Source: Alphaproteobacteria bacterium
GTDB lineage: Bacteria; Pseudomonadota; Alphaproteobacteria; UBA8366; CAVOAK01
Direction: 5' to 3'
Assembly (NCBI GenBank): GCA_965217615.1
Contig: CBDCIT010000040.1
Location: 6,053 to 70,052, forward strand
DNA: 64,000 nt
Below the pieces are notes generated by a model, which did not search any database, had not been told where the DNA came from, and saw only the letters and a list, made by a program, of their open reading frames with translations. A program made the position numbers and the translations under genes. This document shows positions 1 to 64,000 of this stretch, piece by piece. The number at the start of each line of letters is the position of its first letter. Positions within the stretch are counted from its first letter, which is position 1.

Positions 1-1329
1 GGTCAGGCCGCGCGGTCAAGGGTTTCGTCGGCGATTAGCTGATCGAGGGTTTCCCATCCATCGACTTTGCGCATCTGGATTTGGCCGGAAGCGAGGAGCG
101 CCCAGAGGAGCATCGGCACTGTTTCGGGACACGGCAGCACGGTCTGTGTTTTGATCCGGCGCTTGAACTCCTCGTTGAGACGCTCAATGGCGTTGGTCGT
201 TCGGGCTGATTTCCATTGGCTCTTGGACAGGCGCGTGAAGGTAAAGAGCTTGTCGCCCGCTTCTGCGAGGCTGTCCGCGACGGCCCTGCATTTCAGCCGC
301 CACTTGCGGACAAACGTCTTGCGGCGGGTTTCCACCTCGGAGGCAGTGTCGGCATAGATCATATCGCGGTAATCTTCGCTCAGCTCGTCATGCATGTGTT
401 TGGGAGCATGACCCAGAAGGTTGCGGTGCTTGTGCACGGTGCAGCGTTGAACGGGAAGGTCATCGCCCCAAAGCGCCGACAGAGCCGCCTCCAGTCCCGG
501 CGCGCCATCGACGATGACAAACCCGGGCCGTTTCAGTCCACGCGCATCAAGGTCGTCGAGGAACTGGCGCCACGCCGCCTGGCTTTCTCCGCCCATATTC
601 CCGATCGAAAGCAAGACCTTCTGGCCATCCCGGCGCACCCCTATAGCCGCGAGAACCGAGATGTTGGTGGCCTTGCGATCCAGTCGGGTCTTGATCACAG
701 TGCCGTCAAGGATCAGCCGAACGATATCCTCATCCGCGAGGCCACGGCTGCACCAGGCGTCCCAATCGACCTTCACCTTGCGCCACGCCCGGCTCACAAC
801 GTCCTTGCTCACAGCACCCCGGAAGAGCCCGAACAGCGCGCGTTTCACCCGCCGCGTGTTGGTTCCGGACAGATACACCGAAGCGATCAGCGCCTCGGCC
901 TTTCTGGTCAGCCGCTGGTAGCGCGGCAGCGCCCGCGAACGCCATTCCGACGCCCGACCGTCTTCCTCAACGATCCGTGCACGCGGCACGCTCACCCTCT
1001 CGGTCCCGAATGTCCCCGTCAGTTGCCGCTCCCGGTGCCCGTTCCGATACCCTTGCCGAAGCGCGTCCTCTCGACCGTATCGGCAGCGCCCGAGAAACTG
1101 CGCAAGTTCCTCCTCAAAAACGGCCTCGATCGTGGATCTGATGTTCTCCCGCAGCCGGTCCTCGAGCGGATCATAGCCGGCGTCATTGGCCAGTAGCGAA
1201 AGCGCCGAAGTCTCGGTAGTGTTCTTCATGGCGTGATCTCCTTGGCGGTGCTAGCCGCCGGTTGGGTGGTTGTCTTGTCACCCGGAGATTACGCCATCCT
1301 CAAATTTCCACCACTTTCGAGACACAGCC
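1..1329 (-). mobile_element. IS256-family insertion sequence, copy 1 (distal end lies beyond window start)
   Basis: The inner terminus at 1329 is the reverse complement of the terminal repeat GGCTGTGTCTCGAAAGTGGTGGAAATT seen at 17027 and 29949. It carries a complete transposase ORF. The other end is off-window, so no target duplication can be checked. Confidence 0.9.
3..1229 (-). CDS. IS256-family (Mutator-type) DDE transposase, 408 aa
   Basis: Differs by 1-2 residues from the ORFs at 17127 and 30049. Length and conserved blocks (LDGTVIKTR, VDGAPGL, QRCTVHKHRN, TTNAIERLNEEFKRR) fit IS256-type transposases. Confidence 0.92.
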   Translation of the reverse strand: MKNTTETSALSLLANDAGYDPLEDRLRENIRSTIEAVFEEELAQFLGRCRYGREDALRQGYRNGHRERQLTGTFGTERVSVPRARIVEEDGRASEWRSRALPRYQRLTRKAEALIASVYLSGTNTRRVKRALFGLFRGAVSKDVVSRAWRKVKVDWDAWCSRGLADEDIVRLILDGTVIKTRLDRKATNISVLAAIGVRRDGQKVLLSIGNMGGESQAAWRQFLDDLDARGLKRPGFVIVDGAPGLEAALSALWGDDLPVQRCTVHKHRNLLGHAPKHMHDELSEDYRDMIYADTASEVETRRKTFVRKWRLKCRAVADSLAEAGDKLFTFTRLSKSQWKSARTTNAIERLNEEFKRRIKTQTVLPCPETVPMLLWALLASGQIQMRKVDGWETLDQLIADETLDRAA

Positions 1330-1426
1330 GACTGGGGGAAGCGATCTCTCTCTTGCATCCGCCATTCGCACCGGCGTTCTCTCCGCAGTGCCTCGACAGC
1401 GTGTCGACGACAAAGCGGAGCGCAGA

Positions 1427-2026
1427 TTGAGCACCGAGAATGCGGAACGGGCGGATGGCCTGGCCAAGTCGATACGCGAAGATGGAACCGCGCTGATGCG
1501 CAGCGCTGGACACGGCGACGCCTCGGCTTGCCGCATTCTCGTCGACCGCCATCTTCGTTCGATCGTCAGCTTTGCATATCGTTTCCTCGGTGACTTTGCA
1601 GAGGCGGAGGATGTGGCTCAGGAAACCTTCCTCCGATTGTGGCGGCATGCTCATCGGTGGGAGGACCGCGCGCGGCTTACAACCTGGCTGCACCGTGTCG
1701 CTCGAAACCTTTGCATCGATTTGCTGCGGAAGAAGCGACCGGCGGCTGTGGAAGACATTGCCGATCATGCCGATCCGGCGAAAGACCAGGCGGCAGCCTT
1801 GCATCGCGATTCAGCGGCACGGCACGTCATCGCCGCGCTTGCAGGGTTGCCTGAACGACAGCGTGCCGCGGTGGCGCTGACCCACTATCAGGGCCTCAGC
1901 AACATTGAAAGTGCCGAAGTCATGGGGGTCAGCGTCGAAGCGCTCGAGTCCCTTCTGTCGCGTGCGCGTCGCGGATTAAGGGATCGCCTGATGCCGCTCC
2001 GTGACGATCTCATAGGAGACCTTTGA
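1427..2026 (+). CDS. ECF-type RNA polymerase sigma-70 factor
   Basis: Region 2 and 4 motifs are present (DVAQETFLRLW, TWLHRVARNLCIDLLR, GLSNIESAEVMGVSVEALESLLSRAR). The start is uncertain (TTG 1427 or ATG 1496). The ORF-track start at 1262 lies inside the IS256 end. Confidence 0.85.
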   Translation: MSTENAERADGLAKSIREDGTALMRSAGHGDASACRILVDRHLRSIVSFAYRFLGDFAEAEDVAQETFLRLWRHAHRWEDRARLTTWLHRVARNLCIDLLRKKRPAAVEDIADHADPAKDQAAALHRDSAARHVIAALAGLPERQRAAVALTHYQGLSNIESAEVMGVSVEALESLLSRARRGLRDRLMPLRDDLIGDL

Positions 2027-2499
2027 TGGCTCGAGAACCGGCTCGAATGGAGCCAATTGATATCCAACGGTTCCAGCAATTGCTGGAAGGCTATGGCGCA
2101 CGTGAAGATCGCTGGCCGGCCGCCGAGCGAGAGGCGTCGTTGGCATTTATGCGGGTCTCGTCGGATGCGCGGAGGCTCCATCATGAAGCGTCCGAGCTCG
2201 ACCGCATTCTCGATCTAGCGATTTCACCTGAACCGTCATCGGAATTGGCGGCACGAGTCGTCGCCACGGCGAGACGCGCACCTAGTTGGGGTGAACGACT
2301 GTCCGTCATTGCCGAGGAGATATGGCCGTTTGGCCGGAAATGGCAGGCCGCGGCGATATTCGCCTCGGCAGCGATCCTCGGGCTCGCACTGGGAACCGTT
2401 CCGCTGCCGCCAACGGCGGGCCAGGACGAATTGCCGATCATTGAGGAAATAGCCCTGCTTACATTCGGACCCGAACTCACCACGGAGGACCAGGAGTAA
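2026..2499 (+). CDS. putative anti-sigma factor / single-pass membrane protein cotranscribed with the ECF sigma
   Basis: ATG 2026 overlaps the sigma stop (TGATG). There is one hydrophobic segment (AAAIFASAAILGLALG). The position is typical of a cognate anti-sigma factor, but no recognisable zinc-binding motif is present. Confidence 0.5.
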   Translation: MAREPARMEPIDIQRFQQLLEGYGAREDRWPAAEREASLAFMRVSSDARRLHHEASELDRILDLAISPEPSSELAARVVATARRAPSWGERLSVIAEEIWPFGRKWQAAAIFASAAILGLALGTVPLPPTAGQDELPIIEEIALLTFGPELTTEDQE

Positions 2500-2960
2500 T
2501 GCCACAAATGTCAAAGCGATGGGCGATCGTCCTCTTTTCGTCGCTCGCCCTCAATCTGTTTATCGGCGGCGTATTCGTCTCGCATTGGGCGTTCCACGGC
2601 CGCGATGTCGCGAGGTCCCACGCATTCGGGCTCCGTGGTGCGAGCCGCCACATGGATGAGGATACCCGAGCCGCGATGCGTCGCATGTGGTCGGGACATG
2701 CTGACGAAATGCGTCCGCTTTGGGAAACGACGCACCAGACGGTACAAGAATCCGTCGCAGCGTTTAGTGCAGAGCCGTTCGACAGAGGCGCTTTGGAGGC
2801 CGCGCTGGCGAAGGCGCTGGCGGCTTCCGTCGCATTGCAAGAGGCGTTTCACGCGGCGATTGTTGGCACGGCACAAGAACTGACACCGGAGCAGCGTCGC
2901 AGTCTTTCCAACGCCGCTTCTCGTCGCTTGCATCGACTGCCGGGCGGGCGCCGGAAGTAA
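2499..2960 (+). CDS. periplasmic heavy-metal-sensor / Spy-CpxP-like protein
   Basis: The start overlaps the upstream stop (TAATG). It has an N-terminal hydrophobic anchor (WAIVLFSSLALNLFIGGVFV) and a helical C-terminal part with LTPEQR. This third-gene arrangement is common after ECF sigma/anti-sigma pairs. Confidence 0.6.
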   Translation: MPQMSKRWAIVLFSSLALNLFIGGVFVSHWAFHGRDVARSHAFGLRGASRHMDEDTRAAMRRMWSGHADEMRPLWETTHQTVQESVAAFSAEPFDRGALEAALAKALAASVALQEAFHAAIVGTAQELTPEQRRSLSNAASRRLHRLPGGRRK

Positions 2961-3123
2961 GGGGGAGTTGCTGCTCGCCTGCCGGCAAACGAATAGGTCG
3001 GAAATCGTTGCTTCGGAACGAGCAAGAATAGGAACGTCCGCGCCAACCCGCCGCTGAACCGTCTTCCATGTCCGCGCACAACACGTCAAATTGACGCCGG
3101 CTGGATAGGGGAGCGAAAACGCG

Positions 3124-5244
3124 ATGTCGTCGAAACCGCCGATTGCTGCCAAGCGCAAAACCAAGACCGAGCGCCACGGATATCTGCAACAGGACGACTA
3201 TGCCTGGCTCAAGGCGCCGAATTGGCAGCAGGTGATGCGCGACCCCGGCGTGTTGGATCCCGATATCAATGCCTATTTGGAGGCTGAAAACGCCCACACA
3301 ATGGATATCTTGGCGCCGGTCGAAGGCTTAAGACAGCAGCTGCTCGAAGAAATGAAGGGCCGCATCAAACAAGACGATTCAACGGTTCCTGCACAAGATG
3401 GCGCCTATGCTTACTACCAACGATACGAGACCGGTGGCCAGCATCCGATCTTCTGCCGTCGTCACGGCGCAAACGGCGCGCCGGAAGAGACGCTCCTCGA
3501 TGCCGAGCGCATGGCGGCCGACGAAGCCTTTTTTCGGATCGCTGGATGCGGACACAGCCCGGACCACCGCCGCTTGGCCTACGCCTTAGATTTGAAGGGC
3601 TCTGAATACTACACGGTGCACGTTAAGGACCTTGAGTCCGCGGATCTGCTTGCCGATCAAATCGCCGATACACAGGGCGGCATCGTCTGGGGCAATGATG
3701 GCCAATCGCTAATCTATGCCAGGCTCGACGAAAATCACCGGCCGTCGCAAGTGTATCGTCACCTGCTCGGGGATGAGGTCGAAAACGATCAGCTACTCTA
3801 TGAGGAGACAGATCCCAGTTTCTTCGTCTCGATCGGTAAGACCGAGAGTCGGCGCTTCATCGTCATCAAGTCGAGCGACCACGGATTGACGGCTGAGGTC
3901 CGCACACTCGATGCCGACGTGCCGAATTCGATGCCGGTGCTGTTTGCCGCCCGCGACGAGGGCATCGACTACGATATCAGCGACCACGGTGATCGATTCC
4001 TCATTCTGACGAATGCTGACGATGCAATCGACTACAAGATCATGGAAACGCTGATCGCGTCCCGCGATCGTACTCATTGGCGCGACATGGTGCCGCACGA
4101 ACCGGGTCGTCTGATCAGGACCCTGGAGGTCTTTCACGACTATCTGGTATGGCTGGAACGGTCGGAAGGCTTGCCGCGTCTCGTCGTGATGCGGTTTGCC
4201 GATGGTGATCGCCATGAGGTCTCGTTCGACGAGGAAGCCTACGATCTGGGGATCGTTCCCGGCTACGAATACGAGACCCCGAATTTACGCTTCTCGTATA
4301 GCTCGCTAACCACGCCGCGTCAGACTTTCGACTACGGCATGGGCAATCGTAGCCGGACACTGCGCAAGGAGCAGGAGATCCCGAGCGGCCACGATCCCTC
4401 TGCGTATCTAAGCCGTAGGCTCTACGCGACAAGCCACGATGGAACGCAGGTGCCGATCTCGCTGTTCCATGCTCGGTCCACGCCGATTGACGGGACTGCA
4501 CCGCTCCTGCTGTACGGTTACGGATCCTACGGCCTATCGATTCCGGCTAGTTTTGCAGCTAACCATCTGAGCTTGGCGGATCGCGGATTCGTCTATGCGA
4601 TCGCGCATATTCGCGGTGGCACCGACAAGGGCTATGCGTGGTACTTCGACGGCAAGCTCCGCAACAAACGCAACACGTTCCTCGACTTCATCGCCGCTGC
4701 CGAGCATTTGATCGGCAGCGGCTACACGCAAAAGCAGCGAATTGTTGCGCAAGGCGGCAGCGCCGGCGGCATGTTGATGGGGGCGGTCGCGAACATGCGG
4801 CCCGAACTATTCAAAGCAATCATCGCCGAAGTGCCATTCGTCGATGTGCTGAATACGATGTGCGACGCGGACCTGCCGCTGACGCCGCCGGAATGGACGG
4901 AATGGGGCAACCCGATCAGTGACAAGCAAGCCTACGATACCATTCGCTCCTATTGCCCCTATTCCAATGTCGCTCGCCAATCCTATCCGGACATCCTTGT
5001 GACCGCCGGCCTGACCGACCCGCGCGTCACATATTGGGAGCCCGCAAAATGGGTAGCGAAACTGAGGGCGCTCAAGGCAGACGAAAATCTACTGCTTCTG
5101 CGCACGATTATGGACGCCGGGCATGCGGGCGCGTCAGGACGCTTCGAGAAATTGGAAGAGGTCGCTCTGGTTTACGCGTTTGCGCTTATGGGCACCTCTA
5201 AAAAAATGCCATTTTCGCGCACCGTCGGTTTAGAATCGGGTTGA
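3124..5244 (+). CDS. ptrB: S9A serine peptidase, oligopeptidase B (protease II); last codons now supplied by IS5 sequence
   Basis: 706-aa ORF with the catalytic block GGSAGGMLMGAVANMRPELFKAIIAEVPFVDVLNTMCDADLPLTPPEWTEWGNP. The IS5 left end sits at 5189, inside the 3' end of the gene. Confidence 0.85.
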   Translation: MSSKPPIAAKRKTKTERHGYLQQDDYAWLKAPNWQQVMRDPGVLDPDINAYLEAENAHTMDILAPVEGLRQQLLEEMKGRIKQDDSTVPAQDGAYAYYQRYETGGQHPIFCRRHGANGAPEETLLDAERMAADEAFFRIAGCGHSPDHRRLAYALDLKGSEYYTVHVKDLESADLLADQIADTQGGIVWGNDGQSLIYARLDENHRPSQVYRHLLGDEVENDQLLYEETDPSFFVSIGKTESRRFIVIKSSDHGLTAEVRTLDADVPNSMPVLFAARDEGIDYDISDHGDRFLILTNADDAIDYKIMETLIASRDRTHWRDMVPHEPGRLIRTLEVFHDYLVWLERSEGLPRLVVMRFADGDRHEVSFDEEAYDLGIVPGYEYETPNLRFSYSSLTTPRQTFDYGMGNRSRTLRKEQEIPSGHDPSAYLSRRLYATSHDGTQVPISLFHARSTPIDGTAPLLLYGYGSYGLSIPASFAANHLSLADRGFVYAIAHIRGGTDKGYAWYFDGKLRNKRNTFLDFIAAAEHLIGSGYTQKQRIVAQGGSAGGMLMGAVANMRPELFKAIIAEVPFVDVLNTMCDADLPLTPPEWTEWGNPISDKQAYDTIRSYCPYSNVARQSYPDILVTAGLTDPRVTYWEPAKWVAKLRALKADENLLLLRTIMDAGHAGASGRFEKLEEVALVYAFALMGTSKKMPFSRTVGLESG

Positions 5245-6476
5245 CGATTTGTTGACATCGGGAGGGGTGTTCATGGGTCAGATAGGATTTTTTGATCTTT
5301 CGAAGCGGTATACCGGGCTGGACGCCAAGAACGAGCCTCTGGCGAAGATCGACGAGGTTGTTCCGTGGGAAGACTTCCGTGAGTGTTTGGATGCGGTGTG
5401 TCGGCGTTCGGACAAGGCGCGCAAGTCGCGGGCGGGACGCAAGCCGTGGGACGCGGTGGTGATGTTCAAGACGATCATTCTGAGCGCACTCTACAATCTG
5501 TCGGACGATCAGGTTGAGCATCAGATCCGGGATCGCCTGTCGTTCATGCGGTTTTTGGGGTTGGGTCTGGAGGACCGGGTTCCCGATGCCAAGACAGTGT
5601 GGCTGTACCGCGAACAGTTGACGCAAGCTGGGGAGATCGAGACCTTATTCGAGACGTTCGATGGCCACCTGAAGGATCAGGGCTATCTGGCGATGGGCGG
5701 CCAGATCATCGACGCCTCGATCGTGGCGGTGCCCAAACAGCGCAACAGCCGCAAGGAGAACGCGGGGATAAAGGCTGGCGAGACGCCGGAATGCTGGCAG
5801 GATAAGCCGGCAAAGCGGCGCCAAAAGGATGTCGAGGCGCGGTGGACCAAGAAGCACGGCAGGAGCCATTACGGCTACAAGAACCATGTCAACGTGGACC
5901 GTCGGCACAAGCTGGTGCGGCGCTATCAGGTGAGCGACGCGGCGACGCACGACAGTAAGGTTCTCGACGATATCCTGGATGGGGACAACACGGCCTTGGG
6001 CGTATGGGCGGACAGCGCTTATCGCTCGGCGGGGATCGAGGCGGCGCTGAAGAAGAAGGGGTTGAGGAGCCGGATCCATCGCAAAGCCCGCCGCAACAAG
6101 CCGCTGAGCGAGCGCGAGAAGCAAGGCAACAAGACCCGTTCGTCCGTTCGGGTCCGCGTCGAGCATGTTTTCGGGGCCCAGAGCAACGACATGGGCGGGA
6201 CGCTGCGGCGTAGTGTCGGGCTGGCGCGGGCAAAGGCTCGGATAGGGCTGAAGAACCTCGCCTACAACATGCGCCGTCTGGTCCAACTGAACCGCCTCGC
6301 CGCGGCGGTGTGACAATACTCTGAGTAGGAGATCGCCTGGGCACGGTCTTGAAGCGGAAATAGCTCAATTGGAGCGCGGGAAACTCCCGGAAATCCCGGT
6401 GCCAGCATGGCCGCAGACGGCCACAGCCCGTTTAACCAATCATCCTCTGTCAAATCGCGAATTCTTAGAGGTGCCC
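5189..6476 (+). mobile_element. IS5-family (IS5-group) insertion sequence, 1,288 bp
   Basis: 12-bp perfect terminal inverted repeat GGGCACCTCTAA / TTAGAGGTGCCC, extending imperfectly to about 25 bp. The flanking direct repeat is TTAT (5185..5188 and 6477..6480); its register is ambiguous by 1-2 nt. Confidence 0.85.
5273..6313 (+). CDS. IS5-family DDE transposase
   Basis: 346 aa starting at ATG 5273 after GGGAGGGG. It shows the N-terminal MGQIGFFDL...PWDAVVMFKTIILSALYNLSDDQ block and the C-terminal ADSAYRS / VRVRVEHVFG blocks typical of the IS5 group. Confidence 0.9.
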   Translation: MGQIGFFDLSKRYTGLDAKNEPLAKIDEVVPWEDFRECLDAVCRRSDKARKSRAGRKPWDAVVMFKTIILSALYNLSDDQVEHQIRDRLSFMRFLGLGLEDRVPDAKTVWLYREQLTQAGEIETLFETFDGHLKDQGYLAMGGQIIDASIVAVPKQRNSRKENAGIKAGETPECWQDKPAKRRQKDVEARWTKKHGRSHYGYKNHVNVDRRHKLVRRYQVSDAATHDSKVLDDILDGDNTALGVWADSAYRSAGIEAALKKKGLRSRIHRKARRNKPLSEREKQGNKTRSSVRVRVEHVFGAQSNDMGGTLRRSVGLARAKARIGLKNLAYNMRRLVQLNRLAAAV

Positions 6477-6527
6477 TTATGGTGTTCGGGATCTCGACCT
6501 GACTTATCTCTCGATACGTTGTTGTCG

Positions 6528-7424
6528 TTACGGTGCCAGTTTTTCATCCTCGTAAACACCGAAATATCGGTTCCCCACGTTGCGTTGCGCGGTGTAAATC
6601 GAATCCGGATCGACCGGATCTGGCAAAGGGATTCGGACCGGCACGGCGACCATCCGTGGATCGATCGTCGGTCTTCCTGCGATCATGCGGTCGTCGAAAT
6701 CTTCCAGCGACTTGAACGCCGCGTAGCCGCCGGAGAGCGGCCATGAGTCGGCGGCCGCAAGATCGTAAAGCAGCAGGCGTCGGTCCTTGCCAGATCGGTT
6801 GAGGTCGGAACCGTGCACGGCCCGCACGTGATGGAGCGTAATCGAACCCGCCGGTCCGGTCAGCTTTGTAGCTCGCGAGAAATCGGCGCCGCTCGTGACC
6901 GCGTCCATCGCGGCACAAAATCGACCGTCGCGATGGTGGTCGTATATCGGACCGCGGTGACTTTGCGGCAAAACCATCAACGGACCGTTTTCTTCCGTCA
7001 TGGCGTCCAGCATGATGCCGACCGTCAACTGATCGTCGTTGGTGCTGGGTACGAACGCCCAGTCCTGATGCCACTCGATCGCGGCGCCGAAGCCCGCGTA
7101 TTTGTTGTTTATCTTAGAGGACTTGAGCCGAATGTCCGGGCCGATCAATTGTTCAACAATTTCAACGATTTTCGGACTGCTCACCGTCTCCCAGAACAGC
7201 GGCGAGATCTGATGCGGACGTTTGATGCGGTGCACCCGCGGATGCTCCGGCGAATGCGACTCCTCAAGATCGTAAACCGTGTCGTTCTTCGTGACGTCGC
7301 TTGACAGTTCGGTGATCTCTTCGGTTTTCGCGACGAGCGCTGCGATTTCGGCCTGTGACAGCACGTTCTCGACGACGAGAAAACCATATTCCCGATAGTG
7401 GGCGATTTGCTGCGGGGTCAACAT
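6528..7424 (-). CDS. phytanoyl-CoA dioxygenase (PhyH) family Fe(II)/2-oxoglutarate oxygenase
   Basis: N-terminus is MLTPQQIAHYREYGFLVVENVL, with WHQDWAF and HHVRAVHGS motifs. The start was chosen at ATG 7424. Confidence 0.8.
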   Translation of the reverse strand: MLTPQQIAHYREYGFLVVENVLSQAEIAALVAKTEEITELSSDVTKNDTVYDLEESHSPEHPRVHRIKRPHQISPLFWETVSSPKIVEIVEQLIGPDIRLKSSKINNKYAGFGAAIEWHQDWAFVPSTNDDQLTVGIMLDAMTEENGPLMVLPQSHRGPIYDHHRDGRFCAAMDAVTSGADFSRATKLTGPAGSITLHHVRAVHGSDLNRSGKDRRLLLYDLAAADSWPLSGGYAAFKSLEDFDDRMIAGRPTIDPRMVAVPVRIPLPDPVDPDSIYTAQRNVGNRYFGVYEDEKLAP

Positions 7425-7562
7425 TGCGTGTCGCGTCACTCGATCCAACGGCATTCTAGACCAGGGCAATTTCAGTGATTCAATAGCATGGACGTTTTGT
7501 GGAGACCAGGGAGGCCTGCGCTGGGCCGAGGATAGAGCGGTGCGGCCGTCTGCCGGCTGCGG

Positions 7563-8880
7563 TCAGTCGCCCGCGCGGTTGCTCGTCTTTGAGACCACCA
7601 GCAGGGCGACGGTTTGCAGCACGGCCGCGACGAGGCTCAGCGCGAAAACGGCGGCGAAGTTGAATGTGATGGCGATGCCAGCGCCCAACACTGGAAACAG
7701 CGCCGCCGGCGCAACAAGGGCGTTGAAGTAGCCGCTATAGGCCGGGCGCAGGTCCTGCGGCGATATTTCCATCAGATACCCGATATAGGCGATGGCACGG
7801 CCGTTGCCGACGGCCCCGAGAACAAAGAAAACGGTGGCGAACCAGGGTAGCAACCAGGGTGAACCGGACGTGCCGACCGCCATCCAAGGGAGCATGGCGA
7901 TCGGGCCGACCACATTGAGGGCGGAGACCAACCGCAGGAGGCTCAGTTTTCCGCGGCGGTCGCCCCACCAGCCCCAGAGCGTGTTTGAGAGCAGTGCGCC
8001 TATGGTTTGCGCGCCGAGTAGAATTCCGACGAATGGGATCACGCGTTCCCCCGGTGCGACTTGGAGAATGTAAAATGGAAGCGCCATGGATACAGCTCCA
8101 GCCAGCCATTGCACGTAAAGAAATGTGCGAAAGCGCCGATCCTCTTTGAGGACGGCAATGCCCTGTCCTAGAAACGATTTGAAACCACGGGGAGCTTGCG
8201 CTGGTAAAGGCGCTGGGCTTTCTGTCGCAGATACGAAAAACACGGCCGAAAGTGCAAGGGTCACCGCACCGACAGAGAGTGTGGCGGCATAGCTTGGAAA
8301 AAAATGCGTAGCGGCGCAGTAGTTCATGCGCAGCGCCGGCAACGATGAGCGCCAGGATGCCGCCGCCGAAAAATCGTAGAGCCAATAGCCGGCTGCGGCG
8401 CGACGACGGTACGGACCGGGCGACGATATCGTTGTAGGGAACGCCGACAATACCGCTGACGAACCCATAGAGGGTCCAGAGGACGAAAAACGCCGCTATA
8501 ATGATGATCCCCGGTAGATTGGCGCCGAACCAAAGGAGCATGGCAATTGCCGCGAGGCAGGCGGCTCGGCCAAACGCGCCGAATTTGTAGTAGGGCATTC
8601 GTCGTTTCCGACGCTGCGCCAGATATGAGACGATGATTTGTGGAAACAGCCAGCCGTATCGTGTGATGGCAGCTGCAATACCGACCGCCAGCGAGCTTCC
8701 CGTCAAGCCTTGAACAAGCGCGGAGACAATGGTGTTTGCCTCCACCGAGGCAACACCACCCTGAAAGAACACGCCAGAGGCTGCGAAGCGCCAAAAGTTG
8801 CCGGTTTCGCCCGGTGGGTCACTTTGCTTGTCATCATCTGCGGCCGGGCTTGAACCGTCAGTTGACAAGGGCGTCCCCAT
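7563..8880 (-). pseudogene. MFS transporter, frameshifted (1,318 nt, one nt too many)
   Basis: Two overlapping ORFs (7735..8880 and 7563..8468) each carry half of a 12-TM MFS-like protein. Removing one A from the A7 run at 8298..8304 gives a continuous 438-aa frame (..HELLRRYAFFPSYAATLSVGA..). Confidence 0.7.
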
Positions 8881-8888
8881 ATTTCGGC

Positions 8889-9206
8889 CTACTTCTTACG
8901 CTTGCCGCGGCGCGAGGCGTCCACCGCGCTGGTGGCCCAGGTCTCCATTTGTTGCCAGCTTTCCAGGCTCTCCGGAGGAGCCGAATAATACGGCATCTTC
9001 CCGTGGGTCTTGGACCCGCGGGCTTCGAAGGCCGCCCGGTTCCCGTCGTCGGTCTTGAGAAAAAGCTCGTCGTTTCGTGATATCAGCGCGAACATGGTTC
9101 CTTCCAGGAATACGCCGTGGCCGCCGAACATTCGCTTGGCGGTCACCTCGCCAAGCGGCGTCAACACGCGCAAAACCTTCGAGACAAATTCGCTTGGTTC
9201 GGCCAT
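8889..9206 (-). CDS. TfoX/Sxy N-terminal-domain family protein
   Basis: 105 aa with KRMFGGHGVFLEGTMFALISRNDELFLKTD, the typical TfoX_N pattern. Confidence 0.75.
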   Translation of the reverse strand: MAEPSEFVSKVLRVLTPLGEVTAKRMFGGHGVFLEGTMFALISRNDELFLKTDDGNRAAFEARGSKTHGKMPYYSAPPESLESWQQMETWATSAVDASRRGKRKK

Positions 9207-9283
9207 CGCTTGTCATCCATCATTGGCGGAGATCATCCGATGCGTGCAAATTAGACCTTCATATACATTGAGCTTAGAGCAGC

Positions 9284-9530
9284 TCAGTATTTATCACCCT
9301 TCTCCCGATTCTTTGTCGTGTTCAACGCGCGAAGATTTCGGCGATGATTGGAACCACCCTTGGCTTTTGGCCGGCGATGGTCAACTTCCCAGCCGACTTC
9401 ACCCTCCGTTCCATAGGAAGGCTTGTACATCGGCTTGCCCATTTCATCGCGGCGCCAGAGGTTAGGATTTTTGCCTCGAATTGTTTTGGCCTGTTCCCAG
9501 GTCCATTCAATATCACTTTGTCTTTACCAT
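9284..9530 (-). pseudogene. small HNH endonuclease-family gene with disrupted start region
   Basis: This frame is not in the ORF track. It reads DIEWTWEQAKTIRGKNPNLWRRDEMGKPMYKPSYGTEGEVGWEVDHRRPKAKGGSNHRRNLRALNTTKNREKGDKY*, with the HNH signature DH..P...GG....NL..L....N..KG. There is no in-frame ATG/GTG/TTG before the motif. ATG 9530 (MVKTK*) is one nucleotide out of frame. Confidence 0.55.
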
Positions 9531-9560
9531 CGTTTCAGTCTCTACATATGATTGAAGCAA

Positions 9561-9605
9561 CGACGCCGTCGCCGATTCGTAAAGTCGTGACAGGCGTCGC
9601 TTTTT
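9561..9605 (+). terminator. intrinsic-terminator-like hairpin (orphan)
   Basis: CGACGCC (9561..9567) pairs with GGCGTCG (9593..9599), with inner GTC/GAC and CGA/TCG pairs, followed by C TTTTT (9600..9605). No obvious plus-strand gene ends here. Confidence 0.3.
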
Positions 9606-9865
9606 AATCTAGGAAGCGATTAGATAAACACAAGACCTTGTGGCGATTTTTTCTTCCATACCACATGATGCGGATATTATGAAAACGGGGAATCCAACGG
9701 CAGTGGGTGGATGCTCAAATGCGTTCGAAGCGCTTGGAGGGATAGTCGATAGCGGATGAACCTGGAGACGGGATCGACTTTGTCGGCTGCGAGTTAACCT
9801 ACCGTCCCGACAAGCCGACATTTGCCAGCGACCCCTCCACAGTTGAGAGCCATACGCACCGCCCG

Positions 9866-10849
9866 GTGACCATCAACGGCAAGCGCATGCTGGTCATCGA
9901 TATGCATGCGCACTCGCAAGTGTCCGACGTTTGGCCGCTGATTGAGGGTCGCTCTGAGTTCGGCGGCGAAAACTTCTATGCCCAAGGTCCCTTGAAGAGG
10001 GTTGAAGACCTGGTGACCCGCCTTGCCGAAATGGACCGGATGGGTATCGACATGAAAGTGCTGAGTATCTCGGTCGAACAGTATTTCTATTGGGCGGAGC
10101 GTGATCTGGCGGCCGAAATCGTGCGCGTTCAGAACGAGAAGCTGACCGAAGTAAGTGTGGCCTACCCGGACCGCTTCGTTCCGCTCGGCGCTGTCGCCTT
10201 ACAATATCCGGATCTTGCGGCGGAGCAGCTTGAGCACGCGGTCAAGAACTTGGGTCACCGGGGTTGTATGATCACCTGCAGCGTCGAGGGACGGGAGCTG
10301 GCGGATCCGCGATTTCATCCCTTCTGGGCGAAGGCGGAGGATCTGGACGTTGTCGTGTTCCTCCACCCAAGGGGGTTTGCGCAGTCGGAATCGCGCCTTG
10401 AGGGCAGGGGATATTTGACAAACGTCATCGGCAACCCGCTTGAGACCACGGTCGCCTTGGCGCATTTGATCTATGAAGGGACGCTGGATCGCTTTCCCGG
10501 CCTCAAGATTGTGGCGGCGCATGGTGGCGGCTACCTGCCGTCTTATATCGGTCGCTTTGACCATGGGCATATCGGCAATGATCGAGGTGGACGTGGGGCG
10601 GAGGCCAAAGTTCCAAGCGACTACCTCAAGCAACTGTATTTCGACACGCTGGTCTTTAGGACCGAGAACCTTGCCCACCTCATCGAGGAGTGCGGCGCCT
10701 CCCAACTCGTGCTGGGAACAGACCACCCGTTTGGCATGATGAACCTTAATCCGATCGCCCATCTTCTAAGCGTTCCCGGCCTCAGCGACGCCGATATCGA
10801 GGCGATTCTCAACGGCACTATTAGCAAGTTGCTGAAACTGGAGGCTTGA
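9866..10849 (+). CDS. amidohydrolase-2 family protein (ACMSD-like decarboxylase/hydrolase)
   Basis: Contains LVIDMHAH at the N-terminus, VVFLHP, AHGGGYLP and LGTDHPF, the metal-ligand pattern of PF04909-type enzymes. The start is GTG 9866 or ATG 9887. Confidence 0.8.
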   Translation: MTINGKRMLVIDMHAHSQVSDVWPLIEGRSEFGGENFYAQGPLKRVEDLVTRLAEMDRMGIDMKVLSISVEQYFYWAERDLAAEIVRVQNEKLTEVSVAYPDRFVPLGAVALQYPDLAAEQLEHAVKNLGHRGCMITCSVEGRELADPRFHPFWAKAEDLDVVVFLHPRGFAQSESRLEGRGYLTNVIGNPLETTVALAHLIYEGTLDRFPGLKIVAAHGGGYLPSYIGRFDHGHIGNDRGGRGAEAKVPSDYLKQLYFDTLVFRTENLAHLIEECGASQLVLGTDHPFGMMNLNPIAHLLSVPGLSDADIEAILNGTISKLLKLEA

Positions 10850-10946
10850 GGTCGGATCGGCGATCCTCTTCTGCCTGGACTTTGGCGGTGACGAGCTTCG
10901 CCTGCAGGCGATATGCTGTGTACAACAACTACTGGGGACGCTGGCG

Positions 10947-11345
10947 ATGGAAATCGAACAATTGGATCACTTCACAATTAACGTCGGCGATCTCGACGCC
11001 TCGACGCGCTTTTATACGGACATCGTCGGATTAAGAAAGGGCCCGCGGCCCGACTTTTCGGTTGGCGGCGCGTGGCTCTATTGCGGCGACCGCCCATTGG
11101 TTCACCTGATAGATGACGATTCACGCAGAACGGCACAGCTTGGTGCTGCGAACGGGGCAGGGGCACTCGACCATATTGCGTTCCGAGCGACGGGCTTCGA
11201 AGCAATGCGGCAGCGGCTGCGCGACAAGCGGGTAACCTTTGACGAACAGACCGTTCCGGGCCTGGACCTCCAGCAGCTCTTTCTCGAAGATCCCGATGGC
11301 ATCCGACTCGAATTCAATTTCCCGGTGTCGGAGGGCGGGGTATAG
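10947..11345 (+). CDS. VOC (glyoxalase/bleomycin-resistance/dioxygenase) family protein
   Basis: 132 aa with LDHFTINVGDLDASTRFYTDIVGL, LDHIAFRA and FLEDPDGIRLEF. Confidence 0.8.
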   Translation: MEIEQLDHFTINVGDLDASTRFYTDIVGLRKGPRPDFSVGGAWLYCGDRPLVHLIDDDSRRTAQLGAANGAGALDHIAFRATGFEAMRQRLRDKRVTFDEQTVPGLDLQQLFLEDPDGIRLEFNFPVSEGGV

Positions 11346-11434
11346 AAGCTCCGGACGAACTCCGCCGGCAACGTCGGCGCACCCAACCATCGACGTCAGG
11401 CGCACCTACCGGGCATTCAACCAATCTGCGGGGT

Positions 11435-12262
11435 ATGCTCTGGAAGACGGCAGGCACCTTTAACTTTTCCGTCCAGCAAGCGATCGTGCGTCACGTATCG
11501 TTCGGATTGCATCCCTTCGAAATCGCATTTTTTCGAAACCTCTTCGGCCTTCTCTTTGTGCTGCCTTGGTTTCGGCGTCATGGTTTGGAGCCGCTCAGGA
11601 CGAATTACATCGGGCTCCACGTGCTGCGCGCTACGCTCGAGATGATTGGAATGTTGTGTTTTTTCTACGCACTCAGCGTTACGCCATTGGCGCAAATTGC
11701 AGCGCTTGGATTCGCCACGCCGATCTTCACGACGATCCTTGCGGTGCTATTTCTCAAGGAAACCGTCGGAATTCGAAGATGGGTTGCAATTTTCTTCGGT
11801 TTCGCTGGCACGCTCGTCGCACTCAGGCTGGGGACCAGCTCGCTGACCACCGGTGCGCTTGTGATGCTGCTCTCAACCGTCTTCCTGGCTTTCGTCCTCT
11901 TGCTCGTCAAAATCCTAAGCCGCACGGATTCAAGCGTCACGATCATCAGCTACTCGAACGTCTTGATGTCGCCGATGTCACTTGTCGCGGCGCTGTTCTT
12001 CTGGCAATGGCCAAACGGGCCACAAATATTCTGGCTCGTCATTCTCGGGCTCGTCAGTACGGCGGCAAGTTTCATGGATACACAGGGACTTAGATATGCG
12101 GCAACGCATGTCGTAATGCCGCTCGAATTCCTAAAACTGATATGGGCTGCGGCGTTCGGCTTCATACTATTTTCGGAGATTCCGGACGCCTATACCTGGA
12201 TTGGCGGCGCCATGATTTTTGCAAGCGCTGGCTACATCGCCTACCGCGCCCGCGCGGCATGA
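11435..12262 (+). CDS. DMT-superfamily (EamA-type) transporter
   Basis: 275 aa, multi-TM, two EamA-like halves. The first helix looks short, so the N-terminus/start is uncertain. Confidence 0.7.
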   Translation: MLWKTAGTFNFSVQQAIVRHVSFGLHPFEIAFFRNLFGLLFVLPWFRRHGLEPLRTNYIGLHVLRATLEMIGMLCFFYALSVTPLAQIAALGFATPIFTTILAVLFLKETVGIRRWVAIFFGFAGTLVALRLGTSSLTTGALVMLLSTVFLAFVLLLVKILSRTDSSVTIISYSNVLMSPMSLVAALFFWQWPNGPQIFWLVILGLVSTAASFMDTQGLRYAATHVVMPLEFLKLIWAAAFGFILFSEIPDAYTWIGGAMIFASAGYIAYRARAA

Positions 12263-12377
12263 TGTGAGGTTGGGTTTCGATTGGCGTCGCTGCCGTGATA
12301 TTTTCGCGTCAGCGCTTAATGCGGTTATGCTTGAAGCGGCACTCGGACGAGCGGCAGAAACGGAGGCCAATCAGCGG

Positions 12378-12899
12378 ATGGCGGAACAATCCATCGATCA
12401 GCGGAATTTCCGTGATGCGCTGGGACAATTTTCAACCGGCGTTACTGTTATCACGACGCTGACCAACGACGGCGAACCAGAGGGCCTCACGGTAAATTCG
12501 TTCAACTCCTTGTCGCTGGATCCGGCAATGATTCTGTGGAGCCTATGGAAGGATACTCCAAACGCGTCGGTGTTTCTGGAATGCGAACATTTTGCCGTAA
12601 ACATCCTGTCGGCGGAACAGAAGCATTTTTCAGATCTATTCTCGTCTTCCTTCAGCGATAGATTCGCCGGCATCGACCTTCAAGCGGGAGCGAACGGAGT
12701 CCCGTTGCTGCCGTCTTGCCTCGCTTACTTCGAGTGCCGAAAGGACGCTTGTTATGATGGCGGGGACCATCACATCTTCGTCGGAACGGTTGATCATTTC
12801 CATTTCTCCGACGGCCAACCACTGATCTTCTTCGGTGGTCAGTATTGTACCGTGGGCGAGCCGGTGGATCCGAACGGCGATCCCAATGACAAACAGTAG
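12378..12899 (+). CDS. flavin reductase family protein (HpaC-like split-barrel)
   Basis: ATG 12378. Motifs FRDALGQFSTGVTVITT and GLTVNSFNSLSLDPAMILWSL. The ORF-track start at 12219 overlaps the DMT gene. Confidence 0.85.
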   Translation: MAEQSIDQRNFRDALGQFSTGVTVITTLTNDGEPEGLTVNSFNSLSLDPAMILWSLWKDTPNASVFLECEHFAVNILSAEQKHFSDLFSSSFSDRFAGIDLQAGANGVPLLPSCLAYFECRKDACYDGGDHHIFVGTVDHFHFSDGQPLIFFGGQYCTVGEPVDPNGDPNDKQ

Positions 12900-12933
12900 C
12901 TGGGATTCTCTTGCTCAGGCCTTCGTCCAAACC

Positions 12934-13326
12934 CTAAACGACTGCCGTCGCATCGATCTCCACCAGATAGTCGGGATTTGCAAGCCCCCGGGGGACACAA
13001 ATCGTGTTGGCCGGTGGATTCTCCGGGAAGTGCCTTTGAACTAAGGCACGCAGCTTTTGAACGTCGTGTGGAGAGCATACGTAACTCACCAGCTTTACGA
13101 CGTCGCCCAACGTCGCGTCGGCGTCGGCAAGGACCTTTTTGATATTGGCCATCACGAGTTCGCCTTGCGCATCGAAGTCACCGGGCCCGAGAATATTTCC
13201 CTCGGCATCGCCGGCAACCTGACCCGCGCAGAAAATGATGCGTTGCGCGCCCTCGACCATGACGGCGTGCGAATAGTGACTGAATGGCGTGTGCATCGCC
13301 TCTGGCTTGATATGATTTTTCTTCAA
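12934..13326 (-). CDS. RidA/YjgF family protein
   Basis: 130 aa with YSHAVMVEGAQRIIFCAGQVA, VVKLVSYV and VEIDATAV. Confidence 0.85.
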   Translation of the reverse strand: MKKNHIKPEAMHTPFSHYSHAVMVEGAQRIIFCAGQVAGDAEGNILGPGDFDAQGELVMANIKKVLADADATLGDVVKLVSYVCSPHDVQKLRALVQRHFPENPPANTICVPRGLANPDYLVEIDATAVV

Positions 13327-13430
13327 GGCTGTCCTCCGATTTGCCTACCTTCTTTGTAGAATTTGGCGGCCGCTCCGATTAACGGAGCCGGCAGGGACCA
13401 GTCGCTGCGGCAATACCGGCAACTCAGGTC

Positions 13431-14306
13431 TCAATGTAAAAGCGCGGCTTCGCGATACCAGTCGAGAATTTGCTCGCCTGTCCAGAAATGTACGCCCGGT
13501 CGGGTCGCCAACTCTTCATAAATCCGCTCGAAATATTTGATGCGGTGCGGGACGCCGCTGATATAGGGATGAACACAGATCGCCATCACCCGCGCGCTGT
13601 CCTTGCCCTCCTCGTAGAGGCGCTCGAATTGGTCAATCGTTCGCTCATAGAGCACACGGGACTCATGATGTTGGATCACCATCATCGGAATGTCGTTGAT
13701 CTCCAGGCTATAGGGTATCATGACGAGTGGCTTCGACCGCGTCTTGATCACGCATGGCTGGTCATCCATGACCCAGTCACAGACATACTCGATTCCCGCG
13801 TCGGCTAAAATCTCTGGTGTATCGTCAGTTTCTGTGAGACCGGGGCCAAGCCATCCGCGCGGTGGCGAGCCGGTAAAGTCGCGGATAGCGTCAACGGTCT
13901 GCTTGACGACGCTCGCTTGATCGGGCGCAAGATGCATGGCCTGTTGCTTGAACCCATGCCCCATAAATTCCCACCCGGCGTCTTTCATTGCCTCGGCTAT
14001 GCGAGGGTATGATTGACAGACCGAGCCATTAATCGCGGTCGTGGCCTTGATCCCGGCACGGTCGAGAGCTGCTTTCATGCGCCAAAACCCGACCCTCATT
14101 CCATATTCGTGCCATGACCAGTTGGCAATGTCGGGCAGCACGCTGGTGCCGGTCGGCGCCGACAAAACACCGCGCGGGATTGGGTTGGCGATATCCCATT
14201 CCTCGACATTGACGATCGTCCAAACGACAATGCGGGCGTCTCCGGGCAACTTGAGCGCGGGCCGGTCGATAATCGCGGAATAGTCGAAGCGTTCACGAGG
14301 CAACAT
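13431..14306 (-). CDS. polysaccharide-deacetylase family protein (PuuE/allantoinase-like)
   Basis: 291 aa with RFDYSAIIDRPALKLPGDARIVVWTIVNVEEW, NWSWHEYGMRVGFWR and GWEFMGHG. Confidence 0.75.
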   Translation of the reverse strand: MLPRERFDYSAIIDRPALKLPGDARIVVWTIVNVEEWDIANPIPRGVLSAPTGTSVLPDIANWSWHEYGMRVGFWRMKAALDRAGIKATTAINGSVCQSYPRIAEAMKDAGWEFMGHGFKQQAMHLAPDQASVVKQTVDAIRDFTGSPPRGWLGPGLTETDDTPEILADAGIEYVCDWVMDDQPCVIKTRSKPLVMIPYSLEINDIPMMVIQHHESRVLYERTIDQFERLYEEGKDSARVMAICVHPYISGVPHRIKYFERIYEELATRPGVHFWTGEQILDWYREAALLH

Positions 14307-14393
14307 TGCAATGATGTCTTTCTAAGGCGCGAGTGTCTGCGCCGATTTTAGTCGGAATACCCAGTTGCACCATGCACTGGAAGCGCAGATCGC

Positions 14394-15113
14394 TCACCAC
14401 GGTATGGATTTTTTGTCGCGGAAGAATCCACCACTTGGCCCATCGTCGGGCAAGGTCGCGAGCCAGATTACCGTTTCCACGCCTTGCTCTAGCGATCGCG
14501 GGGCGCCAGTCCCTCCCATGTCGGTCCGAACCCAACCAGGGCAAGCCGAATTCACTTTCACGTTTGATCCGTGAATGGCGTTGGCCGCAAGTCGCGTTAC
14601 TGCATTAAGTGCCGTCTTTGAAATGCGGTAGGCGGCCGAGCCATTGCCCATGTCCGTCAGCTGTCCCATCCCCGAGGACAAGTTGACGACGCGGCCCTCT
14701 CCCTGCATCAAGGGAACAAGCTTCTGGATGATATTGAGCGGACCAAATGTATTCGTCTCGAGGGTTCGGCGAAATATGTCCAATGCATCGTCCATAAGAT
14801 TCCCACTGCCCTCGGATATAAAGATTCCGGCGTTGTTGATCAAAGCGTCGAGACGCCCGAACTCCTTCTCAATAAACTCAGCGAGGCGCTTGATGCTCTC
14901 TTCGTTTGTCACGTCGAGCGGATGGAAGCGCACATCAAGGTCTTCGTCGCGGAGTTTTTGCGCCGAGGCCTCTCCTTTTTCTTGGTCGCGTGCCGTCAAC
15001 ACGACGGCAAATCCAAGGCGGGCTAACTGTTGGCAGGTTTCGAAACCGAGGCCCCTGTTAGCGCCGGTGACCAACGCGACCCTAATCTGTGTATTCACGG
15101 GACCGGCCTCCAC
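14394..15113 (-). CDS. SDR-family oxidoreductase (carbonyl-reductase-like)
   Basis: Contains VALVTGANRGLGFE (TGxxxGxG), NNAG, and YRISK (YxxxK). Confidence 0.85.
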   Translation of the reverse strand: MEAGPVNTQIRVALVTGANRGLGFETCQQLARLGFAVVLTARDQEKGEASAQKLRDEDLDVRFHPLDVTNEESIKRLAEFIEKEFGRLDALINNAGIFISEGSGNLMDDALDIFRRTLETNTFGPLNIIQKLVPLMQGEGRVVNLSSGMGQLTDMGNGSAAYRISKTALNAVTRLAANAIHGSNVKVNSACPGWVRTDMGGTGAPRSLEQGVETVIWLATLPDDGPSGGFFRDKKSIPW

Positions 15114-15269
15114 AAATGACCCTAACCAGACCCAGCATCATGCCCGATAGCAGCAACAGGTCAAATGAAAGACAACCGTAATTGTACGGTGTGGGTGCAA
15201 CGCGTCATTTCGAGGATTTTAATTCTCGCAGGCTCAAAACGTTTTGCCCGCGGTTCAGACGCCCTTGTC

Positions 15270-16295
15270 TTAATGCAGCCGGCTCTTTCTTGCTGCTGCC
15301 ACCTTGATTCGATCTATGTTCTCGATACCCTGGATCATCTCGGAAATGATGAAATCGGCCCGCCGATTTGGCCCGCCGGTCTCGCGATCCGGAAATTTCT
15401 TTGACCAGGCGTCAAGCTTGACCGTTAGCGCGCACAGCACGCCGCCAATCATTGTGTGGTTACTCTGGATCATTGCTTCAAACTCGCGGAACTTCGTCGC
15501 GTCGAGATCTTTCCACATCTCCGTGCTGCTGTTATCAAACAGCGTGAAGCGACTGTCGACGACTTTCTTCAGCTTGGTCAGCGTAGCTTTCATCTTGGCG
15601 CAACCACGCGTCACGCTGGAGTTTTGTTTTAGCTGGACGTTGGAACTGATTTCATCGATCGATCTCAGCAGATCCTGCATGCTCGGCTGCAGCAGGTCCA
15701 TGCAGCGTCTGTAATAGGAGATCGAAAGAAAAATATCGCCGTAATCCTCCAAATATTTTGGCACCTCTTCCAGCATGATGCCGAGCTTGCGTGCCATTTG
15801 TCGCAGGTTGTCGCGCGCGCGCTTCACATCAGGGTCGCGAAACAAATTTATAATATCTTCGTAGCTACCCAGATTTAGGTCGGTCTCGCCATAGACGTTC
15901 AATATGAGTGGCCGGGTGAACCGGTTCATATAGTCACGTAGTTCGCGACGCTTGCTTTCGGATAGTTTCAGTTCGTCAATGTCGTTGACCGGTATATCCT
16001 GGTCACGCAGCAAAATTCGTAAGCTGTAGACGTCGAAGCTCGGCATCTCCTGCAACTTGTAAAGGATGCTGTAGTCGGGATGTCCTCGAGAACTTGACCA
16101 GCCGAATGCCTTTCCAACCTCGCGGATGTCGATCTGCCCGCTGCCCCCATCTTCCTCGTGGAACAGCTCGAGCACACTATCGAGATGGGTGTTCTTTACC
16201 ATGCGCGCTTGGCGCAAGCCCTGCGTTTGCAGGGGCACAATTGACAGCGGCAACGCGTAAAGCGAATCCCTGTCCTGGTCCGAAATCGCCTCCAC
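15270..16295 (-). CDS. hypothetical protein, 341 aa, no family recognised
   Basis: Long uninterrupted ORF in a stretch of visibly lower GC (about 50%) than its neighbours. Predicted soluble and helix-rich. No motif I can assign. Confidence 0.6.
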   Translation of the reverse strand: MEAISDQDRDSLYALPLSIVPLQTQGLRQARMVKNTHLDSVLELFHEEDGGSGQIDIREVGKAFGWSSSRGHPDYSILYKLQEMPSFDVYSLRILLRDQDIPVNDIDELKLSESKRRELRDYMNRFTRPLILNVYGETDLNLGSYEDIINLFRDPDVKRARDNLRQMARKLGIMLEEVPKYLEDYGDIFLSISYYRRCMDLLQPSMQDLLRSIDEISSNVQLKQNSSVTRGCAKMKATLTKLKKVVDSRFTLFDNSSTEMWKDLDATKFREFEAMIQSNHTMIGGVLCALTVKLDAWSKKFPDRETGGPNRRADFIISEMIQGIENIDRIKVAAARKSRLH

Positions 16296-16555
16296 AACGG
16301 CCTCCCACGGCGATTTGTAAGGATTTGTAACACATAGACCTTCGCGACGTGCGGCGCAAGTCGGCTAACTTCGTGGTCTTAGCGGCGAACGAAACCGCAC
16401 GAAATAGCTCAATTCTTCTGCACAGTTGGACGCGAAGGCTCGAAAGTGGCCAAACGAATTGGCCACGTTGCGCCTCGCGGCGCACCGCTCAAGCAGGGAA
16501 GCAGCCCGGAGGCTTGTTATGCGCAGCGCCGGTTCGCGGGGCCGGCGCGACAGTG

Positions 16556-17026
16556 TCACGCCCGCCCGTGGGTCTCTTGGGAAAAGCGACCGACGCCCAA
16601 GTTTTCTCGTAGCGGGCTGCGCATATTGGCGGATGACGAGATCACGCGTCCACGCCATGCATCGCAGCCGCTTTGGCGGTCAATGAACAATGACGCGAGA
16701 TGAACTATGGCCTCCATCGACGTTTTTTCCGACGGATTTGGGGGTCTCGCGCTCTGACAATAGAAGCCAAGCATGCCCAAAAATCGGCTGTCTGTTGGCG
16801 AGCTGATTGGCGCGCACCAATAGTCCGAGAATCCATAATGAAGGGCGAGGCGGCGATGAATGGTACTGAGCCGATCGATTGGCTGGCTAACTGCATTGTT
16901 TTGTCTGTCCCATCGAAGCGCGACAGCGTTCGTTTTGCTGACTGCCAAGTTGTTTCACAATTTGGTCGATCTGCTCCGGAAATGCAGGAGCCGCACTGAT
17001 GGACGGCATCTGCGCTGCGGCGTCAA
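16556..17026 (-). pseudogene. GAF-domain sensor gene, distal part (IS256-interrupted and frameshifted)
   Basis: Continues the 18579..18421 frame across the IS (..CLLQIDA|AAQMPSISAAPAFPEQIDQIV..) to a stop at 16887. GAF-like similarity then resumes in another frame (VSQPIDRLSTIHRRLALHYGFSDYWCAPISS..FLGMLGFY). Confidence 0.6.
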
Positions 17027-18420
17027 GGCTGTGTCTCGAAAGTGGTGGAAATTTGAGGATGGCGTAATCTCCGGGTGACAAGACAACCACCCAACCGGCG
17101 GCTAGCACCGCCAAGGAGATCACGCCATGAAGAACACTACCGAGACTTCCGCGCTTTCGCTACTGGCCAATGACGCCGGCTATGATCCGCTCGAGGACCG
17201 GCTGCGGGAGAACATCAGATCCACGATCGAGGCCGTTTTTGAGGAGGAACTTGCGCAGTTTCTCGGGCGCTGCCGATACGGTCGAGAGGACGCGCTTCGG
17301 CAAGGGTATCGGAACGGGCACCGGGAGCGGCAACTGACGGGGACATTCGGGACCGAGAGGGTGAGCGTGCCGCGTGCACGGATCGTTGAGGAAGACGGTC
17401 GGGCGTCGGAATGGCGTTCGCGGGCGCTGCCGCGCTACCAGCGGCTGACCAGAAAGGCCGAGGCGCTGATCGCTTCGGTGTATCTGTCCGGAACCAACAC
17501 GCGGCGGGTGAAACGCGCGCTGTTCGGGCTCTTCCGGGGTGCTGTGAGCAAGGACGTTGTGAGCCGGGCGTGGCGCAAGGTGAAGGTCGATTGGGACGCC
17601 TGGTGCAGCCGTGGCCTCGCGGATGAGGATATCGTTCGGCTGATCCTTGACGGCACTGTGATCAAGACCCGACTGGATCGCAAGGCCACCAACATCTCGG
17701 TTCTCGCGGCTATAGGGGTGCGCCGGGATGGCCAGAAGGTCTTGCTTTCGATCGGGAATATGGGCGGAGAAAGCCAGGCGGCGTGGCGCCAGTTCCTCGA
17801 CGACCTTGATGCGCGTGGACTGAAACGGCCCGGGTTTGTCATCGTCGATGGCGCGCCGGGACTGGAGGCGGCTCTGTCGGCGCTTTGGGGCGATGACCTT
17901 CCCGTTCAACGCTGCACCGTGCACAAGCACCGCAACCTTCTGGGTCATGCTCCCAAACACATGCATGACGAGCTGAGCGAAGATTACCGCGATATGATCT
18001 ATGCCGACACTGCCTCCGAGGTGGAAACCCGCCACAAGGCGTTTGTCCGCAAGTGGCGGCTGAAATGCAGGGCCGTCGCGGACAGCCTCGCAGAAGCGGG
18101 CGACAAGCTCTTTACCTTCACGCGCCTGTCCAAGAGCCAATGGAAATCAGCCCGAACGACCAACGCCATTGAGCGTCTCAACGAGGAGTTCAAGCGCCGG
18201 ATCAAAACACAGACCGTGCTGCCGTGTCCCGAAACAGTGCCGATGCTCCTCTGGGCGCTCCTCGCTTCCGGCCAAATCCAGATGCGCAAAGTCGATGGAT
18301 GGGAAACCCTCGATCAGCTAATCGCCGACGAAACCCTTGACCGAGCGGCCTGACCGCCGCAAAACTCAGCCCGCTCGGAGAGGCGCCAAAACCAATTTCC
18401 ACCACTTTCGAGACACAACC
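17027..18420 (+). mobile_element. IS256-family insertion sequence, copy 2 (1,394 bp)
   Basis: 27-bp terminal inverted repeats with one mismatch. The 8-bp target duplication GGCGTCAA is at 17019..17026 and 18421..18428. Confidence 0.95.
17127..18353 (+). CDS. IS256-family DDE transposase
   Basis: 408 aa, near-identical to the ORFs at 3..1229 and 30049..31275. Confidence 0.92.
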   Translation: MKNTTETSALSLLANDAGYDPLEDRLRENIRSTIEAVFEEELAQFLGRCRYGREDALRQGYRNGHRERQLTGTFGTERVSVPRARIVEEDGRASEWRSRALPRYQRLTRKAEALIASVYLSGTNTRRVKRALFGLFRGAVSKDVVSRAWRKVKVDWDAWCSRGLADEDIVRLILDGTVIKTRLDRKATNISVLAAIGVRRDGQKVLLSIGNMGGESQAAWRQFLDDLDARGLKRPGFVIVDGAPGLEAALSALWGDDLPVQRCTVHKHRNLLGHAPKHMHDELSEDYRDMIYADTASEVETRHKAFVRKWRLKCRAVADSLAEAGDKLFTFTRLSKSQWKSARTTNAIERLNEEFKRRIKTQTVLPCPETVPMLLWALLASGQIQMRKVDGWETLDQLIADETLDRAA

Positions 18421-18579
18421 GGCGTCAATTTGCAACAGACAGACCGAAATGTCCTTATGGGTCTCTTCCGCCGATCGGCAGAGCGAAGCCAATATGCGGT
18501 TAAGCGGACCGACTTGGCTCAGAAGGTCTAGGATTTGCGTGTCCCTACAACGCCGACCGACGTTAGATGAACTAGTCAA
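18421..18579 (-). pseudogene. GAF-domain sensor gene, proximal (N-terminal) part
   Basis: ILDLLSQVGPLNRILASLCRSAEETHKDISVCLLQIDA resembles the start of a GAF domain and runs straight into the IS256 right end. Probable TTG start at 18579. Confidence 0.55.
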
Positions 18580-18636
18580 CTGCCAGACATCCGTGCTTTG
18601 GCCAGAGCTGCGATAATGTGACGTGCTTCATCAGTC

Positions 18637-19125
18637 TTACCCGACAGGTACTCGTGAAGTGAATTTGTTCGGTCGTGTCGAAGGCGCCAATGTGACGTCT
18701 CCGGACACCGGTTCGCTGTCTGGAAAGAGTCCGCTGAGGATAGCGGCGGCATACGGCTTCAGTACTCGAAGGTCTTCGGGTCTCGGTGTGCGGTAGTACT
18801 CGCGGAGGGCGAACGCGCTTCGCAGCAGGTTGTCGCACAATCCGCGGTATACGACTTGTTCCGTCCCTTCGATGCTGCCGTCGACATTCCTGATGATGTG
18901 GATCAGGCGCGTGAGCCGCCTGTGCGTTTGGTTTGTCACTTGTCGTTCGTCATAGTCGTTTGTGATTTGATTCGTGAGAGCCACAGCTTCCTGCGTTTGG
19001 CGTTCAAGCTGACGCTCGTTGATCAGGATCCGCGCTCGTTCGATTCTCTCCTGATGCTCAATTTGGATCTGTGACTCGCCAAGCGCCTTTTCACGGAGCG
19101 AATTCGGCACCTCGATCATCGGCAT
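18637..19125 (-). CDS. hypothetical protein, 162 aa
   Basis: Uninterrupted ORF with a Gln/Glu/Arg-rich helical N-terminal half, in a lower-GC stretch. No family recognised. Confidence 0.45.
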   Translation of the reverse strand: MPMIEVPNSLREKALGESQIQIEHQERIERARILINERQLERQTQEAVALTNQITNDYDERQVTNQTHRRLTRLIHIIRNVDGSIEGTEQVVYRGLCDNLLRSAFALREYYRTPRPEDLRVLKPYAAAILSGLFPDSEPVSGDVTLAPSTRPNKFTSRVPVG

Positions 19126-19197
19126 ACTCGATACTTCTTCGCTCCTCCCTCTGTTGCGTCGGTCCGGCCCGACAAAGTGTGAAGTTACGACAAACGC

Positions 19198-19595
19198 TCA
19201 GCGATGATTGATCAACAGATTAATTTGCGTGAACAACTGTTTCGGTGAAATGGGCTTCACCATCAAGTCGTCGGCGCCCGAATCGACCGCCATTTCGATA
19301 AGCGCGCTATCGGCTGACCAAGTTGTCAATATGACGGGTACGAAGGGATTATTCCCAAGTTCGCTATGGCGAAGCGCCTTGATAGTTTCGTGAGTATTGC
19401 CGTCCGGGAGATCTGTGTCGGCGAACAGAAGATCCGGCGCTTGCCGTTCGACCGCTTTGCCGAGGTCGTAAAGGTTGTCGAAGCGTGGATACTCTTGAAA
19501 CCAGCCTCGTGGAATCTGCTCCGCAGGCTAGCACGGGCGATCATCTTAGACTCGCCAAGATAGACATCTATATGGGCGCGATGCTGGAGTTCCAT
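19198..19595 (-). pseudogene. CheY-like response-regulator receiver, frameshifted (398 nt)
   Basis: MELQHRAHIDVYLGESKMIARASLRSRFHEAGFKSIHAS, then one missing nt near 19477..19487, then DNLYDLGKAVERQAPDLLFADTDLPDGNTHETIKAL..VPVILTTWSADSALIEMAVDSGADDLMVKPISPKQL. The receiver Asp, Thr and Lys positions are recognisable. Confidence 0.65.
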
Positions 19596-19596
19596 C

Positions 19597-20398
19597 CTAT
19601 GCGCTGAGACGGAGCTTCTCATCTTGCATCGTATCTTGCGGCAGTATGGCGGCATTGCTTTGGACGACGACCAGCGGCTCTGCGACGGTGGCTCTTGTGC
19701 CGACGCTGTGGCGACGCATTGCCTGCTGGAAGAAAGCCCATCTTTTGCTTGCGGACTGCACGGCATAAGGTGCCGCGAACATCGCTGCGGCAATCGCCAG
19801 ACCCCAGGTGAACACACCGGCAAAGACGACACAGAGCGTTAATGTGGCGATGCCGAACAATCTGGCGCCTGCTGTCCTGCTGAGGCGAATGTAGGCAACG
19901 ACGGAAAGCGTGTAGAGAATGAAGAAGTTCTGTCCGGCGATCCTCAAGAGGTCACTGAGACTCCAGAATCCCATGCCATAACCAAAGAGCACGAAACAGA
20001 GGAGAGCCGCGAGCATCGCAATCGCTGGTCGGGGTTCCGCACGACGTAACGTTCCGAGCGCAAGCCGCTTAGGAATCCAACCTTGGCGGCCGATATCGAA
20101 TATCAGCCGCGACGCGGCCCAACACGCACCATTTAAGTTGGCAGTGATGATCGCCAAAACGACGATGGTGAGAACAGGCCAAGCCGCCGCCGCCGTTGTG
20201 ACGGCTTGGATCACAGCGAGATATGGCGCCTTTTCAAGCAGCGGGTGTCCCAACGGTACCAGCGCCTGCACGGCAAGCGACGCGCCGAGATAGAGGACAA
20301 CGACGAGGACGAAACTCACGGCTACCGCCAATGGAAAGTCCCGGCGAGGATTTTTGAACTCCTCCGCCGTGAACGACAGCATCTCCCATCCGGTATAG
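19597..20398 (-). pseudogene. APC-family amino-acid permease, 3' fragment (5' part removed at IS boundary)
   Basis: Only the C-terminal ~265 residues are present (YTGWEMLSFTAEEFKNPRRDFPLAV..). The frame runs directly into the IS5/IS1182-like copy A left end at 20399. Confidence 0.75.
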
Positions 20399-21319
20399 CA
20401 GCCCGTTGATTAAGTCGGCGCCGTCTGATTCTCTGGTTCCCTGATTTGCAGGGGGATTCGCCGATGGCGATGGGACGGCAGAAGGATGGTCAGGGGGACC
20501 TGATGGTGAGCTGGTCGGAGATGCCGCGCTCTCCGGGTCATGTGTTTTATGACCGCTTGCAGTCGGTGCTGATCGAGGGCGGCTTCGACGCCTTTGCCGA
20601 GGCGAGCTGCCGGCCTTATTACGCGGCCCGGATGGGCGCGCCCTCGGTGCCGCCCGGGCGCTATTTCCGGATGCACCTGGTGGGCTACTTCGAGGGCATC
20701 GACAGCGAGCGCGGTCTGGAGTGGCGCTGCTCGGACTCGCTTTCGCTGCGGGCGTTCCTGCGACTGGGGAGCCGTGATCGGGTACCGGACCATTCCTGGC
20801 TGTCACGGAGCCGCACGCGCCTGCCCCATGAAGTCCACGCGGCGGTCTTCGACTGGGTTCTGGTGCTGATCGCCGAGGCGGGGCTGATCAAGGGCGAGCG
20901 CATCGGCGTCGATGCCTCGACCATGGAGGCCAACGCGGCGCTGCGGAACATCGTGCGGCGCGCCAACGGCGAAGGCTACCGGGAGATGCTGGAGCGCCTG
21001 GCCCGGGAAAGCGGCGTCGAGACACCCACGGCCGAGGATCTGGCGCGTCTGGAGCGGAAGCGCAAGGGCAAGAAGCTTTCCAACACGGATTGGGTTTCGA
21101 AGAGCGACCCCGAGGCCAAGATCGCCAAGATGAAGGACGGCACGACGCATCTGGCCTACAAGCCCGAGCACGCGGTGGATCTGGACACCGGCGCGGTGGT
21201 GGCGGCCGAGCTGCACCCGGCCGATGAGGGCGACACCACGACGCTTTCCAAGACCCTGGCGAAGGCCGAGGCAAACCTCGGGGCGGTGGATGCGGCACCG
21301 ACGGCGGAGGACCCGGCCG
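20399..21319 (+). mobile_element. IS5/IS1182-like insertion sequence, copy A, left part
   Basis: Starts with the 17-bp terminal repeat CAGCCCGTTGATTAAGT. Near-identical to copies B and C up to 21319, where the IS66-like element is inserted. Confidence 0.9.
20464..21319 (+). pseudogene. IS5/IS1182-like transposase, copy A, N-terminal part (interrupted)
   Basis: Matches the 23535 and 53978 ORFs up to ..AAPTAEDPA. The 762-aa ORF in the track then reads through into unrelated antisense sequence. Confidence 0.9.
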
Positions 21320-21378
21320 GTAAGTGTTCGTTCAGGCCGTGGAATCAGCGCGGACGTTTCTATCGGCCCCGGTGGATC

Positions 21379-22314
21379 TTAGCGATTGAGGGTGCGTTTC
21401 CAGTCCCGTCGCAGGGGCCGGAGCCAGACATCCTTTTTCGGCTTGTCGTACTGCCTGTCCCGGTCGTAGCGCCCGCGCCCCTGGGTGGCGCCGACATGGA
21501 TCCAGCCCGATGCCCTGTAGACCGCGCCGGTATATCGCGGGGTCTCTACGAAAGTCTCGATGAGCACGGGCGTGGTGTTGTAGCGCTCGGTCCAGTCGTC
21601 GGGCAGGCGCTGGCGGATGAGGGCGAGGATGTGCGAACCCAGGTTGGGGATCTTGATCCAGGGCAGGATCAGGAACCTCGGGTTGTCGACCACGAAGGGA
21701 AGGTTCTTCTCGCGCAGTTGCCGTGTCCATCTGATGAAGGTGTCGCGCGGGGCAAGCTTCCACGCGGCGGTGGAGAAGCCGAGCATGGCGAGTGGCCAGC
21801 CGTTTCGGTCATGGACGGCATAGCGCATCTGGGCGCCGACCAGGGTCTTGTATCCGAGATAGTGGTAGCGGGCGACGAACTCGTTCCAGAGCTTGCTCTC
21901 CCGGGTGCCGCGCACGACGGGGCGCAGGTCGAGCGGACGGATCTCGTCGAGGGTTGTCGGGGCCGGGAACAGCGGCGGTTCGGTGTCCGGCCCGAAGACG
22001 ATCGGCCCGGGCCGGTTCTGCCGTCCCTGCGGCGCCGGCAGGGCGATCAGGCCGTCCCTGTGCATGGCCAGCATGGTGACCCTGGCCATCATGTCCTTGA
22101 GGCCGCCGTCGGGCTTGAACCAGCCGATGCGCCGGCAGAACTCCTTCGACAGCATATGGCGGTTCAACGGCGGCGGCCCGGCGATCAGCGCGCGCAGCAG
22201 CGCCATTTCCCCGGCGGTGAAGTCGCGGCCGTAATAACGGCACCCGATCGCGCCGGTCACGCCGGCGCCATGAGTTCGCGCCTGCGCTCCTCGCTCATCG
22301 ACCATGGCAGCCAC
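21379..22314 (-). CDS. DUF4338 (DruA-like) family protein encoded inside the IS66-family element
   Basis: 311-aa ORF with FVARYHYLGY, MRYAV, DNPRFLILPW and LIETFVETPRYTGAVYRASGW. I recognise these from memory as the DUF4338 family. It overlaps the transposase stop by 58 nt. The start (22314 or 22305) is uncertain. Confidence 0.65.
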   Translation of the reverse strand: MAAMVDERGAQARTHGAGVTGAIGCRYYGRDFTAGEMALLRALIAGPPPLNRHMLSKEFCRRIGWFKPDGGLKDMMARVTMLAMHRDGLIALPAPQGRQNRPGPIVFGPDTEPPLFPAPTTLDEIRPLDLRPVVRGTRESKLWNEFVARYHYLGYKTLVGAQMRYAVHDRNGWPLAMLGFSTAAWKLAPRDTFIRWTRQLREKNLPFVVDNPRFLILPWIKIPNLGSHILALIRQRLPDDWTERYNTTPVLIETFVETPRYTGAVYRASGWIHVGATQGRGRYDRDRQYDKPKKDVWLRPLRRDWKRTLNR

Positions 22315-23465
22315 GACGACAGGTCGCCCGGCGGTTTACGATCGTTCTCCGCGCACGCTGCGAGCCACGCGTCCAGCCAGCTCAGGATGTCGATGCCATT
22401 CATCGAGAGCGTGCCCACCACCGAGTACATGATCGCCGTGAACCTGGCGCCGTCCTCGCTGTCGGAACCGAACGACAGCCGTCGCCCTATGGCCGGACCT
22501 TGTAAAACTCTTTCGGCGCGATTGTTATCCAGAGGCACCTGCGGGCGGTCGACGAACACGCTCAGCCCTTCGCGATGGTTCAGCAGCGAACGCAGCGCCT
22601 TGCCCTCGCGCGCCGGGTCCGGCAGGCCGGCAAGCTCCAGTTCGGCCTGCGCGAACAGGCCGTCGAGCGCCTCCTTCAACGCGCCCTGCGCCGCGTCGAA
22701 CGCCGGCGTCTGGCGCTCGATCCCGGGGTCGTAATGAGCCAGCCTCGCCTCGTTCAGGCGGTAGATCGACGCGATCCGCTCGATCCATCCCTGGCACCAG
22801 TCCGTCAGTCTCACCTGGCCGGCCGCGCACTCGACAAAATCGCGGCGCATATGTGACCAACAGAATGCAAGGGTCACCTTGCCCTCGCGAAGGCGAGCGA
22901 GTCGCTTGTAGGCGCTATAGCGGTCGCAGACGATGACCGTATCGAGGAGGTCTTCGGCGAATAGCTTCCCGGCGGCCTCGGCACTGCGGCTCGGATCGAT
23001 GTGGAAGTAGACCGCGTCGCTGCTCACCGAGGCCCACAGCCAGGCACGGCTCGACCGGTCTTCCCCGCGAAGCTCCTGGACGCGCCAACCGGTCTCGTCG
23101 GCATGGCGCAGCACCGCCTTGTTCTGGTGCGCAAGGATCGCTGCGGCCAGCGGCTCGAACAGCGGCACGAACCGCTTCAGGCTGTCGGCCAGGGTCCCCG
23201 GCGAGACCGGCAGCCCCTGGCTGGAGAACCACGCGGCAACCCGGTGCAGGGGGCGGAAGCAGGCACAGTGCTCGAACAGGAAGCGCGCCCAGAAGCTGGT
23301 CCCGTAGAGCGTCCTGGGGAACAGCCGCGGCACCGGGCGCGCCGAGACTTCCATGGGCGACGACGCGCACTCGCAGGCCCTGCGCCAGCGCGACCGGCGG
23401 ATCACCCGCTTGTGGGCCTTGACCTCGATCTCGACGAGGGTGGATTCCTCGGCGCCGTTCGGCGC
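22257..23465 (-). pseudogene. IS66-family transposase, C-terminal segment (catalytic region)
   Basis: Contains HADETGW, CDRYSAYK, AFCWSHMRRDF and PLDNNRAER blocks. The frame continues from 24914 once IS copy B and one ATAG are removed. Confidence 0.85.
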
Positions 23466-23469
23466 ATAG

Positions 23470-24913
23470 CAGCCCGTTGATTAAGTCGGCGCCGTCTGAT
23501 TCTCTGGTTCCCTGATTTGCAGGGGGATTTGCCGATGGCGATGGGACGGCAGAAGGCTGGTCAGGGGGACCTGATGGTGAGCTGGTCGGAGATGCCGCGC
23601 TCTCCGGGTCATGTGTTTTATGACCGCTTGCAGTCGGTGCTGATCGAGGGCGGCTTCGACGCCTTTGCCGAGGCGAGCTGCCGGCCTTATTACGCGGCCC
23701 GGATGGGCGCGCCCTCGGTGCCGCCCGGGCGCTATTTCCGGATGCACCTGGTGGGCTACTTCGAGGGCATCGACAGCGAGCGCGGTCTGGAGTGGCGCTG
23801 CTCGGACTCGCTTTCGCTGCGGGCGTTCCTGCGACTGGGGAGCCGTGATCGGGTACCGGACCATTCCTGGCTGTCACGGAGCCGCACGCGCCTGCCCCAT
23901 GAAGTCCACGCGGCGGTCTTCGACTGGGTTCTGGTGCTGATCGCCGAGGCGGGGCTGATCAAGGGCGAGCGCATCGGCGTCGATGCCTCGACCATGGAGG
24001 CCAACGCGGCGCTGCGGAACATCGTGCGGCGCGCCAACGGCGAAGGCTACCGGGAGATGCTGGAGCGCCTGGCCCGGGAAAGCGGCGTCGAGACACCCAC
24101 GGCCGAGGACCTGGCGCGTCTGGAGCGGAAGCGCAAGGGCAAGAAGCTTTCCAACACGGATTGGGTTTCGAAGAGCGACCCCGAGGCCAAGATCGCCAAG
24201 ATGAAGGACGGCACGACGCATCTGGCCTACAAGCCCGAGCACGCGGTGGATCTGGACACCGGCGCGGTGGTGGCGGCCGAGCTGCACCCGGCCGATGAGG
24301 GCGACACCACGACGCTTTCCAAGACCCTGGCGAAGGCCGAGGCAAACCTCGGGGCGGTGGATGCGGCACCGACGGCGGAGGACCCGGCCGAATGCGTCGC
24401 CGACAAAGGTTATCACTCACGGGCGGTCTTGAGGGCTCTGGACGACAGTCCCTGGAAGACCCGGATCGCGGCGCCCAAGCAGACCGGCTTTTCGCGCTGG
24501 CACGGTGATGAGGCGGCGCGGCGCGCGGTCACCAACAACCGTGCGCGGCTCAAGTCCGGGGTCGCCCGCGAGGCCTTCAAGCTGCGCGCCGAGATCGTCG
24601 AGCGCTGCTTTGCCCACAACCTCGATCGTGGCGGCATGCGACGAACCTGGCTGCGCGGGCGAGAGAATGTGCACAAGCGATACCTGCTCCACGTCGCCGG
24701 CCACAATCTATCGTTACTGATGCGCCAGCTCATCGGCGCCGGCACCCCGCGGGAGGCCGTGGCGGGCGGATATGGCGGTATTTTCGTTCTGCTCACGCCC
24801 ACCGGGGCCATGCTGGTGGCACGGGGGGTTTCGCAAAGCGGCCAGTCGGCTTTCGCCGCCGCATTCCTCATCTGGGGGTGAGAGCCGGAAAAAGCCACTT
24901 AATCAACGGGCTG
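23470..24913 (+). mobile_element. IS5/IS1182-like insertion sequence, copy B (1,444 bp)
   Basis: 17-bp terminal inverted repeats CAGCCCGTTGATTAAGT. The 4-bp duplication ATAG is at 23466..23469 and 24914..24917. It is inserted in the IS66 transposase gene. Confidence 0.93.
23535..24881 (+). CDS. IS5/IS1182-like DDE transposase (about 448 aa)
   Basis: N-terminal DUF772-like block (FYDRLQSVLIEGGFDAF..GRYFRMHLVGYFEGIDSERGLEW), KMKDGTTHLAYKPEHAVD, and C-terminal ADKGYHS..IVERCFAH. The start is ATG 23535 or TTG 23517. Confidence 0.88.
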   Translation: MAMGRQKAGQGDLMVSWSEMPRSPGHVFYDRLQSVLIEGGFDAFAEASCRPYYAARMGAPSVPPGRYFRMHLVGYFEGIDSERGLEWRCSDSLSLRAFLRLGSRDRVPDHSWLSRSRTRLPHEVHAAVFDWVLVLIAEAGLIKGERIGVDASTMEANAALRNIVRRANGEGYREMLERLARESGVETPTAEDLARLERKRKGKKLSNTDWVSKSDPEAKIAKMKDGTTHLAYKPEHAVDLDTGAVVAAELHPADEGDTTTLSKTLAKAEANLGAVDAAPTAEDPAECVADKGYHSRAVLRALDDSPWKTRIAAPKQTGFSRWHGDEAARRAVTNNRARLKSGVAREAFKLRAEIVERCFAHNLDRGGMRRTWLRGRENVHKRYLLHVAGHNLSLLMRQLIGAGTPREAVAGGYGGIFVLLTPTGAMLVARGVSQSGQSAFAAAFLIWG

Positions 24914-25662
24914 ATAGGGCTGCCCGCACCGTCCGCAGACGCACGCATCCGGCGGCGGGTTGTACTCTTCGGTTCGCTCCTCGAGCCCGGGCCGCTGGGT
25001 GCGGCCGTGGCCGGGCGCGCCGTGCTGCTGGCCGCGCTTACGCTCCGAGCGCGGTTTGTCCTGCTGCTCGCTCTTGCGGCCGTAGAGCGCTCTCGACAGC
25101 ACCGCTCCGGTCGCGCGAAGCCTCTCAAGCTGGGCTTCCAGCGTCTCGATCCGGTTCCGTGACGTCTTCGCGCCCTTGCGCAGCCGGGCGTTCTCCCGGG
25201 ACAGCGACTTGATCGTGGCCTTCTGGCGCCGCGACCTTCGCAGGGCCCTGCGGAGATCGGCGTCTGCAACGGACAGCGACTTCGACAACGTCTTCCCGAC
25301 CGCTCGAAGCCCGGCAAGCTCGGACTCGAGTGCCTTCCTGATCGCGCGAAGTTTGGCAGGCTGAACCTCCAGCGCCGCTTTCCGGGTCTCCAACTTCCGC
25401 ACGGTCCTGTGCAGCCGGGCATTCTCCTTGCGCAGCGTGTTGAGCGTCGTCTTCTGGCGCCGCGATCGCCTCAACGCCGCGCGCAGTTGAGTGGCCTCGT
25501 CGCACGGAAGCTTCGACAGCGTCGCCCCGGCCGCCCGGAGCTTGACGAGCCGGGCCTTCAACTTCTCCTTCCCGGCCTTGGACACCTCCAGGGCATGGCG
25601 CAGCCAGAAAACCTCGTCGGACAGCGACCGGGCACGGGCCTCGCTGTGGCCCAATATCCTCA
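24914..25662 (-). pseudogene. IS66-family transposase, middle segment
   Basis: Coiled-coil repeats (LRRALRRSRRQK.. twice), then LYGRKSEQ and CVCGRCG as in the IS66 TnpC N-terminal region. Bounded by the intron 5' end (25663) and IS copy B (24913). Confidence 0.8.
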
Positions 25663-26179
25663 GTGCGCCGTGGAAAGGTGCGTTTTCCTGGTGGGTGCGA
25701 ACCCCACCCAACAATTGTCGCTTTCGGTTGGTAGCAGCCAGGGCGGCCTACGGAGGTAACGATGTAGACCGAAGCACTCTGGTGACAAAGGGCTGTGTTG
25801 AGCAGTTTAGCGACCATGCAGGCGTGTGCCAGGCTAACTGGCAGAGGATAGCCGGTGAGAGTCCGGTAGGGAGTAGAGGTTAACCACCACTCTCGCCCCG
25901 AGTCATGCGCCGGTCGTCGCGAGGCGGCAGGTGAAGCGTTGACAGGGGTGCGGATGGGCAGGGCAACGGAGCATCGAAAGGTTGCTTGTCTGGAGAGCCG
26001 AGACTGTGCCTGCGGTCGAAGGCAACACCGACATCACCGACATGGTGAGGGGATGTTGGGCTCCACGGTGTCGAAGAACCCATGCACGTTCGTACGTCCT
26101 CATTGCCGGGACCTGGGAGGTCTCCATTTTGCCCCGAAGTCGTAACGGGGCCGCAAAGGAAAGGATGTATCCGTAACCG

Positions 26180-28003
26180 ATGACGCACGGAATGGAGAAG
26201 TCGGATGAGGGAATAGTACCGATGAAAGCGACGAACAAGGGCGCGCAAGCGCCTGCGGAGTCGCCGGAGGGAAGTGCCTCAACCAAGGGGAATCCGCGAG
26301 ATCAAAGCACGTGCCGGACGCAGTGTCGGGAAAGCGTGTCACAGGCGGTCGCGTGGATACGGCAGGCTGTAACGAGGAAACCGCAGGAGAAACTCACTGC
26401 GCTGCTACACCATGTCACGATAGATGCCCTGACGTGGGCGTTCTTCGAGTTGAAGAAGGACGCCTCGCCGGGGGTGGATGGGATGACGTGGGGAGAGTAC
26501 GAGGAAGGGCTGGAAGAGCGGCTGCTCGACCTTCACGGACGCGTGCACTCGGGAGCGTATCGGGCGCGGCCATCCCGGCGGGTCGAAATACCCAAACCGG
26601 ATGGCGGGACACGACCGCTCGGCATTGCCGCACTGGAAGACAAGATTGTCCAGAAAGCGGTGGTGGAAGTTATCCTGACGCCAATTTACGAGCCGGATTT
26701 TCTCGGGTTCAGCTACGGGTTCCGACCGGGGCGTGGGGCGCACGACGCGCTTGATGCTCTGGCCTTCGGGATAGAACGGCGCAAGGTCAACTGGATAGTG
26801 GACTGTGACATCCGCGGATTTTTCGACAATGTCTCTCGGGACTGGCTGGTCCGGTTTCTTGAGGATCGCATCGGAGACAAGCGGGTCATCAGGCTGATCG
26901 CCAAATGGCTGAATGCCGGCGTCATGGAAGATGGCGAGTGGCGGGATAACTTGCGAGGAACGCCTCAGGGCGCGGTGGCTTCACCGATTCTCGCGAACAT
27001 CTACCTGCACTACGTCCTCGACCTCTGGTTCCAGAAGAAATGGCGCACCCGTGTGGCCACGGGGGCAACAATCATCGTGCGGTATGCCGATGACTTCGTG
27101 GTCGGGTTCCAACGCAAACAGGACGCGGAGCGGTTTCTCCACGATCTCAAGGAAAGGCTGGGCCAGTTTGAGCTTGAGCTGCATCCAGACAAGACCCGAC
27201 TCATCGAGTTTGGCAGGTTCGCGATGGCGGACCGCCGGGCACGAGGGGAACGGCGACCGGAGACCTTCGAGTTCCTTGGATTCACGCACTATTGCCGGAA
27301 GAAGAGGAACGGGAAATTCGGACTGGGGCGCAAGCCGATAGCGAAGCGGGTCACGCGGACCCTGAATCGGATCAAAGGGGAGCTCCGTAGGCGGATGCAC
27401 GAAGATGTCCACGAAACCGCGCGCTGGCTGGGTCAGGTGGTCAATGACTTCTGTGCGGAGATCGTTTCCTATGCAGATGACTTCTGTGTTCTCGGCAAGG
27501 CCCCGGCGGCAGACATGCTGCTGGCGGTTACCCGGCTCATGGAAGGGCTGAAGCTGACGGTCAACGAGCAGAAGACCCGATGCCTGCAATGCCCAAGGGA
27601 ACCAATGGCGTTCCTCGGCTACCGGTTCGGATGGAACTACCGCCGGAACGGAGGCGACGCCTATATCGGCAATCGACCGAGCAAGGTGAGCGTTCAGGGC
27701 ATCTGCCGTAAAATCAGTGAGCAAACCGAACGACGCTATGGGCTGCAGGATCCTGAATGGATGGTCAGCAAGCTCAACCGGATGATATCCGGATGGGCGC
27801 AGTACTTCCAGTTAGGGCAGGTCAGCCCCGCCTATGCGGCGGTCGATGCACACGCGACGAAGCGGCTGCGACAGTGGCTCTGTCGGAAGCACAAGGTCAG
27901 GAACGGAAAGTACGTGCGCTTTCCGGACGATCGACTGTGGGAACACTATGGCCTTACCTGCCTTGCGCCGAGGACCAGGGGCTTTCCGTGGGCGAAGGCA
28001 TGA
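26180..28003 (+). CDS. group II intron reverse transcriptase/maturase, apparently chimeric (607 aa)
   Basis: RT motifs PKPDGGTRPLGI, FSYGFRPGRGAHDAL, GTPQGAVASPILANIYL and VRYADDFVVGF, plus the start of a thumb (ARWLGQVVN). These are followed by a second motif-5-to-X block (SYADDFCVLGK..FLGYRF..LNRMISGWAQYF). Confidence 0.85.
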   Translation: MTHGMEKSDEGIVPMKATNKGAQAPAESPEGSASTKGNPRDQSTCRTQCRESVSQAVAWIRQAVTRKPQEKLTALLHHVTIDALTWAFFELKKDASPGVDGMTWGEYEEGLEERLLDLHGRVHSGAYRARPSRRVEIPKPDGGTRPLGIAALEDKIVQKAVVEVILTPIYEPDFLGFSYGFRPGRGAHDALDALAFGIERRKVNWIVDCDIRGFFDNVSRDWLVRFLEDRIGDKRVIRLIAKWLNAGVMEDGEWRDNLRGTPQGAVASPILANIYLHYVLDLWFQKKWRTRVATGATIIVRYADDFVVGFQRKQDAERFLHDLKERLGQFELELHPDKTRLIEFGRFAMADRRARGERRPETFEFLGFTHYCRKKRNGKFGLGRKPIAKRVTRTLNRIKGELRRRMHEDVHETARWLGQVVNDFCAEIVSYADDFCVLGKAPAADMLLAVTRLMEGLKLTVNEQKTRCLQCPREPMAFLGYRFGWNYRRNGGDAYIGNRPSKVSVQGICRKISEQTERRYGLQDPEWMVSKLNRMISGWAQYFQLGQVSPAYAAVDAHATKRLRQWLCRKHKVRNGKYVRFPDDRLWEHYGLTCLAPRTRGFPWAKA

Positions 28004-28013
28004 TCTCGTCGGA

Positions 28014-28046
28014 AAGCCGGATGCCTGAGATAGGCATGTCCGGTTT
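28014..28046 (+). ncRNA. group II intron ribozyme domain V
   Basis: AAGCCGGAUGCCUGAGAUAGGCAUGUCCGGUUU folds as a 9-bp lower helix with the AGC triad at positions 2-4 (third pair G.U), a 2-nt AU bulge, a 4-bp upper helix, and a GAGAU loop. Confidence 0.7.
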
Positions 28047-28144
28047 GATGAGCGGGGGTGAGTGAAACGTGGCTATGGTTGAGGCGGAGGCACCGGCACC
28101 TGGCGAAAGCCGTCGGCAAACAGCGACTCCCTTGATCTACGGCA

Positions 28145-28880
28145 GGGCGCGCCTCCCCTCGACTCTACCCTCCCGAGGGAGCCGAAGGGACTCGCTGGAC
28201 AGCTTCCTGGCGGTCTCCCTGATGCTCTCCGTCCTCTGCTTCTCCTGGCCGAGGCGGTTGTTCAGCTGGAGGATCCGCTTGTCCCGCCGGACCACCTCAT
28301 TGTTGAGCCGGGTGATCTCCTTGCGTAGCGTCCTGATGGTGTCTTTCTGATCCGGAGATCGCTCCAGGGCGGTGCGCCGCCGACGGGTCTCCGCGGGCCG
28401 CGGGCGGATCGTGCCCTGTCGGGCCTCCGGTGCGACCAGAGCCTTGCGCAGTCGTGCGATTTCCTTACGCAGCGCCTCGATCTTGCTGCTCTCATTCGAC
28501 TCGATGCCGGCTTCGAAGAGGAGCGTCTCCAGGCGCGCCACCTCGGCCTGCAAGGAAGGCACATCCCTTGCCGCGCGGCGAGCTTCCTTCGTCTCCTCGA
28601 CGGCCTCGCTCAACCTGCCCCGGCAAGCTTTGAACCGCGACTTCCACGCACCGGCATCGGTACGCGAGGCCACTTCCGCCCAGCGTAGCTCTTCCGCGTG
28701 CGCTTCGGCCGCGTCTGCCCGCGCCCGTTCCCGCTCACACTGTGACCGCCAGCCGCGCGGCGCGCGCTCCGGCACCGACACGGGGGACGACCGGACCCCG
28801 CCATTACCCTCGGCCAGCGTCAGGTCGGTGCCAAAATCCTCGTCCAGAACCGCCATGCGCACGACGATAGCGCATGGCAA
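28145..28880 (-). pseudogene. IS66-family transposase, N-terminal segment (coiled-coil extension)
   Basis: 245 codons plus 1 nt, Arg/Glu-rich heptad-like sequence. Joins in frame to 25662 (..VEGRRAL|RILGHSE..). The start is ATG 28880 or 28856. Confidence 0.7.
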
Positions 28881-28979
28881 ATTGCGTTACCAGCAGAAAG
28901 ACAGCCCCTTGTGGGGCTTCGCCTCAACGCGGGAGATGCGCCTGACGACACCCATTCCACGGCCTGAACGAACACTTAC

Positions 28980-29478
28980 CCCGGCCGAATGCGTCGCCGA
29001 CAAAGGTTATCACTCACGGGCGGTCTTGAGGGCTCTGGACGACAGTCCCTGGAAGACCCGGATCGCGGCGCCCAAGCAGACCGGCTTTTCGCGCTGGCAC
29101 GGTGATGAGGCGGCGCGGCGCGCGGTCACCAACAACCGTGCGCGGCTCAAGTCCGGGGTCGCCCGCGAGGCCTTCAAGCTGCGCGCCGAGATCGTCGAGC
29201 GCTGCTTTGCCCACAACCTCGATCGTGGCGGCATGCGACGAACCTGGCTGCGCGGGCGAGAGAATGTGCACAAGCGATACCTGCTCCACGTCGCCGGCCA
29301 CAATCTATCGTTACTGATGCGCCAGCTCATCGGCGCCGGCACCCCGCGGGAGGCCGTGGCGGGCGGATATGGCGGTATTTTCGTTCTGCTCACGCCCACC
29401 GGGGCCATGCTGGTGGCACGGGGGGGTTCGCAAAGCGGCCAGTCGGCTTTCGCCGCCGCATTCTTCATCTGGGGGTGA
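28980..29478 (+). pseudogene. IS5/IS1182-like transposase, copy A, C-terminal part
   Basis: ECVADKGYHSRAVLRALDD... to the stop at 29476..29478, near-identical to copies B and C. Confidence 0.9.
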
Positions 29479-29510
29479 GAGCCGGAAAAAGCCACTTAAT
29501 CAACGGGCTG
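28980..29510 (+). mobile_element. IS5/IS1182-like insertion sequence, copy A, right part
   Basis: Resumes exactly where copy A was broken (..GACCCGGCCG|AATGCGTC..) and ends with the terminal repeat ..ACTTAATCAACGGGCTG at 29510. Left plus right parts minus the 8-bp duplication give 1,444 bp. Confidence 0.9.
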
Positions 29511-29893
29511 GTGAGCCTGTTGTCACGCTTGCGCGCAAAGTGGGCCTCTCGCGAAGTGCCGTCCTGGAGCGGCTGGTCCGGCTCGAACGCGATCAAATCA
29601 TCACCGGCTATACTGTGCGCCTTGGCAAGTCGGTCGAGCGGGCGCCCGTGTCGGCGTACCTCTTCCTTTATCTCGATGGACCGATTTGCGAGCGTGTGGC
29701 GCCGGTTATCGCAAGAATTCCCGAGGTCAAGAAAAGCCAGTCCGTCGGTGGAGAGATCGACATGATCCTCCTAGTTGAAACCAACGATCTTCATGGCTGG
29801 AACGACGTGCGGAACCAGGTCGAATCCGTAAGCGGCGTTCGCAAGGTGCAGACCGGTATTATTCTCGCGGACAGGTTCGACCGCACGCATTAG
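29511..29893 (+). pseudogene. Lrp/AsnC-family transcriptional regulator, 5'-truncated
   Basis: Starts mid-HTH directly at the IS end (GEPVVTLARKVGLSRSAVLERLVRLERDQIITGYTV..), so about 20 N-terminal codons are missing. The C-terminal ligand-binding domain is intact. Confidence 0.75.
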
Positions 29894-29948
29894 TATTCTC
29901 GCGCGCTTTCAACGTTGGATTCCATTGGACTCCCAGCTTTCGGCTGGA

Positions 29949-31342
29949 GGCTGTGTCTCGAAAGTGGTGGAAATTTGAGGATGGCGTAATCTCCGGGTGA
30001 CAAGACAACCACCCAACCGGCGGCTAGCACCGCCAAGGAGATCACGCCATGAAGAACACTACCGAGACTTCCGCGCTTTCGCTACTGGCCAATGACGCCG
30101 GCTATGATCCGCTCGAGGACCGGCTGCAGGAGAACATCAGATCCACGATCGAGGCCGTTTTTGAGGAGGAACTTGCGCAGTTTCTCGGGCGCTGCCGATA
30201 CGGTCGAGAGGACGCGCTTCGGCAAGGGTATCGGAACGGGCACCGGGAGCGGCAACTGACGGGGACATTCGGGACCGAGAGGGTGAGCGTGCCGCGTGCA
30301 CGGATCGTTGAGGAAGACGGTCGGGCGTCGGAATGGCGTTCGCGGGCGCTGCCGCGCTACCAGCGGCTGACCAGAAAGGCCGAGGCGCTGATCGCTTCGG
30401 TGTATCTGTCCGGAACCAACACGCGGCGGGTGAAACGCGCGCTGTTCGGGCTCTTCCGGGGTGCTGTGAGCAAGGACGTTGTGAGCCGGGCGTGGCGCAA
30501 GGTGAAGGTCGATTGGGACGCCTGGTGCAGCCGTGGCCTCGCGGATGAGGATATCGTTCGGCTGATCCTTGACGGTACTGTGATCAAGACCCGACTGGAT
30601 CGCAAGGCCACCAACATCTCGGTTCTCGCGGCTATAGGGGTGCGCCGGGATGGCCAGAAGGTCTTGCTTTCGATCGGGAATATGGGCGGAGAAAGCCAGG
30701 CGGCGTGGCGCCAGTTCCTCGACGACCTTGATGCGCGTGGACTGAAACGGCCCGGGTTTGTCATCGTCGATGGCGCGCCGGGACTGGAGGCGGCTCTGTC
30801 GGCGCTTTGGGGCGATGACCTTCCCGTTCAACGCTGCACCGTGCACAAGCACCGCAACCTTCTGGGTCATGCTCCCAAACACATGCATGACGAGCTGAGC
30901 GAAGATTACCGCGATATGATCTATGCCGACACTGCCTCCGAGGTGGAAACCCGCCGCAAGGCGTTTGTCCGCAAGTGGCGGCTGAAATGCAGGGCCGTCG
31001 CGGACAGCCTCGCAGAAGCGGGCGACAAGCTCTTTACCTTCACGCGCCTGTCCAAGAGCCAATGGAAATCAGCCCGAACGACCAACGCCATTGAGCGTCT
31101 CAACGAGGAGTTCAAGCGCCGGATCAAAACACAGACCGTGCTGCCGTGTCCCGAAACAGTGCCGATGCTCCTCTGGGCGCTCCTCGCTTCCGGCCAAATC
31201 CAGATGCGCAAAGTCGATGGATGGGAAACCCTCGATCAGCTAATCGCCGACGAAACCCTTGACCGAGCGGCCTGACCGCCGCAAAACTCAGCCCGCTCGG
31301 AGAGGCGCCAAAACCAATTTCCACCACTTTCGAGATACAACC
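29949..31342 (+). mobile_element. IS256-family insertion sequence, copy 3 (1,394 bp)
   Basis: Same terminal repeats as copy 2. The 8-bp target duplication CGGCTGGA is at 29941..29948 and 31343..31350. The insertion is intergenic. Confidence 0.95.
30049..31275 (+). CDS. IS256-family DDE transposase
   Basis: 408 aa, near-identical to the other two copies. Confidence 0.92.
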   Translation: MKNTTETSALSLLANDAGYDPLEDRLQENIRSTIEAVFEEELAQFLGRCRYGREDALRQGYRNGHRERQLTGTFGTERVSVPRARIVEEDGRASEWRSRALPRYQRLTRKAEALIASVYLSGTNTRRVKRALFGLFRGAVSKDVVSRAWRKVKVDWDAWCSRGLADEDIVRLILDGTVIKTRLDRKATNISVLAAIGVRRDGQKVLLSIGNMGGESQAAWRQFLDDLDARGLKRPGFVIVDGAPGLEAALSALWGDDLPVQRCTVHKHRNLLGHAPKHMHDELSEDYRDMIYADTASEVETRRKAFVRKWRLKCRAVADSLAEAGDKLFTFTRLSKSQWKSARTTNAIERLNEEFKRRIKTQTVLPCPETVPMLLWALLASGQIQMRKVDGWETLDQLIADETLDRAA

Positions 31343-31506
31343 CGGCTGGATCTCACTCACAATCCGAATTTGTCCCGTGCTTTTACTTCGCGACGGTCCG
31401 TTATTCCGGACGTTCACGCAATGCGCTTTGAATTTGTGCTGCGGCGACAGGCGATCGACCAAGTACACTCAGGATCAGCAAACCACTTCAGTATAGAGAG
31501 GCTGAC

Positions 31507-32526
31507 ATGAGTGAAACACTCGTCGATACAAAGGCGGACTGGGGCGTATCAGAGGCAGCGGTGCGCGTGCACCGCGAGGCATACGTATGGGACAACACGC
31601 TGCCGTGGCTCGACAAGGCGCAGCCGGCAACACGCCAGGGCCTTCTCCCGCGCATGAAGGCATCTGGATATGACGTGGTGTCGTTGACGCTCGGTTTCGA
31701 TCTCACAAGCCTGCCGGAAATGGTGCAGAAGATCGCCAAGGAGCGGGCCTATTTCCTGGCCCACAGCGATGACTATGTGCTGGTCGGGACGGCCGAGGAC
31801 ATCGAACGTGCCAAGCGCGAGGACAAGCTCGGTATCATCTTCCACTTCCAGGGCAGTAACCCCGTAAATTACGACATCAATATGGTGGCGACCTACTACC
31901 AGCTCGGCATTCGCCACATGCTGATGGCCTACAACCTGCGCAACGCCGTCGGCGACGGCTGCAAGGAGCGCACGAACGAAGGTCTGTCGCGCTTTGGCGT
32001 GCAGCTCGTTGAGGAGATGAACCGGGTCGGCATGGTGGTCGACTGCACCCATACCGGCCACAAGACCACCATGGAAGTGATGGAGGTCTCCAAGGCACCC
32101 GTGGTGTTCAGCCATTCCAACCCGAACGCGCTGAAGGATCATCCCCGCAACATCGCCGACGACCAGATCAAGGCCTGCGCCAAGACGGGTGGCGTGATGG
32201 GCGTCAACGGCGTCGGCATCTTCCTTGGCGACAACGACAACTCAACGGAGAACCAGATCCGCCACGTCGACTATCTGGTCCAGATGGTGGGCCCGGATCA
32301 TGTCGGCTTCGCGCTTGACCTGGCCCTTCACTCGGCAACGTCGGGCCCTGGGCAATTGAACCCGCCGGCGCCGGGCGATGTGCCATGGCCTGAGATCAAG
32401 TATGTTCAACCCGAGCAGATGCCGGCCTTCACCGAAGGCTTGCTAAAGCAGGGTTACAAAGACGCAGACATAGCCAACATCCTTGGCGGCAATTGGCTCA
32501 GGATTGCCAAGCAGGTCTGGAAGTAA
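31507..32526 (+). CDS. M19 (renal/membrane dipeptidase) family protein, paralogue 1
   Basis: Contains VVDCTHTGHKTTMEVMEVSKAPVVFSHSNPNALKDHPRNIADDQIKACAKTGGVMGVNG and DHVGFALD. The N-terminal metal motif looks non-canonical. Confidence 0.75.
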   Translation: MSETLVDTKADWGVSEAAVRVHREAYVWDNTLPWLDKAQPATRQGLLPRMKASGYDVVSLTLGFDLTSLPEMVQKIAKERAYFLAHSDDYVLVGTAEDIERAKREDKLGIIFHFQGSNPVNYDINMVATYYQLGIRHMLMAYNLRNAVGDGCKERTNEGLSRFGVQLVEEMNRVGMVVDCTHTGHKTTMEVMEVSKAPVVFSHSNPNALKDHPRNIADDQIKACAKTGGVMGVNGVGIFLGDNDNSTENQIRHVDYLVQMVGPDHVGFALDLALHSATSGPGQLNPPAPGDVPWPEIKYVQPEQMPAFTEGLLKQGYKDADIANILGGNWLRIAKQVWK

Positions 32527-32579
32527 CGGTCCGTCTCAGACGAACCATACCAATGCGGCCGCATAAGAATCTCGATGCA

Positions 32580-33962
32580 CTAAGTGCCGGCGGATACCGC
32601 GGCGCGTTCGGCTTCGGGTTTAGGTGGATGTCTGAGGCGCAGGCTCCACAGATAGGATCCGGCGCCGACACAGATATTTGCGACGGCCGCTGCGGCGAAC
32701 GCGCCGGTGATGCCATAAAGCCAAGCCCCTAGATGGGCCAGCGGCACATAGAGCACGAACGTACGGGCGACGGTCATGACGACTGTCGGCAGCGGGTTGC
32801 CAAGCGCGCTGAAAATTGAGCTCGCAGTCAGCATGACGCCAAAAGTGCCGTAGGTCACCGGTACCAGGAACAAGTACGTGGTGGCGACATCGACGACGGC
32901 CGGATTGTCGTCGAACAGGGCTATCATCGGCCGAGCCGACGCAGCAAACGCCAGTGCCACGATGACCCCGCAGATCATGCAGTAGAGATAACAATACTGT
33001 GTTGCTTTGTAGACGCGGTCATAGGCGCCAGCGCCCCAGTTTTGGCCGACGAAGGGGGCGACGCCGAAGGCGAGCGCCATAAACGGAATGATGGCGAACG
33101 TTTCGATCCGCGAGACGACACCAAATCCGGCGACCGCTTCCGCACCGAAGCCGGCCATTAGGCTGGTGATAAACGCCAGGGAGAGCGGCGTGATCAAGGT
33201 CGTCGCGGCGGCCGGCGCGCCGACATGTATGATTCCCTTCCAGGACTCCACAACTTCCCGGAATTTCGGCCACCCGAGGTCAATCATCCGGTCGCGAAAA
33301 TGGAGAATCAGCAGTGCCGCCGTGAAGGTCGTCGCGCGCGAGGCGACCGACGCCAGGGCGGCACCCTTCAAGCCAAGCTCGGGGAAGCCGAGAAGTCCGA
33401 AAATCAGAATCGGATCGAGAATGATATTGACCGCCGAACCGCCGCTCATGATGAGGCTCGGCGTTCGTGTGTCGCCCGTTGCTCTGATCGCACTGGAGCC
33501 GACGATGGGCACGACGACGAAAACCATCCCGAAATACCAGATGTGCATGTAGCCGCGGATTTCTTCCAGAACATCCGCTTCCGCGCCAAGGATGTTGAAC
33601 AGCGGATCGATCGTCGAAAGACCAACAACGATAACAGTCGCGACAAAGGTGATCGACAATATCAGGCTGTCGGTCGTCAGCCGGCTCACCTTCCGCTGAT
33701 TACCTTCGCCGATCGCCCGTGCGATCACTGACGATGCGCCGACACCCATGCCAACAGCGATGCTTTGCACGACCATCATGATGGGAAAAATGAAGCTGAG
33801 TGCGGCGAGTTCGAGCGTCCCCAACTGCGCGACAAAGTAGGTGTCGGCAATAATGTTGACGGATATCGCGAGCAATCCCCAAAGCATTGGGAAAGCGAGC
33901 CATACGACTTGCGACGCAATTGCGCCCTCGGTCAGTAATGCCGTCTTGCCGTCAACCTTCAT
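32580..33962 (-). CDS. MATE-family efflux transporter
   Basis: 460 aa, 12 predicted TM helices in two MatE halves, N-terminus LLTEGAIASQVVWLAFPMLWGLLA. Confidence 0.85.
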   Translation of the reverse strand: MKVDGKTALLTEGAIASQVVWLAFPMLWGLLAISVNIIADTYFVAQLGTLELAALSFIFPIMMVVQSIAVGMGVGASSVIARAIGEGNQRKVSRLTTDSLILSITFVATVIVVGLSTIDPLFNILGAEADVLEEIRGYMHIWYFGMVFVVVPIVGSSAIRATGDTRTPSLIMSGGSAVNIILDPILIFGLLGFPELGLKGAALASVASRATTFTAALLILHFRDRMIDLGWPKFREVVESWKGIIHVGAPAAATTLITPLSLAFITSLMAGFGAEAVAGFGVVSRIETFAIIPFMALAFGVAPFVGQNWGAGAYDRVYKATQYCYLYCMICGVIVALAFAASARPMIALFDDNPAVVDVATTYLFLVPVTYGTFGVMLTASSIFSALGNPLPTVVMTVARTFVLYVPLAHLGAWLYGITGAFAAAAVANICVGAGSYLWSLRLRHPPKPEAERAAVSAGT

Positions 33963-34102
33963 TCGTGCGTGTTCTTTCGTCGACGGCCAAGAAGACGTCG
34001 GTTGCCCGACGCAGCGCCGTTCCTATGGTGTTTGCTGCTTCAGATTGGCTAGACTAGCCTCAATTGTGCGGGGAGTGTTTATGCAATTCCTGGACGGCGT
34101 CA

Positions 34103-34813
34103 ATGATCGATAAGCGAGTTGAATCGTTGGAGCGGGCGGTCGCAGGAATCAGCGATGGGTCCGTCGTCCTGACCGGTGGGTTCGGTCAAGCCGGCAATCC
34201 GACCGATCTGATCCACGCGCTGATCGACCAGGGCTCAAAGGATCTTACGGTCGTCAACAACAATGCGGGCAACGCGCATATCGGGCTGGCCGCGTTGCTG
34301 GAGACGGGCCGGGTTCGCAAGATGATCTGCACCTACCCGCGTTCGACCGATTCCGAAGTCATCACCGAACTTTATCGCGAGGGAAGGATCGAACTTGAAA
34401 TCGTGCCGCAGGGAACGCTTTCCGAGCGCCTGCGCGCTGCCGGCGCCGGCATCGGCGGGTTCTACACGCCGACCACAATTGGCACGCCGCTGGCCGACGG
34501 CAAAGAAGTTCGGACGATCGACGGCAAGGACTATGTACTCGAATACGCGCTTGCGGCCGACGTCGCGCTTGTTAAGGCCGAGTGCGGCGACCGCTGGGGC
34601 AACTTGACTTATAACAAAGGCGCCCGCAATTTTGGGCCGCTGATGTGTATGGCGGCGCGGACCACCATCGTTCAAGTCCACAGGTTTGTAGACCTTGGAT
34701 CGCTCGATCCCGAACAGGTCGTGACGCCCGGTATATTTGTCGATCGCGTCATCGAAATTGGCGATCCGATCGACGAGCGCGTTGAGATCGAACAACAGAA
34801 GATGGCCGGATGA
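34103..34813 (+). CDS. 3-oxoacid/3-oxoadipate CoA-transferase subunit A
   Basis: ATG 34103. Contains VVLTGGFGQAGNPTDLIHALIDQGSKDLTVVNNNAGN. Confidence 0.85.
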   Translation: MIDKRVESLERAVAGISDGSVVLTGGFGQAGNPTDLIHALIDQGSKDLTVVNNNAGNAHIGLAALLETGRVRKMICTYPRSTDSEVITELYREGRIELEIVPQGTLSERLRAAGAGIGGFYTPTTIGTPLADGKEVRTIDGKDYVLEYALAADVALVKAECGDRWGNLTYNKGARNFGPLMCMAARTTIVQVHRFVDLGSLDPEQVVTPGIFVDRVIEIGDPIDERVEIEQQKMAG

Positions 34814-35502
34814 ACGCTTCAATGACGAATGGGCGGTTGAATCGCCGGCAGATCGCTTGGCGTGTCGCCCAGGATATTCACGATGGTGCCTGCGTGAACC
34901 TAGGCATCGGCATGCCGGTTCTGGTCGGCAACTACCTTCCCGACGACCGCGAGATCATATTGCATAGTGAGAACGGGATCCTGGGAATGGGACCCGCTCC
35001 GGCGCCGGGCGAGGAGGATTACGAACTTACAAACGCCTCGAAGGGTCCAGTGACGCTGCTCGACGGCGGCTCGTTCGTTCACCAGGCCGATTCCTTCGCG
35101 ATGATCCGCGGCGGCCACATCGATATCTGTGTCATGGGCGTGTTCCAGGTCAGCGCGTCGGGCGATCTGGCCAACTGGTCGACTGGCGGGCCAGATGCGA
35201 TCCCAGGCGTCGGTGGCGCGATGGATCTGGCAATCGGCGCAAAGCGCGTATTTGTCATGACCGAGCACACGACGCGGGCCGGCGAGCCCAAGATCGTCGA
35301 GCACTGCAGCTACCCGTTGACCGGCGCCGGCGTCGTTTCATCGATCTATTCCAACATCGCCGTCATTGATATAACCGGCGAAGGCCTCGTTGTCCGCGAG
35401 AAGCTGGCAGGGCTTGAGCTCGACGATGTTCAGAGCGTGACCGGCGCGCCGGTCCGCCTCGCCAACGATTGGCAAACCTTGGATGTTCCAGACATTGCTT
35501 GA
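34810..35502 (+). CDS. 3-oxoacid/3-oxoadipate CoA-transferase subunit B
   Basis: 4-nt overlap with subunit A. Contains VNLGIGMP and the catalytic-Glu motif HSENGILGMGP. Confidence 0.85.
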   Translation: MNASMTNGRLNRRQIAWRVAQDIHDGACVNLGIGMPVLVGNYLPDDREIILHSENGILGMGPAPAPGEEDYELTNASKGPVTLLDGGSFVHQADSFAMIRGGHIDICVMGVFQVSASGDLANWSTGGPDAIPGVGGAMDLAIGAKRVFVMTEHTTRAGEPKIVEHCSYPLTGAGVVSSIYSNIAVIDITGEGLVVREKLAGLELDDVQSVTGAPVRLANDWQTLDVPDIA

Positions 35503-35591
35503 TGTTTCCCGCCTCCGTGGCCGCGCCTGTTGTAATTTATCGTTGGGACGCGGAATTGTGCGTCCGCCTTTGCGCGCGTTGAGGTGTCGGC

Positions 35592-38500
35592 ATGTATCTT
35601 GATCGCCGGCTCTGGGCGTTCACTGAAGGCGTTCGGGGTCGCATCGCTTTTTCGGTACTCGTCGGCCTGATTGCCGCGACAGTGGGGATTGCACGCCTGG
35701 CGTTGCTGGGATGGCTGTTGGCGAAAGTCTTCCACGGCGATGCGGTGGAAACCTTCGTTGGTCCGTTCGCTGCTGTCGCCGGCGTTATGGTGCTGCGAGG
35801 CCTGCTTGAATATTGGCGCACGATGATTGCCCATCGCACGGCGGCAAAGGTCCAGCTCCACGTTCGTAAGCTTCTCTATGACAAAGTGACCGCGCTCGGT
35901 CCGGCCTATTTCGGGTTGGAGCGGACGGGTAGCGTGATCTTGACGATGATCGACGGCATCGAGCAACTCGAGACCTATTTTGGCCAATATCTGCCGCAGA
36001 TTGTCGTCGCTGTATTGATGCCTGTTGGCATCTTCGCGTTCGTGGCGTTTCTCGATCTGCCGGCGGCAAGCGTGCTGTTTGCCTTCGCTTTGTTAACGCT
36101 CATTGCGCCATCTGTGTTTCACAGCTGGAACACAAGAAACAGCCGTGCGCGAAACACTGCGTATAAAGGATTTAGTGCGGAATTCTTGGATTCGGTACAG
36201 GGTCTTGCCACGCTGAAAGCGTTTGGCCAGGCGCGCGGACGGGCGGATCTCTTGGCCCGCAAGGCCAAGGATGTGTTTGACAGTACGATGTGGGTGCTGG
36301 CGACAAATACGCTCGCACGCGGCATTACGGACACCGGGATCGCGGTCGCGGCGGCAAGTACGCTGACGCTCGGCGCCTTTCGTGTGTCTTCGGGCGCAAT
36401 GAGCCTGGAGGCGTTGCTTGTCATCCTGATGATGGGCGTCGAAGTATTTAGGCCGTTGCGCGATCTGCGCATGATTTTGCACCAGGGAATGACGGGCCAA
36501 GCCGCTGCCGAGGGCGTCCTGGCGCTGCTCGCCGCTGAGCCGCAAATCCACGACCCGAGCCAGATGCCGGTTCTCGCGGACTCGCTGGCGCCGAGCGTCG
36601 AGTTCCGCAATGTGACGTTTGCCTATCCCCAACGCGAACAAGCGGCAAACCGTGACCTGAACTTTCGCGTCGCTTCTGGAGAGCGAGTCGGCGTCGTTGG
36701 CCACAGTGGCGCTGGCAAATCAACGATCGTGCGCTTGCTGCTGCGGTTGTACGATTCCGATGAAGGGGCGGTCTTAATCGGCGGCCAAGACATCCGCGAC
36801 CAATCGCTCGACGACCTGCGTTCCAGGCTCGCGGTAGTCAATCAGGATACCTATCTGTTCCACGGAACCGTCGAAGATAACCTGCGCTTCGGCAAGCCGA
36901 CGGCCCGCGTGGAAGAACTCGAAGACGCGGCGCGGACGGCCAACGCGCATGAGTTCATCAGCCGCCTGCCCCATGGCTATCAAACCGTCGTCGGCGAGCG
37001 CGGTATCCGCCTGTCCGGCGGACAGCGTCAACGCATAGCGATCGCCCGTGCGCTTTTGCGCGATACGCCGATCCTGGTTCTCGATGAAGCGCTTTCTGCA
37101 GTGGACGCGGAAAGCGAGGCGGTTATCCAAGAAGCGCTCGACCGCCTCATGCGCGGCCGCACGACCCTTGTTTTTGCCCACCGCTTGTCCAGTGTCATCG
37201 GCGCCGACCGAATACTCGTGCTCGATGACGGCCACGTCGTCGAAAGTGGGACGCACGGTGAACTGATGGCGTCCGGCGGCGCCTATTACGGTTTGATGGC
37301 GATGCAGGCCCAAGACACCGACGCCGAGCACGAGCTGATCGATATCGGCGTGGCTGACGAAGGCGATGCGGCGGCTGAGTTTGACCAGCTGGCCTACACC
37401 GACGCCGTTCAGTCGGAGCCGACCGATGCCATACTGCGTGCCGAAGGCATGGGCTGGCTGCGGGCGACGATTGAGCTGCTTCGACTGGTGAAATCGGAGA
37501 AGCTGAGACTCGTTGCGACGTTTCTGTTCGGCGTCGGACGCGTTTGCGCTTTGATCGGAATCGGCGTCTTGAGCGCACTCATCGTTGCAGCGGTCAAGGC
37601 CGATGAGCCGTTCGGCGGCCTCGTCGTGGCCTTAGCAATCACCGCACCGCTGGCGGGCATCCTGCACTGGTTTGAGTCCTGGCTCGCCCACGATATGGCC
37701 TATCGGCTGTTGGCGGTCATGCGTATCGCGCTGTTCCGGAAACTTGACGAGTTGGCCCCTGCCTACTTGGTGCGGCGGCGCACAGGCGATCTCGTTGCGA
37801 TGGCGACCCAGGATGTCGAAACCGTCGAGTTCTTCTTCGCTCATACGGTTGCACCGGCCTTCGTCGCGATACTGGTGCCGGCCGTCGTCATTGGTTCGCT
37901 CGTCGTCTTTGGATGGCAGATGGCCGCTGCGCTAACGCCGTTTCTCGTGCTCGTTGGCTTGAGTCCTTTTCTCATGCGGCATCGCGTCGATACCCTGGGC
38001 TCGCGGGCGCGTGAGGCCCTGGGAGAACTGAACGCGCATGCCGTCGACACCGTTCAGGGGTTGAGCGAGATCGTTGCTTTTCAGCAGACCGAGCAGCGGG
38101 GCGAGGCCTTTCTCGATCGCGTCCGCAGACATCATCGTCTGCGCCTACCATTCTTCAGCGATCTGACAATCCAAACCTCATTGCTGGAGGTCGCGACGGG
38201 TTTGGGTGGTCTTGCCATCGTCATGTCCGGTGCTTGGCTGGTCGCCAACGGCGAACTTGAAAGCGGTATGCTGCCGCTCCTGACGTTGTTGGCGATGTCG
38301 GCCTTTCTACCGGTTTCCGAGATCGCCAACATCGGTCGGCAACTCGCCGATACGCTGGGCTCGACGCGGCGCATCTACGCGGTGCATGCCGAGGAGCCGC
38401 CGGTAAAAGACGGACCCTATGACGAGGCCTCCCGCGTCGGACACGCGGTGTCGCTTGAGATGGAGCATGTCGATTTCCGTTATTTCGGCGCGAACCGTCT

Positions 38501-39212
38501 TGCCGCGTCTGACGTATCGTTCTCCGTTCCCGCCGGCAGTACCGTGGCTTTGGTTGGGCCGTCGGGCGCCGGCAAAACGACGCTTGCCCACCTTTTCATG
38601 CGATTTTGGGATCCCGAGCGCGGCGTCGTCCACATGGACGATCGTGAAATCCGCGACTACAAACTCGACCACTTGCGGTCGCAAATTGCGCTCGTCGCCC
38701 AGGACACCTTCCTGTTCAACGACACGCTGCGAGCGAACGTCGCGATTGCAAGGCCTGAGGCCAGCGGCGCCGAAATCGAACTGGCCATCGAGCGAGCCGC
38801 ACTCTCCGAGTTCGTGAGTTCGCTCCCCGACGACCTCGACACACGTGTCGGCGAGCGGGGCGTGCGGCTCTCCGGCGGGCAGCGTCAACGGGTTGCCATC
38901 GCCCGCGCCTTCCTTAAGGACGCGCCGGTCATCATCCTCGACGAAGCGACCTCGCATCTTGACGCTGTCAACGAACAGTCGGTCCGCCATTCGCTGGAGG
39001 ACCTGATGAGCGAGCGCACGACAATCGTCATCGCCCACCGGCTCTCCACGGTCCGCAGCGCCGACCACATCGTGGTCTTGGACGAGGGCAAAGTCGTGGA
39101 AAACGGTACCCATGGCGAGCTCTTGGCTCGTCGCGGACTCTATGCGCGTCTGGTCGCACGACAACTAGCCGGCGCGGCCTTACCGGCCGCGGAAGTCACT
39201 GCCGCCGACTAG
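35592..39212 (+). CDS. fused ABC exporter, two TMD-NBD halves in one 1,206-aa protein (CydD/CydC-like)
   Basis: Walker A motifs GHSGAGKST and GPSGAGKTT. Signatures LSGGQRQRIAIARAL and LSGGQRQRVAIARAF. Six TM helices precede each NBD. The CydDC assignment is from memory of N-terminal patterns and is only moderate. Confidence 0.7.
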   Translation: MYLDRRLWAFTEGVRGRIAFSVLVGLIAATVGIARLALLGWLLAKVFHGDAVETFVGPFAAVAGVMVLRGLLEYWRTMIAHRTAAKVQLHVRKLLYDKVTALGPAYFGLERTGSVILTMIDGIEQLETYFGQYLPQIVVAVLMPVGIFAFVAFLDLPAASVLFAFALLTLIAPSVFHSWNTRNSRARNTAYKGFSAEFLDSVQGLATLKAFGQARGRADLLARKAKDVFDSTMWVLATNTLARGITDTGIAVAAASTLTLGAFRVSSGAMSLEALLVILMMGVEVFRPLRDLRMILHQGMTGQAAAEGVLALLAAEPQIHDPSQMPVLADSLAPSVEFRNVTFAYPQREQAANRDLNFRVASGERVGVVGHSGAGKSTIVRLLLRLYDSDEGAVLIGGQDIRDQSLDDLRSRLAVVNQDTYLFHGTVEDNLRFGKPTARVEELEDAARTANAHEFISRLPHGYQTVVGERGIRLSGGQRQRIAIARALLRDTPILVLDEALSAVDAESEAVIQEALDRLMRGRTTLVFAHRLSSVIGADRILVLDDGHVVESGTHGELMASGGAYYGLMAMQAQDTDAEHELIDIGVADEGDAAAEFDQLAYTDAVQSEPTDAILRAEGMGWLRATIELLRLVKSEKLRLVATFLFGVGRVCALIGIGVLSALIVAAVKADEPFGGLVVALAITAPLAGILHWFESWLAHDMAYRLLAVMRIALFRKLDELAPAYLVRRRTGDLVAMATQDVETVEFFFAHTVAPAFVAILVPAVVIGSLVVFGWQMAAALTPFLVLVGLSPFLMRHRVDTLGSRAREALGELNAHAVDTVQGLSEIVAFQQTEQRGEAFLDRVRRHHRLRLPFFSDLTIQTSLLEVATGLGGLAIVMSGAWLVANGELESGMLPLLTLLAMSAFLPVSEIANIGRQLADTLGSTRRIYAVHAEEPPVKDGPYDEASRVGHAVSLEMEHVDFRYFGANRLAASDVSFSVPAGSTVALVGPSGAGKTTLAHLFMRFWDPERGVVHMDDREIRDYKLDHLRSQIALVAQDTFLFNDTLRANVAIARPEASGAEIELAIERAALSEFVSSLPDDLDTRVGERGVRLSGGQRQRVAIARAFLKDAPVIILDEATSHLDAVNEQSVRHSLEDLMSERTTIVIAHRLSTVRSADHIVVLDEGKVVENGTHGELLARRGLYARLVARQLAGAALPAAEVTAAD

Positions 39213-39426
39213 ATCTCCCAAACTGGCAATGTTTGATGCCTGCTCGGTTTGGCTCTCCTTCCACACATGACCCAATCGGATGACGGCGTAGCCAATGCCG
39301 TGTAGCAAATGCCGACCGGTTGCCACGGCGGCTTAGTTGACCCTGGGCACTTGATATGAACTAATCGAAACGCGGCGCCAAAAAATCAAGAAACTTCTCC
39401 GTCGTTGAAACCACAGGGAAAGATTC

Positions 39427-40281
39427 GTGCGCGCTAACTGGGGCCTGATTCTCGTACCGTCCTTCTTGATCGGGATGATCATGCTGATCTTCCCCCAAGT
39501 CGTCTTTCTGCGCGCGAGCTTCTTCGAAGATTTAGGCTTAGGCCTAATTGGCGATGCGTTCAATTTTGCAAATTACATCGCTGCCTTCACGGATCCCTAT
39601 TATACGGATGCCCTGATACTGAATTTCAAACTGTCGACGACGGTGGTTTTCCTGACCATCGCCGTTTCATTCCCGGTGGCCTATACGATTGCCCGGATGA
39701 CCCCGAAATGGGCCATGCTCGTTCTGGCAGCCATTGTCGTCTCTGCATTCGTATCGGTCGCGATCAAGGTCCTCGGCATTATCATTCTGTTTGCCGCCGA
39801 TGGGCCGCTGGTGCAGGGGCTCAGGGGACTTGGCATCATTGGCGAACGGTTCGCCGTGATCGGCACCATGCCTGGCGTGATCGTCGGGCTAACGCATCTC
39901 GGTATCTCGTTCATGGTGCTGATGTTGTTCAGCGTGATCCAGACCGTACCGAGGTATCTGGAAGAGGCGGCCGAAATCCATGGTGCGAAGCGCTGGCGGG
40001 TTTACTGGCGGGTGATTATCCCGCTCAGCCTGCCGGGTCTGATTAGTACATCGCTCCTGCTCTTCAATATCATCATGGGTGCGTTCGTGTCGGCACTCAT
40101 TCTGGGCGGTGGGAAAATCCTGACATTACCAGTGCTGATCCAGCAGTCGCTGTTGGTGCATGTTGAGTATGGCATGTCGGCAACGCTTTCAGCGCTGCTG
40201 CTGATCTTCGTTCTGTCGATCAATATCCTTTCGATTTATCTCGTGACGCGCGTTCGCGCGGCACGGCTGGCGGTCACATGA
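39427..40281 (+). CDS. ABC importer permease (PotB-like)
   Basis: GTG start, six TM helices, EAA-type loop (LEEAAEIHGAKRWRVYWRVIIPLSLPG). Confidence 0.8.
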   Translation: MRANWGLILVPSFLIGMIMLIFPQVVFLRASFFEDLGLGLIGDAFNFANYIAAFTDPYYTDALILNFKLSTTVVFLTIAVSFPVAYTIARMTPKWAMLVLAAIVVSAFVSVAIKVLGIIILFAADGPLVQGLRGLGIIGERFAVIGTMPGVIVGLTHLGISFMVLMLFSVIQTVPRYLEEAAEIHGAKRWRVYWRVIIPLSLPGLISTSLLLFNIIMGAFVSALILGGGKILTLPVLIQQSLLVHVEYGMSATLSALLLIFVLSINILSIYLVTRVRAARLAVT

Positions 40282-41198
40282 TCGAAGAACAATCCACCCC
40301 TGCCTCTTTGCCCAGGACGCGCGCCCTGAACGGATACAGCCGCATGATGCGACGGCTGGATGCCCGCCGCGTTCGGCGCGTCTGCGCGCTCACCTGGTTG
40401 TGGTTTGTTGTGGCTGCTATCTACGCGCCCATCATCGTCGTGATCGGCGCGTCGTTCGATTCCGGCTCCTATGTAAGCACGCGGGCGTTCCTCTATTTCC
40501 CGCCACGGGGAATTTCGCTGCAGTGGTACATGGATATCCATCCGAGGCTATGGCAATCCCTTTGGGTCAGTGTCTCGATGGCAACGGTATCGTGCGCCTG
40601 CGGTCTGCTGCTTGGGGTGCCAGCGGCACTCGGGCTAATCCGCGGTAATTTCCGCGGCAAGATCGTTCTCGGAACGCTGTTCCGGGCGCCTCTACAGATG
40701 CCCTTCATCGTGATCGGCGTGGCATTTCTTCAGGGCTATTACGCGATCGGCAACCTGTTTGGCATTCAGATCGTCGCCACTTTTACGGGGCTGGTGATCG
40801 GCCATGTGTTCGTTGCAACACCATACGTTGTGGGCGCCGTTGGTGTACAGCTGCAGCGCTTCAACCCCGCGATGGAGGAGGCAGCCCTCATTCACGGTGC
40901 CAGCAGATGGAGCACTTTCCGCCGCATCACGGTGCCAATCATCATGCCGGGCATTTATGCGGGCGGCCTTTACGCCTTCCTTGTCTCGTTCGCCGACGTG
41001 ACGATATCGCTGTTTCTCGCTGGGCCGAACGCGACGCCGTTTCCGGTGCAGGTGCTGTTTTCCATCGATCAGGATTTCGAGCCGACAATTACTTCGATGG
41101 CCACGATCGTATTCTTCGGTTCACTCGCCGTGCTTCTGCTCATCCAGCGTCTTGTTGGCCTGGATGTGCTGCTGCGCGGCGGGGGGAGCAGCGCGTAA
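40278..41198 (+). CDS. ABC importer permease (PotC-like)
   Basis: 4-nt overlap with the upstream permease. EAA loop MEEAALIHGASRWSTFRRITVPIIMPG. Confidence 0.8.
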   Translation: MIEEQSTPASLPRTRALNGYSRMMRRLDARRVRRVCALTWLWFVVAAIYAPIIVVIGASFDSGSYVSTRAFLYFPPRGISLQWYMDIHPRLWQSLWVSVSMATVSCACGLLLGVPAALGLIRGNFRGKIVLGTLFRAPLQMPFIVIGVAFLQGYYAIGNLFGIQIVATFTGLVIGHVFVATPYVVGAVGVQLQRFNPAMEEAALIHGASRWSTFRRITVPIIMPGIYAGGLYAFLVSFADVTISLFLAGPNATPFPVQVLFSIDQDFEPTITSMATIVFFGSLAVLLLIQRLVGLDVLLRGGGSSA

Positions 41199-41254
41199 GC
41201 GTTGGCGTATAGACACTAAAACCATAACCACAGGAGTATCGAAAGGGAGACGTC

Positions 41255-42361
41255 ATGCAAGTAAATTCAATCATGCGGTCGCTTCGCCTTCTCGGCGTAG
41301 CGGGTGCCGTCATTGGGCTGATGTTCACGGCGATGCCGCAGGCCTCCGCCCAGTCGAAGTTGTTCGATAACGTCAAGATTCGCATCGCAACCTTCCCGGG
41401 CACCTGGGAGATACGGATCAGGGAAGAAGTCGGTCCGGCGATGGAGAAGGCCGGGATCGAGATGGAGTTCATCGGCGGGCGTACCGAACAATTTTTGCAG
41501 AAGCTGATCGCGGCCCGCGGTCAGGCGCAGCCCTTCGATGTGGTCGAAATCACGGACCATGTTCTGGCCGAGTTCATGCAGGGCAATTTCCTGCAGAAAA
41601 TCAACCTCGACAACATTCCGAACAAGGCCAAGGTGCAGCCGGACTTCTACGACGACTATAAGGTCGGGTATTGGATGCACCTCGGGGCGATACAGTACAA
41701 TGTGGACAAGTTTAAGGAGAACGGTATCCCGCAACCGACCTCCTACAAGGACCTGCTGCATCCCAAGCTTAAGGGCAAGATCGTTTCACCGCCGCCCTTC
41801 AGCTACAACATGATCAGCCACATCGTAGCACTCGCCTACGAGAATGGTGGCGACGAGTCCAACATCGAGCCCGGCATGAAGGCGCTCGAGGCGTTCGTGC
41901 CTTATTTGCACTCATGGTCGGCGCCAACAATTGTGTCGCAGCTCATTAAGTCCGGCGACGTTTGGGCCACGTTCGGGTCCGCTGGTGGTGGTATGCGCCT
42001 GCAGGATGCCGGCGTACCCATTGGGATCCACCATTTGGGGGTCAAAGAGCATGTCGGTATGCCCAACGTCGGCTACATGGCCGCGGTCAAAGGCGGCAAG
42101 GTTGGGAAAGCCGTCGACTTCTTTATCAACGAGCTCATTGATGTGGACATGCAAGAGGGCATGTATCTGAAGAGTGGGTTGATCCCGACCAACCAGGACG
42201 TGCTCGCGAAGCATTGGAAGACCGCGCGGAAGGACACGAACGGCAAAGTCTTCAACATTATGGATCCAAGGCAAATGGCCAACTACTATTTCGTTGACTA
42301 TTCCAAGATCAACCGATCGAAGTGGGCCAAGAGGTTGTCGCGCATCCAGGCGATGAACTAG
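41255..42361 (+). CDS. ABC transporter periplasmic substrate-binding protein (PotD/PotF-like family 1)
   Basis: Signal peptide MRSLRLLGVAGAVIGLMFTAMPQASA, 368 aa. Confidence 0.75.
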   Translation: MQVNSIMRSLRLLGVAGAVIGLMFTAMPQASAQSKLFDNVKIRIATFPGTWEIRIREEVGPAMEKAGIEMEFIGGRTEQFLQKLIAARGQAQPFDVVEITDHVLAEFMQGNFLQKINLDNIPNKAKVQPDFYDDYKVGYWMHLGAIQYNVDKFKENGIPQPTSYKDLLHPKLKGKIVSPPPFSYNMISHIVALAYENGGDESNIEPGMKALEAFVPYLHSWSAPTIVSQLIKSGDVWATFGSAGGGMRLQDAGVPIGIHHLGVKEHVGMPNVGYMAAVKGGKVGKAVDFFINELIDVDMQEGMYLKSGLIPTNQDVLAKHWKTARKDTNGKVFNIMDPRQMANYYFVDYSKINRSKWAKRLSRIQAMN

Positions 42362-42448
42362 GTCGGGTGCTCAGTTTGGAGTGAAGTTTTGGGAGGGTGC
42401 CTCGTGCACCCTCCCATTTTTCGTTGTGATGCATGGCAGGGGGAGTAG

Positions 42449-43495
42449 GTGATGGATAACTGGGGCATAGCCGAGGAAGCGGCAGCGCTACACCGGGACG
42501 CGCCTGTTTTGGATATGAGCAAGACCTGGGTAGACGTGCCAACCTTCGAGGAGCGCGAGGAAACGCTCGTGGACGTCGCCGCGAATGGATGCGATTTCGT
42601 CTGTATAAGCCTCGCCCATGACTGGGAGGGTCTCGCCCTCACCATCAGCAACATTGCTAAGGATCGGGCTTGGTTCGAAGCCAACTCCGACCGCTTCGTC
42701 TTGATCTCGACGGCCGATGATATTCTGAAGGCGAAGCAGGAAGGTAAGCTTGCGGTCGCCTTCCTGTTCCAGGGCACGAACCCGCTCGCCGGCAATACCG
42801 ACCTCGTGGAGCTTTATTATCAACTCGGCGTCAGGACCATGCTGATCGCTTACAATATGAAGAACGCGGCCGGGGACGGCTGCATGGAACGCACCGATGG
42901 AGGTCTCTCTCGCTTCGGCGTCGCGGTGGTCGAGGAGATGAACCGCGTCGGCATGATCGTCGATGGCACCCACACCGGCTACCGCACGACCATGGACATG
43001 TTCGAGGTCTCCAAGCACCCGGTGAACTTTTCCCACTCGAACCCGTGGGGGCCCTGGAATCACCCCCGCAATATCCGTGACGATCAGATCAAGGCGTGCG
43101 CTCGCTCCGGCGGGGTCGTTGGCATCATGGGCGTCGGGACCTTCCTTGGAAATAACGACATCTCGATCGAGACCTTCATTCGACATATCGATTACGTTGC
43201 GGAACTTGTGGGCCCGGACCATGTCGGTCTTGGCCTCGACTATTTCCATAACTACAAGAAGAACAAGTCTCCCACTGCGTCGGCCCAAGTGAACCCCGTG
43301 GCGCTGCACGAGGAAGCCCTCAAGAAGGCCTCGGGCGGCAAGCCGACCGTCGCCTGGGACGATATCGATTTCTTCCCGCCGAGCAGTCTGCCGAAGTTGA
43401 CGGAGGATTTGATGAAAAACGGTTACACGGAGGCCGAAATTCGCGGTGTTCTGGGCGAGAACTGGCTGCGCGTGGCACGTCAAGTCTGGAAGTAG
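42449..43495 (+). CDS. M19 dipeptidase family protein, paralogue 2
   Basis: Collinear with 31507..32526 (IVDGTHTGYRTTMDMFEVSKHPVNFSHSNPWGPWNHPRNIRDDQIKACARSGGVVGIMG; both end ..VWK). Confidence 0.75.
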   Translation: MMDNWGIAEEAAALHRDAPVLDMSKTWVDVPTFEEREETLVDVAANGCDFVCISLAHDWEGLALTISNIAKDRAWFEANSDRFVLISTADDILKAKQEGKLAVAFLFQGTNPLAGNTDLVELYYQLGVRTMLIAYNMKNAAGDGCMERTDGGLSRFGVAVVEEMNRVGMIVDGTHTGYRTTMDMFEVSKHPVNFSHSNPWGPWNHPRNIRDDQIKACARSGGVVGIMGVGTFLGNNDISIETFIRHIDYVAELVGPDHVGLGLDYFHNYKKNKSPTASAQVNPVALHEEALKKASGGKPTVAWDDIDFFPPSSLPKLTEDLMKNGYTEAEIRGVLGENWLRVARQVWK

Positions 43496-43543
43496 CCCGC
43501 GCCGGTGGCGCCTAATATCGTGTCCCAAATTGGGAGACCTAAT

Positions 43544-44410
43544 ATGACGATCGAATTCAGACCACTCAGCGATGCTCTCGGCGCCGAGGCCGTTGGCGTC
43601 AATGCCGCCGATGATTTGTCCGACGCGACGGTGGCCGAACTCAATGATGGCTGGCTGCGTTACAACATTCTCCTGTTCCGTGACCAGGATCTGACCGTAG
43701 AGCAGCAAATGGCGTTCGCGCGGAGATTCGGCAAGCTCCTGAATCTAGCGCCGCCGGCCAAACCGTTTGTTCCGGAGCACCCCGAGTTATCCGTGTTCTC
43801 AAACATCAAGGTCGACGGCAAGGATATCGGCTCGCGTCCCGATCGCGCCTTTGGTGACAACTGGCACAGCGACCTGTCCTTCATGAGGGAACCCGCTGGC
43901 GGCTCTTTCTTCTATGCCAAGGAGGTGCCGGAGGGCGGCGGCGACGACACATGGTACGCCAACATGACCAAGGCATATGACGCGTTGCCGGACGATATGA
44001 AGAGCAGGCTAGAAGGCCTTCGCTGGAACTATAGCCATGTAACGACGCTACAGCTCCATAACCCCAAGCTTCCGCCATTTTCCGACGAGGACAAGCGCGC
44101 GCTGCCTGACGTTAGCCACCCCTTCGTGAATACGCATCCTGAAACCGGCGAAAGGGCTTTGTTTGTCGGCATTCTCGACACGCGCGAGGCGTCGGTCGAC
44201 GGCATGTCAAAAGAAGAGGGGGTCGAGTTTCTCGACGAAATCAAGGCGTTCGCGACACAGCCTCAATTCACGTACGCGCACCAATGGACTCCCGGTGAAG
44301 CCATTCTCTGGGACAACCGCTGCACCATGCACCGCGGGTCGATATTTCCCGACACGAACGGCCGCCGGTTGTGTTACCGCGCTACGATCGCGGGCGTCGC
44401 ACCTAGCTGA
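43544..44410 (+). CDS. TauD/TfdA-family Fe(II)/2-oxoglutarate dioxygenase
   Basis: ATG 43544 after GGGAGA. Contains WHSDLSFMREPAGGSFFYAKEVPEGGGDDTWYANM and WDNRCTMHRG. Confidence 0.85.
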   Translation: MTIEFRPLSDALGAEAVGVNAADDLSDATVAELNDGWLRYNILLFRDQDLTVEQQMAFARRFGKLLNLAPPAKPFVPEHPELSVFSNIKVDGKDIGSRPDRAFGDNWHSDLSFMREPAGGSFFYAKEVPEGGGDDTWYANMTKAYDALPDDMKSRLEGLRWNYSHVTTLQLHNPKLPPFSDEDKRALPDVSHPFVNTHPETGERALFVGILDTREASVDGMSKEEGVEFLDEIKAFATQPQFTYAHQWTPGEAILWDNRCTMHRGSIFPDTNGRRLCYRATIAGVAPS

Positions 44411-44428
44411 GAGCCGAGGCCTGCAACC

Positions 44429-44536
44429 GCTGACCACATTGTCGTGTTGGAAGAGGGCAAGGTCATGGAAAATGGCACTCACGGCGAGCTGTTGGCGTTC
44501 GAGTCCCACGCGGCCCGCGGGAACCTCCGCCAATGA
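44429..44536 (+). pseudogene. remnant of an ABC-transporter ATPase 3' end
   Basis: ADHIVVLEEGKVMENGTHGELLAFESHAARGNLRQ*. It has no upstream part. 83% nt identity over 69 nt to the 3' end of 35592..39212. Confidence 0.6.
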
Positions 44537-44647
44537 CCCAAAGCGGATCCGCAACTGCTAGGCGGTGGAATGAGCAAGTCTGGTGGCCCTGGGATGAAAA
44601 AACATGCATGATCTATTACCTGACGCGATCGTCGCCAGTTTCTTGAG

Positions 44648-45796
44648 GTGAAGATGAAGACTGACAGCGCAAACGGCGTCGGCGAGGTATTGCGGGCGCT
44701 GGCGGAGATCAGGGACCTCGATGAGAGCCAGGCCCGCTCGCTGCCGGCAGGGTTCTATGCGTCCGAGGAATATCTCGAGCTCGAGAAGGAAGAGATCTTC
44801 CGCAAGGAATGGATCTGCCTCGGCCGGGTCGATGAAGTATCTAAGCGAGGCGATTATTTCACGACCCAGCTCCTGGACGAACCGCTGATTGTTGCGCGTG
44901 GCGAGGACGACGAGGTCCGCGTGCTGTCAAACGTCTGCTGCCACCGCTCCTCGGTGATCCTTGAAGGCAAGGGCAATGCCAAGAATTTCGTTTGCCCCTA
45001 TCACGCCTGGACCTACGCCAACGACGGAAAGCTTTTGCGTGCGCCCTACATGGACAAGGTCAAGGCTTTCGACATCACGGGCTGCCGACTGCCGGAGCTG
45101 GCGTCTGAACATTGGCGCGGCTTCATCTATGTGAATCTGGACGGCAAGGCGAAGCCGCTAGCTCCACGGTTAAAGGGGTTGGAGCCCTACATCACGAACC
45201 ATCACCCAGAGGACATGGTCGTCAATGTCGTTCAGGATGACATTTGGCCGACAAATTGGAAGTGTCTCGCCGAGAACTTCATGGAGGGCTACCACCTGAG
45301 CACGGTGCATCACATAACCCTGCACGATCGCACGCCGACGCGGCTTTGCGAGAAGATCCCGCCGGGCGAGGGATACACCGGCTACAAGTCGCACTACACC
45401 CGCAAATATCCACAGAGGAAGCCCTACCATCCCGACCTCACGGCCGAGGAGAAGCGATACAGCATGTTCTTCTGGGTTTACCCCTCGCATGTTGTCGGCC
45501 TCGGCCCAAATAGCATCGGCTCGCTCTGCCTCCAACCCCGCGGAATCGGCGAAGTCGCCAACCGCGTCACACTGTCGTCGTTCTTAGAGGACCCTGCGCA
45601 AGTCCCGGAGTCGCGTGTGGAGGACTTCCACAAGATTATGGCAGAAGATCGCGTGCAACTAGCGCGTGTCCGCCGTGGATTGATGTCGCGCCACGTGGAA
45701 CCTAATCGGCTGGGACCGGCCGATCTCGAGGGCACCGTTTGGGATATGTTCCAGTATATGGCCCGGAAACTCGCGCCCCGAAATTTACGCAGATAG
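44648..45796 (+). CDS. Rieske [2Fe-2S] non-haem-iron oxygenase alpha-type subunit, paralogue P1
   Basis: Rieske motif CCHRSS..CPYHAWTY, iron motif ENFMEGYHLSTVH. The start is GTG 44648 or ATG 44654. Confidence 0.85.
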   Translation: MKMKTDSANGVGEVLRALAEIRDLDESQARSLPAGFYASEEYLELEKEEIFRKEWICLGRVDEVSKRGDYFTTQLLDEPLIVARGEDDEVRVLSNVCCHRSSVILEGKGNAKNFVCPYHAWTYANDGKLLRAPYMDKVKAFDITGCRLPELASEHWRGFIYVNLDGKAKPLAPRLKGLEPYITNHHPEDMVVNVVQDDIWPTNWKCLAENFMEGYHLSTVHHITLHDRTPTRLCEKIPPGEGYTGYKSHYTRKYPQRKPYHPDLTAEEKRYSMFFWVYPSHVVGLGPNSIGSLCLQPRGIGEVANRVTLSSFLEDPAQVPESRVEDFHKIMAEDRVQLARVRRGLMSRHVEPNRLGPADLEGTVWDMFQYMARKLAPRNLRR

Positions 45797-45895
45797 GCCA
45801 ACGGCCACGCCGGACGATTAGCAAACCATTAGCGCTGGCGGGGACACGATAGATGTCCAGTGCCCAGAATCGTCCCGCCAGAGTCGAATTACGGC

Positions 45896-47080
45896 CTATT
45901 CGGCCGCTTTCGCTTCGGGCGCCTGCCAGGAGAGATGCCAGCCCTTACGCTCCAGCTCGTCGGGGATGTCTTTCGCAGTTATCCCGTCACGCGTGTCGAT
46001 GCTGATTGCCACGCCGTCGATCCAGGTATTGGTTTCGACGCCCGTCGTTGCAGAAGCGTTCTTCATCATGTCCGGCGCCGGCCCGTGGATGTAACCCGAC
46101 GGCAAATGGGTCAGCATCGCCTTTCCGACATCTTCACGATGGATGAAGCTGCCCGCATGGTAGAACGCGACTTCGTCCATCTCGTCATTGGAATGGAAGG
46201 CCGGTACGCGCACGAGCTCCGGGTCGCTTTCGATCAGCGGCCGCGGCACGAACGTGCAAACCACGAAGCGATCGGCGACAAACGTGGTATGTGCGGAGAT
46301 CGGCATATGCATGCGGTGGCTCATTATCGGACGCAGGTCGCGCCAGTTTATGCGGACCGGCGATAAAGAGCCGTGCCAACCCACAGCGTCCAACGGATTG
46401 AAGGCATAGGTTGCGGTCGATATCTGGCCGTTCCGTTTGATCCGCAACTGCCAGCTTGTTTCGCCCTGCTGCGCCCTGAAGACATCATCGATGGCAGGGG
46501 TATCGAACATGGCTGGGTCAAACACGGTGTTCGTCCCCATCAATCCCTTGTCCGGCAACCTGAATGACTCGTTTGTTGCCTCGATCATCAGGATTTTCAG
46601 ATCGCCGTGGGGCTCGGAGCGCCACATGGTGCCGCGCGGCATGACGATGTAGTCGCCCTCTTGGAACTCTAAGTGGCCATAGTCGCAGAACAAGTGACCT
46701 TCGCCCTCGTGGATGAACAACAGGTCGTCGCCATCGGCGTTGCGCACCAGGTGATCCATCGCGCCCCTGGTGTTCCAGAAGCGGATCTTGCAATGCGCGT
46801 TGGAAATGCACTCGACGGCGTCCCAAGGCGACTTATCGACCTTGCCGTAGTCTCCAAGATCCCATGCCCGCCCGTGCAACGGTCCCTCGAACTTAGAAAA
46901 CTCAGTCGGCAGGTGGGTGTGGTACATGTGCGTTGCTGGGCCGTAAAAACCTTCCTTGCCGAGTTGGCGTTCGACCGTGCCTTCAGGCAGCGCGACATGT
47001 GCCTGACGCGTCGATCTGCCCTCGACCTTCGGCAAGGTGATCCAGTCCCAACCGAATTCTGCAGCTCGCCTATATGTCAT
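45896..47080 (-). CDS. homogentisate 1,2-dioxygenase-superfamily (cupin) protein, short form
   Basis: 394 aa. NADGDDLLFIHEGEGHL..EGDYIVMPRG, PLDAVGWHGS, FHSNDEMDE and YIHGP align by eye with HmgA blocks. The substrate is not inferable. Confidence 0.6.
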   Translation of the reverse strand: MTYRRAAEFGWDWITLPKVEGRSTRQAHVALPEGTVERQLGKEGFYGPATHMYHTHLPTEFSKFEGPLHGRAWDLGDYGKVDKSPWDAVECISNAHCKIRFWNTRGAMDHLVRNADGDDLLFIHEGEGHLFCDYGHLEFQEGDYIVMPRGTMWRSEPHGDLKILMIEATNESFRLPDKGLMGTNTVFDPAMFDTPAIDDVFRAQQGETSWQLRIKRNGQISTATYAFNPLDAVGWHGSLSPVRINWRDLRPIMSHRMHMPISAHTTFVADRFVVCTFVPRPLIESDPELVRVPAFHSNDEMDEVAFYHAGSFIHREDVGKAMLTHLPSGYIHGPAPDMMKNASATTGVETNTWIDGVAISIDTRDGITAKDIPDELERKGWHLSWQAPEAKAAE

Positions 47081-47250
47081 GGCTTCGGTGCTCCCGAATT
47101 ACGATGTTCGCTCTTGTGGTAAACGTTAATGCAGTGAGACGTATGCATCAAGCAGGCGGGGCACCGGGTGTCGCTAACACACGATATGACCGGTCTATGT
47201 AACAGATGATCTGTCCGGTTTTAGATTTCCTCCAGATCTGGAGGAATCGG

Positions 47251-48436
47251 ATGCGCCGGACGGAGCAGTTGCAGGGACTGAGATTGATGAAGTTCGAGGA
47301 TGTCTACGGACGTTGTTATCGGGGTGATTTGAGCCAGGCCGAGGCCTCGGAGATCCTGGGCATGTCGGAGCGGACGTTCCGGCGCTGGCGGGAGCGCTAT
47401 GAGGCCGAGGGTGCCGAGGGTTTGTACGACCGGCGCCTTGGGCGGGTCTCGGCGCGCCGCGCGCCGGTGGACGAGGTGATGCGGGTGCTGGAGCTGTTCG
47501 AGACGCGCTACCCGGACTTCACGGCCAAGCACTTCCACGAGAAGCTGGTCTGCGAGCATGGCTTCGGGCTGAGCTACAACTGGCTTCGCCTGAGCTTGCA
47601 GGCGCACGGCAAGATCAAGCCGGCGCCCAGGCGCGGGGCGCACCGCCGGAAGCGGCCGCGCCGACCGGTGGTGGGGATGATGCTGCACCAGGACGGCTCG
47701 AGCCACGAGTGGGTTGCGGGCCAGTGGTGGGATCTGATCGTGACCATGGACGATGCGACATCGGAGGTCTATTCGGGCTTCTTCGTTGCCGAGGAGGGCA
47801 CGATGAGCACGTTCCGCGGGCTCGGCGAGGTGATTGCCGAAAACGGGCTGTTCTGCTCGCTCTACGCCGATCGGGCCTCGCACTACTGGCACACGCCCGA
47901 GGCAGGCGGCGGTGTGGACAAGGACAACCCGACCCAGATCGGCCGGGCCTTGGCGCAGCTCGGCATCGAGTTGATCGCGGCCTATTCGCCGCAGGCCCGG
48001 GGCCGCTCGGAGCGCATGTTCGGGACCTTGCAGAAGCGCCTGCCCCAGGAGCTGCGCCTCGCCGGGATCGCCACCATGGCCGAGGCCAATCGCTTTCTCG
48101 AGGAGCTCTTCTGGCCGGCGCACAACGCCCGCTTCGCCCGCCCGGCCGCGGACACCGGCTCGGCCTTCGTGGCTTTTGCCGGCACGCTCGAGGACATCCT
48201 CTGCGCCCAGGAGGACCGCGTCGTCGCGGGCGACAACACCGTGCGCTACAGTGCGCTACAAGAACCGCACGCTGCAGATCCCGGCCGATCGCCACCGCCA
48301 CCACTACGTCAAGGCGCAGGTCCGGGTGCACGAATATCCCGACGGCCACCTGGCCGTCTTCCACGGACCCAGGTGTCTGGCGCGCTACCGCGCCGACGGC
48401 GAAACCATCGACGACGACAGGCTCCAGGCCGCGTGA
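47251..48436 (+). pseudogene. ISNCY-family transposase inactivated by a 10-bp tandem duplication
   Basis: HTH plus rve-type core (MMLHQDGSSHEW, DLIVTMDDATSE, YADRASHYWHT, AYSPQARGRSER). Removing one GTGCGCTACA copy joins ..GDNTVRY to KNRTLQIPADRHRHHYVKAQVRVHEYPDGHLAVFHGP.. (391 aa). Confidence 0.85.
48241..48260 (+). repeat. 10-bp tandem duplication GTGCGCTACA x2
   Basis: Read directly from the sequence: gtgcgctaca gtgcgctaca. It causes the frameshift in the ISNCY transposase. Confidence 0.95.
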
Positions 48437-48554
48437 CCCGCTTTCGACGCGACCGAGCCAAACCACCACAACAGAAGCGGTCAATTCATATGGTACATAA
48501 AGCGGTCAACTCAGTTTGTTATCGACAGCAGGCGGGGCACCGGGCCCTAGCTCT

Positions 48555-49986
48555 CTAAAACAACTTGAATACGGTTATCTCCTCGCTGCGCCCGGTCAAT
48601 GCGTATTGACCTGCGGGCTCGGTCGGAAATTCGGGACCCGCGCGTGCGCGCGTGACGTCGCTGATGAGGATGTTCACCTCGTCCCCAACTTCGTAGATCT
48701 GCTTGCACAACTGCTCAAGGCGCTGGCTGACATTCACAGTATCGCCGACGGCCGTGTAATTCATGCGTCCGGGTGCACCGATATTACCGACTGTCGCCGG
48801 GCCGCTGTGGAGACCGATGCGCAAATGGATAGTCGGCTCGCTATTTCGCCGGCGTCGCTCGTTTTCAGCCCTGAGATCGGCGGCAATGGCGCGGGCGGCT
48901 CGGCAGGCCCGGGCCGCATGATCCGGCTGCGGGTCGGGCGCGCCCCAAAACGCCATGACGGCGTCGCCGATAAACTTGTCGACCGTTCCGTCCTCATTTT
49001 CCACATGTTTCGCAATCATTGCGAAATGCTCGTTGAGGAATGCGGCGACCTCGTCTGCCCGCTTGCCCTCGGCGAGCGGCGTAAAGCCTTCGATATCGGT
49101 GAAGATCACTGTGATATCCTGTTCGCTCGACTGGATCGCACCTTCATCGCCGCGGCGGATGAGCCGTTCGACCAGTGCCTTTGGGACGTAAATCTCGAAC
49201 CACCGCATTGCGCCCAGCATCGAGTTGAAGGCGCCGGCTTGTTGGTTGAGTTCGCGGAACGGGCTCTGTGGCAAAGCGTCGACATCGTCGATTGCAAGCT
49301 TGCCGATTCGGGCTGCGGCGACAGCGAGCCGTGTGATGGGTCGTGCAATGAGGCGCGCCAGGATCACTGCGGCGATACAGGCGAGAACGACCGCAATTAG
49401 GCCAACGGCGACGGCAATTTGCAGTCGGCGTAACTCCTGGTTGACTTCGTCGTTGCGGAAATACGTACCGACGACGATGTGTTTGTCGGCGAAGCCGCGA
49501 AGCTCGCGATACAGGAACACGAAGAGTTCACCGCCCGTCTCAACGACATGACCGCTGGTGTCGTCGGGAAGCGCGAGTATTAATGGAAAGCGTTGTTCGG
49601 TCTGCCAAATGGAGGCGAGGACCGGGTCGTCGAAGTCGTCAAGCGCCGGCAACGGTTGTGCGACAGTAAGCCCCGCAAGACGGCCGGTAAGCTGGGCGTG
49701 GGCCATCACGAAGTTACGGTCGTAGAGAATGAAGGCGTTATGGCCAACGAGTTCGTTTGGTTCGGCCAGATACTCCGAGAGCGCATTTATCGATACGAGA
49801 CCGATCAACATCCCCTTGAATTCACCGTCTTGATAGACCGGCTGGCGAAAGTTGACGAGGGTCGTTTCAAGTATCTTGTGCCATACGGGCTCGGCCCATT
49901 CCGCGCGCCCCGCTGCGCGTAAGCCGGAAATGGCGTCAATTACGGCTGGGTCTTGGCTATAGTCGGCAGTATAGGGCGTGGCCTTA
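48555..49986 (-). pseudogene. class III adenylate/guanylate cyclase with periplasmic sensor and HAMP, distal part (IS-interrupted)
   Basis: Sensor domain remainder, TM, HAMP (RLIARPITRLAVAAARIG), and cyclase domain (VIFTDIEGFT..KFIGDAVMAFWGAP..GLHSGPATVGNIG). The frame is open up to the IS end at 49986. Confidence 0.85.
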
Positions 49987-50929
49987 GAGCCGATCCAAGA
50001 ACTTGCGATTCATCGACAAGGGGTTGGCGGTGTCAAACGCCTGAGCATGATGCGGATCATGGCGAGACGGACGAAGGCGACAACGGTTCTGGCATATCGC
50101 TCGAAGTCGCGGGCGAGGCGCCGGTTGCGGCTGATCCAGGCGAACGTTCGCTCCACGATCCAGCGTTTCGGCAGGGCCACGAAGCGGTGCGCGTCGGTGC
50201 GCTTAACGATTTCCAGCTTCCAGCAGCCGGTCGTGGCGACGGTCGCCGCCATCCTCGGCCCCTGGTAGCCGCCGTCGGCGAAGATGGTCTCGATGAAGGG
50301 GAACGAACGGCGCGCGGTTCGAAGCAGCTCGCGGGCGCCGTCGCGATCCTGCACGTCGGCGGGATGGACGATGACGCTCAACAACAGGCCGAGTGTATCG
50401 ACGAGGATGTGGCGCTTGCGCCCCGTGACCTTCTTGCCCGCATCGAAGCCCTGCGGGTCGAGCGAAGCCCCCCTTTTTGCGCTCCCTTGGCGCTCTGGCT
50501 GTCGATCACCGCCGCCGATGGGCTCGCCTCGCGCCCTTCCCGGTCGCGTACCGCCACATAGAGCGCGTGGTGGATGCGCTCGAGCGTGCCGTCCCAGTCC
50601 CACAGCATGAAGTAGTGATGTGCCGTCGACTTCGGCAGCAGGTCCTTGGGCAGCGCCGACCACTGGCAGCCCGTCCAAAGAACATAGAAGATCCCGTTGA
50701 GCACCTCGCGGACGTTCACGTCGCGCGGCCGACCGCCGCGCCGGCGGGATCATTGGCTCGATCAGCGCCCACTCCGCATCCGTCAGATCGCTCGGGTAAC
50801 GCAAGCCGCGCCGTGCGGCGGCTTGCCGGTGTTCAGGCGTCCACATCGCGCACCCCTCCAGAATGTTTCGGGTGCCCGACAATGAATCACAAACGACTCA
50901 TCCGATTCAACAACTTCCTGGATCGGCTC
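49987..50929 (-). mobile_element. IS5-family, IS1031-group-like insertion sequence, 943 bp
   Basis: Terminal inverted repeats GAGCCGATCCAAGAACTTG / GAGCCGATCCAGGAAGTTG (17/19). The 3-bp duplication TTA is at 49984..49986 and 50930..50932. Confidence 0.85.
50010..50846 (-). pseudogene. IS1031-group transposase (orfA/orfB with slippery site) carrying an extra frameshift in orfA
   Basis: MWTPEHRQ..YPSDLTDAEWALIEPMIPPARR, then a frame change near 50735, then GGRPRDVNVREVLNGIFYVLWTGCQWSALP..SAKGAQKGG. The -1 site CAAAAAGGGGGG (about 50466..50477) leads to ASLDPQGFDAGKKVTGRKRHILVDTLG..ADGGYQG. Confidence 0.75.
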
Positions 50930-51372
50930 TTACCCTTGCGGCGCAGCACGCCGATCAGCTGGTGGTCGGTATCGACGAACGAAAACACTTCGATCTGGGG
51001 CGCCGCGGCCATCGCGCCAAGCAGGTAGTCCTTGAAGCGTTCCCTATCATCGACGTCGATCGTGCCTGATTCGACCAAACCAGCGATGAAGTTCGCCTGA
51101 TCGCTGGCCGGCATCAGATGCTGCTCGATGCGCGTGACCGCGGAATCGATGGTCAGGCTTGCCTTGTCGCTAAGAAGGCTCAACGTATTTCGCTGCGCGC
51201 TCCACAAACCGATGAACAGCACGACCGCGACGGAGATTAGAACCAATAGGCCGAGACTCACCGCCAATGTGACGGTGAGTGAGATGCCGCGGCGTTCAAG
51301 TACCGCTACATCTGCGGCAACTTCCGACATGTCATTGGCGGCACTCGGGGATGTGGCGGGGGCCTCGCTCAT
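50930..51372 (-). pseudogene. class III cyclase, proximal (N-terminal) part
   Basis: MSEAPATS.., TM helix LTVTLAVSLGLLVLISVAVVLFIGL, and the start of the periplasmic domain. It joins in frame to 49985 after excision (..RRKGK|ATPYTADYS..), giving 623 aa. Confidence 0.8.
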
Positions 51373-51503
51373 GGCCAGCGATGATAATGGCGGCGACGGA
51401 CTCTGCCAATCCGCTATCGCCGCTTGTATATATGTGCGGACCGCATGACCTGCACGCCACCGTGCCGGCGACAAAGTGGACATGCACAAATCAGGCATCG
51501 GAG

Positions 51504-52784
51504 ATGTCAGAGACGGATCAGATCGTTGCTTGGTGCCAAGGTCCGGGGCGTCACGTCCACGGCATTGGACCACTTATCGGCGGCTTTGCTGAGCAGCTCG
51601 TATCGGCAGGTGTGCCGGTAACCCGCATGACCATGTCGTGGCAGACACTGCATCCGCAAGCGCTGGTTGCCGCCTATTATTTGGATGCAGACCAAGGCAG
51701 TCGTGAGGTCACGGTGCCGTATGGCGCGGACCTGACGTCGGCTTACCTCAAGAGTCCCATACGGCTCATCTTCGAGGGGGCCGAAGAGGTCCGCCGGACG
51801 CTGTCGGGACCATCGGCAAAGGTCGATTTTCCCATCCTCGACGAGCTCAAGGAGCGGGGAATCGTCGAGTATCTGGCGCTTCCCGTGACATTTAGCGATG
51901 ACGTGACCCACGCCGTGACCTTCGCAACGACGGCAACGGCTGGGTTCTCCGAAGATCATGTATCGCTGGTCCGCAACGCCCTGATCGTTTTCGGTCCGAT
52001 TGCGGAAGTGCAGGCTGTGCGTCAGATCGCCCGAACGATCCTTGAGACGTATCTCGGACAAGCCTCCGGGCCGAAGGTGCTGGAGTGGTCCATAACGCGC
52101 GGCGACCTCGAAACCATTGATGCGGCGCTGTGGTACTGCGACTTGCGGGATTTTACGGGACTCTCGCAGACGCTGTCCTCGACCGAGATCATCAGCCTGC
52201 TTAACGACTATTTTGGTGTCGCGGAATCCGCGATTGAGACGCATGGCGGTGAGATTCTCAAGTTCATCGGCGACGCGGTCCTGGCGATTTTCCCTCTTGG
52301 CAGTGAGAAAAGCACGGCGGAGGTGTTGCGGAACGCCTCGGCGGCGGCCTGTGAGGCCCTCGCGTCGAGGTCGGAGATCGCCGCCGATAAGCCGGACTTG
52401 GATGTCGACTTCGGTGTTGCCCTTCATGTCGGGCGTGTTGCCAATGGAAATGTCGGTGCGCCCAACCGGCTCGATTTCACGGTCATCGGCCCAGCCGTCA
52501 ATCTTGTCGGCCGGATTGCAGGTCTATGCGGTGAACTCATGGTGCCCTACGTCGCTTCCGACGCGTTCGTTACCGCGAGCGAGGAATCATTCCGGCCGCT
52601 GGGTACATTTTCGCTGAAGGGCATTGCCAAACCGGAGGCGATTTTTACCTTGTCGCAGGATCTATGGGAGTCTCTCGTGAAGATATTGAGTAATTGTCGT
52701 TCGCAACGTTGCGCGTGGCGACGTAGTATTGCGTCTGGTCATCACGTTGTACCGGTCATCGCTACCGGCAAAAGAGGGACGTAG
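51504..52784 (+). CDS. class III adenylate/guanylate cyclase, soluble type
   Basis: ATG 51504. Cyclase core AALWYCDLRDFTGL..KFIGDAVLAIFP..GVALHVGRVANGNVGAPNRLDFTVIGPAVNLVGR. The C-terminal tail is of uncertain length. Confidence 0.8.
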   Translation: MSETDQIVAWCQGPGRHVHGIGPLIGGFAEQLVSAGVPVTRMTMSWQTLHPQALVAAYYLDADQGSREVTVPYGADLTSAYLKSPIRLIFEGAEEVRRTLSGPSAKVDFPILDELKERGIVEYLALPVTFSDDVTHAVTFATTATAGFSEDHVSLVRNALIVFGPIAEVQAVRQIARTILETYLGQASGPKVLEWSITRGDLETIDAALWYCDLRDFTGLSQTLSSTEIISLLNDYFGVAESAIETHGGEILKFIGDAVLAIFPLGSEKSTAEVLRNASAAACEALASRSEIAADKPDLDVDFGVALHVGRVANGNVGAPNRLDFTVIGPAVNLVGRIAGLCGELMVPYVASDAFVTASEESFRPLGTFSLKGIAKPEAIFTLSQDLWESLVKILSNCRSQRCAWRRSIASGHHVVPVIATGKRGT

Positions 52785-52788
52785 GAAT

Positions 52789-53958
52789 ATGCATGGGTCC
52801 AGCGACTTGAGTACCATTCGCGCAGGCTTAGCCGACCTCAACAATGCCGCCGCCGGCCAACCGCGGACCCTGCCACCCGCTTGCTATACCTCCGAGGCGT
52901 TTCTTGAACTCGAGCGGGAGGAGATCTTCCGTAAAGAGTGGGTCTGCCTCGGGCGGGTCGAAGAGGTTCCCAATCCCGGGGATTACCTCACGACCGAGCT
53001 GATCGACGAGCCGCTGATCGTCGTGCGCGGCCAGGACAAGAAGGTGCGCGTGCTCTCAAACGTCTGCCGCCACCGCTCCTCGGTGATCCTCGAGGGCACG
53101 GGCAATGCCAAGAATTTCGTTTGTCCGTACCATGCCTGGACCTATGCCAACGACGGCCAGCTCCTGCGCGCGCCCTACATGGACAAGGTCAAAGGGTTCC
53201 AGGTCAAGAACTGCCGACTTCCCGAGTTTGCAACCGAGGTCTGGCATGGCTTTGTCTATGTGAACCTGGACGGCAAGGCGAAGCCGCTGGCGCCGCGCCT
53301 CAAGGCGCTCGAGCCCTACATCGAGAACTACCACATGGCCGACATGATCAATCAGTTCCGCGAGGAGCAGGTTTGGGACACCAATTGGAAATGCCTCGTC
53401 GAGAACTTCATGGAAGGCTATCACCTGAGCTCTGTGCACCAAAATACGCTGCACGACATCACGCCAACCCGGCTTTGCAAGAAATTTCCGGGTGGCGACG
53501 GCTTCACTGGCTACAAATCCCACTTTCCAGGAAAGTGGCCGCCGCGCGAGCCCCACCATCCCGACCTGACGGACAAGGAGCAACGCTACACCATGATGTT
53601 CTGCGTTTACCCCTCGCACGTGGTCGCATTGTCGCCCGAAATCGTCAACTTTATGAGTATGTGGCCGCGCGCGGCAGAGGAGGTGCATGCGATATGGGGA
53701 CTGGCGACTTTCGATTCCAAGCCGACCCGCAAAAACGTGCGTTATCTACACGACTGGATCGGGGACGTCATGGCCGAGGACAAGGAAAGACTTCAGAGTA
53801 TTCGGAGGGGAATGAAGTCACACACTGCCGCTGCAAGTCTGTTGGCGCCACCCGACTTCGAAGGCACGATTTGGGACATCAATCGTTATCTGGCTGGAAG
53901 GCTCGCCCCTAACAGCCCGTTGATTAAGTCGGCGCCGTCTGATTCTCTGGTTCCCTGA
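52789..53958 (+). CDS. Rieske non-haem-iron oxygenase, paralogue P2 (native last 12 codons replaced by IS sequence)
   Basis: ATG 52789 after GAGGGA. Contains CRHRSS..CPYHAWTY and ENFMEGYHLSSVH. The IS copy C left end is at 53913. Confidence 0.85.
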   Translation: MHGSSDLSTIRAGLADLNNAAAGQPRTLPPACYTSEAFLELEREEIFRKEWVCLGRVEEVPNPGDYLTTELIDEPLIVVRGQDKKVRVLSNVCRHRSSVILEGTGNAKNFVCPYHAWTYANDGQLLRAPYMDKVKGFQVKNCRLPEFATEVWHGFVYVNLDGKAKPLAPRLKALEPYIENYHMADMINQFREEQVWDTNWKCLVENFMEGYHLSSVHQNTLHDITPTRLCKKFPGGDGFTGYKSHFPGKWPPREPHHPDLTDKEQRYTMMFCVYPSHVVALSPEIVNFMSMWPRAAEEVHAIWGLATFDSKPTRKNVRYLHDWIGDVMAEDKERLQSIRRGMKSHTAAASLLAPPDFEGTIWDINRYLAGRLAPNSPLIKSAPSDSLVP

Positions 53959-55356
53959 TTTGCAGGGGGGTTTGCCGATGGCGATGGGACGGCAGAAGGC
54001 TGGTCAGGGGGATCTGATGGTGAGCTGGTCGGAGATGCCGCGCTCTCCGGGTCATGTGTTTTATGACCGCCTGCAGTCGGTGCTGATCGAGGGCGGCTTT
54101 GACGCCTTTGCCGAGGCGAGCTGCCGGCCTTATTACGCGGCCCGGATGGGCGCGCCCTCGGTGCCGCCCGGGCGCTATTTCCGGATGCACCTGGTGGGCT
54201 ACTTCGAGGGCATCGACAGCGAGCGCGGTCTGGAGTGGCGCTGCTCGGACTCGCTTTCGCTGCGGGCGTTCCTGCGACTGGGGAGCCGTGATCGGGTACC
54301 GGACCATTCCTGGCTGTCACGGAGCCGCACGCGCCTGCCCCATGAAGTCCACGCGGCGGTCTTCGACTGGGTTCTGGTGCTGATCGCCGAGGCGGGGCTG
54401 ATCAAGGGCGAGCGCATCGGCGTCGATGCCTCGACCATGGAGGCCAACGCGGCGCTGCGGAACATCGTGCGGCGCGCCAACGGCGAAGGCTACCGGGAGA
54501 TGCTGGAGCGCCTGGCCCGGGAAAGCGGCGTCGAGACACCCACGGCCGAGGATCTGGCGCGTCTGGAGCGGAAGCGCAAGGGCAAGAAGCTTTCCAACAC
54601 GGATTGGGTTTCGAAGAGCGACCCCGAGGCCAAGATCGCCAAGATGAAGGACGGCACGACGCATCTGGCCTACAAGCCCGAGCACGCGGTGGATCTGGAC
54701 ACCGGCGCGGTGGTGGCGGCCGAGCTGCACCCGGCCGATGAGGGCGACACCACGACGCTTTCCAAGACCCTGGCGAAGGCCGAGGCAAACCTCGGGGCGG
54801 TGGATGCGGCACCGACGTCGGAGGACCCGGCCGAATGCGTCGCCGACAAAGGTTATCACTCACGGGCGGTCTTGAGGGCTCTGGACGACAGTCCCTGGAA
54901 GACCCGGATCGCGGCGCCCAAGCAGACCGGCTTTTCGCGCTGGCACGGTGATGAGGCGGCGCGGCGCGCGGTCACCAACAACCGTGCGCGGCTCAAGTCC
55001 GGGGTCGCCCGCGAGGCCTTCAAGCTGCGCGCCGAGATCGTCGAGCGCTGCTTTGCCCACAACCTCGATCGTGGCGGCATGCGACGAACCTGGCTGCGCG
55101 GGCGAGAGAATGTGCACAAGCGATACCTGCTCCACGTCGCCGGCCACAATCTATCGTTACTGATGCGCCAGCTCATCGGCGCCGGCACCCTGCGGGAGGC
55201 CGTGGCGGGCGGATATGGCGGTATTTTCGTTCTGCTCACGCCCACCGGGACCATGCTGGTGGCACGGGGGGTTTCGCAAAGCGGCCAGACGGCTTTCGCC
55301 GCCGCATTCCTCATCTGGGAGTGAGAGCCGGAAAAAGCCACTTAATCAACGGGCTG
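53913..55356 (+). mobile_element. IS5/IS1182-like insertion sequence, copy C (1,444 bp)
   Basis: Same 17-bp terminal repeats as copies A and B. The 4-bp duplication CTAA is at 53909..53912 and 55357..55360. Confidence 0.93.
53978..55324 (+). CDS. IS5/IS1182-like DDE transposase
   Basis: Near-identical to 23535..24881, with a few substitutions. Confidence 0.88.
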   Translation: MAMGRQKAGQGDLMVSWSEMPRSPGHVFYDRLQSVLIEGGFDAFAEASCRPYYAARMGAPSVPPGRYFRMHLVGYFEGIDSERGLEWRCSDSLSLRAFLRLGSRDRVPDHSWLSRSRTRLPHEVHAAVFDWVLVLIAEAGLIKGERIGVDASTMEANAALRNIVRRANGEGYREMLERLARESGVETPTAEDLARLERKRKGKKLSNTDWVSKSDPEAKIAKMKDGTTHLAYKPEHAVDLDTGAVVAAELHPADEGDTTTLSKTLAKAEANLGAVDAAPTSEDPAECVADKGYHSRAVLRALDDSPWKTRIAAPKQTGFSRWHGDEAARRAVTNNRARLKSGVAREAFKLRAEIVERCFAHNLDRGGMRRTWLRGRENVHKRYLLHVAGHNLSLLMRQLIGAGTLREAVAGGYGGIFVLLTPTGTMLVARGVSQSGQTAFAAAFLIWE

Positions 55357-55466
55357 CTAAGACGGTTCGCAAACCGCGCTTGCGGCGTGCGTCGTGATGT
55401 CCCAATGGTTATCTGGATTCGAGGCCTAGTTGCCTACGCTAAGCTGACCAGACTGGTGGATTAGAA

Positions 55467-56640
55467 ATGGGAGCTGCATCGGCTGAATTGAAAAGAGCGC
55501 TGGCGAGCATCAAGGATTTGGGTCCCGATCAGGCCAGATCGTTGCCGCCTGAGTTTTATGCCTCCGAGGAATTTCTCGAACTCGAGAAGGAGGAGATATT
55601 CCGCAAGGAATGGGTCTGCCTCGGCCGCGTCGCTGAAATTCCCAAACGAGGCGACTATTTCGCGACACAGCTTCTTGATGAACCGCTGATCGTCGTCCGC
55701 GGCCAGGACGATTAAGGTGCGCGTGCTGTCAAACGCCTGCCGCCACCGCTCCTCGGTGATCCTCGAAGGCGCGGGCAACGCCAAGAATTTCGTCTGTCCC
55801 TATCACGCCTGGACCTATGCCAACGACGGTCAACTCCTGCGCGCGCCTTACATGAACAAGGTCAAAGGGTTCGACGTCAAGGATTGCCGATTGCCGGAGT
55901 TCGCGACCGAAGTCTGGCACGGTTTCCTCTATGTGAACCTGGACGGCAAGGCCAAGCCGCTCGCGCCCCGCCTCAAGGGTCTCGAGCCGTACCTAGCGAA
56001 CCGACACCCTGAAGACATGGTGGTTAACGTCGTGCTGGACGAAGTGTGGCCGACCAACTGGAAGTGCCTCGCCGAGAACTACATGGAGGGCTATCACCTG
56101 AGCTCCGTGCACCACGCACCACGCACCACGCACCACAAAACTCTGCACGATATCACGCCGACCCGGCTCTGCGAGAAGATCCCACCGGGAGAGGGATATA
56201 CAGGCTGCAAGTCGCACTACCCCCGCAGGTCACCACAGCGGAAGCCCCACCATCCCGAACTGACCGCCGAGGAAAAGCGATACAGCATGTATTTCTGGGT
56301 GTTCCCCTCGCATGTTGTTGGTGTCATGCCGAACGGTTCTGCCTCGCTGTGCTTGCAGCCGCGCGGTGTCGGCGAAGTGGCCAATCGCTGCACCTTGTCG
56401 TCGTACGAAGCGGATCCTGCACTGTCGCCGAAGTTAAGGGTGGAAGGCCGAAACAGGATTATGGACGAAGACCGTGAGCAGGTCGCTCGGGTTCGCCGTG
56501 GACTGATGTCGCGCTATGTAGAACCCAACCGCCTGGGACCGCCGGATCTCGAAGGCACTGTTTGGGACATGTTCCAGTATATGGCCCGAATGCTGACGCC
56601 CGAGAAAGCACACGGAACCCAGCTCAGACGCGCGTCATGA
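55467..56640 (+). pseudogene. Rieske non-haem-iron oxygenase, paralogue P3, frameshifted (1,174 nt)
   Basis: ..VVRGQDD then TAA at 55713. The sequence gacgattaaggtgcgc compared with gacaagaaggtgcgc in P2/P4 shows one extra nt near 55712..55713. The rest (55717..56640) is collinear with P1. It also carries a 21-nt repeat insertion. Confidence 0.8.
56109..56136 (+). repeat. heptanucleotide tandem repeat (GCACCAC)x4
   Basis: Read directly from the sequence. The paralogues have a single unit at this position. The three extra units add 21 nt (7 aa, HAPRTTH-type) in frame. Confidence 0.9.
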
Positions 56641-56712
56641 CATTTGAGACATTTTAGCCGGACGTTAGCCATGATATCTTGCGTTGACCGACCAGGGTGA
56701 GGAGAGAAGAAG

Positions 56713-57867
56713 ATGAACACCGCATCGGCTGAGATACAAGAGGCACTAGCTGAGATCAGGGGTGTGGGTATTGGCCAGGCAAGAACGCTGCCTACCGAAT
56801 TCTATACCTCTGAGGAATTTCTCGAGGTCGAGCGGGAGGAGATCTTCCGTAAAGAGTGGGTCTGCCTCGGGCGGGTCGAAGAGGTTCCCAATCCCGGGGA
56901 CTACTTCACGACCGAGCTGATCGACGAGCCGCTGATCGTCGTGCGCGGCCAGGACAAGAAGGTGCGCGTGCTCTCAAACGTCTGCCGCCACCGCTCCTCG
57001 GTGATCCTTGAAGGCACGGGCAATGCCAAGAATTTCGTTTGTCCGTACCATGCCTGGACCTATGCCAACGACGGCCAGCTCCTGCGCGCGCCCTACATGG
57101 ACAAGGTCAAAGGGTTCCAGGTCAAGAACTGCCGACTTCCCGAGTTTGCAACCGAGGTCTGGCATGGCTTCGTCTACGTGAACCTCGACGGCAAGGCGAA
57201 GCCGCTGGCCCCCCGGCTAAAGGGACTCGAGCCCTACGTGCGGAACTACCACGCCGAGCAGATGGTCCGTCAGTTCGTCTATGAGGATGTGTGGAACACG
57301 AACTGGAAGTGCCTGACGGAGAATTTCATGGAGGGCTACCACCTGAGCGTGACGCACATAAATTCGCTGCACAAGATCACGCCGACGCGGCTCTGCGAGA
57401 AGATCCCGGGCGGAGAGGGCTACACTGGCTACAAGTCCCATTACGATCCCAAGTTCCCACAACGCAAGCCCTATCATGCGGACGTGACCGACGCGGAGAA
57501 GCGCTACTCGATGATGTATTGCATTTATCCCTCGCACGTCGTCGGCCTGACACCAAACGGCGTCATTTATATGTGCCTCCGTCCGCGCGCGGCGGATCAA
57601 GTGGTGACACGCTGGGGCTATGCGTCCTTCGATCCGAAGCCGTCGCGCAAGGCGGTCAAGGTGTCGTTGGATCTCTATCACGCGATTAATCGGGAAGACC
57701 GGGAGAAGCTGGAAAGTTTGCAGCGGGGACTGCAGTCGCGATTTGCGACGCAGAGTCCGCTTGGGCCGCCTGATCTCGAAGGGCCGGTCTGGGATATTTA
57801 CCAGTATTTGGCGGAAAAGTTGACGCCTGAGAGCACGCAAAGACCCCGACTGCGCCGCGCCTCCTGA
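56713..57867 (+). CDS. Rieske non-haem-iron oxygenase, paralogue P4 (intact)
   Basis: ATG after GGAGAG. Contains CRHRSS..CPYHAWTY and ENFMEGYHLSVTH. Ends ..RPRLRRAS. Confidence 0.88.
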   Translation: MNTASAEIQEALAEIRGVGIGQARTLPTEFYTSEEFLEVEREEIFRKEWVCLGRVEEVPNPGDYFTTELIDEPLIVVRGQDKKVRVLSNVCRHRSSVILEGTGNAKNFVCPYHAWTYANDGQLLRAPYMDKVKGFQVKNCRLPEFATEVWHGFVYVNLDGKAKPLAPRLKGLEPYVRNYHAEQMVRQFVYEDVWNTNWKCLTENFMEGYHLSVTHINSLHKITPTRLCEKIPGGEGYTGYKSHYDPKFPQRKPYHADVTDAEKRYSMMYCIYPSHVVGLTPNGVIYMCLRPRAADQVVTRWGYASFDPKPSRKAVKVSLDLYHAINREDREKLESLQRGLQSRFATQSPLGPPDLEGPVWDIYQYLAEKLTPESTQRPRLRRAS

Positions 57868-57992
57868 TATTCAGACCACTTGCGCGCTCGCAGCCGTCCT
57901 GGCGCTTGGACTTAGGGCGGAGCTGACCGACTGCTGTTGTCGCCCAAAGGGCCGCTAATTATGCTGCTGCCCTTGGCTAAAGAGGGGTAGGC

Positions 57993-59120
57993 GTGCGCAC
58001 ATATGATACCGTAGTCGTCGGCGGCGGACTGGTCGGCATGGCCGTCGCTTACGGGCTGGCGCGACGCGGGATCGCCGTTGCTGTGGCCGATGAAGGCGAT
58101 GCGGCTTATCGGGCGGCCCGCGGCAATTTCGCGCTGGTTTGGGTCCACGGGAAAGGCGGCGGCCTGCCACGATATGCAAGCTGGACTCGCGCTTCAGCGG
58201 ACCTGTGGCCGGCATTCGCAGACGAACTCAAAAACCGCACAGAAATCGATGTCGCTTATTCCAAGCGAGGCGGGGTCCATATTTGCTTTTCCGATGACGA
58301 GATGGCGGCTCAGCAGGCGCGCCTCGAACGCGTCGCATCCGAGGCCGAGCCGTCCAACATCAACCCCGGTGTAGAATTCGAAATGCTCGACCGGCCGGCG
58401 CTCGATAAGCTGATGCCCGGCTTGGGGCCGGACGTGGTCGGCGCCTCCTTCAGCGCCATCGACGGTCATGTCAATTCGCTTCTGCTCCACGAGGCGCTGC
58501 TCAAGGGATTTCAGGGTCTTGGCGGTCAATACCTGCCGGACCACCGTGTCCTCGATATCAATCCTCGGGGGGGTGGATTTGCGCTCAAAGTCGGCATGAG
58601 TGAAATCGGCAGCTCCCGCATCGTGCTCGCGGGCGGTGTCGCCAACGCTTGGCTCGGCCCGATGATCGGCATGGACGTGCCGGTCGCGCCGTTGCGCGGT
58701 CAAATCCTCATTACCGAGCGGCTCGAGCCATTGTTCGACATTCCGACCAGCCTGATGCGTCAGACCGACGAGGGAACAGTTATGCTGGGTGACACCCGCG
58801 AGGATGTCGGGCTCAACGAAGGGACGACGCTGCACGGTCTCGCCAAGATCGCCGCAAACGGTGTGCGGACGTTCCCCTTCCTTGCCCAGGCGCGGCTGGT
58901 ACGTTCTTGGGCGGCGTTGCGGCCGATGCCGCAGGACACCTATTCCATATACTCACGTTCGCGCGAACACGCGAACGCATTTGTCGTCAACTGCCATAGC
59001 GGTGTCACATTGGCAGCGGTTCATGCAGAGCACCTTGCCGCATGGATTGCGGGCGAGGATGTGACCCCCGGCGTCGATCCCTTTTCGTTGGACCGATTCG
59101 ATGTTCAAACGGCTGCGTGA
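57993..59120 (+). CDS. FAD-dependent oxidoreductase (DAO family; HcnC / opine-oxidase-B / D-hydroxyproline-dehydrogenase beta-like)
   Basis: GTG start after AGAGGGG. Dinucleotide fold YDTVVVGGGLVGMAVAYGLARRG. Confidence 0.8.
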   Translation: MRTYDTVVVGGGLVGMAVAYGLARRGIAVAVADEGDAAYRAARGNFALVWVHGKGGGLPRYASWTRASADLWPAFADELKNRTEIDVAYSKRGGVHICFSDDEMAAQQARLERVASEAEPSNINPGVEFEMLDRPALDKLMPGLGPDVVGASFSAIDGHVNSLLLHEALLKGFQGLGGQYLPDHRVLDINPRGGGFALKVGMSEIGSSRIVLAGGVANAWLGPMIGMDVPVAPLRGQILITERLEPLFDIPTSLMRQTDEGTVMLGDTREDVGLNEGTTLHGLAKIAANGVRTFPFLAQARLVRSWAALRPMPQDTYSIYSRSREHANAFVVNCHSGVTLAAVHAEHLAAWIAGEDVTPGVDPFSLDRFDVQTAA

Positions 59121-59391
59121 GGGACCCACTGTCAGGGTCACAATCGACGAAGCCGACGTCGCGGTCCCGGCAGGCGTGAGCGTTGCCGCGGCGATTCTGC
59201 TCAACAACCTCGGCCATTGCCGCACGACACCGATCTCCGGAGAGCCTCGCGCGCCCTACTGTATGATGGGCGTGTGCTTTGAGTGCCTGATGGAAATTGA
59301 TGGCGAAGCCAACCGTCAGGCCTGCCTGGTCACGGTCGCGGAGGGGATGAAAATTGGGCGGCAGTTGGGTGCGTCGGCCCTGAAGCCATGA
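59101..59391 (+). CDS. small (2Fe-2S)-binding protein (HcnA-like)
   Basis: 96 aa with RAPYCMMGVCFECLMEIDGEANRQAC. Overlaps both neighbouring genes. Confidence 0.75.
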   Translation: MFKRLREGPTVRVTIDEADVAVPAGVSVAAAILLNNLGHCRTTPISGEPRAPYCMMGVCFECLMEIDGEANRQACLVTVAEGMKIGRQLGASALKP

Positions 59392-60797
59392 ACGAGCGCT
59401 GTGCGCTTGCGGTGATCGGCGCTGGGCCGGCGGGGCTTGCTGCAGCCGCAACCGCGGCGGAATTGGGTGCGCAGGTCGTGTTGTTTGACGAGCAGACAGC
59501 GCCAGGCGGGCAAATGTATCGGGGCGTCGAGACCGCCGATAACACGGACCATGAAATTCTCGGTCACGACTATGGTCGCGGTGCAGCGCTTGCTCGATCA
59601 TTCCGGGACAGCGGCGCCGGCTACCGCGATAAAAGTGACATCTGGACCGTTACGCCCGAGCGCCAAGTCGGCGTGATTTCGTCTGGCAGTGCCAGCATAA
59701 TCGAAGCGGAGCAAATCATCATCGCCACGGGCAGCATGGAACGGGCTGTGCCTTTTCCCGGTTGGACGCTGCCCGGTGTGATGACAGCTGGCGCGGGCCA
59801 GATTCTGTTGAAGCAGGAAGGCATGGTGCCGGATGGTACGACGCCCGGCGGCGGCGTTGTGCTGGCGGGGAGTGGGCCCCTTCTGGTTCTGGTGGCCTGC
59901 CAGTATCTTCGCGCCGGCGTTGCCATACAGGCGATGCTCGACATGACGCCGCGCGGCGCCCATCTGCGGGCCCTTCTGCATCTTCCTCTGGCGTTGACCG
60001 CCGGCGCGTATATCGCGTCGGGGCTGTCGCTCAAAAGCGAGTTGAGCCAGGCTGAGGTGCCAATCATTTCCGGCGTTACCAAAATTGTGGCGAGCGGTAG
60101 CGATCGCCTTACGGCCGTCGAATACATTGTGGGACGTCACCGGGGGACGCTGGAAACAGGCATGCTGATGGTTCATTTCGGCATTGTCCCCAATGGCCAT
60201 CTCGCTGCGGCGCTTGGCGTGGAAGAAATCTGGGATCGCCGTCAGCTTTGTTGGCGGCCATCGACCGACATATGGGGCGCGACCAATCTCGAAGGGATTG
60301 CAGTTGCGGGAGATTGCGCGGGGATCACCGGGGCGCGTGCTGCTGAATTTTCGGGCCGGCTCGCGGCGTTGCAGGCGGCATGTGAGTTGGGCCTCATCAG
60401 CGCGGATGAACGCGATCGGCAAGCCGCACCCGTGCGCCGGGAATTGAAGCGCGATTTGCGCATCCGGCCGTTTCTGGAAACGCTCTTCACGCCGCCCGCT
60501 TGGATGCTGGCAAAGATGGTTGACGATACCGTCGTCTGCCGTTGTGAGGAGGTCACCGCAGGCCGCCTGCGCGAAGCCGTCGCGCTCGGCTGCCAAGGGC
60601 CCAATCAAGTGAAGGCATTTACCCGCGCGGGCATGGGTCCATGCCAAGGACGACAGTGTGGCCTTGCCGTATCGCATATCGTCGCTGAAGCCCGCGGCGT
60701 TGAGGTCGAGACAGTCGGTCGATTCCGCGCACGGCCGCCGGTCAAGCCGATCACATTGGGCGCGCTGGCGACTCTCGATGTCGATGTCGTTGAATAG
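59388..60797 (+). CDS. NAD(P)/FAD-dependent oxidoreductase with BFD-like [2Fe-2S] domain (HcnB / opine-oxidase-A-like)
   Basis: Contains LAVIGAGPAGLAAAATAAELGAQVVLFDE and VVCRCEEVTAGRLREAV..GMGPCQGRQCG. Confidence 0.8.
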   Translation: MNERCALAVIGAGPAGLAAAATAAELGAQVVLFDEQTAPGGQMYRGVETADNTDHEILGHDYGRGAALARSFRDSGAGYRDKSDIWTVTPERQVGVISSGSASIIEAEQIIIATGSMERAVPFPGWTLPGVMTAGAGQILLKQEGMVPDGTTPGGGVVLAGSGPLLVLVACQYLRAGVAIQAMLDMTPRGAHLRALLHLPLALTAGAYIASGLSLKSELSQAEVPIISGVTKIVASGSDRLTAVEYIVGRHRGTLETGMLMVHFGIVPNGHLAAALGVEEIWDRRQLCWRPSTDIWGATNLEGIAVAGDCAGITGARAAEFSGRLAALQAACELGLISADERDRQAAPVRRELKRDLRIRPFLETLFTPPAWMLAKMVDDTVVCRCEEVTAGRLREAVALGCQGPNQVKAFTRAGMGPCQGRQCGLAVSHIVAEARGVEVETVGRFRARPPVKPITLGALATLDVDVVE

Positions 60798-60818
60798 GAG
60801 ATCGGCGCACGGGCCATA

Positions 60819-62210
60819 TCAGTTCTTATCGGCAAAGGAGGCAGCAATCTCCAATATTTTTTCGCCAAAATATGACAAGCGGCGGTCCAGCTCTTGTTTT
60901 GCGCTGTCTAGGTTGATTCTGGCCACCTCATCGCCGACGGCACGGATCACATCTGCATCTTCGCCGAGGCTGTCCGGCAGCATGACTACGGTGTCTGCGC
61001 TATAGGTCGGCACGATGCCGCGTTTATCTCGCTTCGGCGGTGCGATCGGCTTGCCGCGGCGTAGCTGCTCGATGCCGCGGCGCACCAGTCTGCGCAGCGT
61101 CGCCACGCCGCGGTCGGCGGCGTTCAGGTTCTCCAGATCGTGAATCGCGATCGGCCGCTGGCCGACGATCGCTTCGTAATCTCCCGGGACCCGCTGGCGC
61201 TCTTCGTAGGGCCGCTCATCTTCGGTCTGACCGATGAAGTCGATTTTGTCTTTGCCCACAGCTTTCTTGTCGCCTTTGTGATCAGGATCGACGCGATCGT
61301 TGAAATGGCGCCAGCCGATGACATGGGTGTGCTGGTCGTCGATCGCTCGCATCCAGCGCGTAAGACTCACGCGCTGGAAATGCTTTTCGTCCTCGCCGGT
61401 CTCCCAGAGGGCGGTCGCCTGATTGATGTTCGGCAGGATAATTTCGCCGCCGGTACGCACCCAGACTCGGCCTTTCCAGCCGCGCGAGATGACGCTCAAC
61501 ATGCCAAGCGGCGTGCGCACATGTTCGTGGATCGGCATTTGTCCCCAGTTGGGTGAGAACTGTGCCCCGCTCACGCGGGTGTGTAGAAAAACACTGTGGG
61601 TCGGATCCTGGAAGTTCTCGATCACTTGCAGCCAGTTGCAGGGCATGTGGAGCGAGAACGGAACCATCTCGTTGTCCGGCTCGACGAAGGTGTCGAGGAT
61701 CGGGAAATCCGGCGCATCCTCGGGCGGTCCCATGTAGGCAAAGACGATGCCTTGATACTCGTGGGTCCGGTAGGCCGCGTGATAGAGCTGGCCTGCGGCC
61801 TTGCTGGTCGGGTCGTTGGGCGTCTCGATGATGCGCCCGTCGGTGGCATAGTGCCAGCCGTGGTAGCAGCAGACGATGCCCTGATCGGAAGGCAGGCCGT
61901 ATTCCAGCGAGGCGCCGCGGTGTGAGCAGTGACGCTCCAAAAGACCGAGCTCACCCTGGCGGGTGCGGAACAACACCAGGTCCTCGCCCAGCATGCGCAC
62001 GTTGAGCGGCAACTCGCCAAGCTCGGAGGACAGCGCCACCGGCTGCCAGAAGCGCCGTAAATACTCGCCCCCCGGCGTCCCCGCACCGACATGCGTAAGC
62101 TCCGCGTCCTCGCTGACCCCACGCCTGGCGTGGTAACCGCCAAAACCGCCGCGCGGTCGCTGTGCATTTTGTTGCGCCTTCTTTCCCAAATACAGCCTCC
62201 TGAATTCCAT
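60819..62210 (-). CDS. Rieske non-haem-iron oxygenase alpha-type subunit (distinct lineage from P1-P4)
   Basis: Contains CSHRGASLEYG..CCYHGWHY. ATG 62210 was chosen as the start. About 463 aa. Confidence 0.8.
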   Translation of the reverse strand: MEFRRLYLGKKAQQNAQRPRGGFGGYHARRGVSEDAELTHVGAGTPGGEYLRRFWQPVALSSELGELPLNVRMLGEDLVLFRTRQGELGLLERHCSHRGASLEYGLPSDQGIVCCYHGWHYATDGRIIETPNDPTSKAAGQLYHAAYRTHEYQGIVFAYMGPPEDAPDFPILDTFVEPDNEMVPFSLHMPCNWLQVIENFQDPTHSVFLHTRVSGAQFSPNWGQMPIHEHVRTPLGMLSVISRGWKGRVWVRTGGEIILPNINQATALWETGEDEKHFQRVSLTRWMRAIDDQHTHVIGWRHFNDRVDPDHKGDKKAVGKDKIDFIGQTEDERPYEERQRVPGDYEAIVGQRPIAIHDLENLNAADRGVATLRRLVRRGIEQLRRGKPIAPPKRDKRGIVPTYSADTVVMLPDSLGEDADVIRAVGDEVARINLDSAKQELDRRLSYFGEKILEIAASFADKN

Positions 62211-62237
62211 CAAGCACAACTTGCGAACGGTACGGCG

Positions 62238-63098
62238 TTAGGACTCATCAGCGATCGAATTGATCAGCGTACCGACGCCGGTGACTTCCACACTGACTGT
62301 GTCTCCAGGCTTGAGAAATACCGTCGGGTCTCGTCTGAAACCAACACCACCAGCCGTGCCGGTGCTGATCACATCGCCGGGACTGAGCGGATACATTGTT
62401 GAGAGATAGGCGATCAGCCTCTCAATTCTGAATAGCATCAGCTCTATAGAGGCGTTCTGCATAACCTCGCCGTTGAGCCGTGTCGTCAGGGTTTGGCCAT
62501 ATGGATCGCCCACTTCGTCTGCGGTCGCGAGCCATGGACCAAATCCGCCTGTCGCGCTGAAATTCTTGCCTGGGCCGAACTGCGATGTGTGACGTTGCCA
62601 ATCGCGAATGGTGCCGTCGTTGTAGCAAGCATAGCCGGCGACGTGGGATAGGGCTTCGGCTTCACCGATATGCCGGCCGCCGACGCCGATTACAACGGCG
62701 AGCTCGCCCTCGAAGTCGAACATCTCTGACGCCTTTGGCCGTATCATTGGCTGCAGGTGCCCGACCTGGCTGGCGGCGATGCGGAGGAAGAACGTCGGCT
62801 GTTCGCTTACCGGCGATCCGGTTTCTTCGCGGTGCGACGCATAGTTCAGCCCGACGCACCAGATGGCGGGAGGCTCGGGAATGACAGGATCGAGAACCAC
62901 GTCGTTGATCTTGAGATCGCCGTTCTTTCCTGCCGTAGCCGCCCGGGCAGCGTCGAGGCCAGCTGGGCCTAGTTCCAGGAGACCCCGGAGCGTGTGCGGC
63001 AGGTCGGGTTGCACGTCGGCAAGTGCGACGAAGCGTTGGTTGTCGACCATGATTCCAATGCCGGTATCTCCGTTTCGGCGGTAGGAAATTAGGCGCAC
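62238..63098 (-). CDS. fumarylacetoacetate hydrolase (FAH) family protein
   Basis: 286 aa, GTG start after GGAG. Contains IWCVGLNYASH, FDFEGELAVVIG and PGDVISTGTAGGVG. Confidence 0.85.
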   Translation of the reverse strand: MRLISYRRNGDTGIGIMVDNQRFVALADVQPDLPHTLRGLLELGPAGLDAARAATAGKNGDLKINDVVLDPVIPEPPAIWCVGLNYASHREETGSPVSEQPTFFLRIAASQVGHLQPMIRPKASEMFDFEGELAVVIGVGGRHIGEAEALSHVAGYACYNDGTIRDWQRHTSQFGPGKNFSATGGFGPWLATADEVGDPYGQTLTTRLNGEVMQNASIELMLFRIERLIAYLSTMYPLSPGDVISTGTAGGVGFRRDPTVFLKPGDTVSVEVTGVGTLINSIADES

Positions 63099-63372
63099 GT
63101 GTTTACTCCAAAGCTAGGACGGTGCCGTCCTTTAAGGCCTTGCCGCCGGCACTTCAACTCCAATCGTCGATGGAATTTCGCGTCGTGGAGAAGATCATCA
63201 CAATTCAGCGAGCGCCAGGGTTGCGACAACATGAAACGCTTTTTTCATACTATCATTCATTCCAAGAGTGAGTATACTCCGCGCCTCATTTTGGAGGCAC
63301 GGGATTTGGTAGGCCGCGCGCCGGAGCAGCGACGCTGGGCCTGACAGACGCCAATATCGGGAGATCGAACAG

Positions 63373-64000
63373 ATGGCGGCAGACGCTAACGCGCAAAACA
63401 TTATCGAGCTAGAGGGTGTCGGCAAGTGGTTCGGCAACTTCCAAGCACTTCGCGACATCAATCTTCAGGTCGCGCAAGGCGAACGGATGGTTGTCTGTGG
63501 CCCCTCGGGTTCGGGTAAGTCCACGATGATCCGGTTGATCAACCGTTTGGAGGTGCACCAGCAGGGAAAGATCACTGTCGATGGAATTGAGCTGACTGAA
63601 GACATGAAGAACGTCACGGCGGTCCGCCGTGAAGTCGGTATTGTGTTCCAGAACTTCAATCTGTTTCCGCATCTGACGGTGCTTGAAAATTTGATGCTGG
63701 CGCCAGTGCGCGCCCGCGGTATGGGTAAGAAGGAATCCGAAGAACTGGCAATGCGCTATCTCGAGCGGGTCCATATCCCTGAACAGGCGGCAAAATTTCC
63801 GACCGCTTTGTCGGGCGGTCAGCAACAGCGCGTGGCGATTGCACGGTCGCTGTGCATGGAACCAAAGATCATGCTGTTTGACGAACCGACGTCGGCGCTC
63901 GATCCAGAGATGATCAAAGAGGTACTCGATGTGATGGTCGAGCTGGCCCAGAGCGGCATGACGATGATCGTTGTGACCCACGAGATGGGCTTCGCCAAAA
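63373..64000 (+). CDS. polar-amino-acid-type ABC transporter ATP-binding protein (partial, runs off window end)
   Basis: Not in the ORF track because it has no stop. ATG 63373. Walker [11 protein letters not shown]-loop [13 protein letters not shown], signature [15 protein letters not shown], Walker [13 protein letters not shown]. Confidence 0.88.

Follow-up and report, generated by a model that had tools for sequence, protein, structure and literature searches.

DUF4338 is a translationally coupled second gene in a widespread group of IS66-type insertion sequences

The window (the whole 64,000-nucleotide stretch of DNA that we analysed) contains an IS66-type element that extends from 21320 to 28979, with its genes on the minus strand. 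A previous reading of these letters (hereafter the sequence-only reading) had confined it to 21320–22314, which covers the element only in part. The element, the sequences nested within it, and the sequence in which it is itself inserted consist of the following features.

21312 to 21319, no strand: 8-bp TSD CCCGGCCG, original copy within the disrupted IS1182-like host element (read from the sequence; the same octamer lies beyond the other IR)
21320 to 21345, no strand: terminal IR, bordering the DUF4338 gene on its downstream side (one of a perfect inverted pair within the window)
21379 to 22260, minus strand: DUF4338 gene, most likely 293 aa from GTG 22260 (Pfam DruA; start from homologues)
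22257 to 22260, minus strand: GTGA stop/start overlap, transposase TGA and DUF4338 GTG (ATGA/GTGA in related copies)
22257 to 23469, minus strand: transposase fragment 3, C-terminal, with the DDE_Tnp_IS66 catalytic domain (PF03050; NCBIfam transpos_IS66)
23470 to 24913, plus strand: nested IS1182/IS5-like IS, copy 2 (TSD ATAG; junction mapped against the uninterrupted relative L005)
24918 to 25662, minus strand: transposase fragment 2, with coiled coil and CxxC motif (ORF 24899–25714; colinear with intact relatives)
25663 to 28168, plus strand: nested group II intron, GTGCG...CTAC (Rfam and Pfam domains; borders mapped against L005)
28169 to 28856, minus strand: transposase fragment 1, N-terminal coiled-coil part, ATG at 28856 (colinear with L005)
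28954 to 28979, no strand: terminal IR, at the end upstream of the transposase (perfect inverted copy)
28980 to 28987, no strand: 8-bp TSD CCCGGCCG, second copy (host IS1182-like sequence resumes exactly after it)
20396 to 21319, with its right part at 28988 to 29513, plus strand: IS1182/IS5-like copy 1, target of the IS66-type insertion (halves rejoin)

The 26-bp IR GTAAGTGTTCGTTCAGGCCGTGGAAT, which starts with GTAAGTG, is found within the 64 kb as exactly two perfect copies in inverted orientation (21320–21345 and 28954–28979), with a chance expectation of 0, and the octamer CCCGGCCG can be read at both ends of the element. The perfect 26-bp GTAAG repeats and the 8-bp duplication listed in the sequence-only reading are thus both present, and so is the basis for its assignment of the element to the IS66 family, in which the element belongs by its DDE domain, its GTAAG-type IRs, and its 8-bp TSD. 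The C-terminal fragment of the transposase matches Pfam PF03050 with E = 9e-57 and NCBIfam NF033517 (transpos_IS66) with 247 bits (cut-off 180), and the transposases of intact relatives match DDE_Tnp_IS66 with E = 2e-58. Since the halves of IS1182/IS5-like copy 1 (1.45 kb) rejoin perfectly once one octamer is taken out, the mobile unit is 21320–28979. There are two genes only in this unit, the transposase and DUF4338. As had been claimed, the element contains no ORF of the tnpA or tnpB type, and no corresponding Pfam match, which sets it apart from the canonical IS66 group; about 97 nt (99 in the previous count) separate the inner IR edge from the transposase ATG at 28856. A conserved palindrome, CCATGCGC-N9-GCGCATGG, is found at the transposase start, and no sigma-70 consensus promoter was detected in scans of the 5' leader or the junction between transposase and DUF4338.

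The transposase gene is split twice, into three pieces (28856–28169, 25662–24918, and 23469–22257). One of the inserts is the second IS1182/IS5-like copy, whose TSD ATAG is found at 23466–23469 and 24914–24917. The other is a group II intron with Rfam group-II D1–D4 matches, which begins with GTGCG, ends with CTAC, and has a reverse transcriptase/maturase ORF (26180–28003) with RVT_1 and GIIM domains. Because this intron is antisense to the transposase, splicing cannot remove it from the transposase mRNA. The borders of both inserts were set to the base by alignment with an uninterrupted relative, L005 (element at 4296–7995, 3700 bp), the transposase of which is 879 aa long with a DDE domain at 529–818. 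An intron border at 25695/28167, which stayed in frame by chance, was replaced by 25663–28168 after this alignment. Removal of both inserts yields a 3706-bp element with an open transposase frame of 891 codons. With its transposase interrupted twice, the window copy is non-autonomous; nevertheless, its DUF4338 gene is still intact.

The DUF4338 gene lies in a mechanically called ORF at 21379–22314 (minus strand, 311 aa), which matches Pfam PF14236 (DruA/DUF4338) over residues 123–286 with 132 bits and E = 2.4e-38. The HMM search suggested in the sequence-only reading therefore gives a strong match to the family it had named, while NCBIfam has no model for this protein. Homologues are numerous (one search gave 3678 matches, and a second gave 8124 clusters at 50% identity), and most of them are 293 aa long, starting 18 codons inside the 311-aa ORF. 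There, an ATG overlapping the TGA of the transposase (ATGA) is found in nearly all relatives, and the window lineage has GTGA. This start position in the homologues makes 21379–22260 the likely gene, with a 4-nt overlap with the transposase, and GTG 22260 is most likely the start codon, which would give a protein of 293 aa. The overlap between the two genes that had been seen before is thus real, but its length is 4 nt (GTGA) by homologue starts rather than 58 nt. Similarly, the 59 nt that had been given between the ORF stop and the left IR run to the outer end of the element, and the stop lies only 33 nt from the inner IR edge. A 4-nt stop/start overlap is the classic arrangement for translational coupling, which had been suspected for this pair, and it is kept in all 91 related copies (ATGA in 78 and GTGA in 13).

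We fetched 78 genomic loci via the DUF4338 protein, which came from Alphaproteobacteria, Gammaproteobacteria, and a Bryobacterales MAG, and which include many uninterrupted full-length copies, with at least 14 copies in one genome (a MAG). At least eight IS species of 3230–3794 bp could be delimited, each with both genes, its own GTAAG IRs (22–30 bp), and matching 8-bp TSDs at differing sites. There are two ORFs only between the IRs in all the IS species examined. The IRs of the relatives begin with GTAAGCG, GTAAGCC, or GTAAGGA, matching 8-bp TSDs flank about 30 of the related copies, and 90 of 91 copies keep the 293-codon ORF intact. More distant relatives have a similar organisation. P0342 and P0311 (48–50% identity) overlap the end of a 546-aa IS66 transposase by the same 4 nt and have differing flanks at each site, and P0287 lies directly after a 547-aa IS66 transposase, with a 2-nt gap and no overlap. 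In 15 related copies (16 including that of the window), all from loci ascertained via DUF4338, an intact DUF4338 gene lies beside a broken transposase. Such a combination would also be compatible with a role outside transposition.

The reverse test was led by the transposase, using 80 metagenome loci with relatives of the catalytic fragment (30–81% identity). DUF4338 is directly downstream in 68/68 of the loci that cover the C-terminal end of the transposase and extend at least 300 nt beyond it, and it is present in 59/59 of those with room for the whole gene. The sequence-only reading had asked whether the pair always moves together, and it had envisaged that the DUF4338 match might not be significant, that uninterrupted copies might lack the ORF, or that the ORF might be poorly conserved or degraded. 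What we found is a highly significant match, no informative transposase-led locus without the gene, an ORF that is almost always intact and under purifying selection, and several IS species that carry both genes between IRs and TSDs of their own. A megablast search of PLSDB plasmids with the element gave no match, and tblastn, a method for which true DruA is too distant, returned two Thiodictyon plasmids only, even at E = 5. Judging from these searches, the family is rare in cultured or plasmid data.

The two genes also diverge in parallel. Pairwise dN/dS of DUF4338 between IS species is 0.16–0.29 (about 0.2), and the identity of DUF4338 closely follows that of the DDE region of the transposase (Pearson r = 0.97 for 13 elements, the pairs being non-independent). 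Of the 78 pairs, 77 have a higher identity for DUF4338 than for the DDE region (for example 84% vs 66%, or 49% vs 36%), and one has equal values. DUF4338 is under tighter constraint than the transposase. Taken together, these findings show that the transposase and DUF4338 move and evolve as one unit. Within a deep, widespread subgroup of IS66, DUF4338 is an integral accessory gene, inherited with the transposase and translationally coupled to it.

How does this subgroup compare with known elements? Canonical IS66/IS679 elements carry tnpA-tnpB-tnpC, with accessory genes coupled by overlapping stop/start codons, and they have GTAAG IRs, an 8-bp TSD, and a transposase with an N-terminal coiled coil and a CxxC motif. 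The element described here shares the DDE_Tnp_IS66 transposase, coiled coil, CxxC, GTAAG IRs, 8-bp TSD, and stop/start coupling, but it has neither tnpA nor tnpB, and its accessory gene is downstream of the transposase rather than upstream. The accessory product is also different, an unrelated protein with a predicted GNAT fold and an N-terminal helical domain, and in the window lineage the coiled-coil N-terminus of the transposase is, at ~480 aa, unusually long. Members of the ISBst12 group of IS66 have a single ORF and lack tnpA/tnpB, the transposase alone bearing the IS66 hallmarks. By that description, the window element resembles them in having no tnpA/tnpB, but not in gene content, since there is a second conserved ORF (DUF4338) in every copy. 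As in IS21 with istB and in Tn3-family elements with toxin-antitoxin modules, the element contains a second gene that is inherited and expressed together with the transposase; in contrast to these, this gene belongs to an unrelated protein family and encodes no ATPase or antitoxin. In the literature, we found no description of a DUF4338/IS66 (or IS66-GNAT) association, although a named example may exist in ISfinder. The IS66-type group with a DUF4338 partner is widespread and apparently uncatalogued.

The Pfam family takes its name from DruA of Druantia type I, a system reportedly described by Doron et al. in 2018. The IS-borne protein and Druantia type I DruA have the DUF4338 core (PF14236) in common. 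In contrast, the former is 293 aa long while the DruA model has a length of ~407, and its gene sits in an IS, without druBCDE neighbours and not in a defence island. The PADLOC DruA1 model aligns only with query residues 138–235 (the central GNAT region), with 20.9–21.1 bits and E of about 4e-5, a weak but consistent PADLOC DruA similarity that is found in 25 of 31 family members. No druB, C, D, or DruE-type gene is present among the window ORFs of at least 400 aa, and the inspected neighbourhoods of related loci contain IS66 transposases and unrelated genes but no Druantia partners. The sequence-only reading had stated that there is no other Druantia component in the window, which agrees with our survey of ORFs of that size. 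It had also described the protein as DruA-like, which is appropriate at the superfamily level but not beyond it, PADLOC DruA models scoring ~21 bits. The IS-borne DUF4338 protein would, on these similarities, be a distant superfamily relative of DruA and not DruA itself.

We modelled the protein with AlphaFold2 using a 69-sequence alignment (pLDDT 83.8), a single-sequence model being unusable (pLDDT 32.7). Residues 1–68 are modelled as a small beta-beta-helix-helix-(beta-beta)-helix domain, which we read as winged-helix-like and which is a putative DNA-binding domain; a Pfam scan of the N-terminal 100 residues returned PaaX only, with E = 0.18. After a low-confidence linker (residues 70–105), residues 111–282 follow the GNAT order b1-a1-a2-b2-b3-b4-a3-b5-a4-b6, except that two additional helices separate beta-3 from beta-4. 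Foldseek retrieved the GNAT enzymes SpeG, RimI, and PaiA (E of 1e-6 to 1e-5, probability 1.00), viral GNATs (E = 3e-8), and phage Mu Mom (8bv8; probability 1.00), which has the best query-normalised TM-score (0.42) of the top 50. The model agrees with an independent published assignment in which DUF4338 is called a GNAT domain (PMC10853773). The resemblance to RimI, SpeG, PaiA, and Mu Mom lies in the predicted fold, the order of strands and helices, and the conserved Glu on beta-5 and Tyr on alpha-4, whereas the two-helix insertion between beta-3 and beta-4, an atypical acetyl-CoA motif, and the extra N-terminal domain are peculiar to DUF4338. At the site of the pyrophosphate-binding acyl-CoA motif Q/RxxGxG/A (b4-a3), the family has P-N-L-[G/A]-S (residues 205–209) at the start of helix alpha-3, in which the canonical motif is partly present and L207 and S209 are invariant. 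By secondary-structure order, E235 (beta-5) and Y248 (alpha-4) may correspond to the general base Glu103 and the general acid Tyr115 of RimI. Comparison of the family profile with E. coli RimI using hhalign was not significant (probability 0.13), PDB sequence searches with the protein and the family profile gave no match, and no sequence-level match to characterised acetyltransferases was found.

DUF4338 is also found with other transposases. Two proteins are fusions to an IS66 transposase, P0212 (810 aa), which belongs to a 25-member 90% cluster from many samples, and P0192 (883 aa). In P0206 and P0238 (773 and 763 aa, in clusters of 6 and 13 members), DUF4338 is N-terminal to Tnp_DNA_bind, DDE_Tnp_1, and Dimer_Tnp_Tn5, i.e., to a Tn5-like transposase. 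Free-standing DUF4338 genes lie upstream of a Tn5-like transposase at one locus (L088) and of a DDE_5/IS701-like transposase at another (L091), each with a 4-nt overlap. On plasmids of a cultured bacterium, Candidatus Thiodictyon syntrophicum, one DUF4338 copy precedes an IS4/Tn5-like transposase and a second is fused to a transposase that RefSeq annotates as ISAs1 family. These findings show that four different families of DDE transposases have taken up the same DUF4338 module, whether by coupling or by fusion. Residues H133, Y134, R146, Y147, R172, D173, W178, R195, S209, D222, E235, Y248, W253, G257, T259, G261, and K276 are invariant in all these transposase contexts, and H133, R146, Y147, R172, D173, R195, S209, E235, and Y248 represent a candidate active site.

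On balance, we consider it somewhat probable that the DUF4338 protein is a partner of the transposase at the DNA of the element, which enables or tunes transposition via its GNAT domain. In the layout IR, transposase, DUF4338, IR, DUF4338 would be the obligatory second gene of a distinct IS66 subgroup. It would be co-transcribed with the transposase, the ATGA/GTGA overlap coupling translation so that both proteins are made from one message. The protein might then dock at the element's DNA through its N-terminal domain, where the GNAT domain, as an acyltransferase or a ligand-binding module, could acylate or bind the transposase or a DNA-bound factor, with the outcome that transposition is enabled or regulated. 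Both the biochemical activity and the target of DUF4338 are what we infer.

The sequence-only reading had proposed several roles, namely a transposition accessory factor, a marker of an undescribed IS66 subgroup, and a stand-alone defence or addiction function; the fusions and the coupling favour the first two over the last. Defence or counter-defence borne by the IS, in which the targets of the protein are components of phages, plasmids, or host defences (as is presumably the case for DruA in Druantia type I) and the protein benefits the host or protects the element, is in our opinion unlikely, even though the protein belongs to Pfam DruA/DUF4338, most family members have weak PADLOC DruA similarity (25/31), and DUF4338 is intact where the transposase is broken, the window copy included. 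In-frame fusions to three transposase families and the 4-nt coupling to four are hard to reconcile with a stand-alone defence gene, flanking contexts differ at every insertion, Druantia models score ~21 bits, and Druantia partners are absent from the window (ORFs of at least 400 aa) and the inspected neighbourhoods. We find it less likely still that the protein is a DNA-modifying GNAT like Mom of phage Mu, which would place a chemical mark on the DNA of the element, of its donor site, or of the whole genome in order to evade restriction or signal transposition status. The leading TM-score of Mom and the putative DNA-binding N-terminal domain would be compatible with this, but Mom is one of ~200 similarly scoring GNAT matches, its identity is 15%, and there is no sequence sign of a nucleobase substrate.

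The GNAT fold is also that of the toxins in some type II toxin-antitoxin modules, and integration of toxin-antitoxin modules in Tn3-family transposition modules, as reported in a preprint (bioRxiv 10.1101/848275), offers a precedent for addiction that stabilises the IS in the genome. We nonetheless regard such a role as improbable, because there is no adjacent antitoxin gene among the only two ORFs between the IRs, more than 14 copies occur in one MAG with no partner gene, and the DUF4338 protein is ~120 residues larger than GNAT toxins and transposase-fused in many lineages. The fusions and the absence of partner genes thus place the defence, Mom-like, and addiction explanations below that of a transposase partner. 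As for incidental cargo, IS elements with passenger genes are known (the 'tIS' of ISfinder), and one IS66 element might have captured DUF4338 once, with no role for the element. This is hardly credible here, being contradicted by the presence of DUF4338 in every transposase-led locus (68/68), by an association with co-divergence that holds down to ~33–36% transposase identity, by the conserved overlap, and by purifying selection on a gene that is more conserved than the transposase.

To our knowledge, the transposition chemistry of IS66, a large IS family, and the roles of its accessory proteins are still poorly understood, and a single GNAT-fold partner in place of tnpA/tnpB offers a simple two-gene system for studying IS accessory proteins. 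The occurrence of the module beside Tn5-like, IS701-like, and ISAs1 transposases suggests an unrecognised general form of transposition control or element protection. A broader possibility, which we put forward tentatively and think less likely than the partner role as such, is that DUF4338 is not chiefly a Druantia protein but a general transposase-partner module, made up of a helical domain and a GNAT enzyme and recruited independently by at least four unrelated transposase families (IS66, IS4/Tn5-like, IS701-like, and ISAs1). It would control transposition by transferring acyl groups to the transposase, to a host factor bound to DNA, or to DNA itself, and Druantia type I DruA would be a domesticated offshoot. 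We know of no function established for DruA within Druantia type I; an evolutionary link between DruA and a transposase partner leads to hypotheses that can be tested, and a domesticated origin, if true, would offer a first concrete handle on the signal or activity of DruA. There is also a practical consequence, since PF14236 is now named 'DruA', which puts IS genes at risk of being annotated as defence genes and of inflating Druantia counts in metagenomes. Finally, a partner common to four unrelated transposase families may act on a shared host factor or on DNA, rather than on the transposase.

We found that the IS66 transposases of the window lineage are encoded by open frames of 736-889 codons, as in the uninterrupted relative at locus L005 (4419-7055), where the protein is 879 aa from its Met. 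This length is due to an N-terminal coiled coil that extends over as much as ~480 aa and contains internally repeated segments. The transposases of more distant DUF4338-linked relatives are 507-547 aa. At the upstream end of the window's IS66-type element, two features precede or overlap the gene:

28850-28875, minus strand, conserved leader element, immediately before the transposase start and covering it
28903-28918, minus strand, terminator-like hairpin, just inside the upstream IR

In the leader element, CTGGTAACG is followed after 8-11 nt by the palindrome CCATGCGC-N9-GCGCATGG, the last ATG of which is the transposase start codon. This element is common to seven of the eight IS species compared, and 5' leaders carrying it are found in the window and at six loci with related IS copies (L005, L025, L032, L044, L063, and L076). 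The leader element could be an operator, e.g., one bound by the DUF4338 protein through its N-terminal domain, or alternatively could form an RNA hairpin hiding the start codon. A scan of the 5' leader called no consensus sigma-70 promoter. The terminator-like hairpin, which reads AGCCCC ACAA GGGGCT and then GTCTTTCTGC, could prevent transcription from reading through into the transposase gene.

In several IS copies, the transposase gene is deleted or interrupted while the DUF4338 gene is still intact, a combination seen in 15 related copies besides the window's own. Examples are as follows:

L001, 6695-7995, element remnant holding an intact DUF4338 gene with a damaged transposase gene
window, 21379-22260, minus strand, intact DUF4338 gene with a damaged transposase gene

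At L001, only ~1.3 kb of the element is left, and DUF4338 is nonetheless 99% identical. Retention of DUF4338 in such broken copies could mean either that the decay is recent or that selection acts only on DUF4338, in a sample of copies that is biased because the loci were found through DUF4338.

The window also contains three copies of a 1.45-kb IS1182/IS5-like IS, whose 454-aa transposase contains DUF772 and DDE_Tnp_1 and whose IR is CAGCCCGTTGATTAAGT, together with a group II intron:

20396-29513, IS1182/IS5-like copy 1, split
23470-24913, IS1182/IS5-like copy 2, TSD ATAG
53910-55359, IS1182/IS5-like copy 3, TSD CTAA
25663-28168, group II intron, antisense within the IS66-type transposase gene

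The order of nesting is copy 1, then the IS66-type element within it, then copy 2 and the intron. Copy 1 lacks a matching 4-bp duplication, being flanked by ATAG at one end and GTGA at the opposite end, and this mismatch points to a rearrangement between IS1182-like copies. The intron encodes a 607-aa RT ORF with two YADDF-type segments, and its RT region looks like an internal duplication or a chimera. The search for intron domain V/VI (Rfam RF00029) gave no match at or above the gathering threshold.

Head-to-tail tandem arrays of two to three IS copies, spaced by only 7-17 bp, occur at L006, L026, L035, L044, L062, L070, and L074. At L035, one octamer, GCCTACCC, is present at the left, between the copies, and at the right. 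Such arrays could arise from tandem-dimer intermediates or from a strong preference for insertion beside an existing end.

The DUF4338 homologue P0020 (510 aa, NCBI/ENA) is a chimera in which a DUF4338 part is joined to an ISAs1-type DDE_Tnp_1_assoc domain. Its first ~290 residues show 84% identity to the window's IS66-linked DUF4338. The chimera suggests that IS families have recently exchanged modules. Finally, three ORFs of equal length (408 aa) are present:

3-1229, minus strand, 408-aa ORF
17127-18353, plus strand, 408-aa ORF
30049-31275, plus strand, 408-aa ORF, a putative IS256-family transposase

With these ORFs and the other IS copies, the window is an IS-dense region.

Follow-up and report, generated by a model that had tools for sequence, protein, structure and literature searches.

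A probable internally deleted group II twintron that fuses two reverse transcriptase genes in frame

[quoted passage not shown] In the TeI3/TeI4 twintrons of Thermosynechococcus elongatus, the inner introns are identical and the outer ones have diverged (PMC2882425). Nested introns are also known from Methanosarcina acetivorans, among other cases (PMC4424553), and a twintron is reported from Trichodesmium (PMC4649490). For Euglena, a group III intron composed of domains from two group II introns has been reported (Hong and Hallick 1994, here as cited in PMC4424553), and in the 'zombie' twintrons of plant mitochondria a degenerate inner intron cannot splice while the outer intron still does (PMC7049729).

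Here we examine a 64,000-nt stretch of DNA (the window, C40:6053-70052) from a 52-contig, 4.07-Mb draft genome estimated to be 83% complete. An element at 25663..28168 is very probably a group II twintron copy that has undergone an internal deletion. The parent is a 3.9-kb twintron (3,914 nt when intact) with an inner intron, A, nested in an outer intron, B. Positions given without a contig are those of the window.

[quoted passage not shown] It differs from them in that both partners encode their own reverse transcriptase (RT) and belong to distant lineages (29% identity), in that the inner intron lies in domain I of the outer one and not in its ORF or domain IV, and in that the window copy appears to be a deletion derivative across the inner/outer 3' junction. 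Internally deleted intron fragments are known, TeI3n for example; the window copy resembles such a copy in having lost a large ribozyme block while keeping both ends, and in being presumably immobile, but its deletion crosses between two introns and happens to fuse two RT frames in phase. The Euglena group III intron is, as reported, likewise one unit with 5' and 3' parts from two introns of a former twintron; it is, however, a spliced and functional plastid intron, whereas the window copy has key parts missing and is predicted to be inert. With 'zombie' twintrons the window copy shares a degenerate inner intron that should no longer splice, but here the outer intron too is without its EBS1 hairpin and domains II-IVa.

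The inserted element and its host locus

The element and its surroundings comprise the following features:

24899..25662, minus strand: downstream half of the interrupted host ORF
25648..25662, plus strand: 5' exon target of B, with an IBS2-like GGCCC at 25648-25652 and IBS1 TCCTCA at 25657-25662 (flanks compared across nine B 5' ends)
25663..28168, plus strand: whole inserted element, 2,506 nt, consisting of the B ends and what appears to be an internally deleted twintron body
25663..25823, plus strand: first 161 nt of B, the 5' part of domain I, ending in the six nucleotides GCAGGC (an A-less copy on C30 joins it to the rest of B)
25824..26179, plus strand: ribozyme domains I-IVa of A, 5' GUGUG (RF02005; boundaries from the A-less B copy)
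26180..28003, plus strand: chimeric ORF of 607 aa, open, stop codon included
28012..28045, plus strand: domain V of B (RF00029, 37.8 bits, slightly short of its gathering score, 40; the stem has a 2-nt bulge and the expected fold)
28046..28168, plus strand: long domain VI or 3' region of B, ending in CUCUAC (same end in all copies of B and of its diverged relative B')
28169..28880, minus strand: upstream half of the interrupted host ORF, for a coiled-coil protein (an uninterrupted paralogue in locus L028 reads through on the minus strand)

The ends of the element are fixed by two empty paralogous sites, C30:445906/445907 and C35:61595/61594, both of which join 25662 directly to 28169. B is about 2.0 kb long, starts with GUGCG at 25663, ends in CUCUAC at 28168 and encodes a 446-aa RT/maturase; the window element thus combines a 5' GUGYG with a 3' end fixed by empty sites, and the same 5' (GTGCGCC) and 3' (CTCTAC) ends of B recur at 8-9 other genomic sites. 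Because both outer ends have been left in place, excision of 25663..28168 restores the host sequence. A first-pass annotation of this DNA had said as much of the unit as it drew it; the clean removal and the two intact outer ends hold, but its 3' boundary at 28144 falls 24 nt short of the true end at 28168. The long 3' region of B is probably behind that misplacement. About 123 nt separate domain V from the 3' end, far more than in domain VI of RF00029, and the Rfam match, which spans 28012-28168 and is assigned to B, needs a large insertion to align. Domain VI may be lengthened over 28046-28168, or the intron may carry a 3' extension there; B' does not share the GAUCUAC found inside this stretch at 28134-28140.

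The host ORF has only coiled-coil-type matches in Pfam. The element lies antisense to it, so that splicing could not rescue that gene anyway. The interrupted ORF is adjoined at 23517-24881 (plus strand) by an IS5/IS1182-like transposase gene (DUF772 and DDE_Tnp_1), and a second ORF at 28372-29478 (plus strand) is a near-exact repeat of the C-terminal half of that transposase. The intron lies within a stack of nested mobile elements.

The twintron family

The first-pass annotation had suggested a search of the genome for both parental introns, and both were found there, as the inner A and the outer B of one twintron. The copies outside the window are:

C10:17529-21442, minus strand: intact twintron
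C39:233547-237460: intact twintron
C47:97439-101354: 3.9-kb twintron, intact except for a frameshift in the A protein gene that leaves ORF pieces of 305 and 238 aa
C39:226517-232343: twintron with two inner A copies (226678-228590 and 228591-230503) head to tail in B, joined as CGCGAC/GTGTGCC
C30:152056-154056: A-less B, from which a 1,913-nt block is cleanly absent
C38:6096-8373: A-less B in which about 310 bp (twintron coordinates 2824-3134) are present twice as an internal direct repeat; identity lower, 95-98%
C30:421348-425242, plus strand: diverged outer intron B' with inner A (locus L027)
C30:45070-48964, minus strand: diverged outer intron B' with inner A

The genome holds at least seven twintron copies, and the twintron is intact in at least four places besides the window (C10, two on C39, C47); the 494-aa and 446-aa ORFs are intact in the C10 and C39 copies. 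In the C10, C39 and C47 copies, a whole inner intron lies between outer halves that are contiguous in the inner-less copy at C30:152056-154056, which makes them twintrons in the strict sense. The window copy is without the 3' end of its inner intron and is a twintron derivative, not an intact twintron. The tandem A on C39 suggests a second reverse-splicing event, at the IBS1 that is retained beside the first A copy. With the full twintron as query, no twintron was found among 30 related genomes, one of which, of the same genus, has a distant B-like element (66-67% identity).

Two further arrangements involve these introns. Twintron halves lie on different contigs at C37:8800-10135 and C29:13450-16030, with a 3-nt overlap at A position 1337-1339; this copy was apparently split by another insertion, and the overlap suggests a target duplication. 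At C30:136219 (plus strand) and C30:136519 (minus strand), two B 5' ends, separated by about 300 bp, point towards each other and have a common upstream flank ending in GTAGCCACCGATTCTCA. The arrangement is inverted and truncated, and one of the B ends, A-less, runs for just 275 nt.

Intron A is 1,913 nt long, with GUGUG at its 5' end and CGAC at its 3' end; it encodes a 494-aa RT/maturase and has a pair of hairpins for domains V/VI. The A-less B copies delimit it as a precise insertion after B nucleotide 161. RF02005 scores 166 bits at 25858-26080, in domains I-IV of A, and RF02003 scores 70 bits in the A-less B copy as against 53 bits in the window, where A interrupts it. A start for A at 25695, where GTGCG occurs, was considered and rejected, since the A-less B copies put the start at 25824. 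RF00029, which detects domain V of B, did not detect that of A. The nearest solved structures for both A and B are IIC-type RTs (E ~1e-44 to 1e-51), a match that does not classify the two introns.

How A finds its site can be read from a candidate EBS1, GCCUGC, in a hairpin loop at 26008-26013. It pairs with an IBS1, GCAGGC, formed by the last six B nucleotides upstream of A (25818-25823); the B' counterpart is GCGGGC, with which it pairs through a G-U pair, and the inner intron's EBS1 thus pairs with outer-intron sequence in both B and B'. The A copies inside B and those inside B' show 100% identity and occupy homologous domain I sites; outside A, B and B' are 57-84% identical to each other per 100 nt. 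Because identical A copies occur in such diverged hosts, A homes into this intron family, and judged by this identity A is a recent invader.

The outer intron has its own target. The nine B 5' ends have a common flank, AGCC(N)...(A/T)TCTCA, and the window IBS1, TCCTCA, has one mismatch to the family consensus (A/T)TCTCA. A loop UGAGAU (L025 2152), in a hairpin homologous to the EBS1 hairpin of A, matches the IBS1 consensus of the nine insertion sites; in B' the same loop is CGUUCU, and the flanks of the two B' copies read AGAACG and GGAGCG. The assignment of UGAGAU as the putative EBS1 of B is supported by this covariation of B and B' with their flanks.

The junction and the fused reading frame

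Within the chimeric ORF and around its junction, the following can be placed:

26180..27445, plus strand: codons 1-422, those of the intact 494-aa A IEP, covering RT motifs 0-7 and the start of the thumb/X domain
27077-27109 (aa 300-310): VRYADDFVVGF, the first YADD block
27419-27445 (aa 414-422): ARWLGQVVN
27444..27455, plus strand: first copy of a 12-nt repeat, with 27444-27446 from A and 27447-27455 from B
27446..27447, plus strand: putative deletion junction, with the hybrid codon GAC (D423) across it (BLAST break at query 1787/1788, in C10, C39, C47 and C29)
27449..28000, plus strand: codons 424-607, matching the intact 446-aa B IEP over its residues 263-446 (a 184-aa suffix, identical)
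27464-27499 (aa 429-440): VSYADDFCVLGK, the second YADD block
27477..27488, plus strand: second copy of the 12-nt repeat, native to B, coding DDFC of the YADD motif
aa 478-483: FLGYRF
aa 532-543: LNRMISGWAQYF

The first-pass annotation had described here an ORF with two YADD blocks, the second also RT-derived, that joins two intron protein lineages, and in this it was right. The ORF is present and open; in the 607-aa protein Pfam matches RVT_1 in two stretches and GIIM at residues 506-575, and TIGR04416 (NCBIfam, group II RT/maturase) likewise matches in two stretches. The 422-aa prefix is identical to the A IEP of the C39 copy, and the DNA of 26180..27445 matches that of the C10 and C39 copies at every base (100%). 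The second block is literally the sequence of B, whose part of the chimera runs from RT motifs 5-7 through the X/thumb domain (GIIM) to the C-terminal tail, and the A and B IEPs are just 29% identical. The protein therefore consists of A residues 1-422, one hybrid codon (G from A, AC from B) and B residues 263-446. It is not a single RT domain with its own X/thumb domain: RT motifs 0-7 of A and nine thumb-motif residues are followed by motifs 5-7 and the X domain of B.

A conserved two-YADD family, which would have made this layout a normal one, is not borne out. In a search of 5.8 billion proteins, 8,000 homologues were scored and the best 120 examined; these are mostly single-RT A-type IEPs of about 480-505 aa that cover about 70% of the query (listed lengths 347-667 aa), and no A+B fusion was found among the best 120 of the 8,000. 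P0002 (667 aa, 90% query coverage) was considered as a second two-YADD chimera and rejected, being an internal duplication of an A-type IEP alone. Encoded on an ENA contig of 115,896 bp, it has two YADD blocks of the same lineage and is an independent rearranged IEP, unrelated to the A-B fusion.

The genome was searched by BLAST with window positions 25660-28160 and then with the long form as query. Only the window copy is contiguous across 27446/27447, where C10, C39 (two copies), C47 and C29 hold 1,408 extra bp; the parts flanking the junction are 99.8-100% identical to the copies on C10, C39, C47 and C29. The missing block corresponds to L025 1802-3209 in twintron coordinates. There is no microhomology at the junction, as the parental breakpoints, CAATG/GATGG and CCGGC/ACTTC, share no base. 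The ends of the block are not splice-like either: it starts with GAUGG and ends in CCGGC, unlike group II boundaries. RNA pairing between the deletion ends, which could have suggested RT skipping over a hairpin, has a duplex energy of -23.9 kcal/mol and is no stronger than in random controls (mean -27.7, sd 6.0).

The window copy has kept the first 161 nt of B, domains I-IVa of A and domains V-VI of B. Missing from A are the C-terminal part of the thumb/X domain (72 residues) and domains V/VI; missing from B are distal domain I with the EBS1 hairpin (within 1802-3209), domains II-IVa and RT motifs 0-4 (the RT fingers). The ribozyme is accordingly of mixed parentage, as the first-pass annotation had expected, the RF02005 part (domains I-IVa) being that of A and the RF00029 part (V/VI) that of B. 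The compatibility of EBS/IBS and domains that it had proposed to check does not hold up: domains V/VI of A are missing, and so is the B EBS1 that would be complementary to the 5' exon at the outer boundary, which lies in the missing 1,408 bp. With A deprived of V/VI, and B of EBS1 and II-IVa, neither intron should be able to build a core or recognise its own splice sites, and we predict from sequence that the window copy can neither splice nor move and is a dead remnant. The likely binding region for the B protein, domain IVa, is gone, and intact A or B proteins supplied in trans by other copies could at most bind domain IVa of A.

Origin and significance of the window copy

An internally deleted twintron very probably accounts for the element at 25663..28168. 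The compact, RT-encoding A homes into a fixed domain I site of the RT-encoding B, after B nucleotide 161, and B itself retrotransposes to sites ending in (A/T)TCTCA. At the window locus, B and A would both once have been present. A single 1,408-bp deletion would then have run from codon 423 of the A protein through codon 262 of the B protein. Its length is 3n+1 and, with the matching frame offset, would have fused the remnants in frame; this is a 1-in-3 chance, and the open frame therefore needs no selective explanation. The deletion could have arisen by end-joining of a DNA break or by a homology-independent template jump during reverse transcription. It would be very recent, since what has been retained matches the intact copies with 100% identity. 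The 607-aa ORF is almost certainly an accidental by-product, to judge from this structure, and not a selected architecture or a new enzyme.

The first-pass annotation had proposed instead that two separate introns of different lineages recombined at a 12-nt direct repeat, ATGACTTCTGTG, with the junction between its two copies. The repeat is real and at the coordinates then given (27444-27455 and 27477-27488), it adjoins the junction, and with exactly two occurrences in the 64-kb window where shuffles gave an expectation of 0 it is far beyond chance. The junction, however, is at 27446/27447, inside the first copy, which consists of ATG from A and ACTTCTGTG from B. Natively B holds only this 9-mer, twice, coding HFCA and DDFC, and A, which reads CAATGGATGG at the breakpoint, is without the 12-mer. 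The first copy was thus made by the junction itself, and the repeat did not mediate the event; read from the parental sequences, it results from the junction and from three bases that happen to agree, and was not what the event acted on. Recombination between the copies would moreover have left one of them and not two, and since the parents were already nested together in one twintron, a single 1,408-bp deletion with zero microhomology suffices. Such an exchange is the least probable of the readings considered, to the point of being hardly tenable. An artefact of assembly or sequencing is unlikely too, though less so than any other alternative: the locus would truly be a full 3.9-kb twintron, the gap coming from a chimeric read or a consensus error. 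The element is multi-copy in a draft of 52 contigs at 83% estimated completeness, the junction is documented by this one assembly, and the 30-nt junction sequence has no match in genome_contigs or metagenome_contigs. In Logan contigs of four public runs with near-identical elements, the sequence at 27446/27447 always continues as the full-length form, and no contig spans the junction. Those runs, however, are probably of a different strain, with a T>C at 27687 fixed in all four, and so do not represent this locus, and such contigs drop rare variants. Runs with a low share carry sponge or marine metagenome labels, which are given no weight as evidence of habitat. Repeat-driven misassembly, furthermore, normally makes its joins within common sequence, of which this junction has not one base; both flanks are also colinear with the empty-site paralogues.

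A working hybrid intron, made of domains I-IVa of A and V-VI of B and relying on the RT-RT fusion protein or, in trans, on the intact proteins of A and B, is very improbable, although the 5' splice site, EBS1 (26008) and IBS1 (25818-25823) of A are intact, as are domain V/VI and the 3' end of B, and the open ORF has the full RT palm and fingers of A and the full X domain of B. The Euglena group III intron, as cited above, would be a precedent, and a hybrid that did work would show a bacterial twintron in the act of giving rise to a new group II intron, the kind of origin proposed for group III introns in Euglena. The chimera is single-copy, with no sign of propagation, and its 100% identity to the parents leaves no time for selection. 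With IEPs 29% identical, and domain V found by RF00029 in B but not in A, tertiary contacts between the two are unlikely to match; splicing from the 5' site of A would leave 161 nt of B behind, and the element is in any case antisense to the host ORF.

Taken as an internally deleted twintron, the window copy is a new instance of known processes, unusual solely in that two RT genes have been fused in phase. By itself it would be a decay product of a mobile element, with no expected function. Its value lies in being a dated, base-exact case of nested introns collapsing into one chimeric unit, with identical parents still in the genome. For annotation, the lesson is that with an "RT" carrying two YADD motifs, a deleted twintron should be looked for first and a new architecture proposed only afterwards. 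The surrounding family is more useful for the study of bacterial twintron dynamics, with its distantly related RT-encoding introns, at least seven twintrons, a tandem A and a B' invaded by the same A.
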